Below the pieces are notes generated by a model. That model was not told the origin of the DNA. It worked only from the letters and a program-made list of their open reading frames with translations, and searched no databases. From contig CAUJDN010000109.1 in the NCBI GenBank assembly GCA_963169195.1, positions 5,695 through 69,694 on the forward strand: a DNA stretch of 64,000 nucleotides, in the 5' to 3' direction. Shown here in pieces: positions 1 through 64,000 of the stretch. Origin of the DNA: Acidobacteriota bacterium (GTDB lineage Bacteria; Acidobacteriota; Vicinamibacteria; Vicinamibacterales; UBA2999). Within the stretch, counting starts at the first letter, position 1, and every line of letters begins with the position of its first letter. The position numbers were made by a program, and so were the translations under genes.

Positions 1-1046
1 CCCCAGAACGCCAGCAGCACGCCGAGCCCGCCGCCGACAACGGCCAGCAGCACGCTCTCGGTGAGCAGTTGGCGCACCAGCATGCGGCGGCCGGCGCCGA
101 GCGCCGCGCGAATGGCGAGCTCGCGGGCGCGGACCGTGGCGCGTGCCATCAGCAGGTTGGCCACGTTGGCCACGACGATCAGGAGGACGCACACAACGGC
201 GCCCAGCAGGACGAGGAGCGGCGTGCGGGCCGATCGCACCAGCACGTCCTGGAGCGGGGTGACCAGCGGCGTGAAGTTCGAGTTCGTGTCGGGGTACGCG
301 CGGGACAGTTGCTGGCCGATGGTCTCGAGCTCGGCGTTGGCGGCGGCGAGCGACACGCCCGCCTTGAGGCGCGCGAGGCCGCGCAGGTAGTGCATCCCGC
401 GGTTCTCGCGGGGATCGCCGCCGCCGCCCGCGGGAAGATCGTAGGTCGACGCGATCCACATCTCCGCCCTGTCGGGAACGCTCACGGTCGCCGGCATGAC
501 GCCCACGATCGTGTACGGCTCGCCGTTCAGGCGCAGGGTCTGCCCGACGATGTCGGAGGTGCCGGCAAAACGGCGCTGCCACAACCCGTACCCCAGCACG
601 ATGACATTCGATTGCCCGGGCTCGGCGTCCGCCGGAGTGAAGGCTCGCCCCAGCACAGGGGCCACACCCAGCACGTCGAAGAAGGTCGTCGAGGTGAAGG
701 CCGCGGCCAGCCGCTCGGGCTCCCCGCCGGTCGTGGCGACGTTCGCATTGCGGACGGTGTAGACGCTCATGGCGTCGAACGACTGCGCCTGCTTCCGCCA
801 GTCCGCGAAGTTCGCCGGAGCAATGGCGCCGCGGTCGCGGTTGCGGATCTCGACCTCGTTGAGGTCGACGATGCGGTCCGCATCCTTGAACGGCAATCCC
901 TGCAGCAGCACGGCGTTGACGACGGAGAACATCGCGGTATTGGCCCCGATGCCGACGGCCAGCGTGAACACGATGACGATGGTGAACAGGGGGGTGCGCG
1001 TCAGCATGCGCGCGGCGTGACGGAGATCCTGGATGATGCGGTCCAT
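1..1046 (-). CDS. ABC transporter permease, MacB/FtsX type; 5' part only, the gene continues past the window start
   Basis: Not in the ORF track because there is no stop in the window. Reverse translation from the ATG (CAT at 1044-1046) gives MDRIIQDLRHAARMLTRTPLFTIVIVFTLAVGIGANTAMFSVVNAVLLQGLPFKDADRIV...RARELAIRAALGAGRRMLVRQLLTESVLLAVVGGGLGVLLAFW. This shows an N-terminal TM helix, a MacB-like periplasmic domain and an FtsX TM region. The plus-strand ORF 69..1061 is its antisense shadow. Confidence 0.85.
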   Translation of the reverse strand, partial: MDRIIQDLRHAARMLTRTPLFTIVIVFTLAVGIGANTAMFSVVNAVLLQGLPFKDADRIVDLNEVEIRNRDRGAIAPANFADWRKQAQSFDAMSVYTVRNANVATTGGEPERLAAAFTSTTFFDVLGVAPVLGRAFTPADAEPGQSNVIVLGYGLWQRRFAGTSDIVGQTLRLNGEPYTIVGVMPATVSVPDRAEMWIASTYDLPAGGGGDPRENRGMHYLRGLARLKAGVSLAAANAELETIGQQLSRAYPDTNSNFTPLVTPLQDVLVRSARTPLLVLLGAVVCVLLIVVANVANLLMARATVRARELAIRAALGAGRRMLVRQLLTESVLLAVVGGGLGVLLAFW

Positions 1047-1193
1047 GCACTGCCTGCTTGAGCATGTTCCCTGCCATCGCGTCCGGCTTTCCGCCAAGTG
1101 ACGTCGCCACAGGGGCTTAGCAGATCCCGAGGACGATTTAACATCTGTCACAGGGACTGTCCCCACTGTCCGTCTGTGGGACGAGGGTGTACC

Positions 1194-1442
1194 ATGGAAG
1201 CGATGGCGCGGGGGTGGGAGTCGAAGGCCGTGGAATCGCAGCAGGCCGATGCTGCCCGGGCCAGGCCCGACCGCCCGGAACTCACGCCCGCCGAGCGTGA
1301 CCGCCTCCAGGAGCGCCAGTCCCTCGAACTCGCGCTCGCCCAGACCCAGGCCGAGCTCATGGCCGCATGCCGGGCCGCGCACCGGGACATGCTGCAGCAG
1401 CGTCTCACGGCGATCCGGCAGGCCCTCGCCGCCCTGTCTTGA
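1194..1442 (+). CDS. small hypothetical protein (MEAMARGWESKAVESQ..., predicted helical)
   Basis: Internal ATG at 1194 of ORF 1098..1442, with GAGGG upstream. High GC3. No recognised function. Confidence 0.5.
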   Translation: MEAMARGWESKAVESQQADAARARPDRPELTPAERDRLQERQSLELALAQTQAELMAACRAAHRDMLQQRLTAIRQALAALS

Positions 1443-1542
1443 AGACATGCGGGGGATTTGCTAAGCTCGTGGCCCAAGCCAGTTTGAGTTTCGCTGCCCC
1501 ATCGCCCCTCGTCACGACCTAGCCCTACAGTCAGAGTCACCT

Positions 1543-2265
1543 GTGCCATCAGTCCGATTGTTCGTCGGCAATTTGCCCTATCAGGCCACTGAAGACGATC
1601 TGCGTGCGCACTTCTCGCAGGTCGGTGAGCCGACCCAGATTGTCCGTCCGCTGGATCGCGAAACGGGCCGCGCGCGCGGCTTCGCCTTCGTCGAATATGC
1701 CGATCGCGCCCCGGCCGAGGAAGCCATCAAGCGCTTCGACGGACAGCTGTTCATGGGGAGGCCACTGGCCGTCAGCGAGGCGCGCGCCCGGGAGGATCGC
1801 GGCCCCTCGTCAGGTCCGCGCCCCGGCGGCTACGGGAGCCCGCGCCCCGGCGGCCCGGGCGGCTACGGCGGTGCCCGACCCGGCGGTCCGGGCAGTGGGT
1901 ACGGCGGTCCCCGTCCCGGCGGAGGTTTCGGCGGAGGCGGCGGCTTTGGCGGCCCCCGTCCGGGCGGCTTCGGCGGTCCGCGCCCCGGCGAGGGCCCTCC
2001 CGGCGCGGCCCGCACGCGCGACTTCGGTCCACCGGCCCCGCCGAAGGGGAAGAAGGGTGCCAAACCCGGGTTCAAGAAGGACGAGAACCGGCCTCGCGGC
2101 CCGATTCCCACCAAGTTCACCGGCCGCATGTACGACCTGGACGACGTCGAGAAGGAAGACGAGGCCGGCGACGAGGTCCCCGACTTCATGAAGCCGGACG
2201 AGGTGGACGGACCGGACGCTCCAGACGTCCCGGACCCGACCGACGGCACCGACGAGGAGAGCTGA
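1543..2265 (+). CDS. RNA-binding protein: N-terminal RRM domain plus long Gly/Pro/Arg-rich low-complexity region and acidic C-terminus
   Basis: RNP motifs are present: LFVGNLPY (RNP2) and RGFAFVEY (RNP1). These are followed by repeated (G/P)RPGG(Y/F)GG units and a D/E-rich tail. GTG start. Confidence 0.9.
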   Translation: MPSVRLFVGNLPYQATEDDLRAHFSQVGEPTQIVRPLDRETGRARGFAFVEYADRAPAEEAIKRFDGQLFMGRPLAVSEARAREDRGPSSGPRPGGYGSPRPGGPGGYGGARPGGPGSGYGGPRPGGGFGGGGGFGGPRPGGFGGPRPGEGPPGAARTRDFGPPAPPKGKKGAKPGFKKDENRPRGPIPTKFTGRMYDLDDVEKEDEAGDEVPDFMKPDEVDGPDAPDVPDPTDGTDEES

Positions 2266-2266
2266 C

Positions 2267-2824
2267 ATGGTGAAGCGCGAGGACGCCATCCTCTTCAGTG
2301 GTGGCGCCCAGGGCGCCGAAGCCGCGTTCGGGGCCGCGGCCGAGCGCGTCGGCATCGAGGAGGTCAACTTCTCCTTCGACGGCCACAAGCCCGTGCGCAC
2401 GCGCGGGCTCCGCGTCCTCAACCACGAGGAGCTGCACGCCGGCGAGGTGAGCCTCGCCTACGTCGCGCGGCTGATGAACCGCCGCTATCCGGACACGCCG
2501 ACCTTCCGCAAGATCCTCCAGAGCATCTGGTACCAGATCAACAACGGCCAGGAAGTCTACGTCGTCGGCGCCATCGAGCCCGACGGGACCGTGCGGGGCG
2601 GCACGGGGTGGGGTGCCGAGTTCGCGAAGCTCTGCAACAAGCCGCTGTTCGTGTTCGACCAGAAGCAGGACGGCTGGTTCGAGTGGGACGGCGAAACCTG
2701 GCGCGCCCGCACCGGCACGGATCTGCCGACCGTCCAGCACATCCACGTCACGGGCACGGGCACCCGATTCCTCGAGGACAACGGCCGGAAGGCCATCGAC
2801 GATCTCTTCGCACGCTCGTTCTGA
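2267..2824 (+). CDS. hypothetical protein, possible SLOG/DprA/LOG-like Rossmann fold
   Basis: The ATG lies 1 nt after the RRM gene stop, suggesting translational coupling. Motifs FSGGAQGAEAAFG and GGTGWGAEFAKLCNKPLFVF resemble the glycine-rich loops of the SLOG superfamily. The fold call is a guess from motifs only. Confidence 0.6.
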   Translation: MVKREDAILFSGGAQGAEAAFGAAAERVGIEEVNFSFDGHKPVRTRGLRVLNHEELHAGEVSLAYVARLMNRRYPDTPTFRKILQSIWYQINNGQEVYVVGAIEPDGTVRGGTGWGAEFAKLCNKPLFVFDQKQDGWFEWDGETWRARTGTDLPTVQHIHVTGTGTRFLEDNGRKAIDDLFARSF

Positions 2825-2843
2825 CCCGCCTTCGCTCATTCCC

Positions 2844-4139
2844 GTGCGCGAGACCTTCGGCGCGGCAGGGCCTCCGACCTTCCAGCGAGAACTGATCGCC
2901 GGCGTCACGACCTTCTTCACGATGGCCTACATCGTGGTGGTCAACCCGGCCATCCTGTCGGCCGGGGGCACGGGCCTGCCGTTCTCCGGCGCGCTCACCG
3001 CCACCGTGCTCGTCTGCGTGACGATGACGCTGCTGATGGGGCTCTACGCCAAGCTGCCCTTCGGCGTCGCGCCGGGGATGGGCTTGAACGCCTTCTTCGC
3101 CTACACGCTGGTCATCGCGAACGGCGTGCCGTGGCCCGTGGCGCTCGGCATCATCTTCTGGGCCGGGGTGTTCTTCCTCATCGCGTCGGTCACGCCGCTC
3201 CGCGAGCAGATTGCGATGGCGATACCGCCGTCGCTGCGCACGGCCACCGCGGCCGGCATCGGCCTGCTGCTCACCTTCATCGGGCTGCAGAACGCCGGCT
3301 TCGTCGGCCCGAATCCGGCGACCATCGTCGGCGTCGGGCCGCTGGACCACCGCGCCCTGCTGGCGCTGGTGGGCCTGTTCGTGAGCATCCGGCTCTCGCG
3401 GTCGGGTAATCCCCTCGCCTACCTCGCCGGCATCTTCGTCGTCACCGCCGCGGCGTGGGCGGGCGGATGGGTCGAGGTGCCGGCACGCTGGCTGAGCCTG
3501 CCGGATTTCTCGTCGGCGTTCTTCAAGCTCGACGTCCGGGGCGCCCTCACGTGGTCGCTCGCGCCCGCCATCGTCACCGTGATGATGACGGACCTCTTCG
3601 ACTCGCTCTCCACGTTCATCGGCGTGGCGCAAGCCTCTGGCATGACCGACGAGCGCGGGCAGCCGAAGAACCTCCGCCAGGGGCTGATCGTGGATGCGTG
3701 GGCCACACTGACGGCGGGGCTCTTCGGCAGTTCGTCGGGAACAGCCTACGTGGAGAGCATCGCGGGGATCCGCATGGGCGGGCGCACGGGCACGACGGCG
3801 GTGGTCACGGCGCTCTGTTTCGTGCCGTGCCTGTTCGTCGGGCCGATGGCGGCGGCCGTGCCCAACTACGCCACGGCGCCGGTGCTGATGCTCGTGGGCG
3901 TCGCGATGTTCGGCACGGTCACGGCCATCGCATTCGACCGGCTGGAGGTGGCCGTGCCGGCCTTCGTGACGCTGGTTCTCATCCCGCTCACCTTCTCCAT
4001 CACTCAGGGTATCCTCTGGGGGTTCGTCCTCCACGCCCTGCTGCATCAGCTGGTTGGACGCGGCCGTGAGGTCAGCGTAGGGTCGTGGGGGCTGGCCGTG
4101 GTTTCCGCCGCGTTGCTGGCGCTGGAGCATGCCCGATGA
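2844..4139 (+). CDS. NCS2 family nucleobase permease (adenine/guanine/hypoxanthine, AzgA/PurP-like)
   Basis: GTG at 2844 inside ORF 2613..4139. The N-terminal signature RELIAGVTTFFTMAYIVVVNPAILS is present, with about 12 hydrophobic segments. The ORF portion upstream of 2844 overlaps the previous gene and looks like junk. Confidence 0.85.
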   Translation: MRETFGAAGPPTFQRELIAGVTTFFTMAYIVVVNPAILSAGGTGLPFSGALTATVLVCVTMTLLMGLYAKLPFGVAPGMGLNAFFAYTLVIANGVPWPVALGIIFWAGVFFLIASVTPLREQIAMAIPPSLRTATAAGIGLLLTFIGLQNAGFVGPNPATIVGVGPLDHRALLALVGLFVSIRLSRSGNPLAYLAGIFVVTAAAWAGGWVEVPARWLSLPDFSSAFFKLDVRGALTWSLAPAIVTVMMTDLFDSLSTFIGVAQASGMTDERGQPKNLRQGLIVDAWATLTAGLFGSSSGTAYVESIAGIRMGGRTGTTAVVTALCFVPCLFVGPMAAAVPNYATAPVLMLVGVAMFGTVTAIAFDRLEVAVPAFVTLVLIPLTFSITQGILWGFVLHALLHQLVGRGREVSVGSWGLAVVSAALLALEHAR

Positions 4140-4672
4140 GCTCACCCATCCTCGACGCCGTGCTGGACGAGTTCCACAAGATCAAGAAGCTGGCCGACAA
4201 GGCGATCGCGCAGCTCACCGACGAGCAGCTTCACGTGAAGATCGACGAGGAGTCGAACTCCGTGGCCGTCCTCATGCGGCACATGGCCGGGAACATGCGC
4301 TCCCGATGGACAGACCTCCTCACGTCTGACGGCGAGAAGCCGGATCGGCACCGCGACCGCGAGTTCGAGGACATCCCGATGACGCGTGCGGATCTGCTGG
4401 CCGAGTGGGAGGCCGGCTGGACGTGCCTCTTCGACGCCCTCGCGCCGCTGACCGACGCGGACCTGCAGCGCACGGTGATCATCCGCGCCGAACCGCACTC
4501 CGTCTACAAGGCCCTCTCGCGCCAGGTCGCGCACTACGCCGGGCACGCGTATCAGATCCTGTTCCTGGGCAAACACCTGAAAGGGTCGGCCTGGACGACG
4601 CTGTCGGTGCCCAGGGGACAGTCCGAGCAATTCAACCGCCGGATGATCGCGCGGCAGAAGGCGGGCGCCTGA
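4136..4672 (+). CDS. DinB/DUF1572 family protein
   Basis: ATGA overlap with the permease stop. The sequence MSSPILDAVLDEFHKIKKLADKAIAQLTDEQL...HYAGHAYQILFLGKHLKG is typical of four-helix DinB-like proteins. Confidence 0.75.
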   Translation: MSSPILDAVLDEFHKIKKLADKAIAQLTDEQLHVKIDEESNSVAVLMRHMAGNMRSRWTDLLTSDGEKPDRHRDREFEDIPMTRADLLAEWEAGWTCLFDALAPLTDADLQRTVIIRAEPHSVYKALSRQVAHYAGHAYQILFLGKHLKGSAWTTLSVPRGQSEQFNRRMIARQKAGA

Positions 4673-5640
4673 TCCGCTGGGGGCTGCTGGGCACGGCCCG
4701 CATCAACCGGCGCCTCGTGCCCGCGATGCGGGCGGCCGGACGATCGACCGTGGTCGCGGTTGCCAGCCGCGAGTTGTCGCGCGCCGACAGCGTCGCTCGC
4801 GCGTGGGGAATCCCGTGCGCCGTCGGCAGCTACCAGGCCCTGCTGGATCGCGACGATGTCACGGCCGTCTACGTCCCTCTCCCGAACGGCCTGCACGTGG
4901 ACTGGACGCTGAACGCCATCCACGCCGGCAAGCACGTGCTGTGCGAGAAGCCGATCGCCCTGGATCCGGCCGACGTGGATCGCATCGCCGTGGCGGCGGC
5001 GCGCGCGGGCGTGGTCGTCGAGGAAGGGTTCATGTACCGGCACGAGCCGCTCACCGCGCGGGTGCTGGATCTGGTCTCCGGCGGCGCGGTCGGCGCCGTC
5101 CGGACCATCGTGTCGGGATTCACGTACGCACAGGGCCGACCAGACGACGTGCGGCTGGATGCGGCGCTCGGCGGCGGCGCACTCTTCGATGTCGGCTGCT
5201 ACCCGATCAGCTACGCGTGCCTCCTGGCCGACCAGGATCCGGCCGCGGCCCTGGGCATCGCGCGGCTCACGCCGGGCGGCGTGGACGAGGAGTTCACCGG
5301 CGTGCTGGGCTATCCAGGCGGCGTGACCGCCTCCATCTACGCGGGTTTCCGCGCGGCGTACCACACGTGGCTCGAGATACTGGGCTCCGAGGGCGTCCTG
5401 ACGGTCGCCAACCCGTTCAGACCCGGCCCCCTCGAGCGGCTCCGGCTCGAGCGGCTCGGGGACACGAGCCGCATCGAGGTGCGCGGATCGGAGACCCTCT
5501 TCACGCGCGAGATCGAGCACTTCGCCGCGTCGGTGCTGGATGGCGCGCCGACGACGATCACGCTCGCCGAGAGCCGCCGCACCGTCGCGGCATCGGCCGC
5601 CCTGCACGCGGCCGCGCGTGCCGGGGGGGAACGGGCATGA
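4669..5640 (+). CDS. Gfo/Idh/MocA family oxidoreductase (start codon uncertain)
   Basis: IRWGLLGTARINRRLVPAM is the Rossmann N-terminus, and EKP(I) is present in HVLCEKPIAL. There is no ATG/GTG/TTG near the homologous N-terminus. The nearest candidates are CTG 4669 and ATC 4672, which overlap the upstream TGA. Confidence 0.8.
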   Translation: MIRWGLLGTARINRRLVPAMRAAGRSTVVAVASRELSRADSVARAWGIPCAVGSYQALLDRDDVTAVYVPLPNGLHVDWTLNAIHAGKHVLCEKPIALDPADVDRIAVAAARAGVVVEEGFMYRHEPLTARVLDLVSGGAVGAVRTIVSGFTYAQGRPDDVRLDAALGGGALFDVGCYPISYACLLADQDPAAALGIARLTPGGVDEEFTGVLGYPGGVTASIYAGFRAAYHTWLEILGSEGVLTVANPFRPGPLERLRLERLGDTSRIEVRGSETLFTREIEHFAASVLDGAPTTITLAESRRTVAASAALHAAARAGGERA

Positions 5641-5849
5641 CCGCGCCCACCACGGTCCTCTGGCGTCTTCGCAGCCCGCGGCGGGAACACGCGCATGCGG
5701 CGATCCTGCCGGGCGGGCCGCCGTTCACCCTGGCCTTCTTCGTGGACCACCAGCTGGATCGCGTGGAGAACTACGACACGCCGGACCTCGCCGTCTTTCG
5801 TGCGGAGGACGTGAAGCGGACCCTCCTCGCGGAGGGGTGGAGCGAGTAG
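5637..5849 (+). CDS. small hypothetical protein (70 aa)
   Basis: ATGA overlap with the previous stop. It is the tail of ORF 4803..5849 (MTAPTTVLWRLRSPRREHAHAAILPGGPPFTLAFFVDHQLDRVENYDTPDLAVFRAEDVKRTLLAEGWSE). High GC3. Confidence 0.55.
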   Translation: MTAPTTVLWRLRSPRREHAHAAILPGGPPFTLAFFVDHQLDRVENYDTPDLAVFRAEDVKRTLLAEGWSE

Positions 5850-6018
5850 GCGCGCCCTTTGGGCGCGTGGGCGCTCCACGTCGGCCGCGCTTCGCGCGGT
5901 CGGCGCGCCCTGCGGGCGCGTGGGATCCCACCGTCAGGCCGACGGCCGAAGGGCCCCCTACCGCAGGCCCACGGCGCGTGAGCCCCGCCCACCGCAGGCC
6001 CACGGCCCGAAGGGCCGC
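5850..6018. repeat. REP-like GC-rich intergenic element: three tri-loop hairpins plus duplicated about 20-nt motifs
   Basis: GGCGCGCCC-TTT-GGGCGCG (5850-5868) and GGCGCGCCC-TGC-GGGCGCG (5902-5921) share the same stem. CCGCGC-TTC-GCGCGG lies at 5885-5899. ACCGCAGGCCCACGGC occurs twice (5960, 5991) and CGGCC(C)GAAGGGCC twice (5942, 6003). Confidence 0.6.
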
Positions 6019-6024
6019 TACAAT
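6019..6024 (+). promoter_or_regulatory. -10-like box TACAAT, 8 nt before the ispG ATG (leaderless-type geometry)
   Basis: TACAAT-GGACAGGC-ATG. The hexamer is rare in this GC context. Confidence 0.4.
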
Positions 6025-6032
6025 GGACAGGC

Positions 6033-7280
6033 ATGCTCCACATCGAGAACCGCCGTCGCACCGTGCCCGTGAAGGTCGGCGGCGTCACCGTCGGCGGCGG
6101 CGCGCCCATCGTGGTGCAGTCCATGACGATGACCGACACGGCGGATGCGGCGGCGACGGCGCGGCAGTGCGTGGAGCTGTGGGAAGCCGGCTCCGAGATG
6201 GTCCGCGTGACCGTGAACCTGCCGGAGGCGGCTGCCGCGGTGCCGGAAATCAAGCGGCGGATGCTCGACGTCGGCTGCACGGCGCCGCTCATCGGCGACT
6301 TCCATTACAACGGCCACCTGCTGCTCACGCGGTTTCCCGAGTGCGCCCGCGCGCTGGACAAGTACCGGATCAACCCGGGGAACGTCGGCACCGGGAAGCG
6401 CCGCGACGAGCAGTTCTCCACCATCTGCCAGGTGGCGCGCGATCACGGCAAACCGGTCCGCATCGGCGTCAACGGCGGCTCCCTCGACCAGGAGCTGGTG
6501 ATGGCGAAGATGCAGGAGAACACCGACCGCGGCCTCGGGCGCGAGTCGGACGACATCGTCAACGAGTGCATGGTGCTGTCGGCCGTGCAGTCCACCGAGC
6601 TCGCCCTCGAGTCCGGGCTGACCGGGAACCAGATCATCGTCTCCTGCAAGGTGTCGCGCCCGCGCCACCTGATCGACGTGTACCGCGCGCTGGCGAAACA
6701 GACGCGGCAGCCGCTGCACCTGGGCCTCACCGAGGCGGGCATGGGCACGAAGGGCCTGGTGTGGTCGGCCGCGGCCATCGGCATTCTCCTGAACGAGGGC
6801 ATCGGCGACACCATCCGCGTGTCGCTCACGCCGCGGCCCGGAGGCGACCGGCGCGAGGAGGTGTACGCGGCCTGCGAGATCCTGCAGGCGCTCGGCCTGC
6901 GCTCCTTCGCGCCGAGCGTCACGGCCTGCCCGGGGTGCGGCCGCACGACCAGCACCACGTTCCAGGAGCTGGCCGAGGCGGTGCAGGGATACATCCGTGC
7001 GCAGATGCCCGCGTGGAGCCAGCGCTACGAGGGCGTGGAGCGCCTCACGCTGGCCGTGATGGGTTGCGTCGTCAATGGCCCCGGCGAGTCGAAGGCCGCC
7101 AACATCGGCATCTCGCTCCCGGGGACCGGCGAGGCACCGAACTGCCCGGTGTTCATCGACGGCCAGCACGTCACGACGCTGCGCGGCACCTATGAAGAGC
7201 TGGCGGCGGCGTTCGAGAAGCTGGTGGACGAGTACGTCGAGACGCACTACGCAAGGAAGGAACAGGTTTTGGGGTTCTGA
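6033..7280 (+). CDS. ispG: 4-hydroxy-3-methylbut-2-en-1-yl diphosphate synthase (flavodoxin), MEP pathway
   Basis: Full-length match by eye to IspG/GcpE: [31 protein letters not shown], and C-terminal CPGCGRT...[10 protein letters not shown] cluster ligands. Confidence 0.95.
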
Positions 7281-7326
7281 GGTTCTGGGGTTCTGGGGTT
7301 CTGAAGTTCTGGGGTTCTCGGGTTCG
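7271..7326 (+). repeat. tandem octamer array, GGGGTTCT-type, 7 units
   Basis: ggggttct gaggttct ggggttct ggggttct gaagttct ggggttct cgggttcg. The ispG stop codon (7278-7280) lies inside the first unit boundary. Confidence 0.9.
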
Positions 7327-7437
7327 TTGATTCGTGCGACTCCCGACTCCCGGTTCCCGACTCCCGGCGTGCTCTCCCCCCGACGCCATCGCAACCACTC
7401 GCCATACTCCACGCAGAGACCGCGGTGGGAGCTCCCC

Positions 7438-7998
7438 ATGACGCGCGTGGTGGCCGATCAACCCCTTGACGAGCGGCTCGGCCAGCTGCTGAACGTCGAG
7501 CAGCGGCTGCAGCGACAGGTGGAGGCCGCTCGCCTCGAAGCCGAGCGCCTCGTCGCCGACGCGCGGGCGCTGGCCGTCCAGGGCGCCGACGGGCTGGCGC
7601 CGCCCGGCTGGCCGACACGCGAGATCGACGTGGACCTCGAGACGGTGGAGTTGTGGGGCCTGAAGGTCGTCGAGCGGACCCATCGTCCCTCGGTCGTCCG
7701 AGGCCTCGCCGTGCGAGGCGTGCTCCCGGCGCCCGTCGAGGCCGCGGCGGAGGACGCCGCCCGGGCCTTCGAGACGCTGATCGAGCAGCTGCTGGAGGCC
7801 GCACCGCTGGAACACCTGATGCGGCGGCTGGGCCAGTTGCTCGCACGAACGACGCGACTGGTGAACACGCTGGAGCAGCGCGTGGCCGCGGAGCTGTCAT
7901 CGGGACTGTCGTCGATTCAGCGGACGCTCGAGGAGCGCGAGCGCGAAGAGCACCTGCGGGTGAAGATGCTCATCGCGCGACGGGCCAGGTGGGATTAG
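7438..7998 (+). CDS. V/A-type ATPase subunit D-like protein (orphan, divergent N-terminus)
   Basis: Internal ATG of ORF 7075..7998, with GGGAG upstream. The C-terminal ARTTRLVNTLEQRVAAELSSGLSSIQRTLEEREREEHLRVKMLIARRA matches the subunit D signature (TTRRVNALE ... LEEREREE.FRLK). No other V-ATPase genes are in the window. Confidence 0.65.
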   Translation: MTRVVADQPLDERLGQLLNVEQRLQRQVEAARLEAERLVADARALAVQGADGLAPPGWPTREIDVDLETVELWGLKVVERTHRPSVVRGLAVRGVLPAPVEAAAEDAARAFETLIEQLLEAAPLEHLMRRLGQLLARTTRLVNTLEQRVAAELSSGLSSIQRTLEEREREEHLRVKMLIARRARWD

Positions 7999-8003
7999 GA
8001 TTT

Positions 8004-8044
8004 GGGGGGTCCAAGGGTGCAGGGGTGCAAGGGTACAGGGGTGC
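8004..8044 (+). repeat. tandem octamer array, AGGGGTGC-type (reverse complement of the GCACCCCT family), 4-5 units
   Basis: ggggggtcc aagggtgc aggggtgc aagggtac aggggtgc. It fills the gap between the stop at 7998 and the GTG start at 8049. Confidence 0.85.
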
Positions 8045-8048
8045 TGAT

Positions 8049-9644
8049 GTGAGCAGTCGACTGTTGCTGGGGGTCGTGGCCGTCATGCTGACGGTGGTCG
8101 GGTGGACGGCGGTTCGGGCCGGGCAGGCGCCGCCGGAGGCGTTCGATATCCTCATCCGCGGCGCGCGGGTGCTGGATGGCACGGGGAATCCCTGGTATCG
8201 CGCCGATGTCGGTGTCCGCGGTAATCGGATCGCTGCCGTCGGGTCGCTGGACCAGGCGGAAGCGGCGACCATCGTCGATGCGAAGGACCGCTACGTCACG
8301 CCCGGATTCATCGACGTCCACTCGCACGCAGGCCCGGGCCTGCTCACCGGGCCGCTCAGGCACGGCCAGCCCGTGCTGGCACAGGGCATCACGACGGTCT
8401 TCGTCAACCCTGACGGCGGCGGTCCCGTGGACCTCCGGACACAGCGCGCCGCCTACGAGAAGCAGGGCATCGGCCCGAACGTCGGGCTGTTCGTGCCCCA
8501 CGGCTCCATCCGCCAGCAGGTGATGGGCATGTCGGACCGGGATCCGGACGCCTCCGAGGTGGCGAAGATGGCCGAACTCGCGCGGCAGGGCATGCTGGCT
8601 GGCGCGCTGGGCCTGTCGAGCGGGCTCTACTACGCCCCCGGCAGCTACTCGAAGACGGCGGAGGTCGTGGCCATCGCGAAGGCCACCGCGCCCTTCGGCG
8701 GGGTCTACTCCAGCCACATCCGCGACGAGGCGGACTACACCGTCGGCGTGGTGGCCGCCGTGGACGAGGTGATCGCGGTGGCCGAGCAGGCCGGCGTCAT
8801 CGGTGTGGTCTCGCACATGAAGGCGCTGGGGCCCGGCAGCTGGGGGCTCTCGAAGACGCTGGTGGAACACATCGAGGCGGCCCGTGCCCGGGGTGTGCAG
8901 GTGTTCGCGGATCATTACGCGTACGAGGCCAGCGGCACCGGCATCGTCGGGGCGCTGATGCCGCGGTCCGCGCAGGTGGGCGGACGCGACGCGATGATGA
9001 AGCGCATCCGCGGCGAGCTGCGCGAGGAGATCCGCGAGGCCGTGAAGACGAACATCGCCCGGCGCGGCGGCGCCGACACGCTGATGGTGAGCCGCTATGC
9101 GGCGGACCCGTCCTTCGAGGGCCAGCGCCTGTCGGAGCTGGCCGCGAGAGCCGGGGTCCCGCCGGACGAGTACGCGCTGCAGATGCTGGAGAAGGGCGAT
9201 GCCAGCCTCGTCTCCTTCAACATGTCCGAGGACGACATCGAGCACATCATGCGGCAGCCGTGGACGATGACGTGCACCGACGGGGACCTGGTGCCCATGG
9301 GCCAGGGCAAGCCGCACCCGCGGGCGTATGGCGCGTTCCCGCGCAAGCTGAAGCGCTACGTCCGCGAGCGCGGCGCCATCGGCCTGGCCGACGCCATTCG
9401 CACGATGACGTCGCTACCCGCCACCGTATTCGGCCTGAAGGACCGCGGGCAGATCCGCGCGGGCGCCTACGCGGACCTGTTGATCTTCGACCTCGACCAG
9501 GTGAACGACGCGGCCACCTTCCAGGATCCGCATCAGCTCGCGGAGGGGATGACGGACATTCTCGTCAACGGCCGGTGGACGCGCCGTGACGGGCAGTTCA
9601 CCGCGACGCTGGCGGGGCGCGTCCTGGTCCCCGAGCGGCGCTAG
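8049..9644 (+). CDS. N-acyl-D-amino-acid deacylase (D-aminoacylase) family amidohydrolase, membrane-anchored or secreted
   Basis: GTG at 8049 inside ORF 7653..9644. N-terminal hydrophobic segment SSRLLLGVVAVMLTVVGWTAV is followed by FDILIRGARVLDGTGNPWYRADVGVRGNRIAAVG...PGFIDVHSH. The C-terminal DLLIFD...V.DRATF motif is typical of the family. Confidence 0.85.
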   Translation: MSSRLLLGVVAVMLTVVGWTAVRAGQAPPEAFDILIRGARVLDGTGNPWYRADVGVRGNRIAAVGSLDQAEAATIVDAKDRYVTPGFIDVHSHAGPGLLTGPLRHGQPVLAQGITTVFVNPDGGGPVDLRTQRAAYEKQGIGPNVGLFVPHGSIRQQVMGMSDRDPDASEVAKMAELARQGMLAGALGLSSGLYYAPGSYSKTAEVVAIAKATAPFGGVYSSHIRDEADYTVGVVAAVDEVIAVAEQAGVIGVVSHMKALGPGSWGLSKTLVEHIEAARARGVQVFADHYAYEASGTGIVGALMPRSAQVGGRDAMMKRIRGELREEIREAVKTNIARRGGADTLMVSRYAADPSFEGQRLSELAARAGVPPDEYALQMLEKGDASLVSFNMSEDDIEHIMRQPWTMTCTDGDLVPMGQGKPHPRAYGAFPRKLKRYVRERGAIGLADAIRTMTSLPATVFGLKDRGQIRAGAYADLLIFDLDQVNDAATFQDPHQLAEGMTDILVNGRWTRRDGQFTATLAGRVLVPERR

Positions 9645-10072
9645 CCGCGCTTTCCCTCGATCACGATCACCGGGTCCTCGAGTCTGGTCTCTTCCGCGCC
9701 ATCGACGAGCCACACGTCGTACTTGTAGGACGCGTTCTCGACGCCCGTGGGCACGAGCGCGCCAATCAGGCGCTTGCCGGGCGCCTTGTCGTCCCTGGGG
9801 CGCTGCTCCGTGAAGGGGCTGCGCTCGCGGTCGAACCGCAGCTCGATGTGCGCGCCGTCAGGCAGCACCGTATTCTCCTGGACGTCCCAGCGCATGAACA
9901 TGAGCCGCTTGAGGCGTGCCTCCTGTGGCGTCGTCTCGCTCGCCCATCGACCTCCCTGCTGGAAGACGCGGATCGTGGCGCGCTTCGACTCGCGGAACAG
10001 CGCCCTGGCGACGAGAATCCCGCCCCCGAGGCCGAGCAGAAGGGCAACAGTCGCAGTCATCTCGATGCTCAT
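9641..10072 (-). CDS. hypothetical membrane-anchored protein (143 aa)
   Basis: ATGA overlap with the kinase stop. One N-terminal TM helix (TATVALLLGLGGGILVA). Its stop shares the palindrome CTAG (9641-9644) with the convergent D-aminoacylase stop. Confidence 0.65.
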   Translation of the reverse strand: MSIEMTATVALLLGLGGGILVARALFRESKRATIRVFQQGGRWASETTPQEARLKRLMFMRWDVQENTVLPDGAHIELRFDRERSPFTEQRPRDDKAPGKRLIGALVPTGVENASYKYDVWLVDGAEETRLEDPVIVIEGKRG

Positions 10073-12642
10073 GGAGGATCTCCTTTGCGTTGGTCCGACG
10101 CGAGCAGTGCAGCGAACTCCGGCAGGCGGCGCAGCGATTCGAGATCCTCCTCCGCCGCGACGATGGACGGGCTGTACCCACCGTCAACGGCCGCCCTCAA
10201 CGCGGCCAGGGCATCTGCGGCCCGTCCCGCCAGCGCGTGCACGACCGCACTGGCGAAGTGGACGTGGATGTTCTCCGGCGCCATGGCCCCTGCGCGATCG
10301 ACGCGCGCCCGGGCCGCCTCGGCGTCGCCGGACTTGGCGAGCAGCACCCCCAACGAGGCCAGACGCTCGGCGTCCGTCGGGTTGACCTTCAGCTCGGCCT
10401 CGGCCAGCGCCACCGCTGTCTCATAGGCCGCACGCGCTTCGCGCCGCCGCCCGAGCCGCCGGTAGGCATCGCCCAGATTGCGATGGAAGTCGGGTTCGTT
10501 CGGGCGAAGCTCCACCGCTCGCGTGTACGCCTCGGCGGCACGCGCGTAGTCGCCCCGCTGGTAGTGGATCGTCCCGATATTGCTGACGGCGCCCGCCGAG
10601 GGCCGGATGGCGATCGATCGCTCGTAGCTGGCGAGCGCTCGATCGTTGTCGCCCAGCGTCTGGTAGACGGCCCCGAGCTGCTGGTACCCATAGTGGTTGT
10701 CGGGCTGCAGCCTGGTCAACTCCTCGAAGGCCTTCGCGGCCTCCAGGTAGCGCCCGCCGTTGAAGTGGGCCAGGCCAAGGTCGTTGTAGTGGCCCCAGTA
10801 ACCCGGGCGCAGGTCGATGGCGCGCTCGAACTCCACCACCGCCTCGTCGAGACGGCCTTCCTGCGCGAGCACCTGCCCGAGCTGCCGCCTCGCCTCGTCG
10901 AAGTTCGGCCACAGGACCAGGGCATGCCGCAACTCCTCGGCCGCCTCCGCCAGCCGCCCGCCGCCCGCGAGCACGACCGCGAGCGTGTAGCGGACCTCGG
11001 GCCGATCGGGCGCGAGCCGGAGCGCTGTCGTGCTGCTGTCATGGGCGCGGGTCATCCACTGCGAATCCCGCGTCTCGGCGTACTGCCGCCAGCAGGTCTC
11101 GGCCAGTGCCGCGTGCGCGAGCCCGAAGCGGGAATCGATGCGGACGGCCTCCGAGAAGGCGGCCACGGCCTTGTCGAGGTTGCCCTGTACGTCACGGCGC
11201 TCGAGCAACGAACGCCCCTGCCAGTAGGCGTCGAGAGCCGCCGGGCTCACCGTGGGCGGCAGGTCGGGTCGCCCCGCGCGCAATCCCGACACGTGCACGC
11301 GGAGTGCCGAGGTCACGGCCTGAGCCAGCCGGGACTGGAGGTCGAAGATCCGGTTCAACGTTCCCGGAAACGACTCGGCCCAGGCGATCGAACGGTCCGG
11401 CCGCACCAGCGTCAGCGAGACGTGGAGGCGATCCCCGGCCTGCTGCACGCTGCCCTCGACGAGGAAGGTCGCGCCGAGGTCCTTGACCAGCGCGCCCATG
11501 TCCCGCGACCGCTCGCGCGCCTCGGCCACCGCCCCCCGTGAGAGCACCGTCACGCCAGGCAGCATCGCGAGGCTGGTGATCAGGCTGTCGGCCACGCCCG
11601 CAGCGATGTAGTCGCGGGAGCGATCGGCACCAAGGCTGCTGAGCGGCAGCACGGCCACGACGGGCGCGGCCACGGGGCCCGGGGCCACGGACGCCGTACG
11701 CTGGCGAAGCCATGCCACCAGACCACCCACGAGCACCAGGAGCAGCAGGGCGGTCACCAGCGCCCGGCGCGTGAGCGGGCGCCGGGGAGCGCGGGCCGTG
11801 GCGTGCGTGGTCGTCGGCCGCGGCCGCAGCGCCCTCGCCACGTCGCGTGCCGCCCCCGGCCGCTGGCGCGGATCGCGCGCGAGCAGCAACCTCACGAGCT
11901 CGTCGAGGTCTCCCGGGACCGCCGGCACGACGCTTCGGAGCCGCGGCGCGTCCTCGGACAGCATGACCTGCGCCAGGGCCAGGGCGTCGTGGCCGGGGAA
12001 GGGTCGCCGGCCCGCCAGCATCTCGAACAGCATGACGCCCAGCGCGAAGAGATCCGCGCGCGCGTCCACGTGCCCCGAGACCCACTGCTCGGGCGCCGCG
12101 TAGCCGGGCGTGCCGACGATGTCGCCGACGCTCGTGCCGCCACCCGCCACCGTGGCAGCCGAGTCGGACGGCAGCGTGCGGGCGACCCCGAAGTCGAGGA
12201 TCTTGACGCGGCCCTCAGGCGTGAGGATGACATTGGCCGGCTTCAAGTCGCGATGGACGACGCCGTGGCGATGGGCGGCGTCGAGCGCATCGGCCAGCTG
12301 GACGGCGATGTCCGTGGCTTCGGGCACGGGCACGGCCCCGCGCTTCAGTCGCTCCAGGAGCGTTTCGCCTTCCACGAACTCGAACACGAGCACCACGTGC
12401 CCGTCATGATCCAGCACGTCGTGGACGGCCGCGATCCCGGGGTGCGTGAGGCTGGCCGCCGCACGCGCCTCGCGCATGAGTCGATCGCGGCCGCGCGTGT
12501 CCTGATCATCCGAGGCGCGAACCGTCTTGAGCGCGACGGGGCGGCCCAGGCGCGTGTCGTCGGCGAGCCACACTTCACCCATGCCGCCGACGCCCAGCGG
12601 CCGCACGACCCGATACGGACCAAGGGACGTCCCGGGGATCAC
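10069..12642 (-). CDS. Ser/Thr protein kinase with TM segment, periplasmic domain and C-terminal TPR repeats
   Basis: GVGGMGEVWLA, VALK, HRDLKPANV, DFG and GTPGYAAPE kinase subdomains are present. A TM helix (ALVTALLLLVLVGGLVAWL) follows. At least 8 TPR-like repeats (AYxxLGxxYxxxGxxxxA) follow that. Confidence 0.95.
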   Translation of the reverse strand: MIPGTSLGPYRVVRPLGVGGMGEVWLADDTRLGRPVALKTVRASDDQDTRGRDRLMREARAAASLTHPGIAAVHDVLDHDGHVVLVFEFVEGETLLERLKRGAVPVPEATDIAVQLADALDAAHRHGVVHRDLKPANVILTPEGRVKILDFGVARTLPSDSAATVAGGGTSVGDIVGTPGYAAPEQWVSGHVDARADLFALGVMLFEMLAGRRPFPGHDALALAQVMLSEDAPRLRSVVPAVPGDLDELVRLLLARDPRQRPGAARDVARALRPRPTTTHATARAPRRPLTRRALVTALLLLVLVGGLVAWLRQRTASVAPGPVAAPVVAVLPLSSLGADRSRDYIAAGVADSLITSLAMLPGVTVLSRGAVAEARERSRDMGALVKDLGATFLVEGSVQQAGDRLHVSLTLVRPDRSIAWAESFPGTLNRIFDLQSRLAQAVTSALRVHVSGLRAGRPDLPPTVSPAALDAYWQGRSLLERRDVQGNLDKAVAAFSEAVRIDSRFGLAHAALAETCWRQYAETRDSQWMTRAHDSSTTALRLAPDRPEVRYTLAVVLAGGGRLAEAAEELRHALVLWPNFDEARRQLGQVLAQEGRLDEAVVEFERAIDLRPGYWGHYNDLGLAHFNGGRYLEAAKAFEELTRLQPDNHYGYQQLGAVYQTLGDNDRALASYERSIAIRPSAGAVSNIGTIHYQRGDYARAAEAYTRAVELRPNEPDFHRNLGDAYRRLGRRREARAAYETAVALAEAELKVNPTDAERLASLGVLLAKSGDAEAARARVDRAGAMAPENIHVHFASAVVHALAGRAADALAALRAAVDGGYSPSIVAAEEDLESLRRLPEFAALLASDQRKGDPP

Positions 12643-12685
12643 GATGCTCCCGCGCCGCCGCGGGCCGAGAATACCACGCGGCCGA

Positions 12686-13942
12686 TCAGTCGTCGTGCGT
12701 GATCAGACGGACGCTGCGCTGGTACGTCACATAGGACACGGCCCACTGCAGCATCACCGACGCGCGGTTGCGGAAACCGATGAGGAAGGCAATGTGGAGG
12801 AAGACCCAGAACAGCCACCCGAGGTAGCCCGACAGCCGCAGGACGCCGAAGTCCGCGATGGCCGCGTTCCGCCCGATGGTCGCCAGGTTCCCGGGATCGA
12901 TGTACCGGAAGGGCCGCGTGGGCTCGCCCGACAGGTGTCGCAGCGCGTTGCGGGCGGCGTGCCGGCCCAGCTGCTTGGCCGCTTGCGCCACCCCTGGCAG
13001 CGGCTTGCCCGTCTGGTGGGTGAACGATGCGAGGTCGCCCGCGATGAACACGTCGGGATGCCCTGGGACCGACAGGTCCGGCTCGACCACGACGCGGCCC
13101 GCACGGTCCAGCTCGGTGCCAACCCACCGGCCAAGCGGCGAGGCCTGCACCCCGGCCGCCCACAGGACCGTCCCGGCGTCGATGCGCTCGCCGCCGAGCT
13201 GCACCCCTTCATCGTCGATGGCCGTGACGGGTGTCCCCTCGCGCACCTGGACGCCGAGGCGTGTGAGGGATCGCCGCGCCGACGCGCGCAGTGACGCCGG
13301 AAACGTCGTCAGGATCGACGGCCCCCCCTCGAGCAGCAGGATGCGGGCCGACGCCGGGTCGACGTTGTCGAACTCGGAACGGAGCACCTGCCGGGCAATC
13401 TCGGCCAGCGCACCCGCCAGCTCCACGCCCGTCGGACCGCCGCCGACGATGGCGAAAGTGAGCAGGCGGCGCTGGCGTGCCGCATCGGATTCGCGCTCGG
13501 CCTTCTCGAACGCCAGCAGCACGCGCTTCCGGATCTCGAGCGCATCGTCGAGCGTCTTCAGGCCGGGCGCGCGCGGAGGCCAGTCGGCGTGGCCGAAGTA
13601 CGAGTGCGTCACCCCGGTCGCGACGATGAGCGCGTCGTAGGCCAGAGTGTCTCCTCCGTCGAGGTGCAGGCACTGCGTGCCGGGATCGATCCGCTCGACC
13701 GTGGCGAGCAGCACACGGAGGTTCGCCTGGCGCCGGAGGATCCAGCGGATGGGCGACGCGATGTCGCCGGGCGAGAGCCCTGCGGTGGCGACCTGGTAGA
13801 GCAGGGGCTGGAACACGTGATGGTTGTGCCGATCCACCAGTGTGACGCGGACGGGCCTGCGCGCCAGCACGCGGGCGGCATCGAGCCCCGCGAACCCGCC
13901 GCCGATGATGACGATGTGAGGGACGTGGGGACCGTCGGTCAT
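12686..13942 (-). CDS. ndh: type II NADH:quinone oxidoreductase (NDH-2) family, FAD-dependent
   Basis: PHIVIIGGGFAGLDAA and a second GxGxxG (FAIVGGGPTGVELAG) are present, with a C-terminal membrane-associated helix. Start MTDGPH at 13942 overlaps (ATGA) the upstream permease stop. Confidence 0.85.
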   Translation of the reverse strand: MTDGPHVPHIVIIGGGFAGLDAARVLARRPVRVTLVDRHNHHVFQPLLYQVATAGLSPGDIASPIRWILRRQANLRVLLATVERIDPGTQCLHLDGGDTLAYDALIVATGVTHSYFGHADWPPRAPGLKTLDDALEIRKRVLLAFEKAERESDAARQRRLLTFAIVGGGPTGVELAGALAEIARQVLRSEFDNVDPASARILLLEGGPSILTTFPASLRASARRSLTRLGVQVREGTPVTAIDDEGVQLGGERIDAGTVLWAAGVQASPLGRWVGTELDRAGRVVVEPDLSVPGHPDVFIAGDLASFTHQTGKPLPGVAQAAKQLGRHAARNALRHLSGEPTRPFRYIDPGNLATIGRNAAIADFGVLRLSGYLGWLFWVFLHIAFLIGFRNRASVMLQWAVSYVTYQRSVRLITHDD

Positions 13943-15216
13943 TCGTAGCGCAGGGCCTCGACCGGATCCAGCCCGGCCGCACGCCGGGCCGGCCAATACC
14001 CCGCCAGAATACCAACGAACACCGAGGTGGTCAGCCCCGATACCACGGCCCAGAGCGGAGGGGTGGCCGGAAACGTGGGGGCCAGGAAGGCCGCCAGCAG
14101 CCCGAGCAGCGCAGCCAGCACGACGCCGGCCAGCCCGCCGGCGCTCGACAGGATGGCGGCCTCGAAGAGGAACTGGCGGAGGACCTCGCCGCGCTTCGCG
14201 CCAATGGCCAGGCGCACGCCAATCTCCCGCGTGCGCTCCGTCACGCTGATGATCATCACGTTGGCGATGCCGATGCCGCCGATGAGCAGGCTCACCGCGG
14301 CCAGCGCGATCGTGGCGAGGAAGATCTGGAAGCCGAGCCGATCGAACTGCGCGATGATCTGGTCGGCGGTGTTCAGCGCGAAGTTGTCCGGCTCCCCCGG
14401 CGGCACGTTGCGCAGCAGCCGCAGGATGGTGGCCGCCTCGAGACGCGCCTCCTCGCGCCGGCCCGGGTACGCGCGGATGTACAGCACCGTGTTCTCCGCG
14501 TCCGGGAACTTCAGGCGGGCGGTGTTCACCGGGATGGCCACCACCCGGTCGTTGCGGTTCTCGCCGAAGAAGGTCCCTCGCCGGGGTGCCAGCTCGCCCA
14601 CGACGTAGTAGCGGTCGCCGCCCAGCAGGAACGACTGCCCCACCGACGAGCGCGGCCCGAACAGCGCGCGCGCGATGCTGGATCCGAGCACGGCCACCTG
14701 CGCGCGGGCCCGCTCCTCGTAGTCGGTGAACGGTCGGCCCCCCCTGAACTCGGCGCCCACGACGTCGTAGAAGTTCGGCGAGATGCCCTCGACGAGCAGC
14801 GTATCGGACTCGTTGGTGCCTGCGCGGGCGGTGATCGCCCGGGTCCCGGTCACGACGGGCACGATGAGCTCGATGCCGACATCCCGAATGGACGGGCCGA
14901 GCGCCGCGATCCGCGGCGCGAACTCCGCCCTCAGGGGCGGCCGCTTCACGTCCTGTGACGTGCCCGCGGCGTACGGCTCGCCGCTCGTGTGAAACGCGAA
15001 GATGTTGTCCGTGCCCAGCTCGCGGAAGAGGAGCGCGACGCTGTTGCGCAGTCCGACCAGCGTGGACGAGACGAGCACCACCGTCACGATACCGATGACG
15101 ACACCGACGATCGCGAGCGCGGAGCGGGCCGGTTGCGATCGGATGGACTCGATGGCCAGGTCGGCGGCCTCGCGCAGCTCGCTCGCGACCGACTCCTGGA
15201 TGGGCGCCGTCGCCAC
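13939..15216 (-). CDS. ABC transporter permease, MacB/FtsX family
   Basis: N-terminal TM helix, periplasmic MacB_PCD-like region, and C-terminal FtsX TMs (VTERTREIGVRLAIGAKRGEVLRQFL). Confidence 0.9.
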   Translation of the reverse strand: MATAPIQESVASELREAADLAIESIRSQPARSALAIVGVVIGIVTVVLVSSTLVGLRNSVALLFRELGTDNIFAFHTSGEPYAAGTSQDVKRPPLRAEFAPRIAALGPSIRDVGIELIVPVVTGTRAITARAGTNESDTLLVEGISPNFYDVVGAEFRGGRPFTDYEERARAQVAVLGSSIARALFGPRSSVGQSFLLGGDRYYVVGELAPRRGTFFGENRNDRVVAIPVNTARLKFPDAENTVLYIRAYPGRREEARLEAATILRLLRNVPPGEPDNFALNTADQIIAQFDRLGFQIFLATIALAAVSLLIGGIGIANVMIISVTERTREIGVRLAIGAKRGEVLRQFLFEAAILSSAGGLAGVVLAALLGLLAAFLAPTFPATPPLWAVVSGLTTSVFVGILAGYWPARRAAGLDPVEALRYE

Positions 15217-15218
15217 GG

Positions 15219-16445
15219 TTACTCCGACCTCATCGCCGTCACCACGTCGAGGTGCACCGCACGGCGCGCCGGGTACCAGCCCGCGGCCAGCCCGCTCAGG
15301 CCCGAAGCGGCCAGGCTCGTCGCCACCGTCCCCGGCGCCACGGTCAGCGGCAGGTCGAGGAGGCGTGCCGCCAGCGCGACCAGGGCCACCGCGGCCGCCG
15401 TGCCCGCGGAGCCGCCGACGAGGGCCACGAGGGCCGACTCGGCCAGCACCTCGCGCATGATCTGGGCCCGCGGGGCCCCGACGGCGCGGCGCATGCCGAT
15501 CTCACGAGTGCGCTGGGTCACCGAGACGAGCACGGTGTTCGTGACGACGACGATGGCCGCCAGCAGGGCCATCAGCGAGATGGGCCCCGCCGCGGCGCCA
15601 ATGCGCTCCGACAGGCTGGCGACGAAGTCGCGGGCGGCGTCCGGCGTGAGGATGTCGAAGGTGTCGGGCACGCCAGGGCCAAGCGCCCGGCGGGCTCGAA
15701 GGGAGACACGCGCGCGGTCCTCGCCCGTGATCGAGGGAAGGTCGGCGGCGGCCTTCGCGAAGATCTGCAGCGAGGCCGGCGCGCCGAACGCGCGCTCGTA
15801 GGCGAGCAGCGGAATCCACACGTACTTGTCGAGCGAGACGCCCCCCGACTGTCCCTGCCGGTCCTGGATGCCGATGACGGTGAACCGCCGCCCCGCGAGG
15901 CGCATCGTCTGCCCGAGAGGGTCCACGCCCGGGAAGAGCGTGTCGACCACGTCGGCCCCGATCACGGCGACCGCGTCGCCGCGCCCATCCTCGTCGGCCC
16001 GGAAGAAACGCCCGCGGCCAATCGTGAGGTCGCGCAGCTCGGCGATCTCCCAGGTGGTGCCGGTCACCGACGCGCCCTCGAACTTCCGTCCGCCCGAGGT
16101 CACGTCCGCGCGCGCCTGGGCATTGGGAGCGTACAGCACGAGGCCGCCGGCAAGGCGCTCCAGGAACCTCAGCTCCGAGCGCCGGATGGGCGGGTTGCGC
16201 AGCAGCTGTTCCTGCAGCTCGCGCCGCGAGACGCGACCCGGCGAGGCGACCTGCGCGATGAGGAAGGTATCGGCGCCGAAGGTCCGGGCGGTGGTCTGTC
16301 GCGCGTAGCGCGCGACGCCGTCCAGGGCCGACACCACCAGGACGATGGTCGCGACGGCGACGGCGATTGCGAGCGCCCCGAGGCCGGCGCGCAACGGATT
16401 CCCGAGGAGTGCCGCCCCCCCCTGCCTCAGTGCTTCGCGTATCAT
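15219..16445 (-). CDS. ABC transporter permease, MacB/FtsX family
   Basis: Same architecture (VTQRTREIGMRRAVGAPRAQIMREVL). Start taken at MIREAL (16445); ATG 16472 is an alternative. Confidence 0.9.
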   Translation of the reverse strand: MIREALRQGGAALLGNPLRAGLGALAIAVAVATIVLVVSALDGVARYARQTTARTFGADTFLIAQVASPGRVSRRELQEQLLRNPPIRRSELRFLERLAGGLVLYAPNAQARADVTSGGRKFEGASVTGTTWEIAELRDLTIGRGRFFRADEDGRGDAVAVIGADVVDTLFPGVDPLGQTMRLAGRRFTVIGIQDRQGQSGGVSLDKYVWIPLLAYERAFGAPASLQIFAKAAADLPSITGEDRARVSLRARRALGPGVPDTFDILTPDAARDFVASLSERIGAAAGPISLMALLAAIVVVTNTVLVSVTQRTREIGMRRAVGAPRAQIMREVLAESALVALVGGSAGTAAAVALVALAARLLDLPLTVAPGTVATSLAASGLSGLAAGWYPARRAVHLDVVTAMRSE

Positions 16446-16510
16446 CCGCACGGTATGACGCCAGTGTCGCACCGAACGCCCCCGATTCGGAGTCTAATCA
16501 GCGCACGCAC

Positions 16511-17755
16511 ATGAACACACGTCGCCTCCTGGCTGGAGCCGTTGTCCTTGCCCTCGCGGCGGGCGCCTGGTACGCGCGCCGAGGGGCGGAGGACGGAACG
16601 CTCGCCGACCTCTCCACCGTCACCCGCACGCCCTCGCTGCAGTCCTACGTCACCGCATCGGGAGAGATCGTCGCCACGCGCTTTGCCGACATCGGATCGG
16701 CCTCGATGGGCCGGCTCGTCTCGTTGACCGTCAAGGAAGGCGAGGCGGTGACGGCCGGCCAGGTGGTCGCGCGCATCGACCCGGTACAGGCCTCGGCGAC
16801 GGCTGATGCCGCGTTCGCCGGGCTGCGGGCGCTCGAGGCCGAAGTCGGCGCGGCGGCGAACCAGATCCGGGCCGCACAAGCGGACCTGGCGGCTGCCGAA
16901 GCCCGCGCGACCGACGCCCAGCGCGCGCTCACACGCGCGCGCGAGCTGCGGCAGGCCGGCCTCATCGCCCAGGCCGAGTTCGACACCGCGCAGGCGACAT
17001 CCGACTCCGCCGCCGCGCAGGTGCGGGCCGCTGAGGCCTCCATCCGGCGCCTCGAGGAGGCCCGCGCCGCCGCCGATCGGCGCGTGGCGCAGGGCCGCGC
17101 CGACGTGGCACGCGCCCGCGATCAGCTCGCGAAGACCGACATCACGGCTCCCATCGACGGCGTGGTCACCCGCCTCGACGTCGAGGAGGGCGAGATGGTG
17201 GTCATCGGCGTGCAGAACCAGCCGGGCACCATCCTGATGACCATCTCGGACCTCAGTTCGATCAACGCCGAGGTCAAGGTCGCCGAAGCCGACGTCCTTC
17301 GGCTGGCCACCGGGAACACGGCCGACGTGACGCTCGAGGCCCTTCCCGGGCGGACCTTCCCCGGCAGGGTGGTGGAGATCGGCGCCAGCGCCCTGCCGCA
17401 GATTGGCACGCAGGCGGCCGCCCGCGAGTTCCGCGTGAAAGTGCGCCTCGAGACCGCGGTCGACGCCCTCCGACCCGGCCTGACCTGCGATGCCGAGATC
17501 CTGGTGGCCGAGCGCGCCAACGTCCTCACCGTGCCGCTCCAGGCCGTGGTCCAGCGCACCGGCGCTTCCGGCGCGCCGGAGGTGGGCGTCTTCGTCGTCA
17601 CCGACGGCATCGCCCGATTCACTCCGGCCAAGACCGGCATCATCGGCGGCCTCACCATCGAAATCGAGGGCGTGCCCGAAGGCGCCTCCATTGTCTCGGG
17701 TCCGTTCCAGGTGCTGCGCGAGATCCAGGACGGGGAACGAATCAGGACCAGATAG
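16511..17755 (+). CDS. efflux transporter periplasmic adaptor subunit (HlyD/MacA family)
   Basis: ATG 16511 inside ORF 16367..17755. Signal anchor, lipoyl-like GEIVA...V.VKEGE.V..GQVVARID, a long coiled coil, and a beta-barrel region. Confidence 0.9.
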   Translation: MNTRRLLAGAVVLALAAGAWYARRGAEDGTLADLSTVTRTPSLQSYVTASGEIVATRFADIGSASMGRLVSLTVKEGEAVTAGQVVARIDPVQASATADAAFAGLRALEAEVGAAANQIRAAQADLAAAEARATDAQRALTRARELRQAGLIAQAEFDTAQATSDSAAAQVRAAEASIRRLEEARAAADRRVAQGRADVARARDQLAKTDITAPIDGVVTRLDVEEGEMVVIGVQNQPGTILMTISDLSSINAEVKVAEADVLRLATGNTADVTLEALPGRTFPGRVVEIGASALPQIGTQAAAREFRVKVRLETAVDALRPGLTCDAEILVAERANVLTVPLQAVVQRTGASGAPEVGVFVVTDGIARFTPAKTGIIGGLTIEIEGVPEGASIVSGPFQVLREIQDGERIRTR

Positions 17756-17758
17756 CTT

Positions 17759-17862
17759 TGGGTTCTGGGGTTCTGGGGTTCTGAGGTTCTGGGGTTCTGG
17801 GGTTCTGGGGTTCTCGGGTTCTGGGGTTCTGAGGTTCTCGGCTTCTCCGGTTCTCGGGTTCT
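17759..17862 (+). repeat. tandem octamer array, GGGGTTCT-type, 13 units
   Basis: Starts 4 nt after stop 17755. Units are ggggttct/gaggttct/cgggttct with 3' decay (cggcttct ccggttct cgggttct). Confidence 0.95.
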
Positions 17863-17863
17863 G

Positions 17864-17903
17864 TGCCCCCTGCACCCCTGCACCCCTGCACCCCCTGCAC
17901 CCC
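17864..17903 (+). repeat. tandem array, TGCACCCC-type (8-9 nt), 5 units, abutting the previous array
   Basis: tgccccc tgcacccc tgcacccc tgcaccccc tgcacccc. Confidence 0.9.
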
Positions 17904-17908
17904 TGAAG

Positions 17909-17914
17909 TACACT
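17909..17914 (+). promoter_or_regulatory. -10-like box TACACT, 7 nt before the ATG at 17922 (leaderless-type geometry)
   Basis: TACACT-GCCGGTC-ATG. Confidence 0.4.
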
Positions 17915-17921
17915 GCCGGTC

Positions 17922-19940
17922 ATGCCCCGCCCTGCCGTTGCGCCGGTCGAGTCCACCGTCGAGACGGCGTGCCCGCTCGATTGCCCGGATGCCTGTGCCC
18001 TTACCGTCACCCTGCGGGGCGGGCGGATTGCGCGCATCAACGGCGGCACGGCCAACGAGGTGACGCGCGGCTACATCTGCGCGAAGGTCCGCCACTTCGA
18101 CCGGCGTGTCTACGGCGACGACCGTCTGCACTTCCCGGCCATCCGCCGCGGCCCCAAGGGCAAGGGCGAATTCACGCGCGTGACGTGGGACGACGCGCTG
18201 GACCGGATTGCCGGGAGGCTCGAGCAGGTGCGGCAGACCGACGGCCCCGAGGCCATCCTGCCCCTCTGCTACGGCGGCTCGAACGGCTACCTCACGCAGG
18301 ACTACGCCGACGCCATCCTGTTCCGCCGGCTCGGCGCGTCCCGCCTGCTCCGCACCGTGTGTGCGGCCCCGACCGGGGCGGCCAACGCGGGCCTCTACGG
18401 CAAGATGGGCTCGGTCGCGTACCAGGACTATCCCTCCGCGCGCCTCATCCTCGTCTGGGGGGTCAATCCCGGCGTCTCGGGCATCCACCTGATGCCCTAC
18501 CTCAAGGAGGCTCGCGAGCAGGGCGCCACCATCGTCGTCATCGATCCGAGGGCGACGAGCGTGGCACGCCAGTCGCACATTCACCTGGCCGTTCGTCCCG
18601 GAACCGACCTGGCCGTCGCGCTCGCCATGCATCGGCACCTGTTCGAGGAGGGCCTCGCCGACCAGGCCTTCCTGGCCACGCACGCCACCGGCGCCGACGC
18701 GCTCCGCGAGCGTGCGAGGCCGTGGACCTTCGAGCGGGCGGCCGAGGTGAGCGGCGTGCCGGCCGAGCGCCTGCGGCAGGTAGCCGACCTGTACGCCCGG
18801 ACGTCACCAGCCCTCGTGAAGTGCGGATGGGGCCTGGAGCGCAACCGCAACGGCGGCAGCGCGGCCGCCGCGGTCCTGGCCCTGCCCGCCGTCGGCGGCA
18901 AGTTCGGCGTGCGCGGCGGCGGGTATTCGATGAGCAACTCCGCGACGTGGGGCATCGAACGCCGGTGGCTCCACGACGGCGAGTCCGGGAGCCGCACCGT
19001 CAACATGAACCTCGTGGGCCGCGAGCTCACGACGCCCTCGGCGACGCCGGTTCGCGCGCTCTTCGTGTACAACTGCAACCCAGCGGTCACGCTCCCCGAC
19101 CAGGCCCGCGTGCTCGAGGGCCTGTCACGCCAGGACCTGTTCACGGTCGTCTTCGACCAGGTGCTCACCGACACGGCGCTCTACGCGGACGTCGTGCTGC
19201 CCGCCACCACGTTCCTGGAGCACTACGACTACGCGAAGGCGTATGGCGCATTGTCACTGCAGCTCGCGCGGCCGGTCATCGAGCCCGTCGGCGAGTCCCG
19301 ATCGAACACCGAGGTGTTCATGGATCTCGTGCGGCGGATGGGCCTGTCGCGCGACGGCGATCCTGACGACGATCTGGACGCGATGCTGGCCTCGCTCGCC
19401 GGGATGCCCGACGTCATCGGCGACGAGCTGCGGGCGACCTGGTGCGCGACGCCGCCCTTCAACGGCCGCCCCGTCCAGTTCGTGGACGTCTTCCCGAACA
19501 CGCCCGACCGCAGGATCCACCTCTGCCCCGAGACCCTGGATCGTGAAGCGCCCCGCGGCCTCTACGGCTACCAGGAGGATCCCGCCACCGCACGCTTCCC
19601 GCTGGCGCTCATCTCGCCTGCGAGCGAGCGCACGATCAGCTCCACTCTCGGCGAGTTCACGCGCCCCGACATCGCCCTCGACATGAACCCGGCCGACGCC
19701 GACGCGCGCGGCATCGAGGACGAGGATGACGTGCGGATGTTCAACAGCCAGGGTGAAGTGACGTTGAGGGCGCGGGTGACGCCGCTGGTGCGGCCCGGCA
19801 CCGTGTCGACCCCCAAGGGGGTGTGGCGCCGGCACACGCCCAACGGCTGGACGTCGAACGTGCTGGTCCCGGACAGCCTGACCGATCTGGGTGGCGGCGC
19901 GTGTTTCAACGACGCGCGCGTCGAGGTGGAAAGAGCCTGA
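17922..19940 (+). CDS. molybdopterin (bis-MGD) oxidoreductase family protein
   Basis: N-terminal 4Fe-4S motif CPLDCPDACAL...C, followed by the molybdopterin oxidoreductase and C-terminal dinucleotide-binding domains (RIHLCPE...LISPASERTISS...MNPADA). Substrate unknown. Confidence 0.9.
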   Translation: MPRPAVAPVESTVETACPLDCPDACALTVTLRGGRIARINGGTANEVTRGYICAKVRHFDRRVYGDDRLHFPAIRRGPKGKGEFTRVTWDDALDRIAGRLEQVRQTDGPEAILPLCYGGSNGYLTQDYADAILFRRLGASRLLRTVCAAPTGAANAGLYGKMGSVAYQDYPSARLILVWGVNPGVSGIHLMPYLKEAREQGATIVVIDPRATSVARQSHIHLAVRPGTDLAVALAMHRHLFEEGLADQAFLATHATGADALRERARPWTFERAAEVSGVPAERLRQVADLYARTSPALVKCGWGLERNRNGGSAAAAVLALPAVGGKFGVRGGGYSMSNSATWGIERRWLHDGESGSRTVNMNLVGRELTTPSATPVRALFVYNCNPAVTLPDQARVLEGLSRQDLFTVVFDQVLTDTALYADVVLPATTFLEHYDYAKAYGALSLQLARPVIEPVGESRSNTEVFMDLVRRMGLSRDGDPDDDLDAMLASLAGMPDVIGDELRATWCATPPFNGRPVQFVDVFPNTPDRRIHLCPETLDREAPRGLYGYQEDPATARFPLALISPASERTISSTLGEFTRPDIALDMNPADADARGIEDEDDVRMFNSQGEVTLRARVTPLVRPGTVSTPKGVWRRHTPNGWTSNVLVPDSLTDLGGGACFNDARVEVERA

Positions 19941-19951
19941 GGACCCGCCGC

Positions 19952-19992
19952 CAGCCATCCGTCTCGGGCCGGGGCCTGCAGGCGGATGGCTG
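19952..19992. terminator. hairpin between convergent genes (10-bp stem CAGCCATCCG/CGGATGGCTG, 21-nt GC-rich loop)
   Basis: Perfect inverted repeat seen in the sequence. No U-tract. Confidence 0.4.
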
Positions 19993-20012
19993 ACAGACGG
20001 GACGTGGAAACG

Positions 20013-20216
20013 CTATTCGCCGCTCGGCAGCTTGCCGCGGCCTCCGCGCGAGACCTGACCGCCCTTGCGGCCGGCTTCGCGGGCTTCCTGGGCAGACCAC
20101 TCGTGCGCCGTGCCTTTGGCGTGAGCCGCGCGACCACCCTTGCTGGCGATTTCGCGCTGCTTCTCCGGGGACATCGAGGCAAAGCCTCGGCGGGCCTTAC
20201 GAATGACTTCGAGCAC
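20013..20216 (-). CDS. KGG-repeat general stress protein (YciG-like)
   Basis: RGFASMSPEKQREIASKGG...EAGRKGG. GTG 20216 lies 8 nt after a perfect AGGAGG. The ORF track start at 20285 is probably too long. Confidence 0.8.
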   Translation of the reverse strand: MLEVIRKARRGFASMSPEKQREIASKGGRAAHAKGTAHEWSAQEAREAGRKGGQVSRGGRGKLPSGE

Positions 20217-20383
20217 GGTCAACACCTCCTTGGCCAATCCGTGAAGCGAGATGCTTGCCAGAATCAGCGGGGCCGGCACAACCACAAGTCATTTCTCGAC
20301 AACCACTTGTGCGTATCAGGGAATCTCGGGCCCCAGCGGGACCGTATGAAAACCATACAGCCATTCGGTTGAGGTGGCGGGAT

Positions 20384-20620
20384 TCAATACGATGCCGGAT
20401 CCAGACGGCGTCGCGGCTTGAACACGTCACAGTGCTCGCAGTTGCGGATGTCGAACTCGTAGCCGACCAGCGGGAAGAACATCGGGTGCGCGCAGTACAG
20501 AAGCTGCCCGTCCACGATGGTGTGGATGGTCAGGTCCGCGGGGATGGAAGGGGTGCGGCGTCCGTACCAGCAGAGACGATGACGGTCTTCGGGTTCCACG
20601 GGGCGCCCCGCACCCATCAT
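20384..20620 (-). CDS. small hypothetical protein with conserved-looking Cys/His residues (78 aa)
   Basis: MMGAGRPVEPEDRHRLCWYGRRTPSIPADLTIHTIVDGQLLYCAHPMFFPLVGYEFDIRNCEHCDVFKP. High GC3. Start chosen to avoid overlap with yggX; 20644 and 20707 are alternatives. Confidence 0.5.
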   Translation of the reverse strand: MMGAGRPVEPEDRHRLCWYGRRTPSIPADLTIHTIVDGQLLYCAHPMFFPLVGYEFDIRNCEHCDVFKPRRRLDPASY

Positions 20621-20642
20621 AATGGGGACGGAGGCAGGGAAC

Positions 20643-20972
20643 ATGAGCGTGTGTGGGGGTCCGACGGGCGCGCCGGACGAGGGCGCAGGCAACAAGAGCG
20701 GCCGCAAGGTCTTCTGCGTGAAGTTCCAGAAGGAGATGCCGGGGCTTGACTACGCGCCGTGGCCGGGCGAGCTCGGGCAGCGCATCTACGAGCACGTGTC
20801 CGCCCAGGCCTGGAAGCTCTGGGAGGACCGCCAGAAGATGATCCTCAACGAGTACCGCCTCATGCCGTGGCAGAAGGAGGCCCAGGAGCTGATTCGGACC
20901 CAGCTCGAGGAGTACTTCTTCGGGGAGGGCGCTGCCCTGCCGCCGGGCTACGTGCCGCAGCAGAGCAAGTAG
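20643..20972 (+). CDS. yggX: Fe(2+)-trafficking / oxidative-damage protection protein YggX family
   Basis: KVFCVKFQKEMPGLDYAPWPGELGQRIYEHVSAQAWKLWEDRQKMILNEYRL closely parallels E. coli YggX. GGAGG lies 8 nt upstream of ATG 20643. Confidence 0.85.
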   Translation: MSVCGGPTGAPDEGAGNKSGRKVFCVKFQKEMPGLDYAPWPGELGQRIYEHVSAQAWKLWEDRQKMILNEYRLMPWQKEAQELIRTQLEEYFFGEGAALPPGYVPQQSK

Positions 20973-21013
20973 GGTTCTGGGGTTCGCGGGTTCTGGGGGG
21001 TCGGGGTTCCTCG
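20972..21013 (+). repeat. degenerate GGGGTTCT-type array (about 5 units), followed by a 2x TCTCACGTC motif
   Basis: gggttctg gggttcgc gggttctg gggggtcg gggttcct, then ttctcacgtc-tac-ttctcacgtc. The ATP-grasp C-terminus and stop lie in the second motif. Confidence 0.8.
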
Positions 21014-21035
21014 GAGCCCTTCTCACGTCTACTTC

Positions 21036-22379
21036 TCACGTCGCACCTCTCTTCTGACTGCTCCTGACGGGCAGGTACGGGTCGATTGAGAAGCGGAGCG
21101 AGGCGTGCGCGGTGCGGAGCGCGTGCTCCACGACTTCGGGCGTGGCGCCGTGCGCGAAGAGGAATCCCAGGTAGCTGCTGCCCTCGGGCAGCGGGACCAG
21201 TCGCTGGTCCGTCTTCGCGGTGATCACGACGTCGTCAATCCCCGGCAGGGCTCTGGCCGCCTCGATGCCCTCGACGCGCCGGAGGATCCCGCCGCGGGGG
21301 ATGGGGATCATCATCACGCCGGAGGCCTCCGGCTCGCGCACCCACCCGTCCGGGGGCTCGCCAAGGGCGTGACGGAGCAGCAGGACCTCGAGCCCCGCGC
21401 GTGCGTCGGGCGGCCCTGCCTCCCGCACGAAGCGCAGGGCCCGGGCGCACAGGCCGCCAATCGGGCGCGCGGCGACCTCCAGTACGTACACGCCGTCGGC
21501 CGCCACGCGGCACTCGGCGTGGATCGGCCCATGGCTGAGGCCAACCGCGCGGGCCGCCGACGCCACCGCCGAGACGATGGCGTGCTGCGTGGAGCGGGCC
21601 TCCCGCGACGGCGTGACATAGAGGGTCTCCTCGAAGTACGGACCCTCGAGCGGATCGGGTTTGTCGAAGATCGCCAGCACGTGGAGGGCACCTCGATTGA
21701 GCACGCCCTCGAGCGCGTACTCGACGCCGTCGATGTAGCTCTCCACCTGCACGACACCGGGTTCGACACCGTCCGATGCGCGGACCCCCGGCGAGTCGAG
21801 GAGCTGCCGGATGCGGTGCACCGCCGCCGCGAACGACGACGGGTCGTCCGCGCGGATGACACCGCGGGATCCGGAGAGCGTCGTTGGCTTCACGACGACC
21901 GGGAAGCGAAGGGCGCCGGCGAGGGCGGCCGCGTCACTGCCGGCCTCGAGCACGGTGACAGCAGGCACCGGCAGGCCCGCGTCCCGCAGGCGCGCCCGCA
22001 TGCGGCGCTTGTCGCGCGCGATCTCGGCGCCGTCCGGCTCGTGGCCGGGCAGACCGAGGTGCCGCGCGACCAACGCGGCCAGCACGGCCGGCCCGTCGCC
22101 AACGGCGAGCACACCGTCCACGGGCAGGGCCAGGAGGGCTCGCTGGATGGTCCGGAGCGAGGCCTCCGGTTCGGCGAACCGCACCGCAAGGGCGCCATCG
22201 CGCCAGGGGTCATCCAGGTGACCGCACCGGTCCGTGGCGTACACGATCTCGACCCCGGCCCCTGCGGCGGCGTCCTCGAACATGCGCGTCTGGTAGCCGG
22301 TCGTCGTGGCCAGGAGCAGCACGCGCCGCGGCCGCGGCATGGGCGCCGGCGTGCCGGTCATCGCCGCCATGGGTGGCAT
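21036..22379 (-). CDS. ATP-grasp domain protein (carboxylate-amine/thiol ligase superfamily)
   Basis: DKRRMRARLRDAGLPVP...FPVVVKPTTLSGSRGVIRA...VESYIDGVEYALEG...GPIHAECRV..DGVYVLEVAARPIGG is the typical ATP-grasp core. It starts 10 nt after the extended radical SAM stop. Confidence 0.85.
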   Translation of the reverse strand: MPPMAAMTGTPAPMPRPRRVLLLATTTGYQTRMFEDAAAGAGVEIVYATDRCGHLDDPWRDGALAVRFAEPEASLRTIQRALLALPVDGVLAVGDGPAVLAALVARHLGLPGHEPDGAEIARDKRRMRARLRDAGLPVPAVTVLEAGSDAAALAGALRFPVVVKPTTLSGSRGVIRADDPSSFAAAVHRIRQLLDSPGVRASDGVEPGVVQVESYIDGVEYALEGVLNRGALHVLAIFDKPDPLEGPYFEETLYVTPSREARSTQHAIVSAVASAARAVGLSHGPIHAECRVAADGVYVLEVAARPIGGLCARALRFVREAGPPDARAGLEVLLLRHALGEPPDGWVREPEASGVMMIPIPRGGILRRVEGIEAARALPGIDDVVITAKTDQRLVPLPEGSSYLGFLFAHGATPEVVEHALRTAHASLRFSIDPYLPVRSSQKRGAT

Positions 22380-22389
22380 CGACGAGGCG

Positions 22390-23835
22390 TCACAGCAGAG
22401 CCACCTGCTCTGCGGTGGGCTCCGCTCAACAGTACCAGGGCTCGTTCAGGTACGGGATCGTCGCCCGCGACGGCAACGCGCGGAGTCGGCGCGCGGCCAC
22501 CCGCTCGCCGCCTCGCCGGTCGTCGCCCCCGGCGGCCGCATCGGCGAGAGCCCGGATCGCGTCGAAGGTCTCCTGCCGCGGGCGATTGATCTGCACGCCC
22601 ACGAGCTGCATCACGGCCCTCTGCAGCGCATCCACGCGCGCATCGGGATGCCGCCAGGGATGCGTGAGCGTGCGCGGGTCGACGTGCGACACCACGGCGC
22701 GGACATCGGACAGCTCGAGCAGGGGCGACCGGAGCGTCACGAGCAGGCGGATGGCCCACTGGACGGGCGACACATGCGCGACCAGACCCAGGTCTTCGAC
22801 CGCGTCCAGCAGCGCGCGGTAGCCGGGGAGGGTCGTCCACGGCGTGAACGCCACGAACGTCGGGGCGAGGGTCAGCGGGGTAGTGCGGCACAGCCGCACC
22901 GCCTCCTCGAAGTCTGCGCGTGTGTGCCCCTTCCGCAGCAGCCGCAACACGTCGTCGTCGATCGATTCCACGGCGCTGGTGACGAACAGGCACCCGTGAG
23001 CGGCGAGCACCGGCAGCAGCTCGCGATGCTTCAGCAGGTGCTCGATCTTGATGGTGGCATCGAAGGTCAGCGCCGGCCACTCGGCATGTAGGGCCTCGAC
23101 GATGCGGCGTGCGTGCGCGGGACCGTTCAGGAAATCTGGGTCGGCAAACGTGACGTGCTCCACGCCTGCGGCCACCTGGGCGCGGATGTCGGCCAGGACG
23201 ACGTCCACGGGGACGACCCGGACCTGCCCCCGGTACACCGGTACGATGGGACAGTGCCGGCACCAGTGCTTGCAGCCTCTGGTGGCGTCAGTTGATCCCG
23301 CGACGCGGCGCGTGCCGTCCGGGAGCTGCAGAGTGGCATACGAGGCCGGCGCGGGCAGGCCCCGGCGGTCGGGCTGGATGAACGGCAGGCGCGGCAGTGT
23401 CATGTGGCCTGCGGGCGACCGCGGCCGGGCGGCCTCCGGTGCCACGGGCGCCGCATCGGAGGGGTGTCCAGGGGCCGCGAGCTGCTGCGCCACCGCCAGG
23501 AGGTCCGCCTCGAACTCGGGGCCGAGGACGTGAGTCACGCCGTGCGATCTCAGCAGATCCTCGTTCAGCGGCGCGTAGAGGCCGTACGCACAGAGCGTGG
23601 CGCCGGGGTTCAACGCCCTCACGCGATCGAGGGCCGTCAGCGCGAGGCGCGTGGCGGTGTGCATCGGGAGAGAGATAGCCACCATTCGCGCACGCGCCAC
23701 GAGACCGGCATCCAGCGTCTGGCGAGACAGATCCAGGGCCACGGCCTCGAAACCCGCCCGCCGCAGCCACGCCGCCGGCGAGGCCAGCCCGAACGGCTGC
23801 CGGCCGAGGTCGTAGGTAGAGAGCAGCAGCACCAC
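22390..23835 (-). CDS. B12-binding-domain radical SAM protein with C-terminal C-U-A-E-P tail (putative selenoprotein; TGA 22426-22428 read as Sec)
   Basis: N-terminal VVLLLSTYDLGRQPFGLASPAAWL (B12-like domain). The radical SAM motif is CKHWCRHC. The ORF track stops at WYC-TGA, but the same frame continues GCG GAG CCC ACC GCA GAG CAG GTG GCT CTG CTG TGA (AEPTAEQVALL*). An 11-bp hairpin begins right after the TGA. Start GTG 23835 (or 23832). The upstream 447 codons of ORF 22426..25176 are repeat or antisense shadow. Confidence 0.75.
22395..22425 (-). promoter_or_regulatory. putative bacterial SECIS hairpin
   Basis: The RNA reads UGA-GCGGAGCC(C)ACC-GCAGAGCA-GGUGGCUCUGC. It has 11 bp (one G-U) with a single bulged C and an 8-nt apical loop, starting immediately 3' of the UGA. 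Confidence 0.6.
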
Positions 23836-23860
23836 GCGCCCAGCGTAGCACCGCAGTGAA

Positions 23861-23985
23861 CCTGCGTGCCTCGCCCCCCCGTGCTTCGAACCCCCGTGCT
23901 TCGAACCCTCGTGCTTCGAACCCCCGTGCTTCGAACCCCCGTGCATAGCACCTTTCGTGCCTCGAACCTTCGTGTCTATACTCTC
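23861..23985. repeat. 15-bp tandem array (CCCCCGTGCTTCGAA-type), about 8 units, in a divergent promoter region
   Basis: cctgcgtgcctcgcc cccccgtgcttcgaa x2 ccctcgtgcttcgaa cccccgtgcttcgaa cccccgtgcatagca, then decayed units. Same family as 29510..29644. Confidence 0.9.
23977..23982 (+). promoter_or_regulatory. -10-like box TATACT, 18 nt before the ATG at 24001
   Basis: TATACT lies inside the decayed end of the 15-mer array. Confidence 0.3.
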
Positions 23986-24000
23986 CCGGGGGTTTCGACC

Positions 24001-25285
24001 ATGTGGAGCCGACGTTCGTTTCTTCGCCTCACCGGCGGCGCGGCAGGTGCCGGGTTCGCCGCCACGCGCTATGGCCTCGAAGACGTGGCCGCGCTCACCC
24101 AGTCCGTGGCCGGCCGCACGCCCGCGCAGGTGGCCGCGGACGAGGACTACTGGCGTGAAATCCAGTTCGCGTTCACGCTCGATCGCACCTTGATCAACCT
24201 GAACAACGGCAACCAGTGCCCCAGCCCCACCGTGGTGCACGAGGCCTGCAAACGCTACATGGACTGGTCGAACCAGGCGCCGGTCTACCACCGGGGCATG
24301 ATCGACAGGAACATCGAGACCGCGCGGCGGCGCCTCGCGGCCGAGTTCGGCGCCGACCCCGAGGAGATTGCCATCACCCGCAACGCCAGCGAGTCGCTGC
24401 AGATCGCGCAGATGGGCCTCGATCTCGAGCCGGGTGACGAAATCGTCACGACCGAGCAGGACTACGGGCGCATGCTCACGACGTGGGACCAGCGCGTGCG
24501 GCGCGACAAGGTGGCGCTCAAGCGCATCGACTTCCCGGTGCCGACCACCCAGCAGGACCTGATGGAGCGGCTCACCAGCGCCGTGTCGCCGCGGACGAAA
24601 GTGCTGCACTTCTGCCACATCACGAACCAGTCGGGCCAGCTCTTCCCGGTCCGCGAGCTGAGCCTCTGGGCCCGTTCCCGCGGCATCATCACCATCGTGG
24701 ACGGCGCACACGCCATGGGCCACTTCCCGTACAAGCTGCGCGACCTCGAGATGGACTACTACGGCGTCAGCCTTCACAAGTGGCTGCTGGCTCCCCTCGG
24801 CACGGGCCTGCTCTACGTGCGGCGCGACCGCATCGCCTCCACGTGGCCGCTGCAAGCCGCGCCGCAGCGCAGGGAGAACGACATCCGCAAGTTCGAGGAG
24901 ATCGGCACGCACCCGCCGGGCCCGCGGGCGGCCATCAACGAGGCCGTGGCGTTCCAGCAGGCGATCGGCATCGAACGCAAGGCTGCGCGACTGCGCTACC
25001 TGACGCTGCGCTGGGCCAACGAGCTGAAGAAGGAGCCGCGCGTCCGCCTGCACTCCAGCCTGGACGAGGGGCAGACCTGGGGGCTCGCCGTCGTCTCCAT
25101 CGATGGCATCGACACCAGCAAGCTCGTCCCCTACCTGTGGGACCGGCACCGCATCGTCATCACCGCCGTCGGGCACGAGAACGAGAAGGAGCCGGCCCTC
25201 TCGTACCGCGGCCTGCGCGTGACGCCGAACATCTACACCCCGCTCGAGGAGATCGACTACTTCGTCGAGGCCATCCGCGGCGTCA

Positions 25286-25308
<23 letters not shown>
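24001..25308 (+). CDS. class V aminotransferase-fold PLP enzyme (cysteine desulfurase / isopenicillin-N-epimerase-like) with Tat signal
   Basis: MWSRRSFLRLTGGAAGAG is a twin-arginine motif. The PLP-lysine motif is SLHKW. The ORF track start 23866 is a translation of the repeat array. Confidence 0.85.
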
Positions 25309-26794
<1,486 letters not shown>

Positions 26795-27000
26795 CGCCGC
26801 GTATTGTATGCGGGGCGGGGCCGAGGCGCCCGCCGGCTGACGGAATCCCGCCGGCTTCGCGCGATCGATCTCCCGCCTTCACGAGAAACCGGCCCAACAG
26901 GGGGCCGTCCGACTGGACCACCTCTTGCAATTCCCATTTGTCCGGTTGCCCCGCCACAGACGAGCCACGTGGCGGGCGGCCGGCGGGAGGTGGTCATCCC

Positions 27001-27300
27001 ATGAGCTGCACCAGGAGCGTTCTCGGCCTTCGGTGGGAACACCACACGTGGCACCGCCGGGTGTCAGGCTTCGAAATCCGGCGGGGGGTGGAGACGAACA
27101 TGTGGGCGCGCGCGGTCGAGCGGGACTTCGTGCGGTGCGACACCGAAGAGGTCTGTACCCACTGTGGCGCCGTCCGTCAGCCGGTGAGCTGCACGTGCGA
27201 CTTCGGGCGCGGGGAAACCTGCCCGGTGCTGCTCGAATGGCGCGCCGCCAACGGCGACACCGGCCAGCTGCAGCACTCGTCCCCGACGCGCTCCACGTAG
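27001..27300 (+). CDS. hypothetical Cys-rich small protein (99 aa)
   Basis: MSCTRSVLGLRWEHHTWHRRVSGFEIRRG...RCDTEEVCTHCGAVRQPVSCTCDFGRGETCP. GC3 is about 88% by hand count, which argues for real coding. No family recognised. Confidence 0.45.
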   Translation: MSCTRSVLGLRWEHHTWHRRVSGFEIRRGVETNMWARAVERDFVRCDTEEVCTHCGAVRQPVSCTCDFGRGETCPVLLEWRAANGDTGQLQHSSPTRST

Positions 27301-27477
27301 CGGTCACCGGCGATCGTCCGGACCCTCTTCGAGAGGCGTGACCCTTCGCCGGCGGTCCCGCGACCCGCCGGCGCCACGCAGTGCCCCGTGCCGTCGCCAG
27401 TCGGCTGCTCGCTCCGGCTGTGCCGGAGGCACCAGCGCGCCAGGTCGTCCTGTAAGATGCGGGCACGGTGTCTCCCG

Positions 27478-28221
27478 ATGCCACTCGACGAGTATCGACG
27501 CAAGCGTGACTTCTCGAGGACGCCCGAGCCTGACGGAGCTGGTCCGGTCACGAGGCGGCGCGGCGACGACGCGTTGTTCTTCTCGGTGCAGAAGCACCTG
27601 GCCACGCACCTGCACTACGACCTGCGGCTCGAGTGGAACGGCGTGCTCCTGTCATGGGCCATTCCCAAGGGCCCGTCCATTGACCCGGCCGACAAGCGCC
27701 TCGCGATGCAGACCGAGGACCACCCCTTCGACTACGGCACGTTCGAGGGCGTGATCCCGGAGGGCTACGGCGCCGGCATCGTCATGCTGTGGGACCGTGG
27801 CACGTGGACGCCGGAGAGCCCGGACGTGGACGCCGCGCTCCGAAAGGGGGACCTGAAGTTCAGGCTCGACGGCTACAAGCTGAAGGGGTCGTGGGCGCTG
27901 GTCCGGACGCGAGGCTACGGCGGCGGGTCGCGGCCCGGCTGGCTGCTGATCAAGCACCGCGACGAGTGGGCCGGCCCCATCGACATCGGTGCGTTCGCGC
28001 CGTTGTCGGTCAAGACGCCGGACGCCGACTTCGCGGACATCCTGGCCGGTGACAACCCCTCGGTCTGGACGACCAACCCGCCGGCGAAGACGGGCGACAC
28101 CGGGAAACTGTTCCAGCGCATCATCGCGCAGGCGATCGCGATGAAGGAAGCGCGCGCCGGACGCGCAACCCTGACACCACGAAGAATCGCGAAGGCGGCC
28201 GCGAAGAAGCGGGAGTCGTGA
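27478..28221 (+). CDS. stand-alone DNA ligase D 3'-phosphoesterase (LigD-PE) domain protein
   Basis: LDEYRRKRDFSRTPEP...FSVQKHLATHLHYDLRLEWNGVLLSWAIPKGPS...EDHPFDYGTFEGVIPEGYGAG...GDLKFRLDGYKLKGSWALV is the classic LigD PE domain. No ligase, polymerase or Ku gene is nearby. Confidence 0.9.
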   Translation: MPLDEYRRKRDFSRTPEPDGAGPVTRRRGDDALFFSVQKHLATHLHYDLRLEWNGVLLSWAIPKGPSIDPADKRLAMQTEDHPFDYGTFEGVIPEGYGAGIVMLWDRGTWTPESPDVDAALRKGDLKFRLDGYKLKGSWALVRTRGYGGGSRPGWLLIKHRDEWAGPIDIGAFAPLSVKTPDADFADILAGDNPSVWTTNPPAKTGDTGKLFQRIIAQAIAMKEARAGRATLTPRRIAKAAAKKRES

Positions 28222-28336
28222 TCGAAGAGAAGGGGCACGACGCACACGAAGCCCTCCTGGGGGTCCTCCGCATTCGTCATGCCCCTCGAAACCTCGCCAC
28301 GGCGTGTTCCCGCGGCGGGTGTCGGGTTTCCCGTGC

Positions 28337-28969
28337 CTACGGTGTGATGGTGAAGCCGCGCTGCGAGATGCCGGAAAGCAGGTTCATCGTGCCCGCCTCG
28401 GTGAGGGCCGACATCCAGGTGTAGTACCCGGGCGGCGCGCCGCCCGGCACGCGCAGGTTCAGGATCTCGCCGACGAAGTCGGTCGGGACGAAGTTGCGCG
28501 CAAGGGGCGCCAGGCCCGGCACCAGGGCGCTGCCCGTCCACGACATCAGCTGGCCGTTCGGCATCCGCAGGACGATGTAGGCGTCGGCCGCGGACGGGGT
28601 CCGGCTCCGCCGCAGCCGTGCCGTGAGGCGCAGCGCCTGGCCGGGCCGAAGCGTCGAGTCCTCGACCTCGGTCTCGAGCGTCGCGTCGTGGAACTGGATG
28701 GTGCCAGCCCGGATGCGGCGCATCGATCGGGCCTCGACCACTTCGCCATCGGACACGAAGGTGACGCCGAACTGATCGTTGAACGGCGGCTCTCCGTTGT
28801 CCTCCACCATCACGCTGAAGGTGCAGGCGGGCAGGAAGTCGTCGCACGTGCCGGAGAAGCGCACCGTGCGCGGCGAGCCATCCTCGTTGAGCGACAGCAC
28901 GTCCACGTCCGTCACGGGTCCGTTGACGTGCAGGCAGGCATGAAAAACGTTCACACATCGGCACACCAT
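28337..28969 (-). CDS. hypothetical protein
   Basis: High-GC3 ORF. Start uncertain (28969 MVCRC... or 29026). No family recognised. Confidence 0.5.
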   Translation of the reverse strand: MVCRCVNVFHACLHVNGPVTDVDVLSLNEDGSPRTVRFSGTCDDFLPACTFSVMVEDNGEPPFNDQFGVTFVSDGEVVEARSMRRIRAGTIQFHDATLETEVEDSTLRPGQALRLTARLRRSRTPSAADAYIVLRMPNGQLMSWTGSALVPGLAPLARNFVPTDFVGEILNLRVPGGAPPGYYTWMSALTEAGTMNLLSGISQRGFTITP

Positions 28970-29050
28970 CCTGCACAGAACTGATCGTGAAATCCTGTTC
29001 CTGTGGGGATTCCCACGCCGAATCAAGCAAACCAGAAGCCAGTCAGTGCG

Positions 29051-29509
29051 TTACGGCCCCGTCGGGCTGGCCCCGTGCGGGGCCGTCAGCCTGACGGCGA
29101 GACGTCGGGCCAGGTCTGCGTCGCCGAGGGGATCGAACGGACGGGCCTCCGTCCAGTCGTGCAGCCAGACGGGCTGCCGGCGGCGCTCCGGCGGTTCCCA
29201 GGCGTAGCGCGGGATGATGTGGGCGTGCAGCGCCGCCTCGACGTTGCCCAGAATCTCGTAGTTCACGCGCTCGGCGGCTGTTTCTGCGAGGATGGCGTCG
29301 CCGACGCGGCCCATGTCGGCCAGGAACGTCCGCCGCGCGTCGCCCACCAGCCCATTGAGGTCGGTCACGACAGGGTCCGGATACAAGAGGCAGTAGCCCG
29401 GCAGAATCTGCGGGTCCCCCAGAACCACCCACCCGGATCCCACGCGGGTCACCACGCGCGCAAGCTCGCCTCGCCGCGCCTGCTCCACGAACCGATGGAT
29501 CGCCGTCAC
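29051..29509 (-). CDS. HIT-like family protein
   Basis: The C-terminal half contains NVEAALHAHIIPRY, resembling a degenerate HIT motif. GTG start at 29509. Confidence 0.55.
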   Translation of the reverse strand: MTAIHRFVEQARRGELARVVTRVGSGWVVLGDPQILPGYCLLYPDPVVTDLNGLVGDARRTFLADMGRVGDAILAETAAERVNYEILGNVEAALHAHIIPRYAWEPPERRRQPVWLHDWTEARPFDPLGDADLARRLAVRLTAPHGASPTGP

Positions 29510-29644
29510 CCCCGTGCCTCGAACCTCCGTGCCTCGAACCTCCGTGCCTCGAACCTCCGTGCTTCGAACCTCCGTGCTTCGAACCTCCGTGCTTCGAACC
29601 TCCGTGCTTCGAACCTCCGTGCTTCGAACCTCCGTGCTTCGAAC
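29510..29644. repeat. 15-bp tandem array CCTCCGTGC(C/T)TCGAA, 9 units; fills the entire intergenic gap
   Basis: cccccgtgcctcgaa, cctccgtgcctcgaa x2, cctccgtgcttcgaa x6. On the transcribed (minus) strand each unit reads UUCGAAGCACGGAGG. Confidence 0.95.
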
Positions 29645-31084
29645 CTACTTGCGATAGTCCAGCGCGGGTTTCCGATCGGCAAGCCTGGTCGAGTACTTGA
29701 ATCCCGGCCCGCGCCGCTGGTCGAACTCCGCGCGCGCCTTCTGGATGTGTGCCGGGTCGGAGAAGAGGTCGATGGCCGTGAGCGCCATGCTCTTGGCCGC
29801 CACGAGCATGCCCTTGACGCCAATCGAGGTGCCGCCGGCGGCCACGGCCTGCCAGCTGTGGGCGGGCGTTCCCGGCACCCAGGTGGCCGAGGTGAGCTGT
29901 ACGGTCGGCACGTTCCAGCTGACATCCCCGAGATCGGTGGACGCGCTGCCGATGCCGGGCTCCGGCGTGAACACCGAATTGGCGCTGTCGATGGGCGGCA
30001 GGTTGCCGTCGAGCGACACCCGGAGGATCTCGGCGAACTGGCGCTCGGCCGGCGTGTACTCGTAGCCGCCGACCGCCTGCAGGTTCTTCTGCATCAGCCC
30101 CACCAGATAGGAGTTGGGCAGGACGTTCCAGACGGCCCCGGTCAGTTCCAGCTCCATCGTCGTGTCCGTGCCGAGGGCGGCGCCGCGCGCGGCGTTCTGG
30201 ATGCGCTCCCAGATGCCTTCGAGCACGCGCATGTCGTTGTGGCGGGCGTAGTAGTAGGCCTCGGCGAAGTCGGGCACGACGTTCGGCGCGCGGCCACCGT
30301 TCGTGATGACGTAGTGGATGCGCGCGTCGGAGGGCACGTGCTCCCGCATCAGGTTCACCATGGCGTTCATCGCCTCGACGCCGTCGAGGGCCGAGCGCCC
30401 GCGGTCCGGGGCGGACGAGGCGTGGGCGGATTGGCCGCGGAAGCGGAACTTGCCCGTGATATTCGCCAGCGTGCTCGACGCGCTCGACGCGTTCCGGTCC
30501 CCGGGGTGCATCGTGACGACGACGTCCACGTCGCTGAAGAGCCCCGCGCGCAGCATGTAGACCTTGCCGGCGCCGCCTTCCTCGGCGGGCGTCCCGAAGA
30601 AGCGCAGCGTGCCGGGCCGCTTCGCCGCCACGAGCCACTCCTTCACCGCGATCGCGGCGGCCGTCGAGGCCGTGCCGAAGAGGTGATGGCCGCATCCGTG
30701 GCCCGCGCCGTCGGGGACGAGCGCGTGCCGCTCGGGCTCGGCCGCCTGCGACAGGCCGGGCAGCGCGTCGAACTCCCCGACGATGCCGATGACGGGCTGG
30801 CCGCTGCCCCACTCGGCGGTGAACGCCGTGGGGATCTCGGCCACGCCGGCCTCGACCGTGAAGCCGGCGGTGCGCAGCTGCTCCTGCAGCAGCGCGCTGC
30901 TCTTCTCCTCCTGGTAGCCGACCTCGGCGAACGACCAGATCCGCAGCGCGACGTCGGCGTACGCCTGGCCCCTGCTGTCGATCGACGCGAGGACGGCTTT
31001 CGCGTCCATGCCCTGTCCCTGGAGCGGCGCCGTCACGGCCGCCCACGCCATCAGCGCCCCCGCGAGCCCGTATCTCATGGCCAT
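29645..31084 (-). CDS. M20 family amidohydrolase (AbgB / aminobenzoyl-glutamate utilisation protein B-like), secreted
   Basis: Signal peptide MAMRYGLAGALMAWAAVTAPLQGQG. Motifs EVGYQEEKSS, GEFDALPGLSQ, GHGCGHHLFG. Paralog at 40569..42200. Confidence 0.85.
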   Translation of the reverse strand: MAMRYGLAGALMAWAAVTAPLQGQGMDAKAVLASIDSRGQAYADVALRIWSFAEVGYQEEKSSALLQEQLRTAGFTVEAGVAEIPTAFTAEWGSGQPVIGIVGEFDALPGLSQAAEPERHALVPDGAGHGCGHHLFGTASTAAAIAVKEWLVAAKRPGTLRFFGTPAEEGGAGKVYMLRAGLFSDVDVVVTMHPGDRNASSASSTLANITGKFRFRGQSAHASSAPDRGRSALDGVEAMNAMVNLMREHVPSDARIHYVITNGGRAPNVVPDFAEAYYYARHNDMRVLEGIWERIQNAARGAALGTDTTMELELTGAVWNVLPNSYLVGLMQKNLQAVGGYEYTPAERQFAEILRVSLDGNLPPIDSANSVFTPEPGIGSASTDLGDVSWNVPTVQLTSATWVPGTPAHSWQAVAAGGTSIGVKGMLVAAKSMALTAIDLFSDPAHIQKARAEFDQRRGPGFKYSTRLADRKPALDYRK

Positions 31085-31091
31085 CCTCCGC

Positions 31092-32057
31092 CTACGTCAA
31101 CAGGTGCCGGCTGAGCACCGCCCAGACCGCATACGAGAGCCGCGCGCGATGGTGGCGCGCGATGTCCGAGTGCCAGAACCCGCCGCTCACCACTTCGCAG
31201 CCGGGGGGCAGCGCGCCAAGGGCCAGGGGCTCCTTCTGCTCCGCCCGGTAGCGGGCCAGCACGTCGGCCGACGGATGGCCCTCGTTGGTGATGACGACGT
31301 CGACGGGTCGGCCGATCGATCGGCCCACCCACGCCACCGCATCGGCGGCCGTGAATCCGCTCATGCCGCGGCCCTCGGTCAGCAGGTTCGTGACCAGGAT
31401 GATGGGGCCATTCACGGCGCGCAGGCTCTCGGCGACGCCGTCCACCAGCAGCGTCGGCATGAGGCTGGTGAAGAAGCTGCCGGGCCCGATGATAGCCGCG
31501 TCGAACGCGCTGACGGCGTCCTGCACGGCGGGATGGATGCGCGCGGCCGGATCGAGCCAGACGCGCGTGATCTGGTGGCCCCGATCGTGCGCGGCGTCCA
31601 CCTCCACCTCGCCGCGCGTCACGGAGCCATCGGCGTACGCGGCGCACAGCGTCGCGCGTTCCACGCTCACGGGCCAGACGCGCCCCCGGCACCCGAGCAG
31701 GGCGCGCAGCCCCTCCACCGCCGCGAGGAAGTCGCCGCTGTAGCGCTCCATCATCGACAGCAGCAGGTTGCCGCCGGTGTGGCCGCCGAGCCGCGCGTGC
31801 TCGAGCGTCGGCAGCCGGGCCAGCAGCACGCGGCGCGCTTCGCCCTCGTTTCGTGCCAGCGCCAGCGTGCAGCGCAGCACGTCGCCGGGCGGCAGCACGC
31901 CGAGCTCATCCTTCAACTGGCCGGAACTGCCTCCGCTGTCGAACATGGTAACCACGGCGTTCACGTCGAGCCAGGGGTTGCGCTTGAGGCCGCCGAGCAG
32001 CGCCGGCAGCCCGGTGCCGCCGCCGAAGCATCCCACGTTGATCCGCCGCAGCTGCAT
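31092..32057 (-). CDS. YvcK/CofD family protein (UPF0052; gluconeogenesis factor-like)
   Basis: VGCFGGGTGLPALLGGLK...VVTMFDSGGSSGQLKDE...GHTGGNLLL...IIGPGSFFTSLMPTLLV. Confidence 0.85.
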   Translation of the reverse strand: MQLRRINVGCFGGGTGLPALLGGLKRNPWLDVNAVVTMFDSGGSSGQLKDELGVLPPGDVLRCTLALARNEGEARRVLLARLPTLEHARLGGHTGGNLLLSMMERYSGDFLAAVEGLRALLGCRGRVWPVSVERATLCAAYADGSVTRGEVEVDAAHDRGHQITRVWLDPAARIHPAVQDAVSAFDAAIIGPGSFFTSLMPTLLVDGVAESLRAVNGPIILVTNLLTEGRGMSGFTAADAVAWVGRSIGRPVDVVITNEGHPSADVLARYRAEQKEPLALGALPPGCEVVSGGFWHSDIARHHRARLSYAVWAVLSRHLLT

Positions 32058-32145
32058 GCGCCCCTTATCTTAGCGGACGCCTCGCCTCGTCCGCGGGCGC
32101 GCCGCGCCATTTCCGCGGGAACACACGCGACGCGCACGACCGTCA

Positions 32146-32151
32146 TAGACT
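32146..32151 (+). promoter_or_regulatory. -10-like box TAGACT, 7 nt before the ATG at 32159 (leaderless-type geometry)
   Basis: TAGACT-ACGGGGA-ATG. Confidence 0.35.
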
Positions 32152-32158
32152 ACGGGGA

Positions 32159-32851
32159 ATGGACACGGCCGCCCGCGCCCGGCTCGACCCCGTCGTCGCC
32201 GACCTGCAGCGCATCTTCGGCGCCCGTCTCGAGGCGGTGGTGGCCTACGGACGCCACGCGCACGAGCAGGCCCACAGCCTCGCGCTGGTCTCCTCGCTCA
32301 CGCTGGACGACCTGACCGCGATGGGGACAGCGGCCGCACGCTGGCATCATGCAGGCGCGGCGACGCCGCTCGTGCTGCCGCGCGACGAGTTCGCGCAGTC
32401 GCTCGACGCGTTCCCCATCGAGTACGGCGAGATCATCGACACGCACGTGGTCCTGCATGGGACGGACCCGTTCGCGGGGATCGGCATCGACGCGCGGGAC
32501 CTGCGCCGGGCCATCGAGGCGCAGGCCGCCAGCCACGTCCTGCACCTCCGCGAGAACTACATCGAGGACGCCGGGTGGCCGGCCGCGCTCGACACCCTCG
32601 TCCGGCGATCGGCGCCCGGCTTCGCGCTGCTGCTCCGCCGGATGGCGCGCCTCGACGGCGCCCCGTCTGAGAGCGTCGCGGACCTGTCGCACTGGGCCGC
32701 CTCGCGCGCCGGCCTCGACCCGCGGGTCGTGGGCGACGTGCTGGCCCTCGCCATCGAGCCTTCGCCCGCAGTGGACGCGGTGCGCCTCTTCCCCGAATAC
32801 GTGGCGGCGATGGAGACCCTGCTCCGCGCGATCGACCAATGGGCCGACTGA
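32159..32851 (+). CDS. hypothetical protein
   Basis: High-GC3 230-aa ORF that overlaps the TPM gene start by 13 nt. No family recognised with confidence. Confidence 0.6.
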   Translation: MDTAARARLDPVVADLQRIFGARLEAVVAYGRHAHEQAHSLALVSSLTLDDLTAMGTAAARWHHAGAATPLVLPRDEFAQSLDAFPIEYGEIIDTHVVLHGTDPFAGIGIDARDLRRAIEAQAASHVLHLRENYIEDAGWPAALDTLVRRSAPGFALLLRRMARLDGAPSESVADLSHWAASRAGLDPRVVGDVLALAIEPSPAVDAVRLFPEYVAAMETLLRAIDQWAD

Positions 32852-33621
32852 CGCTGCTCGCGCTGCTGCTGACGGCTTCGATGGCCGCTGCGCAGCCGCG
32901 TCCGCCCGAGATCACCTCCCCGGTGAACGACTTCGCCGGCGTCATCGACGCCGCCTCGGCGGCCGAGCTCGAGACCCTCATCCGACGGCTGCAGCAGGCG
33001 AGCGGCGACGTCCTCGTCGTCGCCACGGTGAGGACCTTCCAGCCGTATGCGGACCTCCAGAGCTATGCCGTGAAGATGTTCGAGAACCACGGGAGGGGCA
33101 TCGGCCCCCGCAAGGGCGACAACGGCGTGCTGCTCGTCCTCGCCGTGGACGACCGGCAGGTCCGCATCGAGGTGGGCTACGGCCTGGAGGGCTTCGTCAC
33201 GGACGGGTTCGCGGGCGAAACGAGCCGCGACGCGATGGTGCCCTACTTCCGCCGTGGCGAGTACGGTGAGGGCCTGCTCGCCGGGGCCTCGCGCGTCGCC
33301 CTGCGCATCGCTGAAGGGCGGGGCGTCTCCCTCGACGTCCCGCAGCCGCGTGCCGCGCCGCGGCCGACGGGGGAGATCCGCCTCAGCCCCCTCACCCTGC
33401 TGCTCCTGCTCTACATCATCTACCAGGTGTCGAGGAGCAGCAGATCGACGACGGCGCGGCGGCCGCATCGCCGCTGGACCAGCGGAGTAGGCCCGTTCGG
33501 CGTCGGCGGCGGCTGGGGCGGTGGTGGATGGGGCGGCGGCGGCTGGGGCGGCTCGTCGGGAGGGTTCGGCGGATTCGGCGGCGGCCGATCGGGAGGCGGA
33601 GGCGGTGGGGCCTCATGGTAG
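32839..33621 (+). CDS. TPM domain-containing protein (YgcG-like) with Gly/Trp-rich C-terminus
   Basis: Signal peptide, then VNDFAGVIDAASAAELETLIRRL...GVLLVLAVDDRQVRIEVGYGLEG, a TM helix, and a GGWGGGGWGGGGWGG tail. Confidence 0.85.
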   Translation: MGRLTLLALLLTASMAAAQPRPPEITSPVNDFAGVIDAASAAELETLIRRLQQASGDVLVVATVRTFQPYADLQSYAVKMFENHGRGIGPRKGDNGVLLVLAVDDRQVRIEVGYGLEGFVTDGFAGETSRDAMVPYFRRGEYGEGLLAGASRVALRIAEGRGVSLDVPQPRAAPRPTGEIRLSPLTLLLLLYIIYQVSRSSRSTTARRPHRRWTSGVGPFGVGGGWGGGGWGGGGWGGSSGGFGGFGGGRSGGGGGGASW

Positions 33622-33631
33622 AAAGGACCTT

Positions 33632-34204
33632 ATGCAGAAGCTGATTCGGCTCGTGACCGCTCTCGCGCTGGCGGTGGCCGTCGGGGCCTCGTCCGGTTGC
33701 TCCTACAACACATTCGTCGGCCAGGAGGAGGCCATCAAGACGCAGTGGTCCCAGGTCGAGAACCAGTTGCAGCGGCGGAACGACCTCATTCCCAACCTGG
33801 TCGAGACCGCCAAGGGATTTGCCCAGCAGGAGCGCGATGTCTTTGGCGCCATCGCCGACTCGCGCGCCAGGCTCGCCGGCGCCCAGACGCCGGAGCAGAC
33901 CATGGCCGCGGCCAACGAGCAGTCCTCGGCCCTGGCGCGTCTGCTGGTGGTGGTCGAGAACTACCCCGATCTGAAGTCGAACCAGACCTTCGCCCGTCTC
34001 ATGGACGAGCTCGCGGGGACGGAGAACCGGATTGCCGTCGAGCGGATGCGCTACAACGAGGCCGTCCAGGCCTACAACACCCAGCGGCGCTCCTTCCCCT
34101 CCAACATCACGGCGGGCATCTTCGGCTTCAAGGAATACCCCCTGTTCCAGGCGCCCGAGGCCGCCAAGCAGGTGCCGACGGTGGACTTCTCCCGCCCGCA
34201 ATAG
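33632..34204 (+). CDS. lemA: LemA family protein (lipoprotein signal)
   Basis: SSGCSYNTFVGQEEAIKTQWSQVENQLQRRNDLIPNLVETAKGFAQQERDVF...ENYPDLKSNQTF..L..EL.GTENRIAVER..YN. Confidence 0.9.
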   Translation: MQKLIRLVTALALAVAVGASSGCSYNTFVGQEEAIKTQWSQVENQLQRRNDLIPNLVETAKGFAQQERDVFGAIADSRARLAGAQTPEQTMAAANEQSSALARLLVVVENYPDLKSNQTFARLMDELAGTENRIAVERMRYNEAVQAYNTQRRSFPSNITAGIFGFKEYPLFQAPEAAKQVPTVDFSRPQ

Positions 34205-34279
34205 CCCGTCCGCACGGCCCGGGGGTGGGGTCCACCACCCCCGGTTCCAACCCTGCAGCCCGACGCGCCATCCAAGTCC

Positions 34280-34822
34280 ATGACGGTGGACGACGTCGTC
34301 CTGGCAGCCAACGGAGATGCAGCCGCCTTCGAGCGGGTGTACCACGCCCACGTGCCTCGGGTGCACAGTCTCGCACGCCGCATGGCCGGCCCTGAGGCCG
34401 CGGAGGATCTGACCCAGGACGTCTTCGTCCGTGCCTGGCAGAAGCTGGGCACGTTCCGGGGCGAGTCGTCCTTCGGCACGTGGCTGCACCGGCTGGCCGT
34501 GAACGTGATCGTGGAGCGCTTCCGCGCGCTTGGCGTGGCGCGCAACCGGTTCCTGCCCGATGCCGAGCCGGTGCTGGAGGTCCTGCCCGCGCCGCCGCGG
34601 TCGCGGCCGGACCTCGGGATGGACCTTCAGGCGGCGATGGATCGCCTGCCGCCGGGCGCGCGGACCATCTTCGTGCTCCACGACGTGGAGGGGTACCGGC
34701 ACGAGGAGATCGCGACGATGCTGGGCGTCTCGGCCGGGACGTCGAAGTCGCAGCTGCACCGGGCGAGGCAGACGCTGAGGCAGACACTGAACGCCGACAG
34801 GCCGCAGATGAGCCGCAGATGA
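34280..34822 (+). CDS. ECF-type RNA polymerase sigma-70 factor
   Basis: Region 2 (DLTQDVFVRAWQKLGTFRGESSFGTWLHRLAVN) and region 4 (EGYRHEEIATMLGVSAGTSKSQLHRAR). Confidence 0.9.
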   Translation: MTVDDVVLAANGDAAAFERVYHAHVPRVHSLARRMAGPEAAEDLTQDVFVRAWQKLGTFRGESSFGTWLHRLAVNVIVERFRALGVARNRFLPDAEPVLEVLPAPPRSRPDLGMDLQAAMDRLPPGARTIFVLHDVEGYRHEEIATMLGVSAGTSKSQLHRARQTLRQTLNADRPQMSRR

Positions 34823-35442
34823 CGCAGATGACGCGGATGGGGGATGGGGGCGGGATGGACGTACGCCGGCGCGGGCCGGGGAGTGACGATCCGCTGGACC
34901 ACGATGATCCCTTGCTCCAGGCCATTGAGGCGCTGGCGGACGCGCCGCCGGAGCGCAACCTGTGGCCCGGCATCGAGGAACGGACGGTCCGGCGTCCGGA
35001 CGCGCGGCGATCGTTCACGTTCACGCTGCCGCAGCTCGCCATGGCGGCGACGCTGCTCGTGGCCGTCTCGGCGGGCGTGTCGTGGCTGGCCATGCGGCCC
35101 GCGCCGGCGATTCCCGAGACCGCCATCCGCGCGGTGGCCGAGCCCACCGAAGCGCTGCGGGCCGACGTGCAACGCGCGACGTTTGCCGACGCGGCCTACG
35201 ACGCGGCGGTGGCAGACCTCGAACGTGTGCTGAGAGAGGGCCGGAACACGCTGGATCCGCAGACCGTGATGGTGCTCGAGCGCAACCTTGCCGCCATCGA
35301 CGAGGCCATCCGGCAGTCGCGAGCCGCGCTCGACGCCGACCCGGCCAACACGTATCTCAACTCGCACCTGGCCGATGCGCGTCGCCGGAAGCTGGAGCTG
35401 TTGCGGCAGGCGGCGCTGCTCTCCAGCGCGGGCACTCTGTGA
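34819..35442 (+). CDS. putative anti-sigma factor (single TM)
   Basis: ATGA overlap with the sigma factor stop. One TM helix (LPQLAMAATLLVAVSAGVSWLA). The call rests on position. The first about 13 codons are encoded by the GCAGATG-type repeat. Confidence 0.6.
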   Translation: MTQMTRMGDGGGMDVRRRGPGSDDPLDHDDPLLQAIEALADAPPERNLWPGIEERTVRRPDARRSFTFTLPQLAMAATLLVAVSAGVSWLAMRPAPAIPETAIRAVAEPTEALRADVQRATFADAAYDAAVADLERVLREGRNTLDPQTVMVLERNLAAIDEAIRQSRAALDADPANTYLNSHLADARRRKLELLRQAALLSSAGTL

Positions 35443-35522
35443 ACACGGATGGCGCGGATGGCGGGGGCCGCAGAGGACGCGGATGGCACGGAGATCGGAC
35501 ACACCGTAGAAGGGATCGACGT

Positions 35523-36641
35523 ATGCGACTGACGAGCGCAAGGACGGGGATGCTGGTGCTGCTGGGCGCGCTGGCGCCGGCGATGGCAGGGGCGCAGGGC
35601 AATGCCCCGGACGAGGCCCAGCAGCCGCCTATCCAGGCGAGGCCGGGCGGGCCCGAGAGCGCGCCGAGGACGACAGAGGAGGTGCCGGTCACGAAGGGCA
35701 CGCGCCTCGTACTCACCAACAGTGCGGGTGAGGTCGTCGTCACATCGTGGGACCGCGACGCGGTGAAGGTGGAGGCCTCGCACAGCGAGCACGCGTCCGT
35801 GGACATCCAGACGGAGGAACAGACGCTCCGCATCCGCAGCCGGGCCACGCGCGGGTCGTCGAGCCTCGTGGACTACCGGCTGACCGTGCCGCGGTGGATG
35901 CCCGTGAACCTCTCCGGCAGCTATCTCGAGGCAGCCATCGAGGGGACCAGTGCCGAGATCACCGTGGAGACCGTGCACGGCAACGTCCGCGTGGTCGGCG
36001 GCTCGGGCGCGGTGGCGGTCCGCTCGGTGATGGGGACCATCACGGTGGACAACGCCAGCGGTCGCGTCCAGGCGACGACGGTGAACGAAGGCATCCGCCT
36101 CACGAACGTCACGGGCGACATGTCCGCGGAGACGACCAACGGCGACATCGTCATCCAGAACGCCCGGACGTCGAACCTCGAAGCGTCCACGGTGAACGGC
36201 GACCTGACGTTCAACGGCACGGTGAGGGACGGCGGCGCGTACCGACTGACGACGCACGGCGGCGACGTCCGGCTCGGGCTCGGCGGCGCGACCAACGCCA
36301 CGGTGTTCGTCCGAACGTTCCAGGGCGACTTCTCGGCCGACTTCCCGATTCAGCTCCCGGAGGGGCAGTCGAGCGACAGCGGCAGCAAGCGCTTCAACTT
36401 CACGCTGGGCAGCGGCAGCGCGCGCATCGAGGTGCAGTCGTTCAACGGCGACATCCACGTCGCGCGCGGTGCGGTCCTCACGCCCGAGGAACGGCGGGAG
36501 CAGCGGCGGCGTGGGCCACGTCCCGACGCGCCCCCGCCCCCGCCGGCGACTCCCGCGCCGAAGCCGCCGCCCCCGCTCGAGCCGGCATACAATGGCGCGC
36601 ATGCGGATCTCGGACACGCTGCTTCCCGAGTTCGACCGTGA
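35523..36641 (+). CDS. DUF4097-type beta-strand-repeat protein (putative adhesin), secreted
   Basis: Signal peptide. Repeated G(D/N)(I/V)xV motifs (HGNVRVVGGSG, GTITVDNASG, NGDIVIQNA, NGDLTFNG, GGDVRLGLGG, NGDIHVA). Pro-rich tail. Third gene of the sigma/anti-sigma cluster. Confidence 0.75.
   Translation: MRLTSARTGMLVLLGALAPAMAGAQGNAPDEAQQPPIQARPGGPESAPRTTEEVPVTKGTRLVLTNSAGEVVVTSWDRDAVKVEASHSEHASVDIQTEEQTLRIRSRATRGSSSLVDYRLTVPRWMPVNLSGSYLEAAIEGTSAEITVETVHGNVRVVGGSGAVAVRSVMGTITVDNASGRVQATTVNEGIRLTNVTGDMSAETTNGDIVIQNARTSNLEASTVNGDLTFNGTVRDGGAYRLTTHGGDVRLGLGGATNATVFVRTFQGDFSADFPIQLPEGQSSDSGSKRFNFTLGSGSARIEVQSFNGDIHVARGAVLTPEERREQRRRGPRPDAPPPPPATPAPKPPPPLEPAYNGAHADLGHAASRVRP
36588..36593 (+). 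promoter_or_regulatory. -10-like box TACAAT, 7 nt before the ATG at 36601 (leaderless-type geometry), inside the 3' end of the previous gene
   Basis: TACAAT-GGCGCGC-ATG. Confidence 0.35.
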
Positions 36642-37101
36642 GACAGCCGTCACGCGGATGCTGCTGGAGCGCGTCCCCGATGGCCGGTTCGACTGGAAGC
36701 CGCATCCGACGAGCATGACGCTCGGCCGCCTGGCCGCGCACCTGGCGGAGCTGCCACACTGGGTCTGCATCACCATCGCGCAGGACAGCTTCGACGTGAC
36801 CACGCCACGGCCGGAGGGCGACCAGCCCCCGGCCACCCGCGAGGCCGTGCTGTCGCTCTTCGACGAGAAGGCGGCGGCCGCGCGCTCGGCGCTTGCCGGA
36901 CGCGGCGATGGCGAGCTGATGGCCCCGTGGACGCTGCTCCAGGGAAAGCAGGCGCTGTTCACCATGCCGAAGGTCACCGTGCTCCGCACCTTCGTCTTCA
37001 ACCACCTGGTGCACCACCGCGGCCAGCTGAGCGTCTACCTCCGCATGCAGGGCGTGCCCATCCCGGCGATCTACGGGGCGAGCGGCGACCAGGCCGTCTG
37101 A
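36601..37101 (+). CDS. DinB family protein
   Basis: MRISDTLLPEFDRETAVTRMLLERVPDGRFDWKPHPTSMTLGRLAAHLAE...FNHLVHHRGQLSVYLR. ATG 36592 is an alternative start. Confidence 0.8.
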   Translation: MRISDTLLPEFDRETAVTRMLLERVPDGRFDWKPHPTSMTLGRLAAHLAELPHWVCITIAQDSFDVTTPRPEGDQPPATREAVLSLFDEKAAAARSALAGRGDGELMAPWTLLQGKQALFTMPKVTVLRTFVFNHLVHHRGQLSVYLRMQGVPIPAIYGASGDQAV

Positions 37102-37113
37102 TCGGGAGCGCAC

Positions 37114-38607
37114 GTGCGAGCGCTGACCCACGTGGCCGGTGCGCTGGCGTTTCTCGCGCTGGCGACGCTCAACTCGGGCGGATACCGGTTCGGCGCCTCT
37201 GATCAGGCCTTCTACATTCCCGCTGTCCTGAAACGGCTCGACCCGACGCTGTTCCCGCGCGACGCCGCGCTCCTGGATCCCCAGGCGCGCTACTTCTTCG
37301 TGGACGAGATCGTCGCGGGGACGATGCGCGCGACCGGCTGGTCCATGGAATCGTGCTTCGCGGCCGGCTACGGGCTCACGCTGGCGCTCCTCTACCTGGC
37401 ACTCTGGCGGCTCGGGCACGTGCTCTTCCGGTCGCCGCTCGCCCCGTGGGCCTTCGTCGCCGCCGAGACGCTGCGCCACCGCATCACGAAGACGGGCGTC
37501 AACACGCTCGAGAGCTACTTCCACCCACGCGTGCTGGTCTTCGCGATCGGTGTCTGGGCCATCGGCGCGTACTTGCGCGGACGCCCGCGGCTCGCCGTGA
37601 GTGCCATCCTGGCGGCGGGCCTGCTCCACCCCACGATGGCGGCATTCTTCGTGCTCTTCCTCGCGGTCGCCATCTGGACCACCGAGCCAGGTGCACGACG
37701 GGACGTCGGCCTGCTGGCCGTCGTCGGCATCGTCGGTGTCGCGTGGCTGCTGCTCGCCGGGCCCATGCAAGGGGCCCTGGCGCCGATGGACGCTCAATGG
37801 CGGGAGCTGCTGGCGGCGAAGGACTACCTCTTCCCGGTTCGCGACTGGTCTGCTGGCGCCTGGGTAGCCAACCTGGGCACGGCGGGCCTGGCCATCGGCA
37901 CGCTGGCGTGGCGGGCCCGCCGTGATGCGGGGGCACCGCGCGAGCGCGGGTTGCTGGCGGGAGGCGTCGCTCTCCTCGTCGGCTTCCTGATCACGCTGCC
38001 CGCGGTGTCCGCGGGGTCCGCCCTGTTCGTTCAGCTCCAGATCTCCCGCGTGTTCTGGGTGCTGGACCTGCTGGGCACGGTTGCGCTCGTCTGGCTGCTC
38101 GTGGACCGGCCCCCGCAACGGGCGGCGCAGACGCCATCGCGATGGCGGGCAGCGGTGGCGGCCGCCATCGTCGTGGCCGCCGCGGCCCGCGGCGCGTGGG
38201 TCGGATTCGTCGAGCACGGGGATCGCCCGCTCATCGCGGTGAGCCTGCCCGATGACGACTGGACGCGGGTCATTCGCTGGGCGGAGCGGCAGCCCTCCGG
38301 CGCCCACCTGCTGGCCGACCCGGGCCACGCGTGGCGCTTTGGCACGCCGCTCCGGCACGCCGGGCGGGACGTGTTCCTGGAGGAGGTGAAGGACTCGGCC
38401 CTGGCCATCTACGCGCGCGGGTCGGCCGCCCGGGTCCTCGAGCGCCGCGCGGCCCTCGGCGACTTCGCCACGCTCGATGCGGACGGCGCGCGGTCGCTGG
38501 CCGCCCGCTATCGGCTCGACTACCTGGTCATCGACCGCGACCTGGACCTCCGCCTCGCGCACCGCGAGGGCCGCTTCCGCATCTACGCGCTCCGGAACCA
38601 GCGCTGA
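37114..38607 (+). CDS. polytopic membrane protein, function unknown (possibly glycosyltransferase-C-like)
   Basis: At least 10 hydrophobic segments followed by a soluble C-terminal domain. GTG start. The function guess is weak. Confidence 0.7.
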   Translation: MRALTHVAGALAFLALATLNSGGYRFGASDQAFYIPAVLKRLDPTLFPRDAALLDPQARYFFVDEIVAGTMRATGWSMESCFAAGYGLTLALLYLALWRLGHVLFRSPLAPWAFVAAETLRHRITKTGVNTLESYFHPRVLVFAIGVWAIGAYLRGRPRLAVSAILAAGLLHPTMAAFFVLFLAVAIWTTEPGARRDVGLLAVVGIVGVAWLLLAGPMQGALAPMDAQWRELLAAKDYLFPVRDWSAGAWVANLGTAGLAIGTLAWRARRDAGAPRERGLLAGGVALLVGFLITLPAVSAGSALFVQLQISRVFWVLDLLGTVALVWLLVDRPPQRAAQTPSRWRAAVAAAIVVAAAARGAWVGFVEHGDRPLIAVSLPDDDWTRVIRWAERQPSGAHLLADPGHAWRFGTPLRHAGRDVFLEEVKDSALAIYARGSAARVLERRAALGDFATLDADGARSLAARYRLDYLVIDRDLDLRLAHREGRFRIYALRNQR

Positions 38608-38658
38608 GCGCCCCAGTCTCCGAAACCCGGAACCCGAGAACCCCGGCCCCCGTTCGCG

Positions 38659-38664
38659 TACAAT
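38659..38664 (+). promoter_or_regulatory. -10-like box TACAAT, 23 nt before the ATG at 38688 (GGAGG-containing short leader)
   Basis: gcgTACAATgcccggcatcaacGGAGGcacgtATG. Confidence 0.35.
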
Positions 38665-38687
38665 GCCCGGCATCAACGGAGGCACGT

Positions 38688-39974
38688 ATGTCAGCAGCTG
38701 TTTCGCGTCGCGACTTCACCCGCCTGTTTGCCCTCGGCGGTTCGGCGGCCCTCTTTGCGGACCCGGTGTGGGCCAGCCAGGCGGCGCCGACGCCCGCGCT
38801 CGCGCCTGGCGGGGCCGCGTCCGGGGAGCCGTTCTGGACGAGCGTGCGCGATCAGTTCGTGATGCCGGCCGACCTGGCGGTGATGAACGCCGCCAACCTG
38901 TGTCCCTCGTCGCGCGGCGTCGTCGAGACGCTGACGAAGGAGACGCGCAGCGTGGACCAGGATCCGTCGCCGCACAACCGCGCGCGGCTGTATCCGGAGA
39001 AGGAGCAGACGCGCAAGGCGCTGGCCGAGTTCCTCCGCGTCACCCCCGAGGAGGTCATCATCACCCGCAACACCAGCGAATCGAACAACCTGGTGTCGAG
39101 CGGGCTGGATCTCAAGGCGGGCGACGAGGTCATCGTTCACGCCGACAACCACCCGAGCAACCTGAACGCGTGGCGCGAGAAGGCAAGGCGGTTCGGGTAC
39201 TCGCTCGTCACCATCGAGCAGAGGAACCCGCACCCCGGGGCCGGGTACTACGAGGAGGCGTTCACGCGCGCCATCACGCCACGCACCAGGGTCATCGCCT
39301 TCACACACCTGACGAGCACCGTCGGCGACTACATGCCGGCCCGAGCTCTCTGCCGCATCGCGCGCGAGCGCGGAGTGCTGTCGCTCGTGGACGGTGCGCA
39401 GAGCTTCGGCCTGCTGGACGTCAACCTCGCCGACATGAAGCCCGACTTCTACACGGGCAGCGCGCACAAGTGGCCCTGCGGCGCGCGCGAGTGCGGCGTG
39501 CTCTACGTGAACAAGGCCGTGCAGGATCGGCTGTGGCCGAGCATCTACAGCGCCTACCCCGGTGCGGTGGGCTTCTCGAAGACGTTCGAAGGGTTCGGCC
39601 AGCGCGACGAGGCGACGATGATCGCGTTCCGCGAGGCGCTGGCGTTCCAGACGAAAGTGGGACGCACGGCGATCGAGCAGCGCTCGCGCGCGCTCGCCAC
39701 GCAGTTGATGGACGGCCTGGCGAAGCTGCCTGACGTGAAGGTGTGGACTTCGCCTGTCGCCGAGCGGCGCGTCGCCGTCGTGTCGTTCGTGCCCGGCTCG
39801 CTCGACGCCAGCCGGCTGGCGACCGCGCTCTACGAGAAGGACAAGGTGGCCATCACCACGCGCGGCGGGAAGGACCGCCCCGGCCTCCGGGTCTCGCCGC
39901 ACTTCTACAACAGCCCGGCCGAAGTGGATCGCCTGCTGGCCGCGCTCGGGAGCTACCTGAAGACCGGCCTCTGA
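38688..39974 (+). CDS. class V aminotransferase-fold PLP enzyme with Tat signal (paralog of 24001..25308)
   Basis: MSAAVSRRDFTRLFALGGSAALFADPVWA is a twin-arginine motif. The PLP-lysine motif is SAHKW. Confidence 0.85.
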   Translation: MSAAVSRRDFTRLFALGGSAALFADPVWASQAAPTPALAPGGAASGEPFWTSVRDQFVMPADLAVMNAANLCPSSRGVVETLTKETRSVDQDPSPHNRARLYPEKEQTRKALAEFLRVTPEEVIITRNTSESNNLVSSGLDLKAGDEVIVHADNHPSNLNAWREKARRFGYSLVTIEQRNPHPGAGYYEEAFTRAITPRTRVIAFTHLTSTVGDYMPARALCRIARERGVLSLVDGAQSFGLLDVNLADMKPDFYTGSAHKWPCGARECGVLYVNKAVQDRLWPSIYSAYPGAVGFSKTFEGFGQRDEATMIAFREALAFQTKVGRTAIEQRSRALATQLMDGLAKLPDVKVWTSPVAERRVAVVSFVPGSLDASRLATALYEKDKVAITTRGGKDRPGLRVSPHFYNSPAEVDRLLAALGSYLKTGL

Positions 39975-39980
39975 GCACCG

Positions 39981-40121
39981 ATGCGGCCGCAGATGCCGCA
40001 GATGGGCCGCAGATGCTCCGCAGAGCCTGGACACGACGGCCGCAAATGCGCAGATGCGCACATGCAAGGGGGCGACTGCCGCGGTCCTGCGGCCTTGCGA
40101 CTATCTGCGCATCTGCGGCGG
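39981..40121. repeat. CCGCAGATG-type short tandem repeats, followed by a long imperfect hairpin between convergent genes
   Basis: ccgcagatg occurs 3 times plus decayed copies (39988-40027). A perfect 12-bp inverted repeat CGCAGATGCGCA (40049-40060) / TGCGCATCTGCG (40106-40117) has an inner GCAAGG/CCTTGC pairing. Confidence 0.75.
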
Positions 40122-40129
40122 GCTGTCCA

Positions 40130-40501
40130 TCAGTGTTCGAGTGTGATGGGCGGCAGGCGGAGGACCTGCGCGTCCTCGGCGCCGAACCACAGCCGTATCA
40201 CGCGACCATCCGCGCCCGCGCCCGGCTCCGGAACCTCGTCAGCGCCTGCCGGGGCCGGCCATGGATCGGCCGTCGATTCGCTGACCACGTCCTGCGCCAT
40301 GCTCAGGACGTTCCACGCCGCATCAGCGTAGTCGTCGGCCTCGGCCTCGGCCGGGTCCAGGTGCCCCACCGACGTGGAGGCGCCGGGACCCCCGGGCGTA
40401 TGCACGTGAATGGTGTCGCCGTCCGCCCGTGCGGCGTACCCGTCGGGCAGGATGGCGGACAACCGCTTCACCAGCGCTCGCGCAAACGTTGACGGTGCCA
40501 T
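40130..40501 (-). CDS. hypothetical protein
   Basis: MAPSTFARALVKRLSAILPDGYAARADGDTIHVH... High GC3. Start at the internal ATG of ORF 40130..40564. Confidence 0.5.
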   Translation of the reverse strand: MAPSTFARALVKRLSAILPDGYAARADGDTIHVHTPGGPGASTSVGHLDPAEAEADDYADAAWNVLSMAQDVVSESTADPWPAPAGADEVPEPGAGADGRVIRLWFGAEDAQVLRLPPITLEH

Positions 40502-40568
40502 TCCGACTCCCGACCTTCGACTGCGCTCAGGGTCGCCCCGAGCCTCGCCGAGAGGCAACTCCAATCCG

Positions 40569-42200
40569 TCACTTCGGCGTCGTCCTCACCGTCGGGTACG
40601 TGATGCCGAGCTGCTCCAGATAGGTCGTGTACTTCGTCGGGTCGTAGTAGTACTTCCGCATCTGCTCGCGGTACCTGGCGAGAATCTCCGTGTTCAGGTG
40701 CGTCGGGGCCGGCGTGTCCTTCGTGATGAACGGGATGTACTTCACGTCCTTCGTCTGGACGCTGTTGAAGTACTCCCACGCCTGGGTAACGAGCTCGGGC
40801 TTGGTCAGCAGGTCCAGGATCGTCATCGCCTGGACCTTTGCGCCCGCGACGACGCCCTTGTGGGCGATCGGGGTCGCGCTGGCAATGGCGCTCGACCAGT
40901 TGTGGCCGGGCAGGCCGGGGATGTTCGCCGGGTAGCTCAGCGTGACGGTCGGCATGTTCCACGAGATGTCGCCGATGTCGTCGGAGCCGCCGCCCATGTT
41001 GCGCTCGGGATCCGTCGGCTGGCCGAGCTCGTTCAGCTTCGTCGCCAGGCCAGGCTGTGTGGCGTTGCCCAGCTCCTTCTGCAGCGCCTTCGCCAGCGTC
41101 TGGTCGGCCTCGCTCCACTCCGGCAGCCCGACCTTCTGGATGTTGGCGTACATCGTCTCGGCGACGGTCCTGTTGAAGTGCCGCGGGTAGGCGGTGCCGA
41201 GGATCCGCGAGGTCCACTTCGTGTTGGTCATGAGCGCTGCGCCCTCGGCAATCTGGTTGCCGATGTCCCACAACGCCTTGATGTGCGGCTGGTCGATCTC
41301 GCGGAAGTAGAACCAGATGCTCGCGTTGCGCGGCACGACGTTCGGCTGGTCGCCCCCGTTGGTGATGACGGAGTGCGAGCGCTGCTGCAGCCGCAGGTGC
41401 TCGCGGCGGTAGTTCCAGGCGGCGCTCATCAGCTCGACGGCGTCGAGCGCGGATCGGCCGCGCCAGGGCGCGCCGGCGCTGTGCGCCGTCTCGCCCTCGA
41501 AGGTGTACTCCACCGAGACCAGCCCGGTGCCACCCGCCTGGCCCCACGAGACCCCGAGGTTGCCGCCGACGTGCGTGAAGAGGTTCACGTCCACGTCCTT
41601 GAACATGCCATCGCGCACGAACCACGCCTTCGAGGCGACGAGTTCCTCGGCCACGCCCGGCCAGACCATGAGCGTGCCCGGCAGCTTGTCGCGCTCCATG
41701 ATCTTCTTCACCGCGATCGCGGCGACGATGTTGAGCGGCATGCCGGTGTTGTGGCCCTCGCCGTGGCCCGGCGCGCCCTCGACGATGGGGTCGTGGTACG
41801 CCACACCGGGCCTCTGGGACGCCTGCGGGATGCCGTCGATGTCGGACCCGAGGGCGATGACCGGCTTGCCGGTTCCCCAGGTCGCGACCCAGGCCGTCGA
41901 CATTCCCGACTGCCCGCGCGTCACCGTGAAGCCGAACTTCTCGAGCTGCCCCGTCAGGTACTTCGAGGTCTCGACTTCCTGCATGCCGAGTTCGCCGAAG
42001 CTGAAGACCGAATCCACCATCTCCTGGGCGAGTTTCGCGAGCTCGTCGACGCCCTTGACGGCTTCCTGCTTCTGCGCCGTCAGCCGCGGGCTGTCAGGCG
42101 GCGCCGCCGGCGCGGCGGATCCCGGTGTCTGCGCCGCTGCAGGAGCGGTGGCCAGCAGCGTCGCCGCCAGCATCCAGGTCGTGTATCTCGTGCGTGTCAT
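40569..42200 (-). CDS. M20 family amidohydrolase (AbgB-like), secreted
   Basis: Signal peptide MTRTRYTTWMLAATLLATAPAAAQ. Motifs GELGMQEVETSKY, GSDIDGIPQASQ, GHGEGHNTG. Paralog of 29645..31084. Confidence 0.85.
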   Translation of the reverse strand: MTRTRYTTWMLAATLLATAPAAAQTPGSAAPAAPPDSPRLTAQKQEAVKGVDELAKLAQEMVDSVFSFGELGMQEVETSKYLTGQLEKFGFTVTRGQSGMSTAWVATWGTGKPVIALGSDIDGIPQASQRPGVAYHDPIVEGAPGHGEGHNTGMPLNIVAAIAVKKIMERDKLPGTLMVWPGVAEELVASKAWFVRDGMFKDVDVNLFTHVGGNLGVSWGQAGGTGLVSVEYTFEGETAHSAGAPWRGRSALDAVELMSAAWNYRREHLRLQQRSHSVITNGGDQPNVVPRNASIWFYFREIDQPHIKALWDIGNQIAEGAALMTNTKWTSRILGTAYPRHFNRTVAETMYANIQKVGLPEWSEADQTLAKALQKELGNATQPGLATKLNELGQPTDPERNMGGGSDDIGDISWNMPTVTLSYPANIPGLPGHNWSSAIASATPIAHKGVVAGAKVQAMTILDLLTKPELVTQAWEYFNSVQTKDVKYIPFITKDTPAPTHLNTEILARYREQMRKYYYDPTKYTTYLEQLGITYPTVRTTPK

Positions 42201-42256
42201 GCGTGTCCCTCCGCGACCGCGCCCGGGCCGCCGCAAGGATTGTAGCGGACGTTACA

Positions 42257-43252
42257 ATGAAGAGGTTCGTGCAGGCTGGTACGCTCACCTTCAATCCGCT
42301 CCCTGGATGGGCTGGCGGGCACCGGATGACCCTCTATGCCTGGGGGCGACCGCGCCGGTTTCCCCGGCTCCCGGCGGCCGAGGCGCGCTACTTCGACGTC
42401 GCCCCGGACGCACGCGTCCTCGCGCACTGCCACTGGCAGCCCGATCGGGCGTCCCGTCCCACCGTGCTCCTGCTGCACGGCCTCGAGGCCTCGAGCCAGG
42501 CGCACTACGTGATGGGGATGGCCGACAAGGCGTGGAGCCGCGGCTTCAACGTCGTGCGGCTGAACCAGCGCACCTGCGGGGGCACCGAGCACCTGTCGCG
42601 CGGCCTCTATCACTCGGGCCTGACCGCGGACCCCCGCTTCGTCCTCACCGAGCTTCGCGAAAGGGACGGACTGGACCGCTTCGGCGTCGCCGGCTACTCG
42701 CTGGGGGGGAACCTGGCGATGAAGCTGGCGGGCGAGCTCGGCACGGCTGCCCTTCCCGAGGTGAAGGCCTTCTGCGCGGTCTCGCCCGTCCTCGAACTGG
42801 AAGCCTGTGTCACGGCCATCGAGCGCCCGGCCAATCGCCTGTACGAGTGGAACTTCTGCGCGAACCTCCAGCGCCGCATGCGCCGGAAGGCGCGCGCCTT
42901 TCCCGGCGCCTTCGACCTGGAAGGGCTCTGGAAGATCTGGTCCATCCGCGCCTTCGACGATCGTTACACCGCCCCTCATCACGGCTTCCAGGGCGCCAGC
43001 GACTACTATCACCGGGCCAGCGCCATGCGCGTGATCGAGCACGTGGCCCGGCCGGCCCTGGTCCTGAGCGCGGCCGACGATCCCTTCGTGCCGCCGGAGA
43101 TCTTCGCCGCCCAGCCCGTCCGGGCCAATCCCCACATCCACGCCCTCGTCACGCCGTTCGGCGGGCACTGCGCGTTCGTGGAGGAGCCGACCCACGACGA
43201 TGGCTATTTCGCGGAGCGGGCTGTGATCGACTTCCTCGGGCGCCACCTCTAG
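42257..43252 (+). CDS. alpha/beta hydrolase, YheT/UPF0017-like
   Basis: LLLHGLEASSQAHYV...RLNQRTCGG...LYHSGLTAD...GYSLGGNLAMKLAGE (nucleophile elbow)...DDPF...GGHCAF. Confidence 0.8.
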   Translation: MKRFVQAGTLTFNPLPGWAGGHRMTLYAWGRPRRFPRLPAAEARYFDVAPDARVLAHCHWQPDRASRPTVLLLHGLEASSQAHYVMGMADKAWSRGFNVVRLNQRTCGGTEHLSRGLYHSGLTADPRFVLTELRERDGLDRFGVAGYSLGGNLAMKLAGELGTAALPEVKAFCAVSPVLELEACVTAIERPANRLYEWNFCANLQRRMRRKARAFPGAFDLEGLWKIWSIRAFDDRYTAPHHGFQGASDYYHRASAMRVIEHVARPALVLSAADDPFVPPEIFAAQPVRANPHIHALVTPFGGHCAFVEEPTHDDGYFAERAVIDFLGRHL

Positions 43253-43383
43253 CGGGCGGCCGAGCCCTCCCGCTTCGCCCGTTTCCCCCCTTTTCACGTC
43301 TCACGTCTCCGTTTTGGGGTATCCTGCGCGCGGTCGCCGGGCCGTCGTCCCGCCGCGAGCAAGCGTTTCCGGAGGCTATCGTG

Positions 43384-44247
43384 ATGCGGACCCCCGCCGT
43401 CGTCCTGGTGTCGTGCCTGACCGTCGGGTCGCTCGTGCTCTGGGCCCAGGGACCCGCCGCGCAGGCACCGTCTCCCTCCTCGCCGCCGGCAGCGGATGCG
43501 GAGGCGTGCGCCCAGGTGTGGCTCGGGCGGGCGGGCGAGTTCGAGCAGTTTCTCAAGACCGCCGACGTATCGTCCCTGAAGGAAGTGCCTGTCGGCGTCA
43601 CGCGGCCGAGCCGGGCCTATTTCGCACCCGGCGGGCTGGCCGAGAGCATGGCCTGGAAGCCGCTCAAACCCGGTATCCGGAACGGTTTCTGGGAGAGCTA
43701 CCGCTCCGAGATTGCCGCATACGAGCTCGACAAGCTGCTCGAGCTGCACATGGTCCCGCCCACCGTGGAACGTGAGGTGGCACGTGAGTTCGGCGCTGCG
43801 GTGCTGTGGGCCTCTCCGACGCGCAGCTTCAAGGAACTCGGCGGCGTGCCCGGACAACCGGGCGTGACCAGACCGCCAACCGGCCGCATCCCCGGGTGGA
43901 ACCGTCAGATCGTCCGCGCCAAGATGTTCGACAACCTCATCGCCAACAAGGATCCCAACCTGGGCAACTGGCTGGTGGACGGCGACTGGCACCTGATTCT
44001 CATCGACCACTCGCGGTCGTTCACCACGATGAAGACCCTGGTGCACCGCATGGACAACATCGACCGGGGCCTGTGGGACAGGTTCCGCGCGCTCGACGGC
44101 GCCACGCTGCAGGCCGCGGTGGGCCGCTGGATGGGGCGCTCGGAGCTGCGGGCCATCCTCGAGCGACGCGATCGCATGCAGCAGGAGATCGATCGGATGG
44201 TCGCCGCGCGCGGGGACACCGTCTTCCTGCCGGAACCCGCTCGCTAG
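43384..44247 (+). CDS. secreted hypothetical protein with kinase-like (PI3/4-kinase / HipA-like) catalytic-loop motifs
   Basis: Tail of ORF 41503..44247. Signal peptide MRTPAVVLVSCLTVGSLVLWAQG. The motif NKDPNLGNWLVDGDWHLILIDHSRSF resembles a catalytic loop plus metal-binding D. The assignment is tentative. Confidence 0.6.
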   Translation: MRTPAVVLVSCLTVGSLVLWAQGPAAQAPSPSSPPAADAEACAQVWLGRAGEFEQFLKTADVSSLKEVPVGVTRPSRAYFAPGGLAESMAWKPLKPGIRNGFWESYRSEIAAYELDKLLELHMVPPTVEREVAREFGAAVLWASPTRSFKELGGVPGQPGVTRPPTGRIPGWNRQIVRAKMFDNLIANKDPNLGNWLVDGDWHLILIDHSRSFTTMKTLVHRMDNIDRGLWDRFRALDGATLQAAVGRWMGRSELRAILERRDRMQQEIDRMVAARGDTVFLPEPAR

Positions 44248-44313
44248 GCCGGTGCCTCCCGGCCGCGGGCTCCGGCCCGCGGCCTCGCTCCCCTCCCCGC
44301 TCCCCATCCGAAC

Positions 44314-45855
44314 ATGCCCACGGACGACACGCAGTCCCCCGACCATCCCGCGCCTCCCGATCCCGAAGGCTCCGACCTGCCTGAGGGCGCATACGGCCCC
44401 AGGCGATGGGTTGGCTGGGTGCTCGGCCTGGCGGCGCTGCTCGTCACGCTGCTGGCGGCGCCACCCGAGGGCCTGAGCGTGCCCGGATGGCGTACGGCCG
44501 GCGCCGCGGCGATGATGGCGCTGTTCTGGATCACGGAGCCCATCCCGATTCCCGCGACGGCCCTGCTGCCCCTCGTGCTCTTCCCCGCCCTCGGGCTCGG
44601 AAACATTCAGGAGACGGCTGCCCCGTTCGCCAACCCGATCATCTTCCTGTTCCTGGGCGGCTTCCTCATCGCCATCGCGATGCAGCGGTGGAACCTGCAC
44701 CGCCGCGTGGCGATCAACCTGATCGGCCTGGTGGGTGCTCAGCCCTCCCGCATCATCGGCGGCTTCCTGCTGGCCTCGGCGGCCATCAGCATGTGGGTGA
44801 GCAACACCGCGACCGCGCTCATGATGCTGCCCATCGCGCTTTCCGTCGTGCAACTGCTGCCCGACGGCGCCGGGGCGACGCGCTCGTCGCGCGGTTTCGC
44901 GGCCGCGCTCCTCCTTTCGGTCGCCTATGGATCCACGACCGGCGGCATGGCCACCCTCATCGGGACGCCGCCCAACGCGCTGCTGGCGGCCTACGTCAGC
45001 GAGCAGTACGGCTTCGAGGTCGGGTTCGGCCGCTGGATGCTCCTGGGCGTGCCCGTGGTGGCCGTCGCCCTGCCGGCGGTGTACCTGGTGCTGACACGGA
45101 TCGCCTTTCGGCTCGAACCGGGCGAGATTCCCGGCATGCGCAATCTGATTGCGCGCGAGCGTGCGGGGCTCGGGCGCTTCAGCCGCGGCGAGACGGCCGT
45201 GGCCGTGGTCTTCGTCCTGACGGCGCTCGCCTGGATCCTCCAGCCGCTGCTGGCGCGCCAGTTCCCGCTCGTGTCCGACACGACGATCGCCATGGCCGGA
45301 GGCCTGGCGCTCTTCATGATTCCCGTGAGCCTCCGCCGGGGCGAGTTCGTGATGACCTGGGCGGCCACGCGCACGCTGCCCTGGGAGGTGCTGCTGCTCT
45401 TCGGCGGCGGCCTCAGCCTGGCCGGCAACATCGAGCGGCACGGCCTCTCCGCCTACCTCGGTGCGCTCTCGTCCGGCCTCGCGGGATTTCCCATGATCGT
45501 CATTCTCTGCATCGTCTGCTTCGGCATCCTGATGCTGACCGAGCTCACCAGCAACACGGCCACCGCCGCGACGTTCCTGCCCGTGGCCGCCGCGCTCGCC
45601 CTCAGCCTCGGCGAAGACCCGCTCATCTTCCTCATTCCGACGGCGCTCGCGGCCAACTGCTCGTACATGCTTCCCGTCGGCACGCCCCCGAACGCCATCG
45701 TCTACGGCAGCGGGCGCATCGAGCTGCCGCAGATGGCGCGCGCGGGGATCTGGCTCAACGTGGCGCTCGTGCCCGTCCTCGTGGGGCTGGTCCTGCTCAT
45801 CGCTCCGCTGATCTTCGGCGTGGAGCTCGGGGTCGTTCCGGACTGGGTGAAGTGA
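44314..45855 (+). CDS. SLC13/DASS family anion:sodium symporter
   Basis: LFWITEPIPIPATALLPLVLFP and the second repeat TELTSNTATAATFLPV...VGTPPNAIVYGSG. Confidence 0.9.
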   Translation: MPTDDTQSPDHPAPPDPEGSDLPEGAYGPRRWVGWVLGLAALLVTLLAAPPEGLSVPGWRTAGAAAMMALFWITEPIPIPATALLPLVLFPALGLGNIQETAAPFANPIIFLFLGGFLIAIAMQRWNLHRRVAINLIGLVGAQPSRIIGGFLLASAAISMWVSNTATALMMLPIALSVVQLLPDGAGATRSSRGFAAALLLSVAYGSTTGGMATLIGTPPNALLAAYVSEQYGFEVGFGRWMLLGVPVVAVALPAVYLVLTRIAFRLEPGEIPGMRNLIARERAGLGRFSRGETAVAVVFVLTALAWILQPLLARQFPLVSDTTIAMAGGLALFMIPVSLRRGEFVMTWAATRTLPWEVLLLFGGGLSLAGNIERHGLSAYLGALSSGLAGFPMIVILCIVCFGILMLTELTSNTATAATFLPVAAALALSLGEDPLIFLIPTALAANCSYMLPVGTPPNAIVYGSGRIELPQMARAGIWLNVALVPVLVGLVLLIAPLIFGVELGVVPDWVK

Positions 45856-45875
45856 CGGGCAATCCCAGCCCGTGT

Positions 45876-46403
45876 TCAGGCCCCTCGCTCGGCGACAACC
45901 GATGCCACGCATCGACCGCCCACATCGCCCTCGCGATAGCGCAGCACGTTCAGCGGCGCGACAAGCGAGCGCAGCTCACCCGGCTCGAGGAGAAAGTGTG
46001 GATGGCTCGGACGTCCGCGCGCGGCCTGGTCGACCGTAAAGGTCTCGTAGAAGAGACGCCCCCCGGCGACCAGGGCGCGGCGAAGCATCGGCATCAAGGG
46101 GCGGTGCAGGTAGTGGAAGACGAGGATGGCGTCATAGCGGGTGGTGCCGAGGTCCGGTGGGGGGTCCGTTTCGAGGTCGATGGCCTCGCACTCGAGGGCC
46201 AGGCCGAGCCCGTCAGCCGCGACGCGCAGGGCGTCCAGGGCGCCGGCATCGCGATCGAGGGCCCGCACGCCGAAGCCTTCACGCGCGAGCCAGAGCGCGT
46301 GTCGCCCCCGACCGCAGGCGACATCGAGAATGCGCCCCCCGCGCGCCGGGAGGAGATCCGCGTTGTCAATCAGCCAGGCCGACGGCTTCTGCGCCTCGGT
46401 CAT
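45876..46403 (-). CDS. class I SAM-dependent methyltransferase
   Basis: ILDVACGRGRHALWLAREGFGVRALDRD is motif I. Start at the internal ATG (MTEAQKP) of ORF 45876..46565. Confidence 0.8.
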   Translation of the reverse strand: MTEAQKPSAWLIDNADLLPARGGRILDVACGRGRHALWLAREGFGVRALDRDAGALDALRVAADGLGLALECEAIDLETDPPPDLGTTRYDAILVFHYLHRPLMPMLRRALVAGGRLFYETFTVDQAARGRPSHPHFLLEPGELRSLVAPLNVLRYREGDVGGRCVASVVAERGA

Positions 46404-46422
46404 CGGTGGCCGCCGGACCCGG

Positions 46423-48018
46423 TCACGGCGCCAGCGTCGGGACGAACGACGGTGGCTTGCGCGCCTTCGTCGCCTGCTCGAACGCGTAGCCCAGGGCGAG
46501 CAAGGCGGCCTCGGAATAGGCGCGTCCCATGAAGGTGATCCCGAGCGGGAGCCCGCGCACGTCACCCATCGGCACGGTGAGGCTTGGCGTGCCCGCGACG
46601 GCCGCCATGCCGTAGCCGGCGCCGCTGAAGTGATCCCCCAGCACGTGGTCCGTCGGCCATGCCGGCCCCGTGCTCGGGGCGATCAGCGCGTCCAGCTCGC
46701 CGGCATCGAGCGCCGCGACGAGGCCCGCGCTTCCGGCCATGCGCCGAGCGGCATCGCGCGCCTTCAGGTAGGCCTGGGCAGTCAAGGGCCCTTTGGCCTG
46801 CGCCTGCTCGAACAGCTCCTGGCCGAAGAAGGGCATGGCGGTCTCCTTGTTCGCCAGGTTCCACGCAACCAGCGCTTCGAGCGACGCGTGCGGCGCCCCG
46901 CTCTGGCGGAGGTAGGCATTCAGGCCGTCCTTGAACTCGTAGAGCAGCACCTGCATCTCCGCATCGCTCCACCGGCCGTAGCCGGGAATGGCGACGTCCA
47001 CGACGTCGCCGCCGGCGGCCTTCAGCGCCGCCACGGCACGCTCCATCGAGGCGTCCACGTCGGGGTGATACCCCATGGCCTGCCGCACGAGCCCGAGTCG
47101 CCTGCCCTTCAGCGCATCGGTCGCGAGGGCGGCTCCGTAGTCGGCAGGGATCTTCCCCTCCGCCGCGGACCCTGCCGGATCCGTGGCGTCCGCGCCTGCC
47201 AGCGCGTTCATCAACAGGGCGACGTCGCGCACCGTGCGGCCCATCGGCCCCGCCGTGTCCTGCGAGACGGAAATCGGGATGATGCCGCTCCGGCTCACCA
47301 CGCCGACGGTCGGCTTCAGTCCCACGAGCCCGCTCACCGATGCCGGGCAGATGATGCTGCCGTCCGTCTCGGTGCCGACGCCGAAGGCCGCGAGGCTCGC
47401 GGCAATCGCGGCGCCCGTGCCGGCGCTCGAGCCGCACGGGTTGCGGTCGAGCACGTACGGGTTCTTCGTCTGCCCGCCGCGCGAGCTCCAGCCCGAGGTG
47501 GACCGCGTCGAACGGAAGTTCGCCCACTCGCTGAGGTTCGTCTTTCCCAGGATGACGGCCCCGGCTTCGCGCAGGCGCGCGACGATGAACGCGTCCGACT
47601 TGGGCGTGTGATTGGCCAGGGCCAGCGATCCGGCCGAGTTGGCCATCCCCACGGCATCGATGTTGTCCTTGATCAGGACGGGCAGCCCGTGCAGCGGCCC
47701 ACGGACCTTGCCCGCCTTCCGCTCGGCATCGAGCGCGTCGGCGCTCGCAAGGGCGTCCGGGTTCAGCTCGATCACCGCGTTGATGGCTGGCCCCGCCTTG
47801 TCCACGGCGGCGATGCGATCCAGGTAGGCCTGCGTCAGCGCGCGCGCCGTGAGGGCGCCGGACGCCAGCCGATCGCGCGCATCCGCCGCGCCCAGCTCGA
47901 CCACGTCGACAGGCGGCGCCGGCGGCGCCGCCTGGTTGGGCGCCGGCGTGCACGCGAGCGCGAGCATCACCACGCCCAGCGCGCACGCGCTGCGCGCCTC
48001 CCTCCTCGCCTGGCGCAT
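46423..48018 (-). CDS. amidase (amidase-signature family), secreted or lipoprotein
   Basis: GPLHGLPVLIKDNID...GGSSAGTGAAIAASLAAFGVGTETDGSIICPAS. The start ATG overlaps the upstream TGA (TGATG). Confidence 0.9.
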   Translation of the reverse strand: MRQARREARSACALGVVMLALACTPAPNQAAPPAPPVDVVELGAADARDRLASGALTARALTQAYLDRIAAVDKAGPAINAVIELNPDALASADALDAERKAGKVRGPLHGLPVLIKDNIDAVGMANSAGSLALANHTPKSDAFIVARLREAGAVILGKTNLSEWANFRSTRSTSGWSSRGGQTKNPYVLDRNPCGSSAGTGAAIAASLAAFGVGTETDGSIICPASVSGLVGLKPTVGVVSRSGIIPISVSQDTAGPMGRTVRDVALLMNALAGADATDPAGSAAEGKIPADYGAALATDALKGRRLGLVRQAMGYHPDVDASMERAVAALKAAGGDVVDVAIPGYGRWSDAEMQVLLYEFKDGLNAYLRQSGAPHASLEALVAWNLANKETAMPFFGQELFEQAQAKGPLTAQAYLKARDAARRMAGSAGLVAALDAGELDALIAPSTGPAWPTDHVLGDHFSGAGYGMAAVAGTPSLTVPMGDVRGLPLGITFMGRAYSEAALLALGYAFEQATKARKPPSFVPTLAP

Positions 48019-49766
48019 CAGCGGCCCGCCTCGTGAACCACCCGGCCACCGACCATCGTCAGCGTGATGCGGCCCTTCAGCAGCTCGTCCGGCCGTGCCG
48101 CGCCGACCACCAGCGGATCGATGTCCATCACGGTGATGTCGGCCCAGCGCCCCGCAGCCAGGATCCCGGTGTCCGTCTCGTTGAACGACGCGAATGCCGC
48201 CCATGTCGAGTAGCCGCGCACGGCCTCTTCAGATGTCATGCGCTGCTCCGGGTACCAGCCCCCCGCCGGCTGCAGGCTCTTGTCGCGCCGCGTGATGGCC
48301 GAGTGCAGACCGTAGAAGATGTTGTGATCGGATCCGGTCAGGTCGGAATTGAAGATCAGCCGGACGCCGTTCCGCCGGAACGTCCGCCAGGCATACGCAC
48401 CCTCCACACGCTCGGCGCCCAGGCGGTCCTCCGCCCAGGCCTTGTCCTCCACCGCATGGGGGGGCTCCATCGAGGCGATCACGTCGAGCGCGCGGAACCG
48501 CGCGAAGTCGTCCGGGTGCACGACCTGGGCATGCTCGATGCGATTCCGATTGGCGCGAACCTCCGCCTTCTCGCCTCCGACCGCCTGGATGAAGTCGAGC
48601 GTCTCGCGGTTCCCGGCATCCCCGATGGCGTGGATGCCGACCTGGAATCCCGCCTTCATCATCTCGGCGACAATGGCCCGGTCGAAACCGTACCCGCCGC
48701 CGCTCACGCCACGGTGCCCCTGCTGGTCGGCGTAGTCGTCGAGCAGCCGCGCGCCGCGCGATCCCAGCGAACCGTCGTAGTACGCCTTGACCGACCGAAC
48801 CGTCAGCATCCCCTCGGGATCCACGAGCGGCCCGCGCGCCATCCACGCGCGGCACAGCGCGGGCTCGCGCGCCGAGAGCATCGCATACACCCGCACGGGC
48901 AGTTGGCCCTCCGCGCGGAGCGATTCGAGCGCCTGCATCATCCGCGCATCCGCACCGGCTTCGTGGATCCCGACGTAACCGTCCCGGGCCATCCGGCGAA
49001 GCCCGGCCAGCACCCACGCCTTGGCCTGATCCGGCGTCGGCGGTGGAATGGCCCCCTGCAGGAGCGGCGTGGCCCGGTTGAGCAGCGTGCCGGTGGGCTC
49101 CCCCCTCGCATCCTTGAGGATGATGCCGCCGGTCGGGGCCGTGGTCGCACGCGTGATCCTCGCCTTCTCGAAGGCCAGCCGGTTGCCCCACACCGCGAAT
49201 CCGTGGAGGCTGGCCAAGACCACCGGATGGTCGGGCACCTTCTCGCTGAGCAGCGCCATCGTGGGATAGCGGCTCGCCCACGCGCCTTCGTCCCACCCAC
49301 GGCCGACAATCCACTCGCCCTTCGGCACCTTCGCCGCGAAGGCCACCACACGGTCCACGGCCTCGGCTTCGGTGGCGACACCGGTCAGATCCAGGTACGT
49401 CTCCATCTGGCCCAGTTCGAAGATGTGCGCGTGGGAATCCACGAGGCCCGGGAGCGCGGTAGCGCCGGCGAGGTCGATGACGCGCGTCGCGGGTCCACGG
49501 TAGGCCTCGGCGTCCGTCGACGTGCCGACAAAGACGACGCGGCCGCCGCGAACGGCCAGCGCCTCGCCGTCGGGGCGCCATCCGTCAGGGCCATGGGGCG
49601 CGCCAGCCGCGGGAGTGCCGTCGACGTCGGGCTCGCCCCACGCAAACGTGTAGACGTGCCCGTTGGTCAACAGCGTGTCAGCGGGCTCGATCTCGGGTGC
49701 GCGGGCGCACGCGGCCAGGGAGATCGTGAGAACGAACAGGACAGCGTCGAGGCCACGATGATTCAT
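48018..49766 (-). CDS. amidohydrolase family 3 (YtcJ-like metal-dependent hydrolase), lipoprotein signal
   Basis: Lipobox LAAC, then PGLVDSHAHIF. Start taken at ATG 49766, 7 nt after a TACAAT box; ATG 49775 (ORF track) is the alternative. Confidence 0.85.
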   Translation of the reverse strand: MNHRGLDAVLFVLTISLAACARAPEIEPADTLLTNGHVYTFAWGEPDVDGTPAAGAPHGPDGWRPDGEALAVRGGRVVFVGTSTDAEAYRGPATRVIDLAGATALPGLVDSHAHIFELGQMETYLDLTGVATEAEAVDRVVAFAAKVPKGEWIVGRGWDEGAWASRYPTMALLSEKVPDHPVVLASLHGFAVWGNRLAFEKARITRATTAPTGGIILKDARGEPTGTLLNRATPLLQGAIPPPTPDQAKAWVLAGLRRMARDGYVGIHEAGADARMMQALESLRAEGQLPVRVYAMLSAREPALCRAWMARGPLVDPEGMLTVRSVKAYYDGSLGSRGARLLDDYADQQGHRGVSGGGYGFDRAIVAEMMKAGFQVGIHAIGDAGNRETLDFIQAVGGEKAEVRANRNRIEHAQVVHPDDFARFRALDVIASMEPPHAVEDKAWAEDRLGAERVEGAYAWRTFRRNGVRLIFNSDLTGSDHNIFYGLHSAITRRDKSLQPAGGWYPEQRMTSEEAVRGYSTWAAFASFNETDTGILAAGRWADITVMDIDPLVVGAARPDELLKGRITLTMVGGRVVHEAGR

Positions 49767-49773
49767 GCCGGTC

Positions 49774-49779
49774 ATTGTA
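49774..49779 (-). promoter_or_regulatory. -10-like box TACAAT, 7 nt before the ATG at 49766 (leaderless-type geometry)
   Basis: The minus strand reads TACAAT-GACCGGC-ATG. Confidence 0.35.
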
Positions 49780-49799
49780 CCCGTCGAGCGGCCATGGCG

Positions 49800-49885
49800 T
49801 GGCCCGCGCGCCGCCCAGGTGGGCCACCGCGGCGATTCCCATGCCCCCGGCGCCCACGACGATGACGTCGAAGCGGGCCGCGTGT
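49800..49885 (-). pseudogene. relic of the N-terminus of an FAD-dependent oxidoreductase (dinucleotide-binding GxGxxG segment only)
   Basis: The minus-strand frame reads ...HAARFDVIVVGAGGMGIAAVAHLGGARATPW. It has no canonical start codon, and the frame then runs out of frame into the amidohydrolase gene. Confidence 0.4.
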
Positions 49886-49916
49886 CCGACGCCCGCGACC
49901 CGACGCCCGACTCCAG

Positions 49917-50624
49917 TCAGCGACCGAGCCGCTCCATCATCAGCTGACCGAACGCCGCGCCCTTCCCCTCGTCTTCGTGCTTGAAGTACACGAACACATC
50001 ACGGCAGTGCGCATCGAGATCGCGCGCGACGTCGGCCCACCTGTGAACATCCCCGGTCTCGTACCCGTCATCGCGCAGGCGCAGGTACGCGTAGTCCGCG
50101 GTCGTCAGGAGGGGCGTGTCGCGCGTCCCGCTGTCCGCGATGCACAGCGCCACGTTGCGCGCCCGCAGACACTCGTACACGTCGTCGGCCAGCCACGACT
50201 CGTGACGGAACTCGAAGGCCGCCGTCACCCGCGGCGGCAGCAGCGTGAGAAATTCCCCGAGCAGAGGCGTGTCCTTCTTGAAGGTCGGCGGCAGCTGGAA
50301 GAGGAGCGCGCCCATGCGAGGTCCCAGCTCGCCGGCGGCCGTCACGAAGGCCTTCACGGCATCGGCCACCTCCGCCGGACGGAGCTTCTTGTCATGGGTG
50401 ATGCGGCGGGGCGCCTTCAACGTGAAGCGAAAGTGCGCCGGCACCTGCGCACACCATCCCGCCACGAGCTTCGGCGTGGGCATACGGTAGAACGTGTAGT
50501 TGATCTCGACGGTCGGGAAACGTTCGGCGTAGTACGACAGCATCCTCGCGGCAGGCAGGTCCTCGGGATAGAAGCTGCCCTTCCACTCCGGATAGTTGTA
50601 GCCGGACGTGCCGATCAGGATCAC
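49917..50624 (-). CDS. DUF72 domain-containing protein
   Basis: ILIGTSGYNYPEWKGSFYPEDL...YAERFPTVEINYTFYRMP...LFQLPPTF. GTG start. Confidence 0.9.
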   Translation of the reverse strand: MILIGTSGYNYPEWKGSFYPEDLPAARMLSYYAERFPTVEINYTFYRMPTPKLVAGWCAQVPAHFRFTLKAPRRITHDKKLRPAEVADAVKAFVTAAGELGPRMGALLFQLPPTFKKDTPLLGEFLTLLPPRVTAAFEFRHESWLADDVYECLRARNVALCIADSGTRDTPLLTTADYAYLRLRDDGYETGDVHRWADVARDLDAHCRDVFVYFKHEDEGKGAAFGQLMMERLGR

Positions 50625-50675
50625 GGCGAAGGTCTGGGGTCCCCAAGTGCTCAGAACCTGAGGACCCGAAGTTCT

Positions 50676-50999
50676 CTACCACCTCGGCTCGCGCCGGCCG
50701 CCGCCGCCGCCGCCGTAACCTCCGCGGCCGCCGCCGCCGAAGCCACCCGACTCCTTCGGGCGCGCCTCGTTGACGACCAGGGCCCGGCCTTCCATCTCGT
50801 ATTGGTGGAACTGCTCGATGGCCTTCTGGGCGTCCTCGTCGCTCACCATCTCGACGAAGGCGAAGCCCCGGGCCCGACCGGTGGCCTGGTCGCGCATCAC
50901 CCGCACGTTGTCCACGGCACCGGCGCGGCCGAACAACTCCATCAGATCTTCATCGGTGGTCTTGTAGGGGAGGTTGCCAACATACAGTCTGCGGCCCAT
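50676..50999 (-). CDS. RNA-binding protein (RRM domain with short Gly-rich tail)
   Basis: MGRRLYVGNLPYKTTDEDLMELF...RGFAFVEM...GGFGGGGRGGYGGGGGG. Only the last 107 codons of ORF 50676..51389 are real. Confidence 0.9.
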   Translation of the reverse strand: MGRRLYVGNLPYKTTDEDLMELFGRAGAVDNVRVMRDQATGRARGFAFVEMVSDEDAQKAIEQFHQYEMEGRALVVNEARPKESGGFGGGGRGGYGGGGGGRREPRW

Positions 51000-51232
51000 G
51001 GGAGCGCTCTGCCTTTTCGCGCGCGGGTCTCCGGGTGCACCAACCAGCGCGCGCGAGGTCGTGCACCAGAAAGCGCTCGCATCCGAGGGGCCTGTGCGGA
51101 CCTGACACCGACACCAACCTGTCTGAACTGCGGGGCTTTCAATCGCTGGCGGAGTATAGCAGGAGCCCGCTGTCGCGCGCGCGGGGAAAGGCTCCGGCGC
51201 GCCGCGCTCGGCCGCTGAGGCACAATCACCGC

Positions 51233-51985
51233 GTGACCCACGAACGTCGCACGCGCGCACCCCACCCGGCACCCGCCACCCGGTCCCGGCACTCTCCTCC
51301 GTTGCACCCCGCCCCCCTGCACCTTGCCCCCCTGCCCCCTGTCCTGTCCCGGAGAGAACGCGCCCTGCTCCGGCGCCTGCGCACGCCATCGGCCGTGCAG
51401 GCCTGGTTGAACGCGCTGCCCTACAACGTCGAGGCCGGCGGCGAGACCCTGCGGAGCTTCCGTGGCGTCGTGCGGGCGAACCAGGCCCATTGCCTCGAGG
51501 CCGCGCTCTTCGCCGCCGTGGTGCTCGAGCACAATGGCTACCCGCCCCTCGTGATGAGCCTGGAGTCGCAGGACAACCTGGATCACGTCATCTTCGTGTA
51601 TCGCGCAAAGGGGCATTGGGGCTCGGTGGCCCGCTCCCGCGACCCGGGGCTGCACGGGCGCAAGCCGGTGTTCCGCACCATCCGCGGGCTGGCCTACAGC
51701 TACATGGACCCGTACGTCGACGACACGGGCCGCGTGCTCGGCTACGGCGTGGCCAACCTGGCCGAAGCCATGGGCCGATACGACTGGCGCTGGTCGTTCG
51801 GGAACTGCTGGAAGGTGGAGCGGGTCCTCATCGACTGGCCCCACGTCAAGCTCCCCAGCTCGACGCCCCGCTATCGGGAGCTGAAGCGCCGCTACCGCGC
51901 CTACCGGGCGGCCAACAACGACCGGAAGCCGCTCGACTACCGGGGCCGTGAGAAGTGGACGCCGATTCCTGCGGAGTTCACGTAG
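51233..51985 (+). CDS. hypothetical protein, possible transglutaminase-like cysteine peptidase fold (start uncertain)
   Basis: QAHCLEAALFAAVVLEHNGYPPLVMSL...LDHVIFVY gives a Cys...His...Asp spacing suggestive of the fold. The N-terminal about 35 aa are encoded by C-rich repeat-like DNA (PLHPAPLHLAPLPP). Confidence 0.55.
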   Translation: MTHERRTRAPHPAPATRSRHSPPLHPAPLHLAPLPPVLSRRERALLRRLRTPSAVQAWLNALPYNVEAGGETLRSFRGVVRANQAHCLEAALFAAVVLEHNGYPPLVMSLESQDNLDHVIFVYRAKGHWGSVARSRDPGLHGRKPVFRTIRGLAYSYMDPYVDDTGRVLGYGVANLAEAMGRYDWRWSFGNCWKVERVLIDWPHVKLPSSTPRYRELKRRYRAYRAANNDRKPLDYRGREKWTPIPAEFT

Positions 51986-52020
51986 GTCTTGGGGCCTTGG
52001 GGCCTTGTGGCCTTGCGGTC
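51986..52020 (+). repeat. tandem octamer array, CTTGGGGC-type, about 4 units
   Basis: gtcttggggc cttggggc cttgtggc cttgcggt, starting at the stop of the plus-strand gene. Confidence 0.85.
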
Positions 52021-52118
52021 GCAGAACCCCGAGAACCCGAACCCCAGAACCCCAGAACCCCCGAACCGCAGAACCGCAGAACCCCCGAACCCGAGAAACC
52101 GAGAACCCGAGAACCCCG
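52021..52118 (-). repeat. GGGGTTCT-type array on the minus strand (CAGAACCC on plus), about 12 units
   Basis: gcagaacc ccgagaac ccgaaccc cagaaccc cagaaccc ccgaaccg cagaaccg cagaaccc ccgaaccc gagaaacc gagaaccc gagaaccc. It ends 2 nt before the stop of the minus-strand gene 52121..52423. Confidence 0.9.
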
Positions 52119-52120
52119 TC

Positions 52121-52423
52121 CTAGTCCAGGTCGAAGCCGCGGAGGGGCTTGGTGACCGGTTCGCTCCTGGCCCGCTCGAGCGCCTCCTCGAAGCGCTTCG
52201 CCAGGGCGTCACCCTTGTGCTTCTCGGCCTGGACCGACTGGGCGAAGAGCGCCTCGCGCCTGGCGGCCTGCTCGGCGAGGATGCGATCGGCCTCCGACAG
52301 CTCCGGTTTGTGGGCGCCGGGTGGGTCGGCGTGGGAGATGATTCTCCCCAGGTTCAGGTCCACCACCAGGGTGGCCCCGCAACAGGGGCACCTGAGTTCG
52401 CGCTCGCTGGTGAGCTTTGGCAT
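52121..52423 (-). CDS. hypothetical protein with N-terminal CPCCG motif and helical C-terminus
   Basis: MPKLTSERELRCPCCGATLVVDLNLGRIISH... High GC3. Confidence 0.6.
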   Translation of the reverse strand: MPKLTSERELRCPCCGATLVVDLNLGRIISHADPPGAHKPELSEADRILAEQAARREALFAQSVQAEKHKGDALAKRFEEALERARSEPVTKPLRGFDLD

Positions 52424-52467
52424 TTGCCGTTCCCTCCGCCTTCCTTCAGACTAGTGAGAACGGAGTG

Positions 52468-53205
52468 ATGGCGCAAGACGAGTTCCGGAAGACCCATACC
52501 ATCCGCGTCGCCACCTACAACATCCACCGGGCGCGTGGCCTCGACGGGCGCACCCGGCTGGAACGAATCGCCGCCGTCCTGGCCACCGTGGACGCCGACA
52601 TCGTCGCGCTGCAGGAAGTGGTGGGGGCCTCGCCCTTGAAGGCCGGGCAGGCGGCCGAACTGGGGGCGGCCCTCGGCATGGGCTGGGTCATGGCGCCGAC
52701 CCGGCACTGGCGGACGGCGCTCTTCGGCAACGTCGTCCTCAGCCGCTTCCCGGTGAAACACCATGTGCAGCACGACCTGACCTGGAAGACGTGCGAGCCC
52801 CGGAACGTGCAGCGCGTGGACTTCGAGGTGGATTCGCACGTCCTGCACTTCTACAACGTGCATCTGGGCACCGCGCTCCTGGAGCGCCGACACCAGGCGG
52901 CGCGACTGGCCTCGCTGGTGCACGACCGCCGCGTGACGGGACCCAAGATTGTGCTGGGCGACTTCAACGAGTGGGCCCGCGGGCTGGCCACCGACATCCT
53001 GGCCGAGCGGCTGCAGAGCGTGGACCTGCGGCAGCACCTCAAGCGCGGGCGCACCTATCCCGGGTTCTTCCCCATCCTGCACCTCGACCACATCTACTAC
53101 GAAGGGAGGGTGGAAGTCGTCAACGTGTCGTCCCCACGGGATCGCCTGGCGCTGGTCGCCTCGGACCATGTGCCGCTCGTCGCCGACCTGAAGATCGGCT
53201 TCTGA
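52468..53205 (+). CDS. endonuclease/exonuclease/phosphatase (EEP) family protein
   Basis: IRVATYNIHRARG...DIVALQEV...VLGDFNEW...SDHVPLVADL. Confidence 0.9.
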   Translation: MAQDEFRKTHTIRVATYNIHRARGLDGRTRLERIAAVLATVDADIVALQEVVGASPLKAGQAAELGAALGMGWVMAPTRHWRTALFGNVVLSRFPVKHHVQHDLTWKTCEPRNVQRVDFEVDSHVLHFYNVHLGTALLERRHQAARLASLVHDRRVTGPKIVLGDFNEWARGLATDILAERLQSVDLRQHLKRGRTYPGFFPILHLDHIYYEGRVEVVNVSSPRDRLALVASDHVPLVADLKIGF

Positions 53206-53210
53206 CCTCG

Positions 53211-53247
53211 AGCCCCCAAGTCCCAAGCCCCAAACCCCAAGCCCCCC
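53211..53247 (-). repeat. CTTGGGG-type array on the minus strand (CCCCAAG on plus), about 5 units
   Basis: agcccccaag tcccaag ccccaaa ccccaag cccccc, lying between convergent stops 53205 and 53249. Confidence 0.8.
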
Positions 53248-53248
53248 G

Positions 53249-54505
53249 TCACTCTCCCACCCGCCCGAGCACGAGGTGGACCAGACCGAGATTGCGCGTG
53301 CGGAAGGCGGCCTCGCACGTGGCGAGGTAGTACTCCCACATGCGTGCGAAGCGGTCGTCGAAGCCGAGGGCACGGACGCGGTCCACGCGCTCGAAGAAGC
53401 GGAGCCGCCAGTCCCGAAGCGTGCGCGCGTAGTCCGGCGCACGGTCCTCGAGGCCGAACACGCCGAAGCGCGTGTGGGCCGCGGTGACGCGTACGACCTC
53501 GCCAATCGCCGGCAGCAGGCCGCCGGGGAAGATGTACTTCTGAATCCAGTCGCAGTGCGTCCGGTACTCGGCGAAGCGGGCGTCCGCCATGGTGATCGCC
53601 TGGATCCCGGCGCGGCCGCCCGGCGCCAGGACCTCGTCGATCTTCGAGAAGTACGACGGCCAGTACTCCTCGCCGACCGCCTCGATCATCTCGATCGATA
53701 CCACCTTGCTGAACTGCCCGCTGACATCGCGGTAGTCGCAGAAACGGAACTCGACCCGATCGTCGAGGCCTTCCGCCGTCGCTCGCGCGCGCGAGAGCGC
53801 CAGCTGCTCGCGGGACACCGTGAGCCCCGTCACGCGGCAGCCCCGGGTCCGCGCGGCGTGGAGCGCCAGCCCGCCCCACCCCGAGCCGATCTCCAGCACG
53901 TGATCATCCGGCCCGATGTCGAGCGCCTGGCACCACCGCTCGAACTTCTGCCGTTGCGCCGTCTCGAGCGTGTCGGCCTCCGACAGATAGACGCCGCTCG
54001 AGTACGCCATCTCCTCGTCCAGGAAGGTGCGGAAGAGATCGTTGCTGAGATCGTAGTGCGCGCCGATGTTCCGCCGGCTCCCGTCCCGCGTGTTGCGACG
54101 GCGTCGGTGGAGCCAGTCGTTCGACAGGTTGACCAGCCGGGAGATCGGGGAGTCGAGCGGCAGGTGCGCCTGGTTACGCAGCACCAGTTCGGCGAAGCGC
54201 GCCAGGTCGTCGGTGCGCCAGTCGCCATCCATGTAGGCCTCCCCGGCCCCCATGTCCCCGCGAAGGGCGAACTTCGTGAAGAAGGCGTCGCGCTCGATCC
54301 ACAGCACCGCGTGTGGCTCGGCGCCGGCCTCGCCGGCCCTGGTCATCGTGCCGTCCGGCAGGTGCACGGTCAGCCGGCCGACGCGCCACTGGCCGAGGGC
54401 CGCCAGCAGGCGCCGCCGCGCGATGGGGGCCACGATGCGATCGAGGGCGCTCGTGACCGGGGCCTCGGCGACTGCGCTCGGAAGACGGGTGCCTGCCTGT
54501 TCCAT
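53249..54505 (-). CDS. cyclopropane-fatty-acyl-phospholipid synthase family SAM-dependent methyltransferase
   Basis: AHYDLSNDLFRTFLDEEMAYSSGVY...VLEIGSGWGGLALHAA...SIEMIEAVGEEYWPSYF...IQKYIFPGG. Confidence 0.9.
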   Translation of the reverse strand: MEQAGTRLPSAVAEAPVTSALDRIVAPIARRRLLAALGQWRVGRLTVHLPDGTMTRAGEAGAEPHAVLWIERDAFFTKFALRGDMGAGEAYMDGDWRTDDLARFAELVLRNQAHLPLDSPISRLVNLSNDWLHRRRRNTRDGSRRNIGAHYDLSNDLFRTFLDEEMAYSSGVYLSEADTLETAQRQKFERWCQALDIGPDDHVLEIGSGWGGLALHAARTRGCRVTGLTVSREQLALSRARATAEGLDDRVEFRFCDYRDVSGQFSKVVSIEMIEAVGEEYWPSYFSKIDEVLAPGGRAGIQAITMADARFAEYRTHCDWIQKYIFPGGLLPAIGEVVRVTAAHTRFGVFGLEDRAPDYARTLRDWRLRFFERVDRVRALGFDDRFARMWEYYLATCEAAFRTRNLGLVHLVLGRVGE

Positions 54506-54512
54506 GCGCTCG

Positions 54513-55232
54513 TTACGACTCCGTGCCGTGCCGCGCGGATTCAGGGTCGTAGGCCGGCTTCGGGTGGTAGGTCGCGCCCTTCCACCAGAGCCGCAGCGCC
54601 TCCCAGTGGATGGCGGCCATGATCTTCGCGGTCACGAAGGGGTACCGCGCGAGCGCGGCCGCCACGCCCGCGTCGGTCAAGGGCCGGCGATCGAGCGACA
54701 GGCGCGAGACGAAGACCGCCCGGCCGTCGCGGTGGAGGTCGATCCGCACGTCCAGGTGGCTCGGCGAGATCTGAAAGCGGAAGCGGTACGTGCCATCCAG
54801 CGTGAAGAACGGGGACACGTGGAACACCTTCTTCTCGTCCCACACCTGCGCGCCTGCGTCCACAGGCAGCACATAGGTGTGCGACTCGCCGAAGGTGTTG
54901 TTCACCTCGCAGACAATCGCGGACAGGCGCGACCCCGCGTAGCAGAAGAAGAAGCTGACGGGGTTGAACACGTAGCCGAACACCCGGCAGTTCGTGACCA
55001 GCTCGATGCGATCGATTCGGTCGTCCACGCCGTGCCGGGCCAGCACGCTCCGCACGTCGGGAAGGTGGTCGGCCCGGCGGAACGAGACCGGCCGGGCGCG
55101 ATCCACGCCGAAGAGGCGCAGGCGGTCGTTGAGGGTGCCCAGCTCGTCCAGGTCCAGCCGGTACATCACCAGGCCGTACCGGAAACCGTGCGCCATCGGC
55201 TCGAGGCGCCGGTGCATCACGTGCCCGGTCAT
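54513..55232 (-). CDS. DUF1365 domain-containing protein
   Basis: GHVMHRRLEPMAHGFRYGLVMYRLDLDEL...RVFGYVFNPVSFFFCY. Start at the internal ATG of ORF 54513..55358. Confidence 0.85.
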   Translation of the reverse strand: MTGHVMHRRLEPMAHGFRYGLVMYRLDLDELGTLNDRLRLFGVDRARPVSFRRADHLPDVRSVLARHGVDDRIDRIELVTNCRVFGYVFNPVSFFFCYAGSRLSAIVCEVNNTFGESHTYVLPVDAGAQVWDEKKVFHVSPFFTLDGTYRFRFQISPSHLDVRIDLHRDGRAVFVSRLSLDRRPLTDAGVAAALARYPFVTAKIMAAIHWEALRLWWKGATYHPKPAYDPESARHGTES

Positions 55233-55251
55233 GAGCACCGACCGCAGCGCG

Positions 55252-56499
55252 CTACGGCTGGACACCAAGCCCCCGGGCCACGGCCACTGCGGACACCAGT
55301 CCGTCCTCGTGAAATCCATACCGCAGGTGCGCGCCGCAGTACCACGTCCCGCGCTCACCGTTCATCCGGCCGATGAGCGACTGCCCCTCGAGGGCCGGGC
55401 CGTCCAGGATGGGGTGCGTGTAGGACATGCGCGCGATGACGTCCCCGGCAACCGGCTCGAGAGGGTTCAGCGAGCACAGCAGCGCGCGTCCCGGGCGGTG
55501 CCCCTGCAGCCGGTTGAGATCGTAGGTCACCGACACCGGCGAGCGCTCGTCCCGGCAATCGTCGAGATCGCAGTTCCACGACGCCCGCGCATACGGCTCG
55601 GCGGGGAGCAGACGCTCGTCGGAGTGCAGGAACGTATCGTTGGTCGAGTAGCGGAAGCGCCCGAGGGCGTCACGCTCCTGCGGGCTCGGGTCGGTCAGCA
55701 GCGCCAGGGCCTGATCCGCATGTGTCGCAAGCACCACCGCATCGTGGTCGGTGTCGGTCCCGTCCGCCAGGCCGATGGTCACGCCACGCTCGTGGCGCGT
55801 GACAGCGCGAACGGGCGTGCCCGCGCGCACGGCCGTTCCCAGGCGCGCCGCGATCCGCTCGACGTACGTCCGGCTGCCACCGAGGACGGTCCGCCATTGC
55901 GGCTGGCCCGTGGCGGACAGCAGGCCGTGGTTCTCCATGAACCGCAGGTACGACGCGGCGGGAAACACCCGCATGTCCGCCGTCGAGGCCGACCAGATGG
56001 CGCCCCCCATCGGGAGCACGAAGTGCCGCGCCAGTTCCTCGCCGAAGCCGCCCTCGTCCAGGAACTGTCCCAGGGAGCGCGACTCTCCACCGATCTCCAG
56101 CGCGCGCCGCCCGCGGCGGAAGAACTTCCGGATGTCCGCGAGCAGCCGCCAGTGTCCGACGCTCAGCAGGCGTCCACGCTGGGCGAACAGCCCATCGGCT
56201 CCCGCGCTGGAATACTCGAGCCCGCACCGCCGGCAGCGCACGCTGAACGACATGTCGCTCGCCCGGCTCTCGACACCCAACTCCGCCAGCAGGCGCACGA
56301 AGTGCGGATAGGTGCGGTCGTTGAACACCATGAACCCGGTGTCGACAGGCCATCGCCTCCCGCGGATCTCCACGTCATGGGTATGGGCATGCCCGCCCAG
56401 GCGCGGCGAGGCTTCGAACAGGGTCACCGAGTGGGCCCGGGCGAGGAAGTAGGCTGCGGACAGGCCGGAGATGCCCGCCCCGACGATGGCAATTTGCAC
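55252..56499 (-). CDS. NAD(P)/FAD-dependent oxidoreductase (amine-oxidase / phytoene-desaturase-like)
   Basis: MQIAIVGAGISGLSAAYFLA...LFEASPRLGGHAHT...DTGFMVFN. Confidence 0.9.
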   Translation of the reverse strand: MQIAIVGAGISGLSAAYFLARAHSVTLFEASPRLGGHAHTHDVEIRGRRWPVDTGFMVFNDRTYPHFVRLLAELGVESRASDMSFSVRCRRCGLEYSSAGADGLFAQRGRLLSVGHWRLLADIRKFFRRGRRALEIGGESRSLGQFLDEGGFGEELARHFVLPMGGAIWSASTADMRVFPAASYLRFMENHGLLSATGQPQWRTVLGGSRTYVERIAARLGTAVRAGTPVRAVTRHERGVTIGLADGTDTDHDAVVLATHADQALALLTDPSPQERDALGRFRYSTNDTFLHSDERLLPAEPYARASWNCDLDDCRDERSPVSVTYDLNRLQGHRPGRALLCSLNPLEPVAGDVIARMSYTHPILDGPALEGQSLIGRMNGERGTWYCGAHLRYGFHEDGLVSAVAVARGLGVQP

Positions 56500-56530
56500 G
56501 CTTCAGGCAGGAACCCCCGGTGCCTGCCCC

Positions 56531-56575
56531 TTATTCCCGGGCTTGATCCGCGCAAGATATTATTGTGATATCATC
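56531..56575 (+). promoter_or_regulatory. AT-rich promoter region (TTGATC-N17-TGATAT; also TATTAT) containing the palindrome TGATATCA
   Basis: ttattcccgggcTTGATCcgcgcaagatattattgTGATATcatc is the lowest-GC stretch in its neighbourhood. It lies in the divergent region between 56499 (minus) and 56606 (plus). Confidence 0.45.
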
Positions 56576-56605
56576 ATGAAAGCATACCCCAGGAGGCTGA
56601 TTCCC

Positions 56606-57475
56606 ATGATTCGCGAACGCGAGAACCACGGCATTCCCGGCCTGCCCGTGCTCCTGACCCTGCTCCTCACCCTCGCCGCCCTCGTCTGGCTGCTCATCGG
56701 CTCGATTCGCGCCCAGGAGCCGGTCGCCGTCGTCGCGACCATCCTCGGCCTCGTCGTCGCCGCCTTCCTCCTGTTCGGGCTCTTCATGGTCAACCCGAAC
56801 CAGGGCAAGGTCCTGCAGTTGTTCGGCGCCTACGCGGGAACGGCCAAGGTACAGGGACTCCGCTGGGCCAATCCCTTCTTCACCAAGAAAAGCGTGTCGC
56901 TGCGCGTGCGCAACTTCGAGAGTTCGCGCCTGAAGGTGAACGACCTCGAGGGCAATCCCATCGAGATTGCTGCCGTGGTCGTGTGGAAGGTCGTGGAAAC
57001 CGCGGAGGCCGTCTTCGAGGTGGACGACTACGAGAACTACGTCCACGTCCAGAGCGAGGCCGCGGTCCGCAGCCTCGCCACGAGCTACCCGTACGATGCG
57101 CACACCGAGGACCAGGTCTCGCTGCGCGGCAACACCGCCGCCGTGGCCGAGCACCTGAAGAAGGAAATCCAGGAGCGGCTGACCAAGGCCGGCGTGGATG
57201 TCATCGAGGCCCGGATCAGCCACCTGGCCTATGCCCCGGAGATTGCCGCGGCCATGCTCCAGCGCCAGCAGGCCGGCGCCATCATCGCGGCGCGCCAGCG
57301 CATCGTCGAAGGCGCGGTGGGGATGGTCGAAATGGCGCTCGACGGGCTGTCACAGAAGTCCATCGTCACGCTGGACGAGGAGCGTAAGGCGGCCATGGTC
57401 AGCAACCTGCTGGTGGTGCTGTGCGGCGACCGCAACGCACAGCCTGTGATCAACACGGGGACGATCTACCAGTAG
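56606..57475 (+). CDS. SPFH/band-7 (stomatin/prohibitin-like) domain protein
   Basis: ATG 56606 lies 9 nt after AGGAGG. Two N-terminal TM helices are followed by [48 protein letters not shown]. The ORF track start 56471 and ATG 56576 were judged too far upstream. Confidence 0.85.
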
Positions 57476-57487
57476 CCAGGGCAGACG

Positions 57488-57670
57488 ATGGCCGAGCGCA
57501 AGTCCTTCCTGCTCCGGATCGATCCGAAGCTGCTCGAGGCCGTGCAGCGGTGGGCGAACGACGATCTGCGCAGCCTCAACGCGCAGATCGAGTTCCTCCT
57601 GCGCCGGGCGCTCAGGGAAGCAGGCCGGGCCCCGGCCGCGCCGGGAGTCGAACCCGAGCCTCCCGCCTGA
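57488..57670 (+). CDS. ribbon-helix-helix (Arc/MetJ-like) small protein
   Basis: MAERKSFLLRIDPKLLEAVQRWANDDLRSLNAQIEFLLRRAL shows a beta-strand plus two-helix pattern. Confidence 0.7.
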   Translation: MAERKSFLLRIDPKLLEAVQRWANDDLRSLNAQIEFLLRRALREAGRAPAAPGVEPEPPA

Positions 57671-57672
57671 CC

Positions 57673-57700
57673 GGGGCCGGTCCCGCCCGGGACCGGTCCC
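57673..57700 (+). terminator. 12-bp GC hairpin (GGGGCCGGTCCC-GCCC-GGGACCGGTCCC), followed by a C/T-rich tract
   Basis: Seen 3 nt after the stop at 57670. One G-U pair. No U-run. Confidence 0.45.
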
Positions 57701-57845
57701 GCCCTCCTCCCCTCTCGCGCCATCGTTCCCACCGGTCAGCCCGCCTGGGCGACCGTCCGGCCAGTTGGCTCGAACCACGGCGCGCCCCTGCCGTCTATCC
57801 GTCACGAGCCGAAGCGGTTGACGTTCGCCTTTTATTCGCTTCAGA

Positions 57846-59141
57846 ATGCCGACTGCACTCGCCCCGAGGAATCACGAACCGATGGGACCCATCGACGACC
57901 TCTCCGCCCTTCGCATCGAACGCGCCCCTCTTCCGCCCGAGCGCCGCTGGGGCAAGTGGGCAGCGTGGCTGGTCCTGCTGGCCGCAGTCGGCCTGGGGGT
58001 GTGGTACTGGGCGAGCCGTGAACGTCCCCTGGAAGTCGAGGTCGCCACGGCGACGACGCGCGCCGCCGGGGCCCAGGCCTCGGTGCTCAATGCGTCGGGT
58101 TACGTCACCGCCCGCCGCCGCGCCACCGTGTCGTCGAAGGTGACCGGCAAGGTCATCGAGGTGAACGTCGAGGAGGGCATGGCCGTGCGCGAAGGCCAGG
58201 TGCTGGCCCGCCTGGACGATGCGACGGTGCGCGCGACACTGGCGCTCGCGAGGGCGCAGCGCGATGCCGCCATTCGCTCCGTCCCTGAGATCGAAGTGCG
58301 GCTGGCCGAGGCCGGACTCACGCTCAGCCGCCGCGAGCGCCTTCGAGCGGATGGCCTGGTGACCGACGCCGAGCTCGACCAGGCCCGGGCCGAAGTGAAC
58401 TCCCTGCGCGCCCGCCTGGCCGCGGCCCGCGAGCAGGTCACGGTCGCCGAGCGGCAGGTGGCGCTGCAGGAAACCGCGCTGGACGACACGATCATCCGCG
58501 CGCCGTTCGGCGGCGTGGCCATCTCGAAGGATGCGCAGCCTGGTGAGATGGTGTCGCCGGTCTCGGCCGGCGGCGGGTTCACGCGCACCGGCATCAGCAC
58601 CATCGTCGACATGACCTCCCTCGAGATCGAAGTGGACGTGAACGAGAGCTACATCAACCGCGTCACGCCCGGTCAGGCCGTGAGCGCGGTGCTCGATGCC
58701 TATCCGGACTGGCAGATCCCGGCGCGTGTCATCACCATGGTGCCCACCGCGGATCGGCAGAAGGCGACGGTGCTCGTGCGCATCGCGTTCGACCCGTCGA
58801 CTCGCTCGGGGTCGCCCGGAGCCTCGTTCGGGGACGACGCCCTCGATCCGCGCATCCTGCCGGACATGGGGGTGAAGGTCACGTTCCTCCGTGAGGCGGA
58901 GGACGCGGGCCTCGCGGCCCGGCGGCCGGTGGCGCTCGTCCCGAGGGCGGCGGTTCGCACGGAGGCCGGCGCCAGCTATGTCTTCGTCGTGCAGCAGGAG
59001 ACGGTCCAGCGACGCGCCATCCAGACGGCGGGGACGGACGGGGACCGGCTCGAAGTGACGGCGGGCCTCAACGGCGGCGAGCGGATTGTCGTCACGCCGC
59101 CCGACGGGCTCGTCGAAGGCTCGCGCATCGTCATCAGGTAG
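57846..59141 (+). CDS. efflux transporter periplasmic adaptor subunit (HlyD/MacA family)
   Basis: TM anchor, lipoyl-like VTGKVIEVNVEEGMAVREGQVLARLD, a coiled coil, and IIRAPFGGVAISKDAQPGEMV. Confidence 0.9.
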   Translation: MPTALAPRNHEPMGPIDDLSALRIERAPLPPERRWGKWAAWLVLLAAVGLGVWYWASRERPLEVEVATATTRAAGAQASVLNASGYVTARRRATVSSKVTGKVIEVNVEEGMAVREGQVLARLDDATVRATLALARAQRDAAIRSVPEIEVRLAEAGLTLSRRERLRADGLVTDAELDQARAEVNSLRARLAAAREQVTVAERQVALQETALDDTIIRAPFGGVAISKDAQPGEMVSPVSAGGGFTRTGISTIVDMTSLEIEVDVNESYINRVTPGQAVSAVLDAYPDWQIPARVITMVPTADRQKATVLVRIAFDPSTRSGSPGASFGDDALDPRILPDMGVKVTFLREAEDAGLAARRPVALVPRAAVRTEAGASYVFVVQQETVQRRAIQTAGTDGDRLEVTAGLNGGERIVVTPPDGLVEGSRIVIR

Positions 59142-59151
59142 GAGGCAGCGC

Positions 59152-59841
59152 ATGGAGGCACTGGTCCGCATCCGGGGAGTCCACAAGTACTTCACCCGCG
59201 GCAGCGAGCGCATCGACGTCCTGCAGGGCGTGAACCTCGACATCCCGAGGGGCGACTTCCTGGCGCTGATGGGGCCCTCGGGTTCGGGCAAGACCACGCT
59301 GCTCAACCTGATGGGCGGCCTGGACCAGCCGTCGAGCGGGTCCGTGGACATTGCCGGCACGGACATCGCGGGGCTGACCGGGAGCCGCCTGTCGCGGTGG
59401 CGGTCGCATCACATCGGGTTCGTGTTCCAGCTGTACAACCTGCTGCCGGTGCTGACGGCGGAGCGCAACGTGGAGTTGCCCCTGCTCCTGACGAACCTCT
59501 CGAAGGCGGAGCGGCAGAAGCGCGTCGGCATCGCGCTCCGGGTGGTCGGTCTGGCCGACCGGGCGAAACACTACCCGCGGCAGCTCTCCGGCGGCCAGGA
59601 GCAGCGCGTCGGCATCGCGCGCGCAATCGTCACGGACCCGACGCTGCTGCTCTGCGACGAGCCCACGGGGGACCTGGATCGCAGGTCCGGCGACGAAATC
59701 CTCGAGTTGCTCCACCGCCTCAACGCCGACCACGGGAAGACCATCGTCATGGTGACGCACGACCCGCGCGCGGCCGAGCGCGCGCGCCGGACGCTGCACC
59801 TCGAGAAGGGCGTCCTGCTGGAGGAGGTGGCCGCGGTATGA
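59152..59841 (+). CDS. ABC transporter ATP-binding protein (MacB/LolD-like)
   Basis: Walker A GPSGSGKTT, Q-loop, signature LSGGQEQR, Walker B LLLCDEPTGDLD, and H-loop VTHD. GGAGG upstream. Confidence 0.95.
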   Translation: MEALVRIRGVHKYFTRGSERIDVLQGVNLDIPRGDFLALMGPSGSGKTTLLNLMGGLDQPSSGSVDIAGTDIAGLTGSRLSRWRSHHIGFVFQLYNLLPVLTAERNVELPLLLTNLSKAERQKRVGIALRVVGLADRAKHYPRQLSGGQEQRVGIARAIVTDPTLLLCDEPTGDLDRRSGDEILELLHRLNADHGKTIVMVTHDPRAAERARRTLHLEKGVLLEEVAAV

Positions 59842-60986
59842 AGTTCCTCCCGCTGCTCTGGAGCAGCCTCTGGCGGAAGAAGACGCGCACCATCTTCACG
59901 CTGCTGTCGATCTTCGTCGCCTTCCTGCTGTTCGGCCTGCTGATGGCGATCCGGACCGCGTTCACCTTCGGCGTGGACATCGCCGGCCTGGATCGCCTGG
60001 TGCTCATCCACAAGGTGAGCCTCATCATGCCGCTGCCGGTGTCCTATCTCGAGCGGCTCGAGGCCACGGAGGGGGTCGAGCTCGCCACGCACAACACATG
60101 GTTCGGCGGCGTGTACCAGGACCCGTCCAACTTCTTCGCGCAGATCGTCGTGGAGCCCGAGCCGTTCCTGGCGATCTACCCCGAATACCGCCTGCCGCCG
60201 GAGCAGAAGGCCGCCTGGCTGGCGGATCGGCAGGGCGCCGTCGTCGGCATCGATCTGGCGAAGCGCTTCGGCTGGAAGCTGGGCGACCGCGTGCCGATTC
60301 AGGGCACCATCTGGCAGCCGAAACAGGGCGCCGTCTGGGAGTTCAACATCGTGGGCCTCTACGATGGCGACGCGGGCGTCGACAAGACGCAGTTCTTCTT
60401 CAGATACGACTACCTGGACGAGAACCGCCGTCAGGGTGAGGGACTGGTGGGGTGGTATGTCGTCAAGATCGCGGACGCCTCACAGGCGCAGGAGATGGCC
60501 GCTCGCTTCGACGACATGTTCGCCAACTCCTCGGCCGAGACCAAGACGACGACGGAAAAAGGCTTCGTCGAAGGGTTCGCCAAGCAGGTCGGCGACATCG
60601 GCGCCATCATGATCGCCATCCTCGCCGCCGTGCTCTTCACGATGCTGCTGGTCGCGGCCAACACGATGGCGCAATCGGTGCGCGAGCGCACCAGCGAGAT
60701 GGGCGTCCTCAAGACGCTCGGCTTCTCGAACGTCTCCATCCTCGGCCTGGTGATCGGCGAGTCGGCGCTCATCGCGGGCATCGGGGGCGGACTGGGGCTG
60801 CTCGCGGCGTGGCTCTTCATCCGGCAAGGGGACCCAACCGGCGGCATGCTGCCGGTCTTCATGCTCCCACCTCGGGACCTGGCCATCGGCATCGCGCTCG
60901 TCGCGGCGCTCGGCGTGGTCGCGGGCGTCCTGCCGGCCATCCACGCCATGCAGCTTCGCATCACCGACGCGCTGCGGCGCGCCTGA
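59838..60986 (+). CDS. ABC transporter permease, FtsX family
   Basis: ATGA overlap with the ATPase stop. MKFLPLLWSSLWRKKTRTIFTLLSIFVAFLLFG...VRERTSEMGVLKTLGFS. Confidence 0.9.
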   Translation: MKFLPLLWSSLWRKKTRTIFTLLSIFVAFLLFGLLMAIRTAFTFGVDIAGLDRLVLIHKVSLIMPLPVSYLERLEATEGVELATHNTWFGGVYQDPSNFFAQIVVEPEPFLAIYPEYRLPPEQKAAWLADRQGAVVGIDLAKRFGWKLGDRVPIQGTIWQPKQGAVWEFNIVGLYDGDAGVDKTQFFFRYDYLDENRRQGEGLVGWYVVKIADASQAQEMAARFDDMFANSSAETKTTTEKGFVEGFAKQVGDIGAIMIAILAAVLFTMLLVAANTMAQSVRERTSEMGVLKTLGFSNVSILGLVIGESALIAGIGGGLGLLAAWLFIRQGDPTGGMLPVFMLPPRDLAIGIALVAALGVVAGVLPAIHAMQLRITDALRRA

Positions 60987-61003
60987 CACCAGAGGAGGCC
61001 CCC

Positions 61004-62194
61004 GTGTTCAGCTGGATCGCACAGACCGTCGCGGTGACGGTGCTCAACCTCCGCACCATTCCCCAGCGCCTGGCCTCGTCCGGCGTGGCCATCGTCGGCA
61101 TCGCGGGCGTGGTGGTGGTGTTCGTGTCGGTGCTCTCCATCGCGTCGGGCTTCACGGCGGCCATGACCGACGCGGGCTCGCCGTCGCGCGCGCTCGTGAT
61201 GCGGAGTGGCGCGGACAGCGAGATGACGAGCGGGCTCACCGGCCCCGAGGTGGATGTCATCCGGCAGGCGCCCGGCCTCAGGCGGGACGGGCGTGCCGCG
61301 CTGGCGTCGTCCGAGATGTACGTCATCATCGACCTGCCGAAGCGGTCCACGGGAACCGGGGCCAATGTCCCCATGCGCGGGATCGATCCCGTCACGCTGT
61401 CGGTGCGCGATGAGGTCTCAATTGTCGAAGGCCGGATGCTGGCGTTCGGCACCAATGAGGTCGTCGTCGGGCGTGGCGCGCGGGCCAATTTCTCGGGCCT
61501 GGAGGTGGGCCGCGAGGTTCGATCGGGCCAGAACAGCTGGCAGGTCGTCGGCATCTTCGAGGCCGATGGCGGCGTGGCCGAAACCGAGGTGTGGAGCGAC
61601 GCGCGCGTGCTGCAGGGCGCCTACCGGCGCGGCAACACCTACCAGCTGGTGCTGGCCCGCCTCGACTCGTCCGACAGCCTCACCACGTTCAGGGACTGGC
61701 TCACGTCCAACCCGCAGCTGAACGTGCAGGTGCAGCGCGAGACGGAGTACTACGCCGACAAGTCGCGCGCGCTCGGCAACCTCATCCAGGGCGTGGGTTT
61801 CGGGATCGCGGCGCTCATGGGCATCGGCGCGGTGTTCGGCGCCATCCTCACGATGTACACGGCGGTGTCCACCCGGTCACGCGAGATCGCGACGCTGCGC
61901 GCGCTCGGCTTCAACACCACGTCGGTCGTGGTGTCCGTGCTGGCCGAGTCGCTGGCGCTGGGCGCCATCGGCGGCGGCATCGGCGGCGTGCTCGCCTACC
62001 TCGCCTTCAACGGCTACCAGACGTCCACCATGAACTTCCAGACCTTCAGTCAGGTGGCGTTCGCGTTCAAGGTGACACCGGCGCTGCTGGCGATGGGGCT
62101 GGTGTACGCGCTGGTGATGGGGCTGGTGGGCGGGCTCTTCCCGGCGGTTCGCGCCGCGCGGCTCCCGATCCCGGCTGCGCTCCGCGAACTCTAG
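61004..62194 (+). CDS. ABC transporter permease, FtsX family
   Basis: GTG 61004 lies after GAGGAGG. NLRTIPQRLASSGVAIVGIAGVVVVFVSVLS...VSTRSREIATLRALGFN. Confidence 0.9.
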   Translation: MFSWIAQTVAVTVLNLRTIPQRLASSGVAIVGIAGVVVVFVSVLSIASGFTAAMTDAGSPSRALVMRSGADSEMTSGLTGPEVDVIRQAPGLRRDGRAALASSEMYVIIDLPKRSTGTGANVPMRGIDPVTLSVRDEVSIVEGRMLAFGTNEVVVGRGARANFSGLEVGREVRSGQNSWQVVGIFEADGGVAETEVWSDARVLQGAYRRGNTYQLVLARLDSSDSLTTFRDWLTSNPQLNVQVQRETEYYADKSRALGNLIQGVGFGIAALMGIGAVFGAILTMYTAVSTRSREIATLRALGFNTTSVVVSVLAESLALGAIGGGIGGVLAYLAFNGYQTSTMNFQTFSQVAFAFKVTPALLAMGLVYALVMGLVGGLFPAVRAARLPIPAALREL

Positions 62195-62319
62195 ACCATC
62201 AGTTCACTTGGGTGGAGCATCCATCAGCTCGCACGGCCTCTCGTTTCGGCCGATTCCAGCGCATCAACGAGCTGATGGACCAACTCACGTGAACGGTGGG
62301 GTCAGGATGCCCGAAGGCG

Positions 62320-62544
62320 CTAGCCTTCTTCCTCGAACTCCTCCTCGCCGATCGGGCCGAGGCGCGTGGAGGGGCGGAGTGCCTCGCGATAGTCGTACAG
62401 CGGAAGGCCCGAGACGTGGCAGGGGTTCACGCAGCCGGAGGCCTTGGCCTCCAGCATGACGAGCACGGGGCTGCCCGCGGAGCCTTCGCGGAACCCGAGA
62501 CGGCAGCCGCAGGACAGGCGAGCGGAGGTGAAACCCTTCAGCAT
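62320..62544 (-). CDS. small Cys-rich hypothetical protein (74 aa) with acidic tail
   Basis: MLKGFTSARLSCGCRLGFREGSAGSPVLVMLEAKASGCVNPCHVSGLPLYDYREAL...EEEFEEEG. Very high GC3. It is the last gene of the anti-sigma/TlpA string. Confidence 0.55.
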   Translation of the reverse strand: MLKGFTSARLSCGCRLGFREGSAGSPVLVMLEAKASGCVNPCHVSGLPLYDYREALRPSTRLGPIGEEEFEEEG

Positions 62545-62562
62545 GGCGCTGGAAGGATCATA

Positions 62563-63198
62563 CTACAGGAGCGCTTTGATCTCCTTTTCGAAGACGGCCT
62601 TCGGCGCGATGCCCATGTGCTTCTTGCACACCTTGCCGTCCTTCGAGATGAGGAACGAGGCGGGAATGCCCCAGATGGGACCATACGCCTCCTGCACGTC
62701 CTCCCGGCCGAGCCCGAGCAGGACGGGGTAGTTGATCTCGTATTCCTTCGCGAACGCGGCAGCCTTCTCCGCGGTGTCGTCCACCGAGTAGCCGACGACC
62801 ACGAGGTCGTTCCTGTACTGCTCCTGCAGCTCCACGAAGCCGGGGATTTCGGCCTTGCAGGGGCCGCACCACGTGGCCCAGAAGTTCAGCAGTACGACCT
62901 TGCCCTTGTAGTCACTCAGCTTCACGTCCTGGCCATCGAGGTGCTTGATGGTGAAGTCCATGTTCGCCGGTTTGGCGCCGGCATCGCAGGCCGCGCCCTG
63001 CTCCTCCGCGGCGCCCTCGTCGTGCGACGCCAGCGGCGCCATCACCGAGGGCTTGGAGGTGGCGCTGCGCTCCGCCTCGACATCGTGCTGCCACACGAAC
63101 GGCACGCTGATGGCCAGCAGCGCGATGACCGTGGCCGCGAAGGCGGCGAGGCGGATCCTGGAGCTGGGCTGGTGTTCCATTCGATTATTCTGCACCAT
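62563..63198 (-). CDS. TlpA/ResA-like thiol:disulfide oxidoreductase (thioredoxin fold), membrane-anchored
   Basis: VVLLNFWATWCGPCKAEIP contains the CxxC motif. N-terminal TM helix. The alternative start at 63180 avoids overlap with the upstream gene. Confidence 0.9.
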   Translation of the reverse strand: MVQNNRMEHQPSSRIRLAAFAATVIALLAISVPFVWQHDVEAERSATSKPSVMAPLASHDEGAAEEQGAACDAGAKPANMDFTIKHLDGQDVKLSDYKGKVVLLNFWATWCGPCKAEIPGFVELQEQYRNDLVVVGYSVDDTAEKAAAFAKEYEINYPVLLGLGREDVQEAYGPIWGIPASFLISKDGKVCKKHMGIAPKAVFEKEIKALL

Positions 63199-63943
63199 TC
63201 TGCAGGTTGGATGCCATGCGCATCAGGCGGTTCCGCTCCCCCTCGGCCCCCACCAGGAGATAGGTGCGGCCCCCGGCGTTCCACACGACTTCGTCGTGTC
63301 CCATCATCGTCAACGCCTCGGCGGGCCGCTCCAGCCCTGGCAGGATGAACAGGGAGATGGGCGCGCCGTCCACGCGGTACAGGAGGTGGGCAGCCCGCCC
63401 GTCGCCGTAGAGGCAGCGGCGCACGGCGACCAGGCGCCCGCCGTCAGGCCCCAGCGTCGCGGGGACATCCAGCTGCCAGCCGTACTCGCGCAGCAGCTCG
63501 GCCTCGGCCTCGGCCTTGGTGATGGGCTGGTCGTGCGCGTGGCCGTCGATGGCGAAGCACTTGAGGTGGTCGAGAGCCATCTGGGCCGCCAGGACGACCG
63601 TTGACCGGCCGGTGATGACAGGCAGCGCGACGGCCCCGGCGGCCAGCACGACGAGGGCAGCCGCGGCAAAGGCCGACAGGCGCGTCCGCCAGCCGATCTC
63701 CACCGCCGCAGCGGACTCTTCCACAAGCCGGGCCGCCAGGCGGGTCCGCAACCCCGGGGGCGCCGCGTCCAACAGACTGGATCGCCGGGCAGCCAGCGTG
63801 GTTCGCACCAGCCGCTGGACCTCCACCGCGCGGCGGCAGTCGGCGCAGGTCTCCAGATGGGCCTCCACTCGCGTCCGTGCGACGCCGTCCAGCTCACCGT
63901 CCGCATAGGACGCCAGGGTGGGTTCCAGTTGCTCGCACGTCAT
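63185..63943 (-). CDS. anti-sigma factor, zf-HC2 type, single TM
   Basis: The N-terminal MTCEQLEPTLASYADGELDGVARTRVEAHLETCADCRRAV carries the H-x3-C-x2-C motif. TM helix LSAFAAAALVVLAAGAVALPV. Confidence 0.85.
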   Translation of the reverse strand: MTCEQLEPTLASYADGELDGVARTRVEAHLETCADCRRAVEVQRLVRTTLAARRSSLLDAAPPGLRTRLAARLVEESAAAVEIGWRTRLSAFAAAALVVLAAGAVALPVITGRSTVVLAAQMALDHLKCFAIDGHAHDQPITKAEAEAELLREYGWQLDVPATLGPDGGRLVAVRRCLYGDGRAAHLLYRVDGAPISLFILPGLERPAEALTMMGHDEVVWNAGGRTYLLVGAEGERNRLMRMASNLQNGAE

Positions 63944-63966
63944 CGTCAGGTCACCAGGCCGATGTT

Positions 63967-64000
63967 CATAAGACGCCGCCGTTACGAGTTCGTTGCAGGC
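63967..64000 (-). CDS. 3' end of an upstream gene (probably the cognate ECF sigma factor), partial
   Basis: The minus-strand frame reads ...LQRTRNGGVL-TGA, ending 21 nt before the anti-sigma start. The identity is inferred only from position. Confidence 0.3.

Follow-up and report, generated by a model that had tools for sequence, protein, structure and literature searches.

The intergenic spaces of this soil/sludge acidobacterium are crowded with short tandem G-rich repeats, oriented away from the gene beside them (split 116:36 over all loci), which raises the question of what these repeats are and what sets their orientation. The window, i.e. the whole 64,000 nt stretch of DNA analysed, was searched with Tandem Repeats Finder, which returned the period-7/8 arrays collected in Table 1. 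Octamer arrays at 7271-7326, 17759-17862, about 20972-21013 and, on the opposite strand, 52021-52118 had been described in a sequence-only reading and were confirmed to within a few bases by direct reading. The TGCACCCC, CTTGGGGC and CCCCAAG arrays were likewise found at the positions it had given (Tandem Repeats Finder and direct reading). Among its decayed traces, the one at 38605-38650 was recovered, albeit weakly (one 16-mer match with 2 mismatches), while those at 50640-50675 and 51295-51340 were faint only.

Table 1. Repeat arrays of the window, with copy numbers and gene context (TRF, Tandem Repeats Finder).
Unit	Coordinates	Strand	Copies	Context
(GGGGTTCT)	7265-7326	+	~7.6 (TRF 7265-7325)	overlaps ispG end; residues ..VLGF and TGA stop (7278-7280) encoded by repeat units
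(CGACTCC) heptamer	7337-7367	-	~4.3	C-rich on + strand; C-partner of 7265 array; upstream of ATP-synt_D-like gene (ATG 7438)
(GGGGTGCA)	8004-8044	+	~5 (TRF 8006-8044, 4.9)	begins 5-7 nt past TAG stop of gene 7438-7998; sense strand G-rich
(GGGGTTCT)	17759-17863	+	13 (TRF 17760-17863, 13.0 copies, 87% matches)	begins 3-4 nt past TAG stop of membrane-fusion-protein gene 16511-17755
(CCCCTGCA)	17864-17905	-	~5, read on + (TRF 17867-17905, 4.8)	G-rich on - strand; adjoins 17759-17863 array directly; ends 16 nt before ATG (17922) of molybdopterin oxidoreductase gene; predicted RNA unstructured
degenerate (GGGGTTCT)	20971-21013	+	~4-5 (TRF 20972-21009, 4.2)	begins within TAG stop of Iron_traffic gene 20643-20972; convergent intergenic region
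15-mer (TCGAAGCACGGAGGT on - strand)	29508-29646	-	9.3	fills entire space from stop of 29645-31084 to next start; sense strand G-rich
decayed GAACCC(C/G) trace	38608-38650	-		C-rich on + strand; between stop at 38607 and start at 38688
C-rich heptamer/15-mer tract (CACCCGG, TGCACCCCGCCCCCC, CCCCCTG)	51263-51341	-		ends 53 nt upstream of + strand gene start (51395); divergent intergenic region
(CTTGGGGC)	51986-52020	+	~4 (TRF 51988-52015, 3.5)	begins 1 nt past TAG stop (51983-51985)
(GGGGTTCT)	52021-52118	-	~12 (TRF 52022-52117, 12.1)	AGAACCCC on + strand; begins 3 nt past stop of - strand gene 52121-52423; adjoins CTTGGGGC array
(CTTGGGG) heptamer	53211-53247	-	~4.6 (TRF 53214-53245, CCCCAAG)	begins 1-2 nt past stop of - strand methyltransferase gene 53249-54505

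A chance origin of the arrays is excluded. With up to 2 mismatches allowed, (GGGGTTCT)2 had 24 matches in the window vs 0.01 expected from shuffles; (TGCACCCC)2 with up to 3 mismatches had 11 vs 1.6 expected, and GGTTCT occurred 48 times vs 15.6 expected. According to the GC3 gene map and database gene calls, the listed arrays were intergenic or overlapped a stop codon only. In a count of 16 arrays over the 64 kb, 12 lay between genes and 4 inside gene calls. The 15-mer array at 29508 shared the polarity of the octamer and heptamer arrays and had a different design. Rfam gave no match in the whole window at gathering thresholds, and a terminator and promoter scan of the window returned canonical signals at no more than chance frequency and none within the arrays. 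One tRNA-Ala is encoded in the window, unrelated to the arrays.

The description of a dispersed, intergenic family with a unit design of a G-run plus 3-4 nt held, as did the presence of several unit families, some of them abutting. Octamer and heptamer families comprised GGGGTTCT, GGGGTCTT, GGGGTGCA, CTTGGGG(C) and GGGAGTC. The GGTTC core was conserved to at least 96%, whereas the first two G positions were the least conserved (70-75%). At least GGG was retained by 75% of 875 units, and 21% carried GAGG, which breaks the G-tract. C at position 1 and A at position 2 recurred everywhere as variants, with GGGGTTCT dominating many loci; this unit also occurs in other phyla. In viral contig scans, GGGGTTCT and its spacer permutations (four in all) gave 1, 1, 2 and 0 matches, too few to compare.

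The window matched ENA contig Vicinamibacterales_1 and MAG GCA_020853475.1. Among the matches listed, the same unit families recurred in Acidobacteria MAG SJ725, with 119 arrays over 266 kb, and in another bin, of about 70% G+C. Repeat density in relatives was very high, and such densities outside the window are biased because most related loci were chosen for containing (GGGGTTCT)3.

To what extent the arrays are real and stable was judged from JGI, NCBI MAG, ENA and Logan run assemblies. Assembly artefacts, a concern of the sequence-only reading, do not account for the arrays: 12 of 15 were base-identical across two to six independent assemblies. The unit-number variation it had suggested looking for was found among near-identical assemblies in the remaining 3, which differed by whole units and were the longest and most perfect arrays. 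The 17759 array had 13 units here vs 11 in two other assemblies, the 29508 15-mer array 9.3 units here vs 6.3 in the JGI assembly (3 fewer), and the CTTGGGGC array at 51986 one additional unit in one Logan assembly. Arrays also turned over between species. Comparison of the window with SJ725 loci gave distant, paralogue-level protein matches only, so IspG homologues were used to locate orthologous spacers. In species sharing 84-93% IspG identity, arrays in these spacers were absent or built of another unit. Unit degeneracy showed no gradient between gene-proximal and gene-distal array halves (22:12, p=0.49).

Random placement with respect to genes and strands, which the same reading had named as speaking against its proposal, was not seen; arrays were polar and mostly intergenic (about 85-90% of 248 arrays over all loci). 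The 5' end of the G-rich strand lay at a median of 11 nt from a gene vs 91 nt at the 3' end, and the nearer gene was on the 5' side in the proportion given above (p=5e-11, all loci; 9:0 in the window alone). Since this end abuts the gene, arrays are G-rich on the sense strand after stops and C-rich on the sense strand before starts. In co-directional spacers, the stop was the closer end for G-on-sense arrays (40:5) and the start for C-on-sense arrays (34:16; Fisher p=1e-8). Stops and starts were about equally frequent at the G-strand 5' end (81:72). Many stop codons lay inside variant units and many ATGs directly after the last unit. Where both kinds of array occurred in one intergenic region, the G-array preceded the C-array in 31 of 31 cases, 3 of them in the window. 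A modular system, as had been proposed from the direct contact of different families, is therefore not needed: abutting families are a G-strand array beside a C-strand array, i.e. convergent pairs.

Arrays filling a whole co-directional spacer were G-on-sense and C-on-sense in equal number (10:10). Own gene starts were taken from a simple GC3 caller, and a deficit of Shine-Dalgarno-like motifs at array-adjacent starts (2/18 vs 101/297, p=0.07) was not significant because only about one third of all called starts carry the motif. Selection for TGA-making GAGGTTCT units in trailers was not significant either (27% vs 19%, p=0.07, units non-independent).

The two strands differed in predicted RNA folding. 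C-strand RNA had a folding energy of -0.06 kcal/mol/nt, compared to -0.31 for array-free leaders, -0.36 for coding sequence and -0.305 kcal/mol/nt for G-strand RNA. G-strand RNA was thus no more structured than ordinary intergenic RNA, and the openness of C-strand RNA was the only clearly unusual property. At stops the sense strand was the more structured of the two (49:10), at starts the less structured (22:3). Individually, the 17760 array folded as G-strand RNA with z=-4.7, and the CCCCTGCA leader had an open centroid. A hairpin between the 17760 G-array and the CCCCTGCA C-array was rejected, as the whole spacer folds like shuffles (z=-0.07).

With moderate confidence, the arrays are read here as slippage-generated simple-sequence repeats of a gene-flanking G-rich class, with orientation filtered at the transcript level. 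They would be long, short-unit, VNTR-like tandem repeats in which slipped-strand mispairing or unequal recombination causes array birth and length change; slippage as the origin we infer. Expansion would proceed into every dispensable spacer base, reaching the stop codon and at times running over it, and extending as far as the start codon, and the surviving orientation would be decided at the transcript level. Read as C/A-rich RNA, an array with almost no G could not fold and would be kept as a 5' leader by start codons, where open leader RNA may favour ribosome access, given a genomic G+C of 70%. In the G/U-rich reading, an array would fold via G-U and G-C pairs, possibly also quadruplexes, would offer few C for Rho, and would be kept in this orientation as a 3' trailer beside stop codons. 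Composition and predicted folding thus suggest transcript-level selection as the cause of polarity. Any function of the arrays is putative; in the proposed mechanism, C-strand RNA may be either tolerated or useful as leader. Slippage alone does not account for the dominance of GGGGTTCT at many loci, the two recurrent variant positions or the presence in other phyla. The even split of whole-spacer arrays in co-directional spacers counts against an orientation filter at the transcript level, and so does the ordinary intergenic structure level of G-strand RNA.

Other readings start from the same data. The arrays had been called canonical G-quadruplex formers, and functional G-quadruplex (and i-motif) elements would be kept for folding of the G-rich strand, (GGGGUUCU)4-13, in DNA or RNA; they would hold up RNA polymerase, bring transcripts to an end or shield mRNA 3' ends past the stop codon, acting through the template strand upstream of starts. 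At the motif level the call stands for 8 of the 12 skewed intergenic arrays listed for the window and for 102 of 184 skewed arrays over all loci, which match G3+N1-7 x4 on the G-rich strand, and G4Hunter, which the sequence-only reading had recommended, scored the window arrays with this motif at 1.1-2.2 (absolute value). The unit of a G-run and a 3-4 nt loop fits as well, a G4 energy term deepens sense-strand energy at stops from -0.26 to -0.32 kcal/mol/nt, and analogous heptamers fold as G4 in vitro (PMC4692102). Moreover, hairpin-plus-U terminators were not above chance in the window, so another 3'-end signal is needed. What makes quadruplex formation doubtful as a selected property is that the first two G positions, which the GAGG units interrupt, are the most variable while GGTTC forms the conserved core, and that polarity was equally strong in arrays lacking the canonical motif (39:13) and present in those lacking any GGG (11:4). 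Octamer arrays also showed no preference for four units, and co-occurring families of the same polarity, e.g. the 15-mer at 29508, are not G4 formers. Taken as a whole, we regard this reading as rather unlikely. Rho prefers C-rich, G-poor, unstructured RNA, and the arrays could accordingly be pictured as polar Rho gates: the C-rich strand reads towards the gene, so entering transcription would yield a C-rich, G-poor, unstructured Rho loading site, with sense entry rescued by the ribosome at the adjacent start and antisense entry at the 3' end terminated, while transcription leaving the gene would give G-rich, Rho-resistant RNA. A single rule would then cover both gene ends whatever the gene orientation. 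Over 30-100 nt, C exceeds G about 2.4-6-fold in C-strand arrays (e.g. G=5 C=25, G=18 C=44, G=3 C=19), which are unstructured, and canonical intrinsic terminators were not enriched. The argument is nevertheless entirely inferential, many arrays fall short of the usual requirement of roughly 70-80 nt, apparent operons contain arrays too, where a loading site before the next gene could harm, and 16 of 50 C-on-sense arrays in co-directional spacers were nearer the stop; such gates are quite improbable. The same holds for the wider proposal of genome-wide, slippage-tunable polar transcription insulators, with a C-rich Rho-loading tract on entry and a folded, Rho-resistant tract on exit. If true, it would supply a function for a class that has been without one since its description in Xanthomonas and Nostoc, and explain the odd 5'-neighbour rule.

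Polarity might also have a cause at the DNA level, the arrays being a purely mutational by-product of which neither orientation affects expression, e.g. by growth at one G-strand end until coding sequence is reached, or by deposition at 3' ends during break repair. Indeed, the polarity can be stated without gene direction, given the near-equal stops and starts at the G-strand 5' end; arrays turn over fast, are not conserved at orthologous sites and are polymorphic, and the spacerless G/C junctions (17863/17864, 52020/52021) resemble two joined extended 3' ends. This reading is nonetheless very unlikely: it is opposed by the lack of a degeneracy gradient between proximal and distal halves, and unique sequence is often found between paired arrays and not outside them (loci L061 and L055), although a break-repair scar should leave the reverse arrangement. 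In the window, arrays of either orientation stand next to one another, which excludes replication direction as the source of the polarity. Least credible of all, in our estimate, are mobile repeats (REP/BIME-like, with a dedicated transposase) or protein-recognised ones, e.g. (GGGGUUCU)n / (AGAACCCC)n sites to which an abundant nucleic-acid-binding protein would attach, the window-encoded RRM proteins being candidates. A few families do dominate many loci, the two recurrent variant positions suggest copying between loci, and the conserved GGTTC core resembles a recognition word rather than a structural element; the window also encodes two RRM_1 proteins. Against this, dyad symmetry is lacking within the units and the C strand stays unfolded, the gene tables of the window and relatives list no transposase or RAYT-like gene beside arrays, Rfam gave no match, and the link to the RRM proteins is one of co-occurrence only.

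Polarity in arrays lacking a canonical quadruplex, together with the uniquely unstructured C-strand RNA, moves the focus from G4 to strand composition and to effects at the transcript level, with leaders, trailers and Rho to be considered. In practical terms, arrays overwrite C-termini and stop codons and break short-read assemblies of Vicinamibacterales. They also offer VNTR markers for strain tracking in an abundant, poorly cultured soil/sludge group.

The papers searched contained neither the 16-mer itself nor any treatment of repeats in Vicinamibacter or Luteitalea. Several familiar repeat systems could be set aside. CRISPR arrays alternate repeats of 23-55 nt with unique spacers of similar length; the present units measure 7-8 nt and run head-to-tail without spacers, as had been argued when CRISPR was dismissed. 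A resemblance to ciliate telomeric repeats (TTGGGG, TTTTGGGG) had also been pointed out and extends to the unit design, G4 plus a short T-rich spacer with quadruplex potential, and to nothing beyond it. Telomeric repeats lie at chromosome ends in one fixed orientation and are made by telomerase, whereas the arrays are internal to 63-323 kb contigs of a bacterial chromosome, flank genes, occur in both orientations within 64 kb and come with no sign of telomerase. KOPS-like, replichore-polar octamers were rejected as both orientations are interleaved within 64 kb. Phase-variation repeats lie inside an ORF or between promoter elements of surface/virulence genes, where unit changes switch expression; they were rejected since the arrays lie after stops or before starts, outside reading frames, and flank housekeeping genes (array-flanking genes include ispG and those for a membrane-fusion protein, a molybdopterin oxidoreductase and an Iron_traffic protein). 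REP/BIME elements of enterobacteria and pseudomonads are self-folding, imperfect palindromes of 20-40 nt mobilised by RAYT transposases. They too are intergenic and dispersed, often just past stops and in alternating orientations, and REPs are thought to protect mRNA 3' ends. REP/BIME elements were rejected on the 7-8 nt units without dyad symmetry and the open centroid of C-strand RNA, which does not fold; the gene tables for the window and for related loci contained no RAYT (IS200/IS605-like) transposase.

Closer relatives are found among short tandem repeats. The cyanobacterial STRR heptamers, reportedly described by Mazel et al. in 1990, are dispersed, tandem and intergenic with a C4/G4 run, and have served as fingerprinting targets; they differ in being heptamers of a low-GC phylum. 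STRR1, CCCCAGT, corresponds to the Nostoc GGGGACT unit in rotated form. Mrazek et al. 2007 described long simple sequence repeats (LSSR) with 5-11 nt units in prokaryotes (summaries in PMC4679880 and PMC4060949). In these summaries, short-unit arrays are over-represented in non-coding DNA of scattered lineages (Burkholderia, Xanthomonas, cyanobacteria, actinobacteria) and slippage is the proposed origin; Vicinamibacterales are absent from the repeat-rich lineages they name, and LSSR are there treated statistically, with no rule of polarity relative to genes. Heptamer direct repeats with the unit TAACTGA, from marine Beggiatoaceae, cyanobacteria and Bacteroidetes, for which a leader or translational-element role was proposed (MacGregor 2015, PMC4679880), have an A/T-rich unit in sets of mostly 2-6 copies, and lack both a trailer-side partner and G/C polarity. 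In one related species (L117), (T/C)AACTG-type heptamers lie just upstream of a start.

The arrays are not without precedent. Rehm et al. 2015 (PMC4692102) report the same anatomy for G-rich, quadruplex-forming repeats in Xanthomonas (GGGAATC) and Nostoc (GGGGA(C/T)T), agreeing in polarity, in overlap with stop codons, in convergent pairing and in variable length. Because this anatomy is identical, the Vicinamibacterales arrays belong to this known class, in a new phylum and with new repeat units. Common to both are tandem 7-8 nt units with a G-run (the class taking units of 6-9 nt with a G-run of at least 3), genome-wide dispersal and a non-coding bias (about 90% intergenic). Arrays lie nearer to the 5' neighbouring ORF in any orientation (28 vs 160 nt there, 11 vs 91 nt here), and are G-rich on the coding strand past stops and on the non-coding strand before starts. 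Stop codons are overlapped, inverted pairs are convergent, length varies among relatives, and arrays are rare between divergent genes. With Xanthomonas and Nostoc as the published examples consulted, Vicinamibacterales (Acidobacteriota) are a third, phylogenetically remote lineage with other units; the same polarity built from different units in a remote lineage shows convergence, which makes selection on the anatomy probable. The arrays described here differ in that octamers dominate and several families coexist and pair together. They are also longer (5-15 units), and the preference for four units is absent in octamers, the copies of which are spread evenly over 3-15, whereas heptamers peak at 4-5. 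Within the unit, conservation is lowest in the G-tract here, and arrays often reach right to the ATG.

Array positions proposed in the sequence-only reading were borne out by Tandem Repeats Finder (TRF) and by direct reading of the sequence. Tandem pairs of the main octamer GGGGTTCT with up to 2 mismatches gave 24 matches in the window versus 0.01 expected from dinucleotide shuffles. In a mismatch-tolerant unit search, the decayed traces suspected at 38.6, 50.6 and 51.3 kb proved real but only faint. Because the window has 70% G+C, genes were mapped by third-position G+C and the map was compared with database gene calls. Every array in the window was intergenic or overlapped a stop codon only.

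Repeat arrays and associated features of the window
Feature	Position	Copies	Detection
Octamer array	7265-7325	7.6	TRF, period 7/8
Octamer array	17760-17863	13	TRF, period 7/8
Octamer array	20972-21009	4.2	TRF, period 7/8
AGAACCCC array (unit as on + strand)	52022-52117	12.1	TRF
CCCCTGCA array	17867-17905		TRF
GGGGTGCA array	8006-8044		TRF
CTTGGGGC array	51988-52015		TRF
CCCCAAG array	53214-53245		TRF
15-mer array	29508-29646		
15-mer array	23858-23968		
Hairpin-unit array (~21-31 nt)	5849-6020		
Skew-neutral array (9-11 nt)	34801-34850		
Skew-neutral array (9-11 nt)	35446-35492		
Skew-neutral array (9-11 nt)	39980-40065		
Inverted copy of skew-neutral array	40096-40118		
RRM_1 protein gene (+)	1558-2265		
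RRM_1 protein gene (-)	50676-50999		

Across all loci, including those fetched from other genomes, about 85–90% of 248 arrays were intergenic. In 153 skewed intergenic arrays, the median distance to the next gene boundary was 11 nt for the G-rich strand's 5' end and 91 nt for its 3' end. The 5' end was the nearer one in 116 cases versus 36 (p = 5e-11; 9:0 in the window alone), and the boundary there was about equally often a same-strand stop or an other-strand start (81:72). In co-directional spacers, the sense strand was G-rich directly after stops (40:5) and C-rich directly before starts (34:16; Fisher p = 1e-8 for both sides together). Where a spacer held both skews, the G-rich array preceded the C-rich one in 31 of 31 cases, never the reverse; the window has three abutting pairs (7265/7337, 17759/17864 and 51986/52021). 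In window 5000–24999 and 38000–57999, arrays alone made up 4 of 9 convergent gene junctions. Random placement with respect to genes and strands, which the sequence-only reading had named as its own counter-case, was not observed.

Array onset frequently fell within the stop codon (TAG/GGTTCT, TGA/GGTTCT); alternatively, a variant unit created the TGA or TAG ending the reading frame. On the start side, ATG often directly followed the last unit. The final residues (..KEQVLGF) and TGA of the window IspG are encoded by the repeat, and IspG orthologues end in ..YARK(N/G) or other short tails. Hairpin-plus-U-tract terminators and sigma-70-like promoters were not above shuffle expectation in window 5000–24999 and 38000–57999.

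By predicted folding, the C-rich array strand was essentially unstructured as RNA (-0.06 kcal/mol/nt, compared with -0.31 for array-free leaders and -0.36 for coding sequence). The G-rich strand was predicted to fold about like ordinary sequence via G-U and G-C pairs (-0.305 kcal/mol/nt; z = -4.7 for the 17760 array). Sense strands were predicted to be more structured than antisense in 49 of 59 stop-abutting arrays and less structured in 22 of 25 start-abutting ones. We infer that polarity is caused by filtering at the transcript level. On the favoured account, the arrays would be simple-sequence repeats made by slippage that may spread into every dispensable intergenic base, their orientation being filtered by the character of the resulting transcript. 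The G-poor, open orientation would be tolerated or useful as leader, and the G/U-rich, folding, C-poor orientation would be the one found in trailers.

A true quadruplex function of the arrays is rather unlikely. The canonical motif was present in about half of them, but polarity was equally strong in arrays unable to form canonical quadruplexes (39:13) and seen in those without any GGG (11:4), so polarity tracks strand composition and not quadruplex capacity. This function is also weakened by the poor conservation of the first two G positions of GGGGTTCT, which match in just 70–75% of units, compared with at least 96% for the GGTTC core; C at position 1 and A at position 2 recurred at every locus and in each orientation. 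Action as polar Rho gates, a putative role read from sequence, would give one account for both gene ends and is improbable. That polarity arose from a DNA-level bias in growth or repair is quite improbable, given that no gradient of unit degeneracy ran along the arrays and that unique sequence lies centrally in many spacers. With no transposase next to the arrays in the gene tables of the window and its relatives and no dyad symmetry in the units, a protein-recognised or mobile system is hardly credible.

For comparison across assemblies, records encoding the window proteins with identical sequence were used. These were of four kinds: a JGI metagenome contig, MAG GCA_020853475.1, ENA Vicinamibacterales_1_contig_92 (323 kb) and many Logan short-read contigs. 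Of 15 arrays, 12 were base-identical across all assemblies covering them and 3 differed by whole units; hence the arrays are real, with polymorphism in some, and not the assembly artefact considered earlier. The 17760 array had 13 units in the window versus 11 in two further assemblies, the 15-mer array at 29508 had 9.3 versus 6.3 in another assembly (a 3-unit difference), and the CTTGGGGC array had one extra unit in one Logan run. The three variable arrays are also the longest and the most perfect, which fits VNTR-like loci. Contigs built from short reads frequently ended in the perfect part of an array. Among the fetched loci, contig edges lay inside such parts at the starts of L003–L010 and the ends of L016, L028, L040, L053, L073 and L082; contigs very often start or end within arrays, and these repeats therefore systematically fragment assemblies of these genomes.

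Syntenic regions of five related species were reached via IspG homologues of 84–93% identity. The post-ispG spacer was 10 nt in two of them; in the remaining three, which lacked an array there, it measured 54, 228 and 350 nt. The closest relative had a pair of GGGGTCTT units at its ispG stop. Between the membrane-fusion-protein and molybdopterin oxidoreductase genes, relatives had array-free spacers of 39–45 nt versus 166 nt in the window. Bases adjacent to the start codon were conserved, so the arrays came in, or grew, between the stop and a leader that predates them. Array density among these relatives was patchy, at 0 to 9 TRF rows per 9–21 kb, partly of other units, with overlapping calls unmerged and some within coding sequence.

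A scan for (GGGGTTCT)3 covered one genome per species, and its matches are a lower bound. Among the matches listed, the majority were in Acidobacteriota and Vicinamibacterales MAGs, foremost isolate SJ725 (at least 35 loci); a ~70% G+C bin labelled Bifidobacteriaceae (CAZLBU01) and single arrays in isolates of unrelated phyla were also among them. The window, with 16 arrays in 64 kb, gives the only unbiased density; SJ725 (119 arrays of period 6–16 in 266 kb sampled) and CAZLBU01 (52 in 87 kb) are biased because their loci were selected for one family. Families common to all three were GGGGTCTT, CTTGGGG, GGGGTGCA, GGGAGTC, CGCAGATGA, GATGGGCCGCA and the 15-mer. CAZLBU01 contigs (L012, L025, L026 and others) had ~66–71% G+C and the repeat families and polarity of the Vicinamibacterales genomes; the label is probably wrong. 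Arrays in unrelated phyla included L021 (Paenibacillus typhae), L046, L028/L066/L073 (Photobacterium lipolyticum), L015/L016 (Sphaerochaeta) and others, as well as Streptomyces (L013/L056/L075/L089/L100). GAGG and CGGG variants were frequent in the unrelated-phylum arrays, and arrays of other short units often adjoined.

Further repeats were observed in the window. The two 15-mer arrays read TCGAAGCACGGAGGT and GGGGTTCGAAGCACG on the - strand, and the family also occurs in CAZLBU01; the one at 29508 carries a GGAGG Shine-Dalgarno-like word in each unit and occupies the whole stop-to-next-start spacer. Tandem units of ~21–31 nt, dispersed in intergenic DNA (also L033 5983–6136, L052 743–871 and L068 1242–1306), each combine a small hairpin, GC-rich and frequently looped by TTCG or TTT, with a following (G)TGGGC(C), and look more REP-like than the octamer arrays. 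Skew-neutral arrays (CGCAGATGA, GCCGCAGATGG and CGGATGGCG), present in SJ725 and CAZLBU01 too, have units containing ATG as well as TGA, and one such array and the stop of an ECF sigma-factor gene overlap; direct and inverted copies at 39980–40118, which lie between convergent genes, could form a hairpin by pairing. One of the two RRM_1 RNA-binding proteins has 107 aa and a glycine-rich tail, resembling plant GRPs and the Rbp proteins of cyanobacteria. The other group in which RRM proteins and G-rich heptamer repeats both abound is the cyanobacteria; connecting these proteins with the G/U-rich arrays is purely speculative.

The arrays are a real, non-random finding of biological interest and belong to an already published kind of repeat. 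Building on the long simple-sequence repeats (Mrazek et al., summarised in PMC4679880 and PMC4060949), Rehm et al. 2015 described such repeats with the unit GGGAATC in Xanthomonas and GGGGA(C/T)T in Nostoc (PMC4692102). Those repeats are 89–93% intergenic and lie "almost exclusively" closer to the ORF on their 5' side, in either orientation of that ORF (28 versus 160 nt), on the coding strand up to 50 bp after a stop or, for the non-coding strand, up to 50 bp before a start. They overlap stop codons, form convergent inverted pairs, are rare between divergent genes, differ between related species, form G4 in vitro and are transcribed for the most part (PMC4692102). A related case are the TAACTGA heptamers of Beggiatoaceae, located just upstream of start codons; (T/C)AACTG-type heptamers that immediately precede the start of the molybdopterin oxidoreductase gene in a related Vicinamibacterales species (L117, 14149–14260) recall these leader repeats. 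The octamer dimer and such repeats in Vicinamibacteria were not found in the literature searched. The present arrays add a third, remote phylum and different units to the class of Rehm et al., show polarity independent of G4 capacity and offer testable transcript-level explanations. They share all testable features of that class except its preference for four units, which the octamers do not show, and their classification as gene-flanking G-rich repeats of this class is secure.

Follow-up and report, generated by a model that had tools for sequence, protein, structure and literature searches.

What do a radical SAM selenoprotein and an ATP-grasp ligase make together when their genes lie side by side? 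The question was raised by a sequence-only reading of the window, a stretch of 64,000 nucleotides from an Acidobacteriota bacterium, which described the two genes as a same-strand pair 10 nt apart, presumably sharing one transcript, with no precursor peptide or protease gene attached. The underlying observation was confirmed here, and its interpretation was partly supported. Our preferred answer, which we hold tentatively and rate somewhat short of an even chance, is a conserved two-enzyme small-molecule pathway with Fe-S maintenance support, in which the radical SAM enzyme would form a gamma-substituted 2-aminobutyrate and the ligase would convert it into a dipeptide. Selenium-containing radical SAM enzymes related to ArsL, which joins arsenic to carbon, are encoded beside an amino-acid ligase in hundreds of bacteria from soil and fresh water. 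This suggests a so far undescribed route to an unusual amino acid and a dipeptide containing it.

Features of the locus, with positions in the window
Feature	Position	Strand	Basis
YggX-type Fe(2+)-trafficking / oxidative-damage protection gene	20643..20972	+	NF003817, 119 bits (cut-off 74); Pfam Iron_traffic
L-amino-acid-ligase-type ATP-grasp gene	21036..22379	-	Pfam domains, 3vot match, synteny
Radical SAM selenoprotein gene, CUAEP/CCAEP-tail family	22390..23835	-	NF040546; Pfam Radical_SAM
SECIS-like hairpin	22395..22413	-	Stem GCAGAGC/GCTCTGC, loop AGGTG; covariation test
UGA selenocysteine codon (U of the Cys-Sec dyad)	22426..22428	-	Codon comparison across loci
Aminotran_5 (class V PLP) gene	24001..25308	divergent from pair	Pfam; starts MWSRRSFLRLTGG, twin-arginine motif
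POT/PTR2 di-/tripeptide transporter gene	25286..26794	-	Pfam PTR2/MFS_1

The radical SAM gene comprises 481 codons with a single in-frame TGA, at which the JGI gene call (469 aa) ends. Homologs begin at the same GVVLLLSTYD position. In NCBIfam profile searches, the product scored 620.5 bits against NF040546 (cut-off 500). This places it cleanly in the "CUAEP/CCAEP-tail radical SAM (seleno)protein" family, a catalogue entry that is explicitly uncharacterised; ArsL is the nearest characterised relative. The protein consists of an N-terminal Rossmann-like domain, the [4Fe-4S]/SAM motif CKHWCRHC and a C-terminal tail reading …EPWYC-U-AEPTAEQVALL. This tail motif is retained in all full-length representatives with an intact C-terminus, down to 34% identity, in a family of 519 clusters at 50% identity (E <= 1e-30), which makes it far more widespread than ArsL. 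An AlphaFold model of a Cys-form homolog has a pLDDT of 89.9 overall and a low-confidence tail, as would be expected of a mobile arm. The label "B12-type" given by the sequence-only reading is valid for the fold only: the Pfam B12-binding match, at 21.1 bits, falls short of the 32.1-bit threshold, and the nearest structure, AprD4, is cobalamin-free.

That the protein is a selenoprotein, as had been proposed, is shown by the codon comparison. The position is TGA in 59 of 77 Acidobacteria-type loci and TGC or TGT in the other 18, whereas all 84 Betaproteobacteria-type loci use TGC or TGT, and the peptide that follows it (AEPxxEQ…) is conserved in both groups. Additionally, a hairpin resembling a SECIS element lies within the coding tail, 13 nt 3' of the TGA, with its end 16 nt ahead of the start codon of the ligase gene. 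Across 41 sequences, its helix (columns 17-22/28-33) is 89.8% paired, compared with 40-51% in controls with slid 3' partners, and it contains 32 double-change cells; the observed values were reached by 0 of 500 shuffles. The hairpin is weak or absent in short-tail Cys-form loci, and it matched no Rfam model.

The ATP-grasp ORF encodes 447 aa and starts 10 nt past the true radical SAM stop. No NCBIfam model matched its product at cut-off; the Pfam domains ATPgrasp_N, ATP-grasp_4 and LAL_C2 constitute the full L-amino-acid ligase (LAL) architecture. Among proteins of solved structure, 3vot (BL00235; E 1.1e-38, residues 49-412) is its best relative, followed by BacD, and K164, E289, E301 and R305, which we read as the ATP, Mg and catalytic residues, are invariant in the alignment. 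Judged by its domains and relatives, the protein is an LAL, and it is part of a distinct clade that accompanies the CUAEP radical SAM gene. Neither member of the pair falls into a family of known function. BL00235 makes Met-Gly and Met-Met and thus accepts a gamma-substituted 2-aminobutyrate, although its preference for Met is weak evidence for the present ligase at a similarity of about 137 bits.

Homologs of the two genes are syntenic across phyla, a point that had been chosen beforehand as a test of the pairing. Among informative loci, 59 of 72 of the Acidobacteria type and 70 of 76 of the Betaproteobacteria type carry the ligase gene immediately after the radical SAM gene on the same strand. 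Such adjacency is far above chance in two phyla, and in many loci 7-14 nt separate the genes. Furthermore, the identities of the two proteins co-vary (Spearman 0.77, 130 loci). The genes form a real, co-oriented pair and are almost certainly co-transcribed. The radical SAM gene stands without an adjacent ligase on the Thermomicrobium roseum megaplasmid, in several Bryobacteraceae and Terriglobia loci, and in one further locus (L176).

The surroundings of the pair were then compared. The YggX gene, convergent with the ligase gene in the window, is found no more than 3.5 kb from the pair in 57 of 80 Acidobacteria-type loci, in three different orientations, and near it in 31 of 84 Betaproteobacteria-type loci, mostly as a YggX-DUF971-rSAM-ligase operon; it is a conserved accessory gene of the pair. 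YggX and DUF971 show cofitness with one another as well as with Mrp and BolA, and have been assigned to Fe-S cluster maintenance. The POT/PTR2 gene adjoins the radical SAM gene in 26 of 80 loci, in both orientations, and in one of them (L084) it lies 14 nt upstream on the same strand; in the window, the PLP gene is inserted between the transporter gene and the pair. This transporter is possibly a lineage-specific accessory, and its position may reflect order-level synteny only. The sequence-only reading had overlooked both YggX and this same-lineage partner, along with the ArsL homology and the LAL identity of the ATP-grasp protein. It had recognised the divergent PLP gene and its twin-arginine signal correctly, but the inclusion of this Tat-exported enzyme in the system did not hold: a full-length ortholog was found in a single locus (L001), another (L076) having just a weak 28% partial match, and the enzyme is a lineage-specific neighbour outside the system. 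Similarly, tandem arrays are present on both sides of the pair (20972-21009 and 23858-23968), but they do not bound it; arrays built of these 8-mers and 15-mers recur at 7265, 17760, 29508 and 52022 and are therefore a general, genome-wide intergenic feature. In Vicinamibacterales, CofD, LigD_N, PTR2 and a molybdopterin oxidoreductase are also conserved around the pair. DUF169 recurs in 12 loci and is followed in one (L064) by a methyltransferase and then an HgcA/HgcB-like fusion; this context has also been drawn beside Nitrospina hgcAB-like genes. In a single locus (L175), the gene for a DUF692 enzyme of the MbnB/TglH/ChrH family, whose members act on peptides that contain cysteine, lies ahead of the ligase and radical SAM genes.

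In the pathway that we favour, the radical SAM selenoprotein would act before the ligase. By homology with ArsL, it may reductively cleave the C-gamma-S bond of SAM to yield methylthioadenosine (MTA) and a 3-amino-3-carboxypropyl (ACP) radical. The flexible E-x-W-Y/F-Cys-Sec-A-E-P tail would hold a soft heteroatom substrate between thiolate and selenolate; candidates are metalloids or chalcogens in two-coordinate form, for example a compound of arsenic, antimony, selenium, tellurium or sulfur. Attack of the ACP radical on the held atom would give a methionine or glutamate analogue, namely a gamma-substituted 2-aminobutyrate, which the ligase, given its family membership and synteny, would join to a second amino acid at the expense of ATP. 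YggX, together with DUF971 in Betaproteobacteria, may keep the oxygen-sensitive [4Fe-4S] cluster functional in hosts that are mostly aerobic, and in Vicinamibacterales the POT transporter may move the dipeptide. Several observations weigh against this scheme. Broad, vertical-looking conservation in Acidobacteria and Betaproteobacteria is more in keeping with a housekeeping function than with one dedicated to toxic metalloids. Metal(loid) resistance genes (arsenic, mercury or other), an ArsM-like methyltransferase and a dedicated exporter are not conserved near the pair, which leaves the substrate element without independent support. ArsL binds arsenite through three Cys, whereas the present tail supplies two soft ligands, and some lineages, as noted, have a radical SAM gene with no adjoining ligase.

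The ArsL profile itself (NF040542) gave 265.5 bits, well under its cut-off of 450, which counts against ACP chemistry and favours another single-pathway explanation, to which we assign an appreciable but minor probability. Here, canonical 5'-deoxyadenosyl chemistry would act on a free amino acid or on the ligase-made dipeptide, forming a C-S or C-Se bond or effecting a rearrangement or methylation, and the Cys-Sec tail would be a swinging arm for redox or H-atom donation rather than a substrate holder. Foldseek neighbours of the Cys-form model (AprD4, OxsB, MgmA and MiaB) are all of the 5'-dA or cobalamin type, metal(loid) genes are not conserved nearby, and the gene linkage suits this explanation equally well. 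Its tail would also follow a known design: mammalian thioredoxin reductase carries a vicinal Cys-Sec on a flexible C-terminal Gly-Cys-Sec-Gly arm, with Cys-containing orthologs in other lineages. Thioredoxin reductase belongs to an unrelated protein family, and the resemblance of the tails motivates the redox-arm explanation. Nevertheless, ArsL is the sole characterised homolog with the same core and a vicinal-Cys tail; its tail binds the substrate atom, it converts SAM to MTA, and an LAL-type partner accompanies its family as well.

Modification of a macromolecule, with ACP added to a residue or nucleoside by the radical SAM enzyme and the ATP-grasp enzyme then ligating onto it, in the manner of diphthamide synthesis (Dph2, then an ATP-dependent amidation) or RimK-type protein ligation, appears unlikely. 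It would fit the wide, core-gene-like distribution, the co-variation of both proteins, the lack of an attached exporter or resistance gene, and the precedent of Dph2 for ACP-radical transfer to protein; however, the ligase has LAL_C2 and is closest to free-amino-acid ligases rather than RimK or graspetide ligases, no target gene is in conserved linkage, and a peptide transporter is linked in one order. RiPP-like maturation of a precursor encoded elsewhere is quite improbable. In its favour are the frequency of radical SAM and ATP-grasp pairs in peptide maturation, a point made by the sequence-only reading, and the DUF692 gene. No precursor-like ORF occurs in the window, where the gaps of 10 and 63 nt are too short for one, no conserved small ORF family lies beside the pair in 176 related loci, and the locus has no protease, RRE (leader-recognition) domain or exporter; moreover, the ligase is of LAL type and DUF692 is confined to its one locus. 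Least probable of all is inherited synteny of enzymes from separate processes. The largely conserved Vicinamibacterales neighbourhood and the solitary radical SAM genes speak for it, but the pair is kept from Acidobacteria to Betaproteobacteria while all its other neighbours differ, the gap is often minimal, and besides the tandem order, reversed (ligase-rSAM, L175) and convergent (L169, 34% identity) arrangements occur in more distant lineages.

Among known systems, the closest to the preferred pathway is ArsL, an RCCLKC-tail radical SAM protein that forms the C-As bond in arsinothricin biosynthesis. Both proteins share a two-domain core of an N-terminal Rossmann-like domain and a radical SAM barrel with CxxxCxxC, followed by a short tail with a vicinal chalcogen residue pair. 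Ours is 31% identical to the Bacillus cereus RCCLKC-tail protein over 411 residues (E 2e-74) and spans positions 1-407 of the 423-position ArsL model. The tails differ, with E-x-W-Y/F-C-U/C-A-E-P, often containing selenocysteine, in place of R-C-C-L-K-C. Experiments on ArsL established that MTA and the ACP radical are made and that As(III) is bound on the C-terminal CCxxC. The ArsL variant "MCCA" was highly active on a methylarsenate-derived substrate; as we read it, only the two vicinal Cys remain in this variant, so a two-coordinate substrate would need no more than two soft ligands. Haft noted that CU motifs are otherwise found in heavy-metal-handling proteins (HgcA, MerT, MerB-like). Unlike ArsL, the present family lacks arsR, arsM, aquaporin, ACR3 and ArsN nearby and is linked to the Fe-S maintenance genes instead. 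Each of the four ArsL-family islands examined, which represent three lineages (Bacillus/Priestia, Alicyclobacillus and Pantoea), contains an ATP-grasp_4 ligase, with LAL_C2 over the Pfam cut-off in the Bacillus ligase only, which points to a shared follow-up step on an ACP-derived amino acid.

AprD4 (PDB 6fd2), a radical SAM diol dehydratase with a Rossmann-like N-domain, is the best structural match to the Cys-form model (Foldseek E 2.5e-19, TM 0.64-0.69) and the best PDB sequence match, but at 17-19% identity it lacks the C-terminal Cys/Sec tail and performs 5'-dA chemistry on an aminoglycoside. To our knowledge, Dph2 of diphthamide synthesis is the only enzyme besides ArsL that makes an ACP radical from SAM, and ATP-dependent amide formation follows later in its pathway; however, it is not homologous to the present protein, having neither the radical SAM fold nor CxxxCxxC, and its target is a protein histidine. 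The ligase, in turn, has the same three domains as BL00235, BacD/YwfE, RizA and TabS and shares the active-site motifs …H-A-E…E-V-A-A-R-P-I-G-G with BL00235. Several LALs couple a carrier amino acid to a non-proteinogenic "warhead" amino acid, as in bacilysin, rhizocticin and tabtoxin.

The radical SAM gene and the ATP-grasp ligase gene of the window very probably form one functional unit. On re-examination of the sequence, the coordinates and features reported in the sequence-only reading were correct (see the table). An Acidobacteria MAG has an annotated radical SAM protein identical to that of the window, and a 323-kb contig with the name Vicinamibacterales also bears the locus of the pair. 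When one genome per species was scanned, at least 592 species matched; the best 80 loci, mostly from Acidobacteriota, were analyzed, and the 72 whose downstream sequence extends for 700 nt or more were treated as informative. Of these 72 Acidobacteria-type loci, 59 have the ligase gene immediately downstream in the same orientation. Unbiased clustering of neighboring genes recovered just three broadly shared families, namely the radical SAM protein, the ligase and YggX, the last lying within 3.5 kb in 57 of the 80 loci in a convergent, tandem or upstream position. A POT/PTR2 peptide transporter gene adjoined in 26 loci, in both orientations, and in one of them (L084) it was encoded on the same strand, 14 nt upstream.

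Features of the window and of compared loci
Sequence	Feature	Position	Strand or placement	Remarks
Window	Radical SAM gene	22390..23835	minus	one in-frame TGA, 22426-22428
Window	ATP-grasp ligase gene	21036..22379	minus	starts 10 nt past the true stop of the radical SAM gene
Window	Class V PLP gene	24001..25308	divergent, upstream of radical SAM gene	starts MWSRRSFLRLTGG; twin-arginine motif
Window	YggX gene	20643..20972	convergent, downstream of ligase	NF003817 119 bits vs cut-off 74; Pfam Iron_traffic 117 bits
Window	SECIS-type hairpin	22395-22413		starts 13 nt after UGA; stem GCAGAGC/GCTCTGC, loop AGGUG
Window	KGG-repeat stress protein gene (PF10685) and 78-aa ORF	20013-20285	minus	between YggX and molybdopterin oxidoreductase
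Window	Tandem arrays	7265-7325, 17760-17863, 20972-21009, 23858-23968, 29508-29646, 52022-52117		
L064 (Terriglobia MAG)	Radical SAM gene to HgcA/HgcB-like fusion	11169-13903		no ligase follows
L175 (Cys form)	289-aa protein to radical SAM gene	4991-9419		
L085/L086 (Sulfurirhabdus autotrophica)	GST gene	10736-11401		4-nt overlap with end of ligase gene
L076 (long-read betaproteobacterial MAG)	Ligase gene	11542-12638	downstream of radical SAM gene	frameshift-split
B. cereus pAH820_272 (L178)	CMD/AhpD-like gene and LAL-like ATP-grasp gene	1133-2661		
Priestia (L179)	CMD/AhpD-like gene and LAL-like ATP-grasp gene	3172-4700		
Alicyclobacillus pAACI01 (L180)	CMD/AhpD-like gene and LAL-like ATP-grasp gene	3112-4662		
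Pantoea pBH6cv2_C (L181)	CMD/AhpD-like gene and LAL-like ATP-grasp gene	8280-9771		

The same linkage was found in a second, betaproteobacterial clade, which carries the Cys form, includes the cultured Sulfurirhabdus autotrophica and was sampled by look-ups and a metagenome scan. Here, 70 of 76 informative loci have the ligase gene after the radical SAM gene, and in 68 of 77 the latter is preceded by a DUF971/GBBH-like_N gene. YggX occurs close by in 31 of 84 loci, where it mostly opens a YggX-DUF971-rSAM-ligase operon; all of the remaining neighborhood differs from that in Acidobacteria. Further arrangements were observed in more distant homologs. One that is 47% identical (L175) has the order DUF692-ligase-rSAM, and in a low-GC homolog of 34% identity the ligase gene is convergent, with overlapping 3' ends. 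Across 130 loci, the percent identity of the radical SAM protein to its window counterpart rises and falls with that of the ligase (Spearman 0.77). The sequence-only reading had made the pairing depend on synteny in other genomes, and synteny holds in both locus sets and in these further arrangements.

MAGs or metagenome contigs supply most of the loci, and the taxonomic labels of some appear wrong. The locus labeled Cyanobacteria (L084, GCA_019752015.1) has the gene order CofD, LigD_N, PTR2, rSAM, ligase, YggX, KGG and molybdopterin oxidoreductase that is typical of Vicinamibacterales, and L001 and L027, labeled Bifidobacteriaceae, have much synteny in common with it; owing to this gene order, all three look mis-binned or mislabeled. 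The Enterobacteriaceae label of L049 is doubtful because a DUF971 gene of betaproteobacterial type lies upstream of its radical SAM gene.

The radical SAM protein ends in …IPYLNEPWYC-U-AEPTAEQVALL, where U is encoded by TGA, and on the comparative sequence evidence this UGA is a real selenocysteine codon. The codon that follows …PWYC reads TGA in 59 and TGC or TGT in 18 of 77 Acidobacteria-type loci, and the AEPxxEQ… peptide stays in frame past it. In Betaproteobacteria-type loci, the codon specifies Cys in 84 of 84, with an AEPTxQQLQSF tail still conserved; given this conservation in Cys-only loci, the tail is a feature of the protein and not of the RNA alone. The C-U/C-A-E-P motif is also kept in distant representatives. 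The helix of the SECIS-type hairpin is 89.8% paired over 41 sequences, compared with 40-51% in controls with slid 3' partners, and it shows 32 double-change cells and compensatory changes in three pairs, values reached by none of 500 shuffles. A search of 20-26 kb against Rfam returned no match to SECIS or other RNA, and the only tRNA within the window is tRNA-Ala. Database entries for the family are nearly always cut short at …EPWYC (118 of the 120 best matches). The hairpin ends 16 nt, and the true stop 10 nt, before the ligase start codon (window 22379-22413). Since termination next to this start occurs solely after selenocysteine insertion, ligase translation could depend on selenium supply, a coupling that is speculative.

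The protein belongs to a catalogued orphan family and is not ArsL. It matches NCBIfam NF040546, the CUAEP/CCAEP-tail radical SAM (seleno)protein family, with 620.5 bits (E 1.8e-186; cut-off 500) over model positions 1-467 of 468, and the cluster motif C188-K-H-W-C192-R-H-C195 (CxxxCxxC) is invariant in the alignments. The second-ranked model, ArsL NF040542, scores 265.5 bits against a cut-off of 450 over model positions 1-407 of 423, and an RCCLKC-tail protein from Bacillus cereus is 31% identical over 411 residues (E 2e-74). The family comprises at least 519 clusters at 50% identity and hundreds of species. It is called uncharacterized in the Haft paper, the one paper found that names NF040546, and CU motifs are otherwise known from HgcA, MerT and MerB-like proteins (Haft paper). 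An AlphaFold model of a natural Cys-form homolog (P0285 of Sulfurirhabdus autotrophica, locus L085; 49% identical to the window protein) has a pLDDT of 89.9 and is confident save for the last ~17 residues; its best structural neighbor is cobalamin-free AprD4, followed by TsrM, OxsB, MgmA and MiaB. The protein had been called B12-type. This describes the fold and not a demonstrated cofactor, the Pfam B12-binding match being below threshold (21.1 bits, cut-off 32.1); cobalamin enzymes (TsrM, OxsB and MgmA) are among the structural neighbors along with AprD4. ArsL, for its part, was purified and active, with cobalamin not mentioned.

The ligase is, by its domain architecture, a member of the L-amino-acid ligase (LAL) class, and it probably joins amino acids. 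ATPgrasp_N (33.6 bits), ATP-grasp_4 (106.8) and LAL_C2 (59.2) all exceed their Pfam cut-offs and make up a complete LAL architecture. Residues 49-412 align with BL00235 (3vot; E 1.1e-38), whose products are Met-Gly and Met-Met; another LAL ranks next, and BacD aligns at 1e-9. Residues K164, E289, E301 and R305, which we read as putative ATP, Mg and catalytic residues, are invariant in alignments of the ligase clade and of the ATP-grasp proteins from ArsL-family islands. In L076, the frameshift that splits the ligase gene either reflects an assembly error or marks a pseudogene.

Recurrent neighbors offer additional context. DUF971 is co-fit with YggX, Mrp and BolA in fitness data and was assigned to Fe-S cluster maintenance (Price et al.), a role with which a P. 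putida study agrees. YggX and DUF971 flank the radical SAM gene variously in two phyla, which fits protection or repair of the radical SAM cluster in aerobic hosts. Genes for DUF169 (PF02596) lie near the radical SAM gene in 12 loci from three clades (L064, L067, L068, L102, L103, L107, L109, L120, L138, L155, L161 and L175), directly after it in L064, L067 and L068 and between it and the ligase gene in L155 and L161. In L064, the order is radical SAM gene, DUF169, UbiE-like methyltransferase and an HgcA/HgcB-like fusion of a CdhD-like corrinoid domain with a 2x[4Fe-4S] ferredoxin. According to a preprint figure legend, MerR, UbiE and DUF169 genes adjoin hgcAB-like genes of Nitrospina. This context lends circumstantial support to a metal(loid) or organometallic theme. 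The L175 locus encodes, in order, an unknown 289-aa protein, DUF692, the ligase and the radical SAM protein, with DUF169 and signal peptidase genes near. DUF692 is the MbnB/TglH/ChrH family, which acts on cysteine-containing peptides; it was dropped as a system component because it occurs in this one locus only. The GST gene was likewise rejected as an operon component, being specific to Sulfurirhabdus and found in none of the other 82 Betaproteobacteria-type loci.

The sequence-only reading had also presented the pair as bounded by tandem arrays and framed by a divergent Tat-exported PLP gene. The arrays, built from an 8-mer (GGGTTCTG) and a 15-mer (CGTGCTTCGAACCCC/ACCTCCGTGCTTCGA) in both orientations, lie in numerous intergenic spacers of the window; they were therefore rejected as candidates for delimiting or regulating the pair. 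They pack the 165-nt spacer between the radical SAM and PLP genes and produce long spurious ORFs and false N-terminal extensions; for example, the radical SAM protein as modeled by NCBI begins MHGGSKHGG… within an array. Scans of 20.5-24.5 kb for sigma-70 promoters and intrinsic terminators found none, a result that is uninformative in an acidobacterial genome at the ~70% GC of the window. The PLP enzyme was ruled out as a selenium or sulfur donor to the pair, since a full-length ortholog occurs solely in L001 and the match in L076 is weak and partial (28%). Its gene sits between the POT transporter and radical SAM genes only in the window organism and this closest relative, and its best NCBIfam matches, far below threshold, are PvdN (periplasmic, pyoverdine-tailoring) and SufS. 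The KGG-repeat gene and the 78-aa ORF are found at equivalent positions in 17 loci, and their conservation is limited to Vicinamibacterales.

The mechanism that we propose takes ArsL as its model. ArsL has been shown experimentally to cut SAM at the C-gamma-S bond, giving MTA and a 3-amino-3-carboxypropyl (ACP) radical, and it builds the C-As bond of hydroxyarsinothricin. As(III) is bound by its C-terminal CCxxC, and removal or mutation of the Cys residues ends product formation while SAM cleavage persists. An 'MCCA' variant, in which by our reading only two vicinal Cys are kept, is very active with a substrate derived from methylarsenate. By analogy, the window enzyme would generate an ACP radical, to which a mobile E-x-W-Y/F-C-U-A-E-P arm would offer a thiolate- and selenolate-bound soft atom. 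The gamma-substituted 2-aminobutyrate product would then be joined into a dipeptide by the LAL, with cluster upkeep by YggX and DUF971; in Vicinamibacterales, the dipeptide may be transported by the POT protein. The recoding, the family to which each protein belongs and the linkage of the genes are shown by the data; the steps of the scheme, like every functional statement here, are inferred from homology and gene context. We hold the scheme as a whole tentatively, as falling a little short of probable, and ACP-radical chemistry taken on its own appears similarly possible. No arsenic or mercury genes are linked to the pair, and its wide, vertical-looking distribution speaks for something common (a selenium or sulfur species, for example) rather than a rare toxic metalloid. 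The pair might be central to a widespread, undescribed pathway for an organo-element amino acid, in which an ArsL-like ACP radical would form a C-Se, C-S, C-Te or C-metalloid bond on a Cys/Sec-clamped atom before dipeptide formation, a reading that we regard as conceivable and rather unlikely.

Other explanations were considered alongside this scheme. The main rival keeps the pathway, with the radical SAM enzyme performing canonical 5'-deoxyadenosine (5'-dA) chemistry and the Cys-Sec tail serving as a redox arm. The sub-threshold ArsL score leaves room for it and the similarity to the RCCLKC-tail protein speaks for ACP chemistry; we judge it a possible, on balance unlikely, account. A RiPP system would be compatible with the linkage of the two genes, and graspetides and other RiPPs are recognized by a linked precursor gene. 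The sequence-only reading had seen no precursor-like ORF, and this was borne out: no conserved small ORF adjoins the pair in 176 loci, and the intergenic gaps around it measure 10 and 63 nt. A RiPP pathway is thus very unlikely. Modification of a macromolecule by the pair sits uneasily with the complete LAL architecture of the partner and is improbable. Coincidental synteny would accommodate the loci in which no ligase adjoins, namely several from Bryobacteraceae and Terriglobia and L176, as well as the search of the Thermomicrobium roseum megaplasmid, which found no LAL homolog; for three marine lineages with homologs of 34-38% identity, contigs of less than 2 kb are too short to judge linkage. 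Set against the recurrence of the pair in unlike neighborhoods, coincidence is the least credible of these explanations.

In the searchable literature, we found no account of a conserved radical SAM-LAL-YggX/DUF971 module, nor of an ATP-grasp gene in ArsL-family islands. What we propose is a combination of ArsL-type amino-acid synthesis with LAL-type dipeptide formation. To our knowledge, release of an ACP radical has so far been seen in just one canonical-fold radical SAM enzyme, ArsL, which is regarded as a rarity. Should the scheme be correct, this noncanonical chemistry would belong to a large enzyme family rather than being a curiosity of arsinothricin producers. Carbon-heteroatom bond formation by an ACP radical would reach a new substrate, and a catalogued orphan selenoprotein family would gain a function. 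Abundant soil Acidobacteria and freshwater Betaproteobacteria would then make an unseen class of heteroatom-containing amino acids and dipeptides. As the Cys-form operon occurs in cultured Sulfurirhabdus autotrophica, the question is directly testable without selenoprotein expression.

The NF040546 family is a much larger sister of ArsL, and across phyla it retains a dedicated amino-acid ligase as well as partners for Fe-S maintenance. A place in an ars island with arsM, arsQ, arsR and similar genes is characteristic of ArsL; no ars gene lies within 10 kb of the pair in the window or in the loci inspected. The window protein scores below the ArsL cut-off, and its C-U-A-E-P tail lacks the third Cys of RCCLKC/CCxxC, so that a proposed Cys-Sec clamp would replace the arsenite-binding Cys triad; SAM cleavage to MTA and an ACP radical would extend to it by homology. 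On all four annotated plasmids examined, the island with the RCCLKC-tail ArsL-family gene has an ATP-grasp gene behind a small CMD-family gene, the neighbors being arsR, arsM, aquaporin, CobW-type GTPase, MFS and ArsN genes. In the Pantoea and Alicyclobacillus islands, the ATP-grasp, MFS, arsM and radical SAM genes form a single block. The ATP-grasp proteins are 25-27% identical to the window ligase and contain ATP-grasp_4, with LAL_C2 above the cut-off in Bacillus, just below it in Alicyclobacillus and absent in Pantoea. In the arsinothricin papers examined, no ligase is mentioned, and arsQML suffices in Burkholderia. The island genes could represent an overlooked ATP-grasp step in these arsenic islands and may make arsinothricin-containing dipeptides. 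Because LAL-type genes accompany both the window family and ArsL-family islands, a LAL-type partner is a recurring add-on of the two sister families, and we propose that the feature common to them would be an ACP-derived amino acid.

Follow-up and report, generated by a model that had tools for sequence, protein, structure and literature searches.

A Radical SAM Gene of an Acidobacteriota Bacterium with a Probable UGA-Encoded Selenocysteine in Its CUAEP Tail and a Predicted SECIS Hairpin

Organization of the Locus

The stretch of DNA analysed here, referred to as the window, comprises 64,000 nucleotides from an Acidobacteriota bacterium (GCA_963169195.1, contig CAUJDN010000109.1). On its minus strand, a gene at positions 22390-23835 codes for a radical SAM protein, which in its full read-through form consists of 481 amino acids, with a GTG start codon at 23835, a putative selenocysteine (Sec) at residue 470 and the true stop codon TGA predicted at 22392-22390. 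Directly downstream and in the same orientation, an ATP-grasp gene of the L-amino-acid-ligase type was identified (21036-22379, minus strand), the start of which is ambiguous between 22340 and 22379. Convergent with this operon is a gene for a YggX-like Fe(2+)-trafficking protein (20622-20972, plus strand; Pfam Iron_traffic, PF04362). Upstream, a gene for a POT/PTR2-family peptide transporter is located at 25286-26794 on the minus strand (PF00854/PF07690). The Pfam assignments of the YggX-like protein and of the transporter were made on the near-identical record GCA_020853475.1.

The ATP-grasp protein matched the Pfam families ATP-grasp_4, LAL_C2 and ATPgrasp_N, and its best solved relative is BL00235 (PDB 3VOT, E = 1.1e-38, residues 49-412). 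The LAL_C2 domain is shared with the L-amino acid ligases BL00235 of Bacillus licheniformis and BacD. The best match among the NCBIfam models reached 130.7 bits at a cut-off of 625, so that no specific model applies. In 60 of 80 loci compared, the ATP-grasp gene was found directly downstream of the radical SAM gene; this pairing was seen in Acidobacteriota and in MAGs labelled Methylomirabilota, Eisenbacteria and beta proteobacterium, and about 15 loci have no ATP-grasp partner. Judged from gene order, the ATP-grasp and radical SAM genes are conserved partners.

The Radical SAM Protein and Its Family

The radical SAM protein scored 48.7 bits with PF04055 of Pfam. The [4Fe-4S] cluster motif C188-x3-C192-x2-C195 (GCKHWCRHCP) is encoded at 23251-23274 on the minus strand, and its columns are invariant in the homologue alignments, which begin at xxVLLLSTYDLGRQPFG. 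Further conserved cysteines of the core are C282 and the nearly invariant C316. The C-terminal part begins with a variable linker of about 30 amino acids, and the stretch preceding R457 has no consensus among 65 aligned sequences. The linker is followed by a conserved pre-tail motif, R-A-T-I-P-Y-L-N-E-P-W-Y-C (residues 457-469; 22429-22467, minus strand), in which R457, P461, Y462, E465, P466, W467, Y468 and C469 are invariant in the same 65 sequences.

When the read-through protein was scored with U470 entered as C, it matched the profile NF040546 with 620.4 bits (E = 1.8e-186; cut-off 500), and residues 2-479 were aligned to profile positions 1-467 of 468. The next-best family was ArsL, NF040542, with 265.5 bits over residues 2-408. 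In a preliminary description of this DNA, an NCBI class of 'CUAEP/CCAEP-tail radical SAM (seleno)protein' had been named, and NF040546 is indeed this class. The family has been named as a CU-motif selenoprotein with no assigned function (Haft & Gwadz, bioRxiv 10.1101/2022.07.06.499078). The window protein shares with it the CX3CX2C motif, the C-U-A-E-P tail and the alternation of Sec and Cys at one column. Since no feature sets the protein apart from this family, it is regarded as a member of NF040546. We assign a probability of about 0.85 to the reading that the product of the minus-strand gene at 23835-22390 belongs to the CUAEP/CCAEP-tail radical SAM family, with UGA470 recoded as Sec. Since the CUAEP/CCAEP-tail family is already catalogued by NCBI, the Sec call is considered right but not novel.

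At least 592 stretches matching the CUAEP-tail radical SAM protein were identified in species-representative genomes, and among soil Acidobacteriota this family is of common occurrence.

Probable Recoding of the UGA Codon

The 3' end of the gene reads, on the minus strand, CCC TGG TAC TGT TGA (22428-22426) GCG GAG CCC ACC GCA GAG CAG GTG GCT CTG CTG TGA (22392-22390), which translates as ...EPWYC-U-AEPTAEQVALL-stop. On re-reading, the in-frame UGA and the second TGA agreed exactly with the preliminary description. The first TGA might nevertheless be a real stop codon, so that the protein would end at ...EPWYC, and the AEP codons and the hairpin described below would be untranslated, for example as an element of mRNA stability or as an inter-cistronic element acting on the ATP-grasp gene. 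This would agree with all automatic annotations, which end the protein at that TGA, with the result that no Sec machinery was found in the 64-kb window, and with a minimum-free-energy (MFE) fold that on its own is not significant.

However, comparison of the codon after WYC or WFC in 79 sequences, namely 78 related loci and the window, makes a real stop highly improbable. The codon corresponding to 22426-22428 is TGA in 58 sequences and TGC or TGT in 21, and neither TAA nor TAG occurs among the 79. The stop-type sequences thus use TGA in 58 out of 58 cases, while all three stop codons occur as true terminators in these genes (TGA 25, TAG 19, TAA 11). The 21 homologues with a Cys codon also keep AEP after it. 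The Ala-Glu-Pro codons of the CUAEP motif (22417-22425, minus strand) show the pattern of a coding sequence: among 55 Sec-type sequences, the third positions vary freely, with GCG 37, GCC 12, GCT 2 and GCA 2 for Ala, GAG 43 and GAA 12 for Glu, and CCC 28, CCG 17, CCA 8 and CCT 2 for Pro, whereas 2 amino-acid changes were counted in 165 codons. An untranslated role acting on the ATP-grasp gene is also difficult to reconcile with the finding that AEP, the tail and the hairpin are kept in loci in which this gene is missing or lies more than 1 kb away. Neither an intrinsic (U-tract) terminator nor a promoter was identified at the hairpin. TGA followed by AEP is present as well in Thermomicrobium roseum, a cultured and distant member of the family (47% identity). 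In strain DSM 5159 of this species, the TGA form lies at NC_011961.1 796591-798027 and beyond, and its predicted tail reads ...ESWFC-U-AEPLEDPSGPV....

This comparison shows that the predicted protein continues past UGA470 and that the 11 codons following it are to be counted as translated. Read-through to C-U-A-E-P by insertion of Sec had been proposed initially, to be judged by whether orthologues carry Cys or TGA in front of AEP; both forms were found among the 79 sequences, with AEP retained in frame, and the proposal was upheld. The same holds for the forecast that gene callers would shorten the gene, since of the 120 database proteins nearest to this one, 118 stop at the Cys before the UGA (...PW(Y)C). 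The near-identical copy and the RefSeq copy from T. roseum are among those ending at the UGA. The annotated products in the databases therefore lack Sec and at least 11 residues after it, and the missing tail is the part of the protein most likely to touch the substrate. One database copy, P0001, comprises 491 amino acids with a start further upstream within a tandem repeat, ends at the UGA and bears the name 'radical SAM protein' only.

The Hairpin Downstream of the UGA Codon

In the preliminary description, a stem of 11 bp that contains a single bulged C and a single G-U pair and carries a loop of 8 nt (22395-22425) was suggested as the SECIS element. This fold exists as described and is the MFE structure (-19.7 kcal/mol when evaluated alone). 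At 70% G+C, however, its energy by itself does not exceed chance expectation (z = -1.33), with 14 of 200 dinucleotide shuffles folding as well or better. Across the related sequences, 71.1% of cells are paired, compared to 72.5% in shuffles, of which 500 out of 500 were as high, and 2 double-change cells were counted where 6.8 are expected. With pairing below that of the shuffles and no covariation, the 11-bp stem was rejected as a functional SECIS. Its 5' arm (22414-22425, minus strand) is specific to this sequence and not conserved, and it competes for the 3' arm of a shorter hairpin. The conservation that had been looked for in the 11-bp stem was found instead in this shorter hairpin, which covaries.

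The shorter hairpin (22395-22413, minus strand) begins 12 nt past the UGA and consists of 7 bp and a 5-nt loop, with the 5' arm GCAGAGC (22413-22407), the loop AGGUG (22406-22402) and the 3' arm GCUCUGC (22401-22395). By RNAalifold on a 48-column alignment, 3 pairs of the conserved hairpin were recovered. This low recovery is explained by one subgroup that is offset by 1 nt and fits the hairpin only with this register shift; the structure was therefore tested explicitly for covariation. Pairing was found in 81% of cells, compared to 70.1 +/- 1.3 in shuffles (0 of 500 as high), and 51 double-change cells were counted versus 21.8, both statistics ignoring phylogenetic non-independence. The pair types seen were CG/GC/AU and AU/GC/GU. 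In 40 of 55 sequences, UGA and hairpin are separated by a spacer of 12-13 nt; the loops follow the pattern AG[G/U]U[G/U]. Codon choice in the tail is restricted: CAG serves as Gln codon 7 in 58 of 58 sequences, and TTG as Leu codon 8 in 27 of 27, compared to a TTG usage of 11% in the gene bodies.

The hairpin is absent from the Cys-type homologues, and the tails of Sec-type sequences fold more stably than those of the Cys type (mean MFE -11.7 versus -7.0; z -1.68 versus -0.54). The free RNA of the window sequence favours the longer stem (-19.7 versus -12.6 kcal/mol for the short hairpin); when the first 12 nt past the UGA are kept single-stranded, the short hairpin is the MFE fold. It was shown by comparison that the short hairpin 12 nt downstream is under selection at the RNA level in the UGA-type genes only. 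The predicted SECIS is hence this hairpin at 22395-22413 and not the 11-bp stem. The evidence that lies far above chance is comparative, and consists of the TGA/Cys pairing, the in-frame AEP and the covarying hairpin in the 78 related loci and the window. When the whole window was compared with Rfam at gathering thresholds, no match was obtained; such a scan is uninformative for bacterial SECIS elements. In T. roseum, a different hairpin with the arms GGACC/GGUCC is possible about 14 nt downstream, as judged by eye.

In E. coli fdhF, a stem-loop with a spacer of 11 nt is recognised by SelB. The arrangement in the window is alike in that a stem-loop is placed just 3' of an in-frame UGA within the coding sequence, here with a spacer of 12 nt, and in that a short apical stem presents a G-U in the loop about 24-26 nt from the U of the UGA. 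Unlike fdhF, the window stem has 7 bp with a 5-nt loop, contains no bulged U and is unrelated in sequence; binding of SelB is a prediction. If the E. coli fdhF/SelB mechanism applies, the first 12 nt or so would lie inside the mRNA channel of a ribosome standing on the UGA, and the hairpin of 7 bp, whose apical loop contains G-U, would then be exposed and would bind SelB.GTP.Sec-tRNA(Sec). Sec would be inserted, and translation would stop 11 codons past it.

Search for the Selenocysteine Machinery

No genes for selA, selB, selD or tRNA-Sec were identified in the 64 kb of the window or in related loci amounting to about 1.3 Mb, so that the ability of this genome to insert Sec is an assumption. 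The search was performed with ARAGORN on the window and 60 loci, with Pfam on all genes of the window, and by tblastn, in which the E. coli proteins SelA, SelB and SelD were compared with the window and with all loci. When SelD and SelA were compared by tblastn with a plasmid collection, with the megaplasmid of T. roseum in view, this species did not figure among the matches listed. Other selenoprotein genes were likewise not detected in the window by a scan for in-frame TGAs with codon bias of the coding type on either side.

That no Sec machinery was found in the window is in line with an alternative in which recoding of the UGA holds for the family, while this particular organism does not read it as Sec. 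Either the Sec trait would have been lost or be absent, leaving a truncated relic, or a suppressor tRNA or a Cys-charged tRNA(Sec)-like tRNA would insert Cys or Ser. Allo-tRNAs, which may act as nonsense suppressors, have been reported in Acidobacteria and lend this alternative some plausibility. It is, however, considered very unlikely. The hairpin, the loop and the synonymous sites are intact in the window sequence and identical to the family consensus, which is unexpected after loss of SelB-dependent decoding, and lineages without Sec use a Cys codon instead. Reports of selC*-type tRNA(Cys) concern anaerobes belonging to other phyla and not Acidobacteria.

Comparison with ArsL and Possible Function

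The closest characterised relative of the CUAEP-tail family, and the only characterised one, is ArsL, the enzyme forming the C-As bond of arsinothricin by unusual radical SAM chemistry, with its tail as the arsenic holder. ArsL cleaves SAM to methylthioadenosine and a 3-amino-3-carboxypropyl (ACP) radical, which is joined to As(III) bound at a C-terminal Cys triad. The tail binds As(III) and is required for C-As bond formation, but is dispensable for SAM cleavage. Identity between the window protein and RCCLKC-tail proteins is 31-33% over 86% of the length, and both share the architecture and the core, with a conserved, short, Cys-rich C-terminal tail placed after a linker. From this resemblance, the enzyme core is inferred to be a sister of ArsL. 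However, the score of the window protein with NF040542 is below the ArsL cut-off of 450 bits, and the tails differ: R-C-C-L-K-C, as in ...KRCCLKC of Bacillus cereus, contains three Cys, whereas W-Y-C-U-A-E-P offers two chalcogen ligands and no third Cys.

By analogy to ArsL, a soft metal(loid) or chalcogen substrate may be held in place at the active site by the flexible linker and the vicinal Cys-Sec tail. The product, an amino acid of the ACP type, would pass to the co-transcribed ATP-grasp enzyme of the L-amino-acid-ligase type, which would join it into a dipeptide. Such an ArsL-like function is proposed tentatively. CU motifs have been linked to heavy-metal binding in HgcA, the SAO system and MerT-like bacterial selenoproteins (bioRxiv 10.1101/2022.07.06.499078). 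RCCLKC-tail clusters of Bacillus and Priestia likewise contain an ATP-grasp gene.

Alternatively, Sec might be inserted, with the Cys-Sec pair forming a redox-active selenenylsulfide arm that reduces or resolves an intermediate of an ordinary 5'-deoxyadenosyl-radical reaction, and no metal(loid) would be bound for ACP transfer. The tail of thioredoxin reductase, GCUG, has as its hallmark a flexible C-terminal extension bearing a vicinal Cys-Sec pair, and the same feature is seen in the window protein, although the likeness is an analogy. Sec is the penultimate residue in thioredoxin reductase, whereas in the window protein it lies 12 residues from the C-terminus with 11 residues after it. The folds are unrelated, the window protein being a radical SAM protein and not a pyridine-nucleotide disulfide oxidoreductase; a partner of the latter type is missing too. 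A redox arm would be consistent with the missed ArsL cut-off and with the two extra conserved Cys of the core. It would also fit the gene content: arsM, arsQ, arsN and ars resistance genes were found neither in the window nor in the conserved neighbourhoods, and these neighbourhoods yielded no mercury or other metal(loid) genes and no conserved metal(loid) resistance or transport genes. Arsenic genes do occur around RCCLKC-tail genes. Against a redox arm stand the As(III)-binding, Cys-rich tail of the nearest characterised homologue and the ties of other CU motifs to heavy metals. A redox arm is seen as a possible, though not a probable, role. The likeness to the GCUG tail drawn in the preliminary description is replaced here by a closer analogy with the sister family ArsL, whose RCCLKC tail binds As(III).

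Carrying the ArsL-like function further, the two genes might form a pathway, widespread in soil Acidobacteriota, in which an ACP radical and tail-held As, Sb, Se, Te, S or Hg would yield a non-proteinogenic amino acid and then a dipeptide. Sec might in this pathway have been selected over Cys because it binds a soft element better. This extended reading is speculative and considered rather unlikely; if true, the dipeptide would be an organo-metal(loid) or organo-chalcogen counterpart of the Trojan-horse dipeptide antimetabolites. The refined SECIS, the conserved ligase partner and a culturable organism carrying the TGA form make the function directly testable.

Among the remaining neighbours, the YggX-like gene shows synteny, being placed beside the ATP-grasp gene in 57 of 80 loci, whereas a functional tie to the operon is unproven. 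The association of the peptide transporter is weaker, this gene being a neighbour in 26 of 80 loci with varying orientation. An upstream class-V aminotransferase was considered as a conserved partner and rejected, as it was found in 2 of 80 loci. The other recurrent neighbours, LigD_N, CofD, aconitase, NadA and MoaA, are housekeeping genes.

Probable Read-Through of the UGA Codon

On re-reading of the minus strand, the sequence and both TGA positions of the preliminary description were matched exactly. The radical SAM ORF runs to ATC CCG TAC CTG AAC GAG CCC TGG TAC TGT TGA, with the first in-frame TGA at 22428-22426, and continues as GCG GAG CCC ACC GCA GAG CAG GTG GCT CTG CTG TGA to the second in-frame TGA at 22392-22390, the true stop of the read-through ORF. 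The start is likely the GTG at 23835, since alignments of homologues set in at VLLLSTYDLGRQPFG. The start of the 491-aa database version is probably too far upstream, since it falls within the first of two arrays of the 15-nt tandem repeat CGTGCTTCGAACCYC. This array (23865-23944, 5.3 copies) lies directly ahead of the radical SAM start, within the divergent intergenic region, and the second (29513-29647, 9 copies) near 29.5 kb; the repeat is matched 13 times, compared to 0.31 matches expected. Assuming the GTG start, the read-through product has a length of 481 aa, and the UGA corresponds to residue 470.

With U typed as C for scoring, the read-through protein was matched by the NCBIfam profile NF040546, 'CUAEP/CCAEP-tail radical SAM (seleno)protein', at 620.4 bits (E = 1.8e-186; curated cut-off 500) over profile positions 1-467 of 468. 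The family had been named in the preliminary description; it exists, and the protein is a member of it. The kind of gene is thus already curated, and the window gene is a new, mis-annotated member rather than the discovery of a kind. In the literature searched, the family is named in just one paper, there as 'uncharacterized', and a 2026 review of prokaryotic selenoproteins is not among the papers containing its motif name. The same paper counts it among a small number of selenoproteins from bacteria that carry a Cys-Sec (CU) motif (10.1101/2022.07.06.499078).

Truncation by gene callers had been predicted, and 118 of the 120 closest database proteins terminate exactly at ...PWYC, the same conserved Cys being their annotated end. 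For comparison, 80 genomic loci with 49-68% protein identity were used, mostly from Acidobacteriota MAGs; codons were counted in the 78 loci with a visible gene end plus the window (79 sequences). The codon past W-[YF]-C is TGA in 58 and TGC/TGT in 21 sequences, and TAA or TAG in none. At their actual ends, the Sec-type genes use TGA in 25 cases, TAG in 19 and TAA in 11. In-frame A-E-P follows the TGA in 53 of 55 Sec-type sequences with freely variable third positions (GCG/GCC/GCT/GCA, GAG/GAA, CCC/CCG/CCA/CCT), and in Cys-type genes AEP likewise comes after the second Cys. An ortholog alignment of the kind suggested earlier thus revealed both TGA and Cys at this codon, with AEP conserved in both types. 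The tail is also retained at loci without a downstream ATP-grasp gene or with more than 1 kb of separation, and an overlapping downstream gene therefore does not explain its conservation. Judged from these alignments, the alternation of TGA and Cys with conserved AEP is the pattern by which selenoprotein genes are normally recognised in comparisons. Together with the synonymous variation in AEP and a covarying hairpin, it supports the interpretation of the UGA as a selenocysteine codon.

The Predicted SECIS Element

An 11-bp stem with an 8-nt loop (22395-22425) had been proposed as the SECIS element. It is the minimum-free-energy (MFE) fold (-19.7 kcal/mol), but as a SECIS it was rejected, as it showed no covariation. 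In this DNA of 70% G+C the stem alone is not significant, with a z of -1.33 and 14 of 200 shuffles folding equally well. Both candidates were compared in an ungapped 48-column alignment of 55 Sec-type sequences, in which 71.1% of the cells of the long stem are paired versus 72.5% in shuffles. The long stem has 2 double-change cells where 6.8 were expected, and its covariation score is 0.090 versus 0.112. The long stem seems to arise from the doubled Ala-Glu codons in the window (GCG GAG CC and GCA GAG CA).

The predicted SECIS is instead the short hairpin GCAGAGC-AGGUG-GCUCUGC (22413-22395, minus strand), whose 3' arm is common to the long stem. Here, 81.0% of the cells are paired versus 70.1 +/- 1.3 in shuffles, a level reached by none of the 500, with 51 double-change cells versus 21.8 and a covariation score of 0.344 versus 0.169; sliding the partners by 1-3 columns leaves 43-54% of the cells paired. 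Pair types were counted as CG 25, GC 14 and AU 11, and as AU 26, GC 15 and GU 9. Unpaired cells come mostly from a subgroup with GGGAC-CAGUUG-GUCCC, the same hairpin shifted by one nucleotide. In 40 of 55 sequences the stem begins 12-13 nt past the UGA, and in 46 of 55 it comprises 6-8 bp; the loop consensus is AG[G/U]U[G/U].

Synonymous sites of the tail were found to be frozen at codon 7, where Gln is encoded by CAG in 58 of 58 cases (76% in gene bodies), and at codon 8, where Leu is encoded by TTG in 27 of 27 (11% in gene bodies). Tail amino acids co-vary with the stem kept, A-E...A-L alternating with G-D...V-P. The hairpin is missing from Cys-type tails, for which the mean MFE is -7.0 versus -11.7 kcal/mol in Sec-type tails and the mean folding z -0.54 versus -1.68.

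SelB binds the fdhF mRNA of E. coli at a short apical stem-loop, which is separated from the UGA by 11 nt and whose loop contains an essential G-U; the geometry of the window hairpin is the same. With the UGA in the A site, the nearest 12 nt would lie inside the ribosome. When the 12 nt past the UGA were held single-stranded, the short hairpin became the MFE fold. No terminator-like site was found at the hairpin, and no Rfam family matched.

Selenocysteine Machinery and Related Genomes

The only tRNA gene in the 64-kb window is for Ala, none being for Sec, and selA, selB and selD were found among the window genes neither with Pfam nor in tblastn searches using the E. coli proteins. The other loci compared likewise yielded no Sec machinery in the vicinity of the radical SAM gene, and no other selenoprotein candidates were found in the window. 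The intact, family-typical SECIS suggests that the source organism would be capable of Sec insertion. The window is 99.4-99.8% identical to JADYYW010000049.1 of an Acidobacteria MAG (GCA_020853475.1). Several indels separate window 12410-33991 from that public contig, one in or beside the tandem-repeat region, where the two alignment blocks overlap; the contig encodes the same protein.

A distant member (47% identity) is present on the megaplasmid of the cultured Thermomicrobium roseum DSM 5159 (NC_011961.1; 6935-8430 of the compared locus), which makes it an experimentally tractable test case. It reads ...ESWFC-TGA-AEP, with in-frame AEPLEDPSGPV... after the TGA, at which its RefSeq entry is truncated. 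By eye, a different GGACC/GGUCC hairpin is a candidate about 14 nt downstream. Its neighbours, a PLP aminotransferase, an MFS transporter and a large GNAT acetyltransferase, differ from those of the window.

Possible Role of the Cys-Sec Tail

The second-best NCBIfam match of the read-through protein is ArsL (NF040542; 265.5 bits over residues 2-408, under the cut-off of 450), and RCCLKC-tail proteins from Bacillus and Priestia plasmids share 31-33% identity with it over 86% of its length. ArsL, a radical SAM enzyme of non-canonical type, splits SAM into methylthioadenosine plus a 3-amino-3-carboxypropyl radical, which it couples to As(III). As(III) is bound by the RCCLKC motif at the ArsL C-terminus; formation of the C-As bond depends on this motif, whereas SAM cleavage does not. 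In a layout shared with ArsL, CUAEP proteins have a conserved core, then some 30 residues of variable linker and finally the short invariant tail R-x-x-[IV]-P-Y-[LM]-x-E-P-W-Y-C-U-A-E-P. In the homologues, linkers are often short peptide repeats such as GTLGTLGTL, LSGAEGLALSGAE or KSPNREITKSP (P0079, P0101, P0110, P0118, P0075, P0084 and others), which suggests a low-complexity flexible tether.

The preliminary description had likened the tail to that of thioredoxin reductase, and it could be a redox-active selenenylsulfide arm of that type, the main functional rival. By core similarity and by its tail binding As(III), ArsL is nevertheless judged the better analogy, and CU motifs of other bacterial selenoproteins point to heavy-metal binding (10.1101/2022.07.06.499078). 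The favoured reading by this analogy, at clearly less than even odds, is that the Cys-Sec tail would hold a soft element as substrate in an ArsL-like reaction. Arsenic chemistry of the ArsL type specifically is disfavoured, since conserved ars, mer or other metal(loid) genes were not found around the gene in the window or the compared loci, and since the ArsL tail offers three ligands and the CUAEP tail two, although the core also has an invariant C282 and a nearly invariant C316.

Gene Neighbourhood

In 60 of 80 loci, the next gene downstream on the same strand is an ATP-grasp gene; in the window it spans 21036-22379 (minus strand) and begins 10-49 nt past the true stop. Besides Acidobacteriota, the 60 loci also cover MAGs with the labels Methylomirabilota, Eisenbacteria and beta proteobacterium; about 15 of the 80 are without an ATP-grasp ligase gene. 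The window protein contains the Pfam domains ATP-grasp_4, LAL_C2 and ATPgrasp_N and matched no specific NCBIfam model; among solved structures, the L-amino acid ligase BL00235 (3VOT, E = 1.1e-38) is its closest relative and BacD the next. In the RCCLKC-tail clusters of Bacillus and Priestia (at 438-1661 of the B. cereus plasmid locus and 3477-4700 of the P. megaterium plasmid locus), an ATP-grasp gene is located among ars genes, its product having 26% identity to the window ATP-grasp protein over 201 residues. It forms a conserved pair with a carboxymuconolactone-decarboxylase-family gene beside arsR; aquaporin, ArsN1, ArsI and ACR3 genes are also present. An ATP-grasp step may also occur in some arsinothricin-like pathways. 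The conserved ligase-type neighbour and the ATP-grasp gene of the RCCLKC clusters support, but do not prove, that the radical SAM product would be an amino acid which is then ligated into a peptide.

A YggX-type iron-trafficking gene is next after the ATP-grasp gene in 57 of 80 loci, a POT peptide transporter adjoins in 26, and 18 loci have a molybdopterin oxidoreductase in the vicinity. The oxidoreductase gene of the window (17922-19940, plus strand; Molybdop_Fe4S4, Molybdopterin, Molydop_binding) reads through with no in-frame stop. Two class-V aminotransferase genes are present in the window, at 23866-25308 and 38256-39974, both on the plus strand. The first of them, transcribed divergently from the radical SAM gene, encodes a twin-arginine-like N-terminus, RRSFLRLTGGAAGAGFA; of the 80 loci, only 2 have it as a neighbour of the radical SAM gene.
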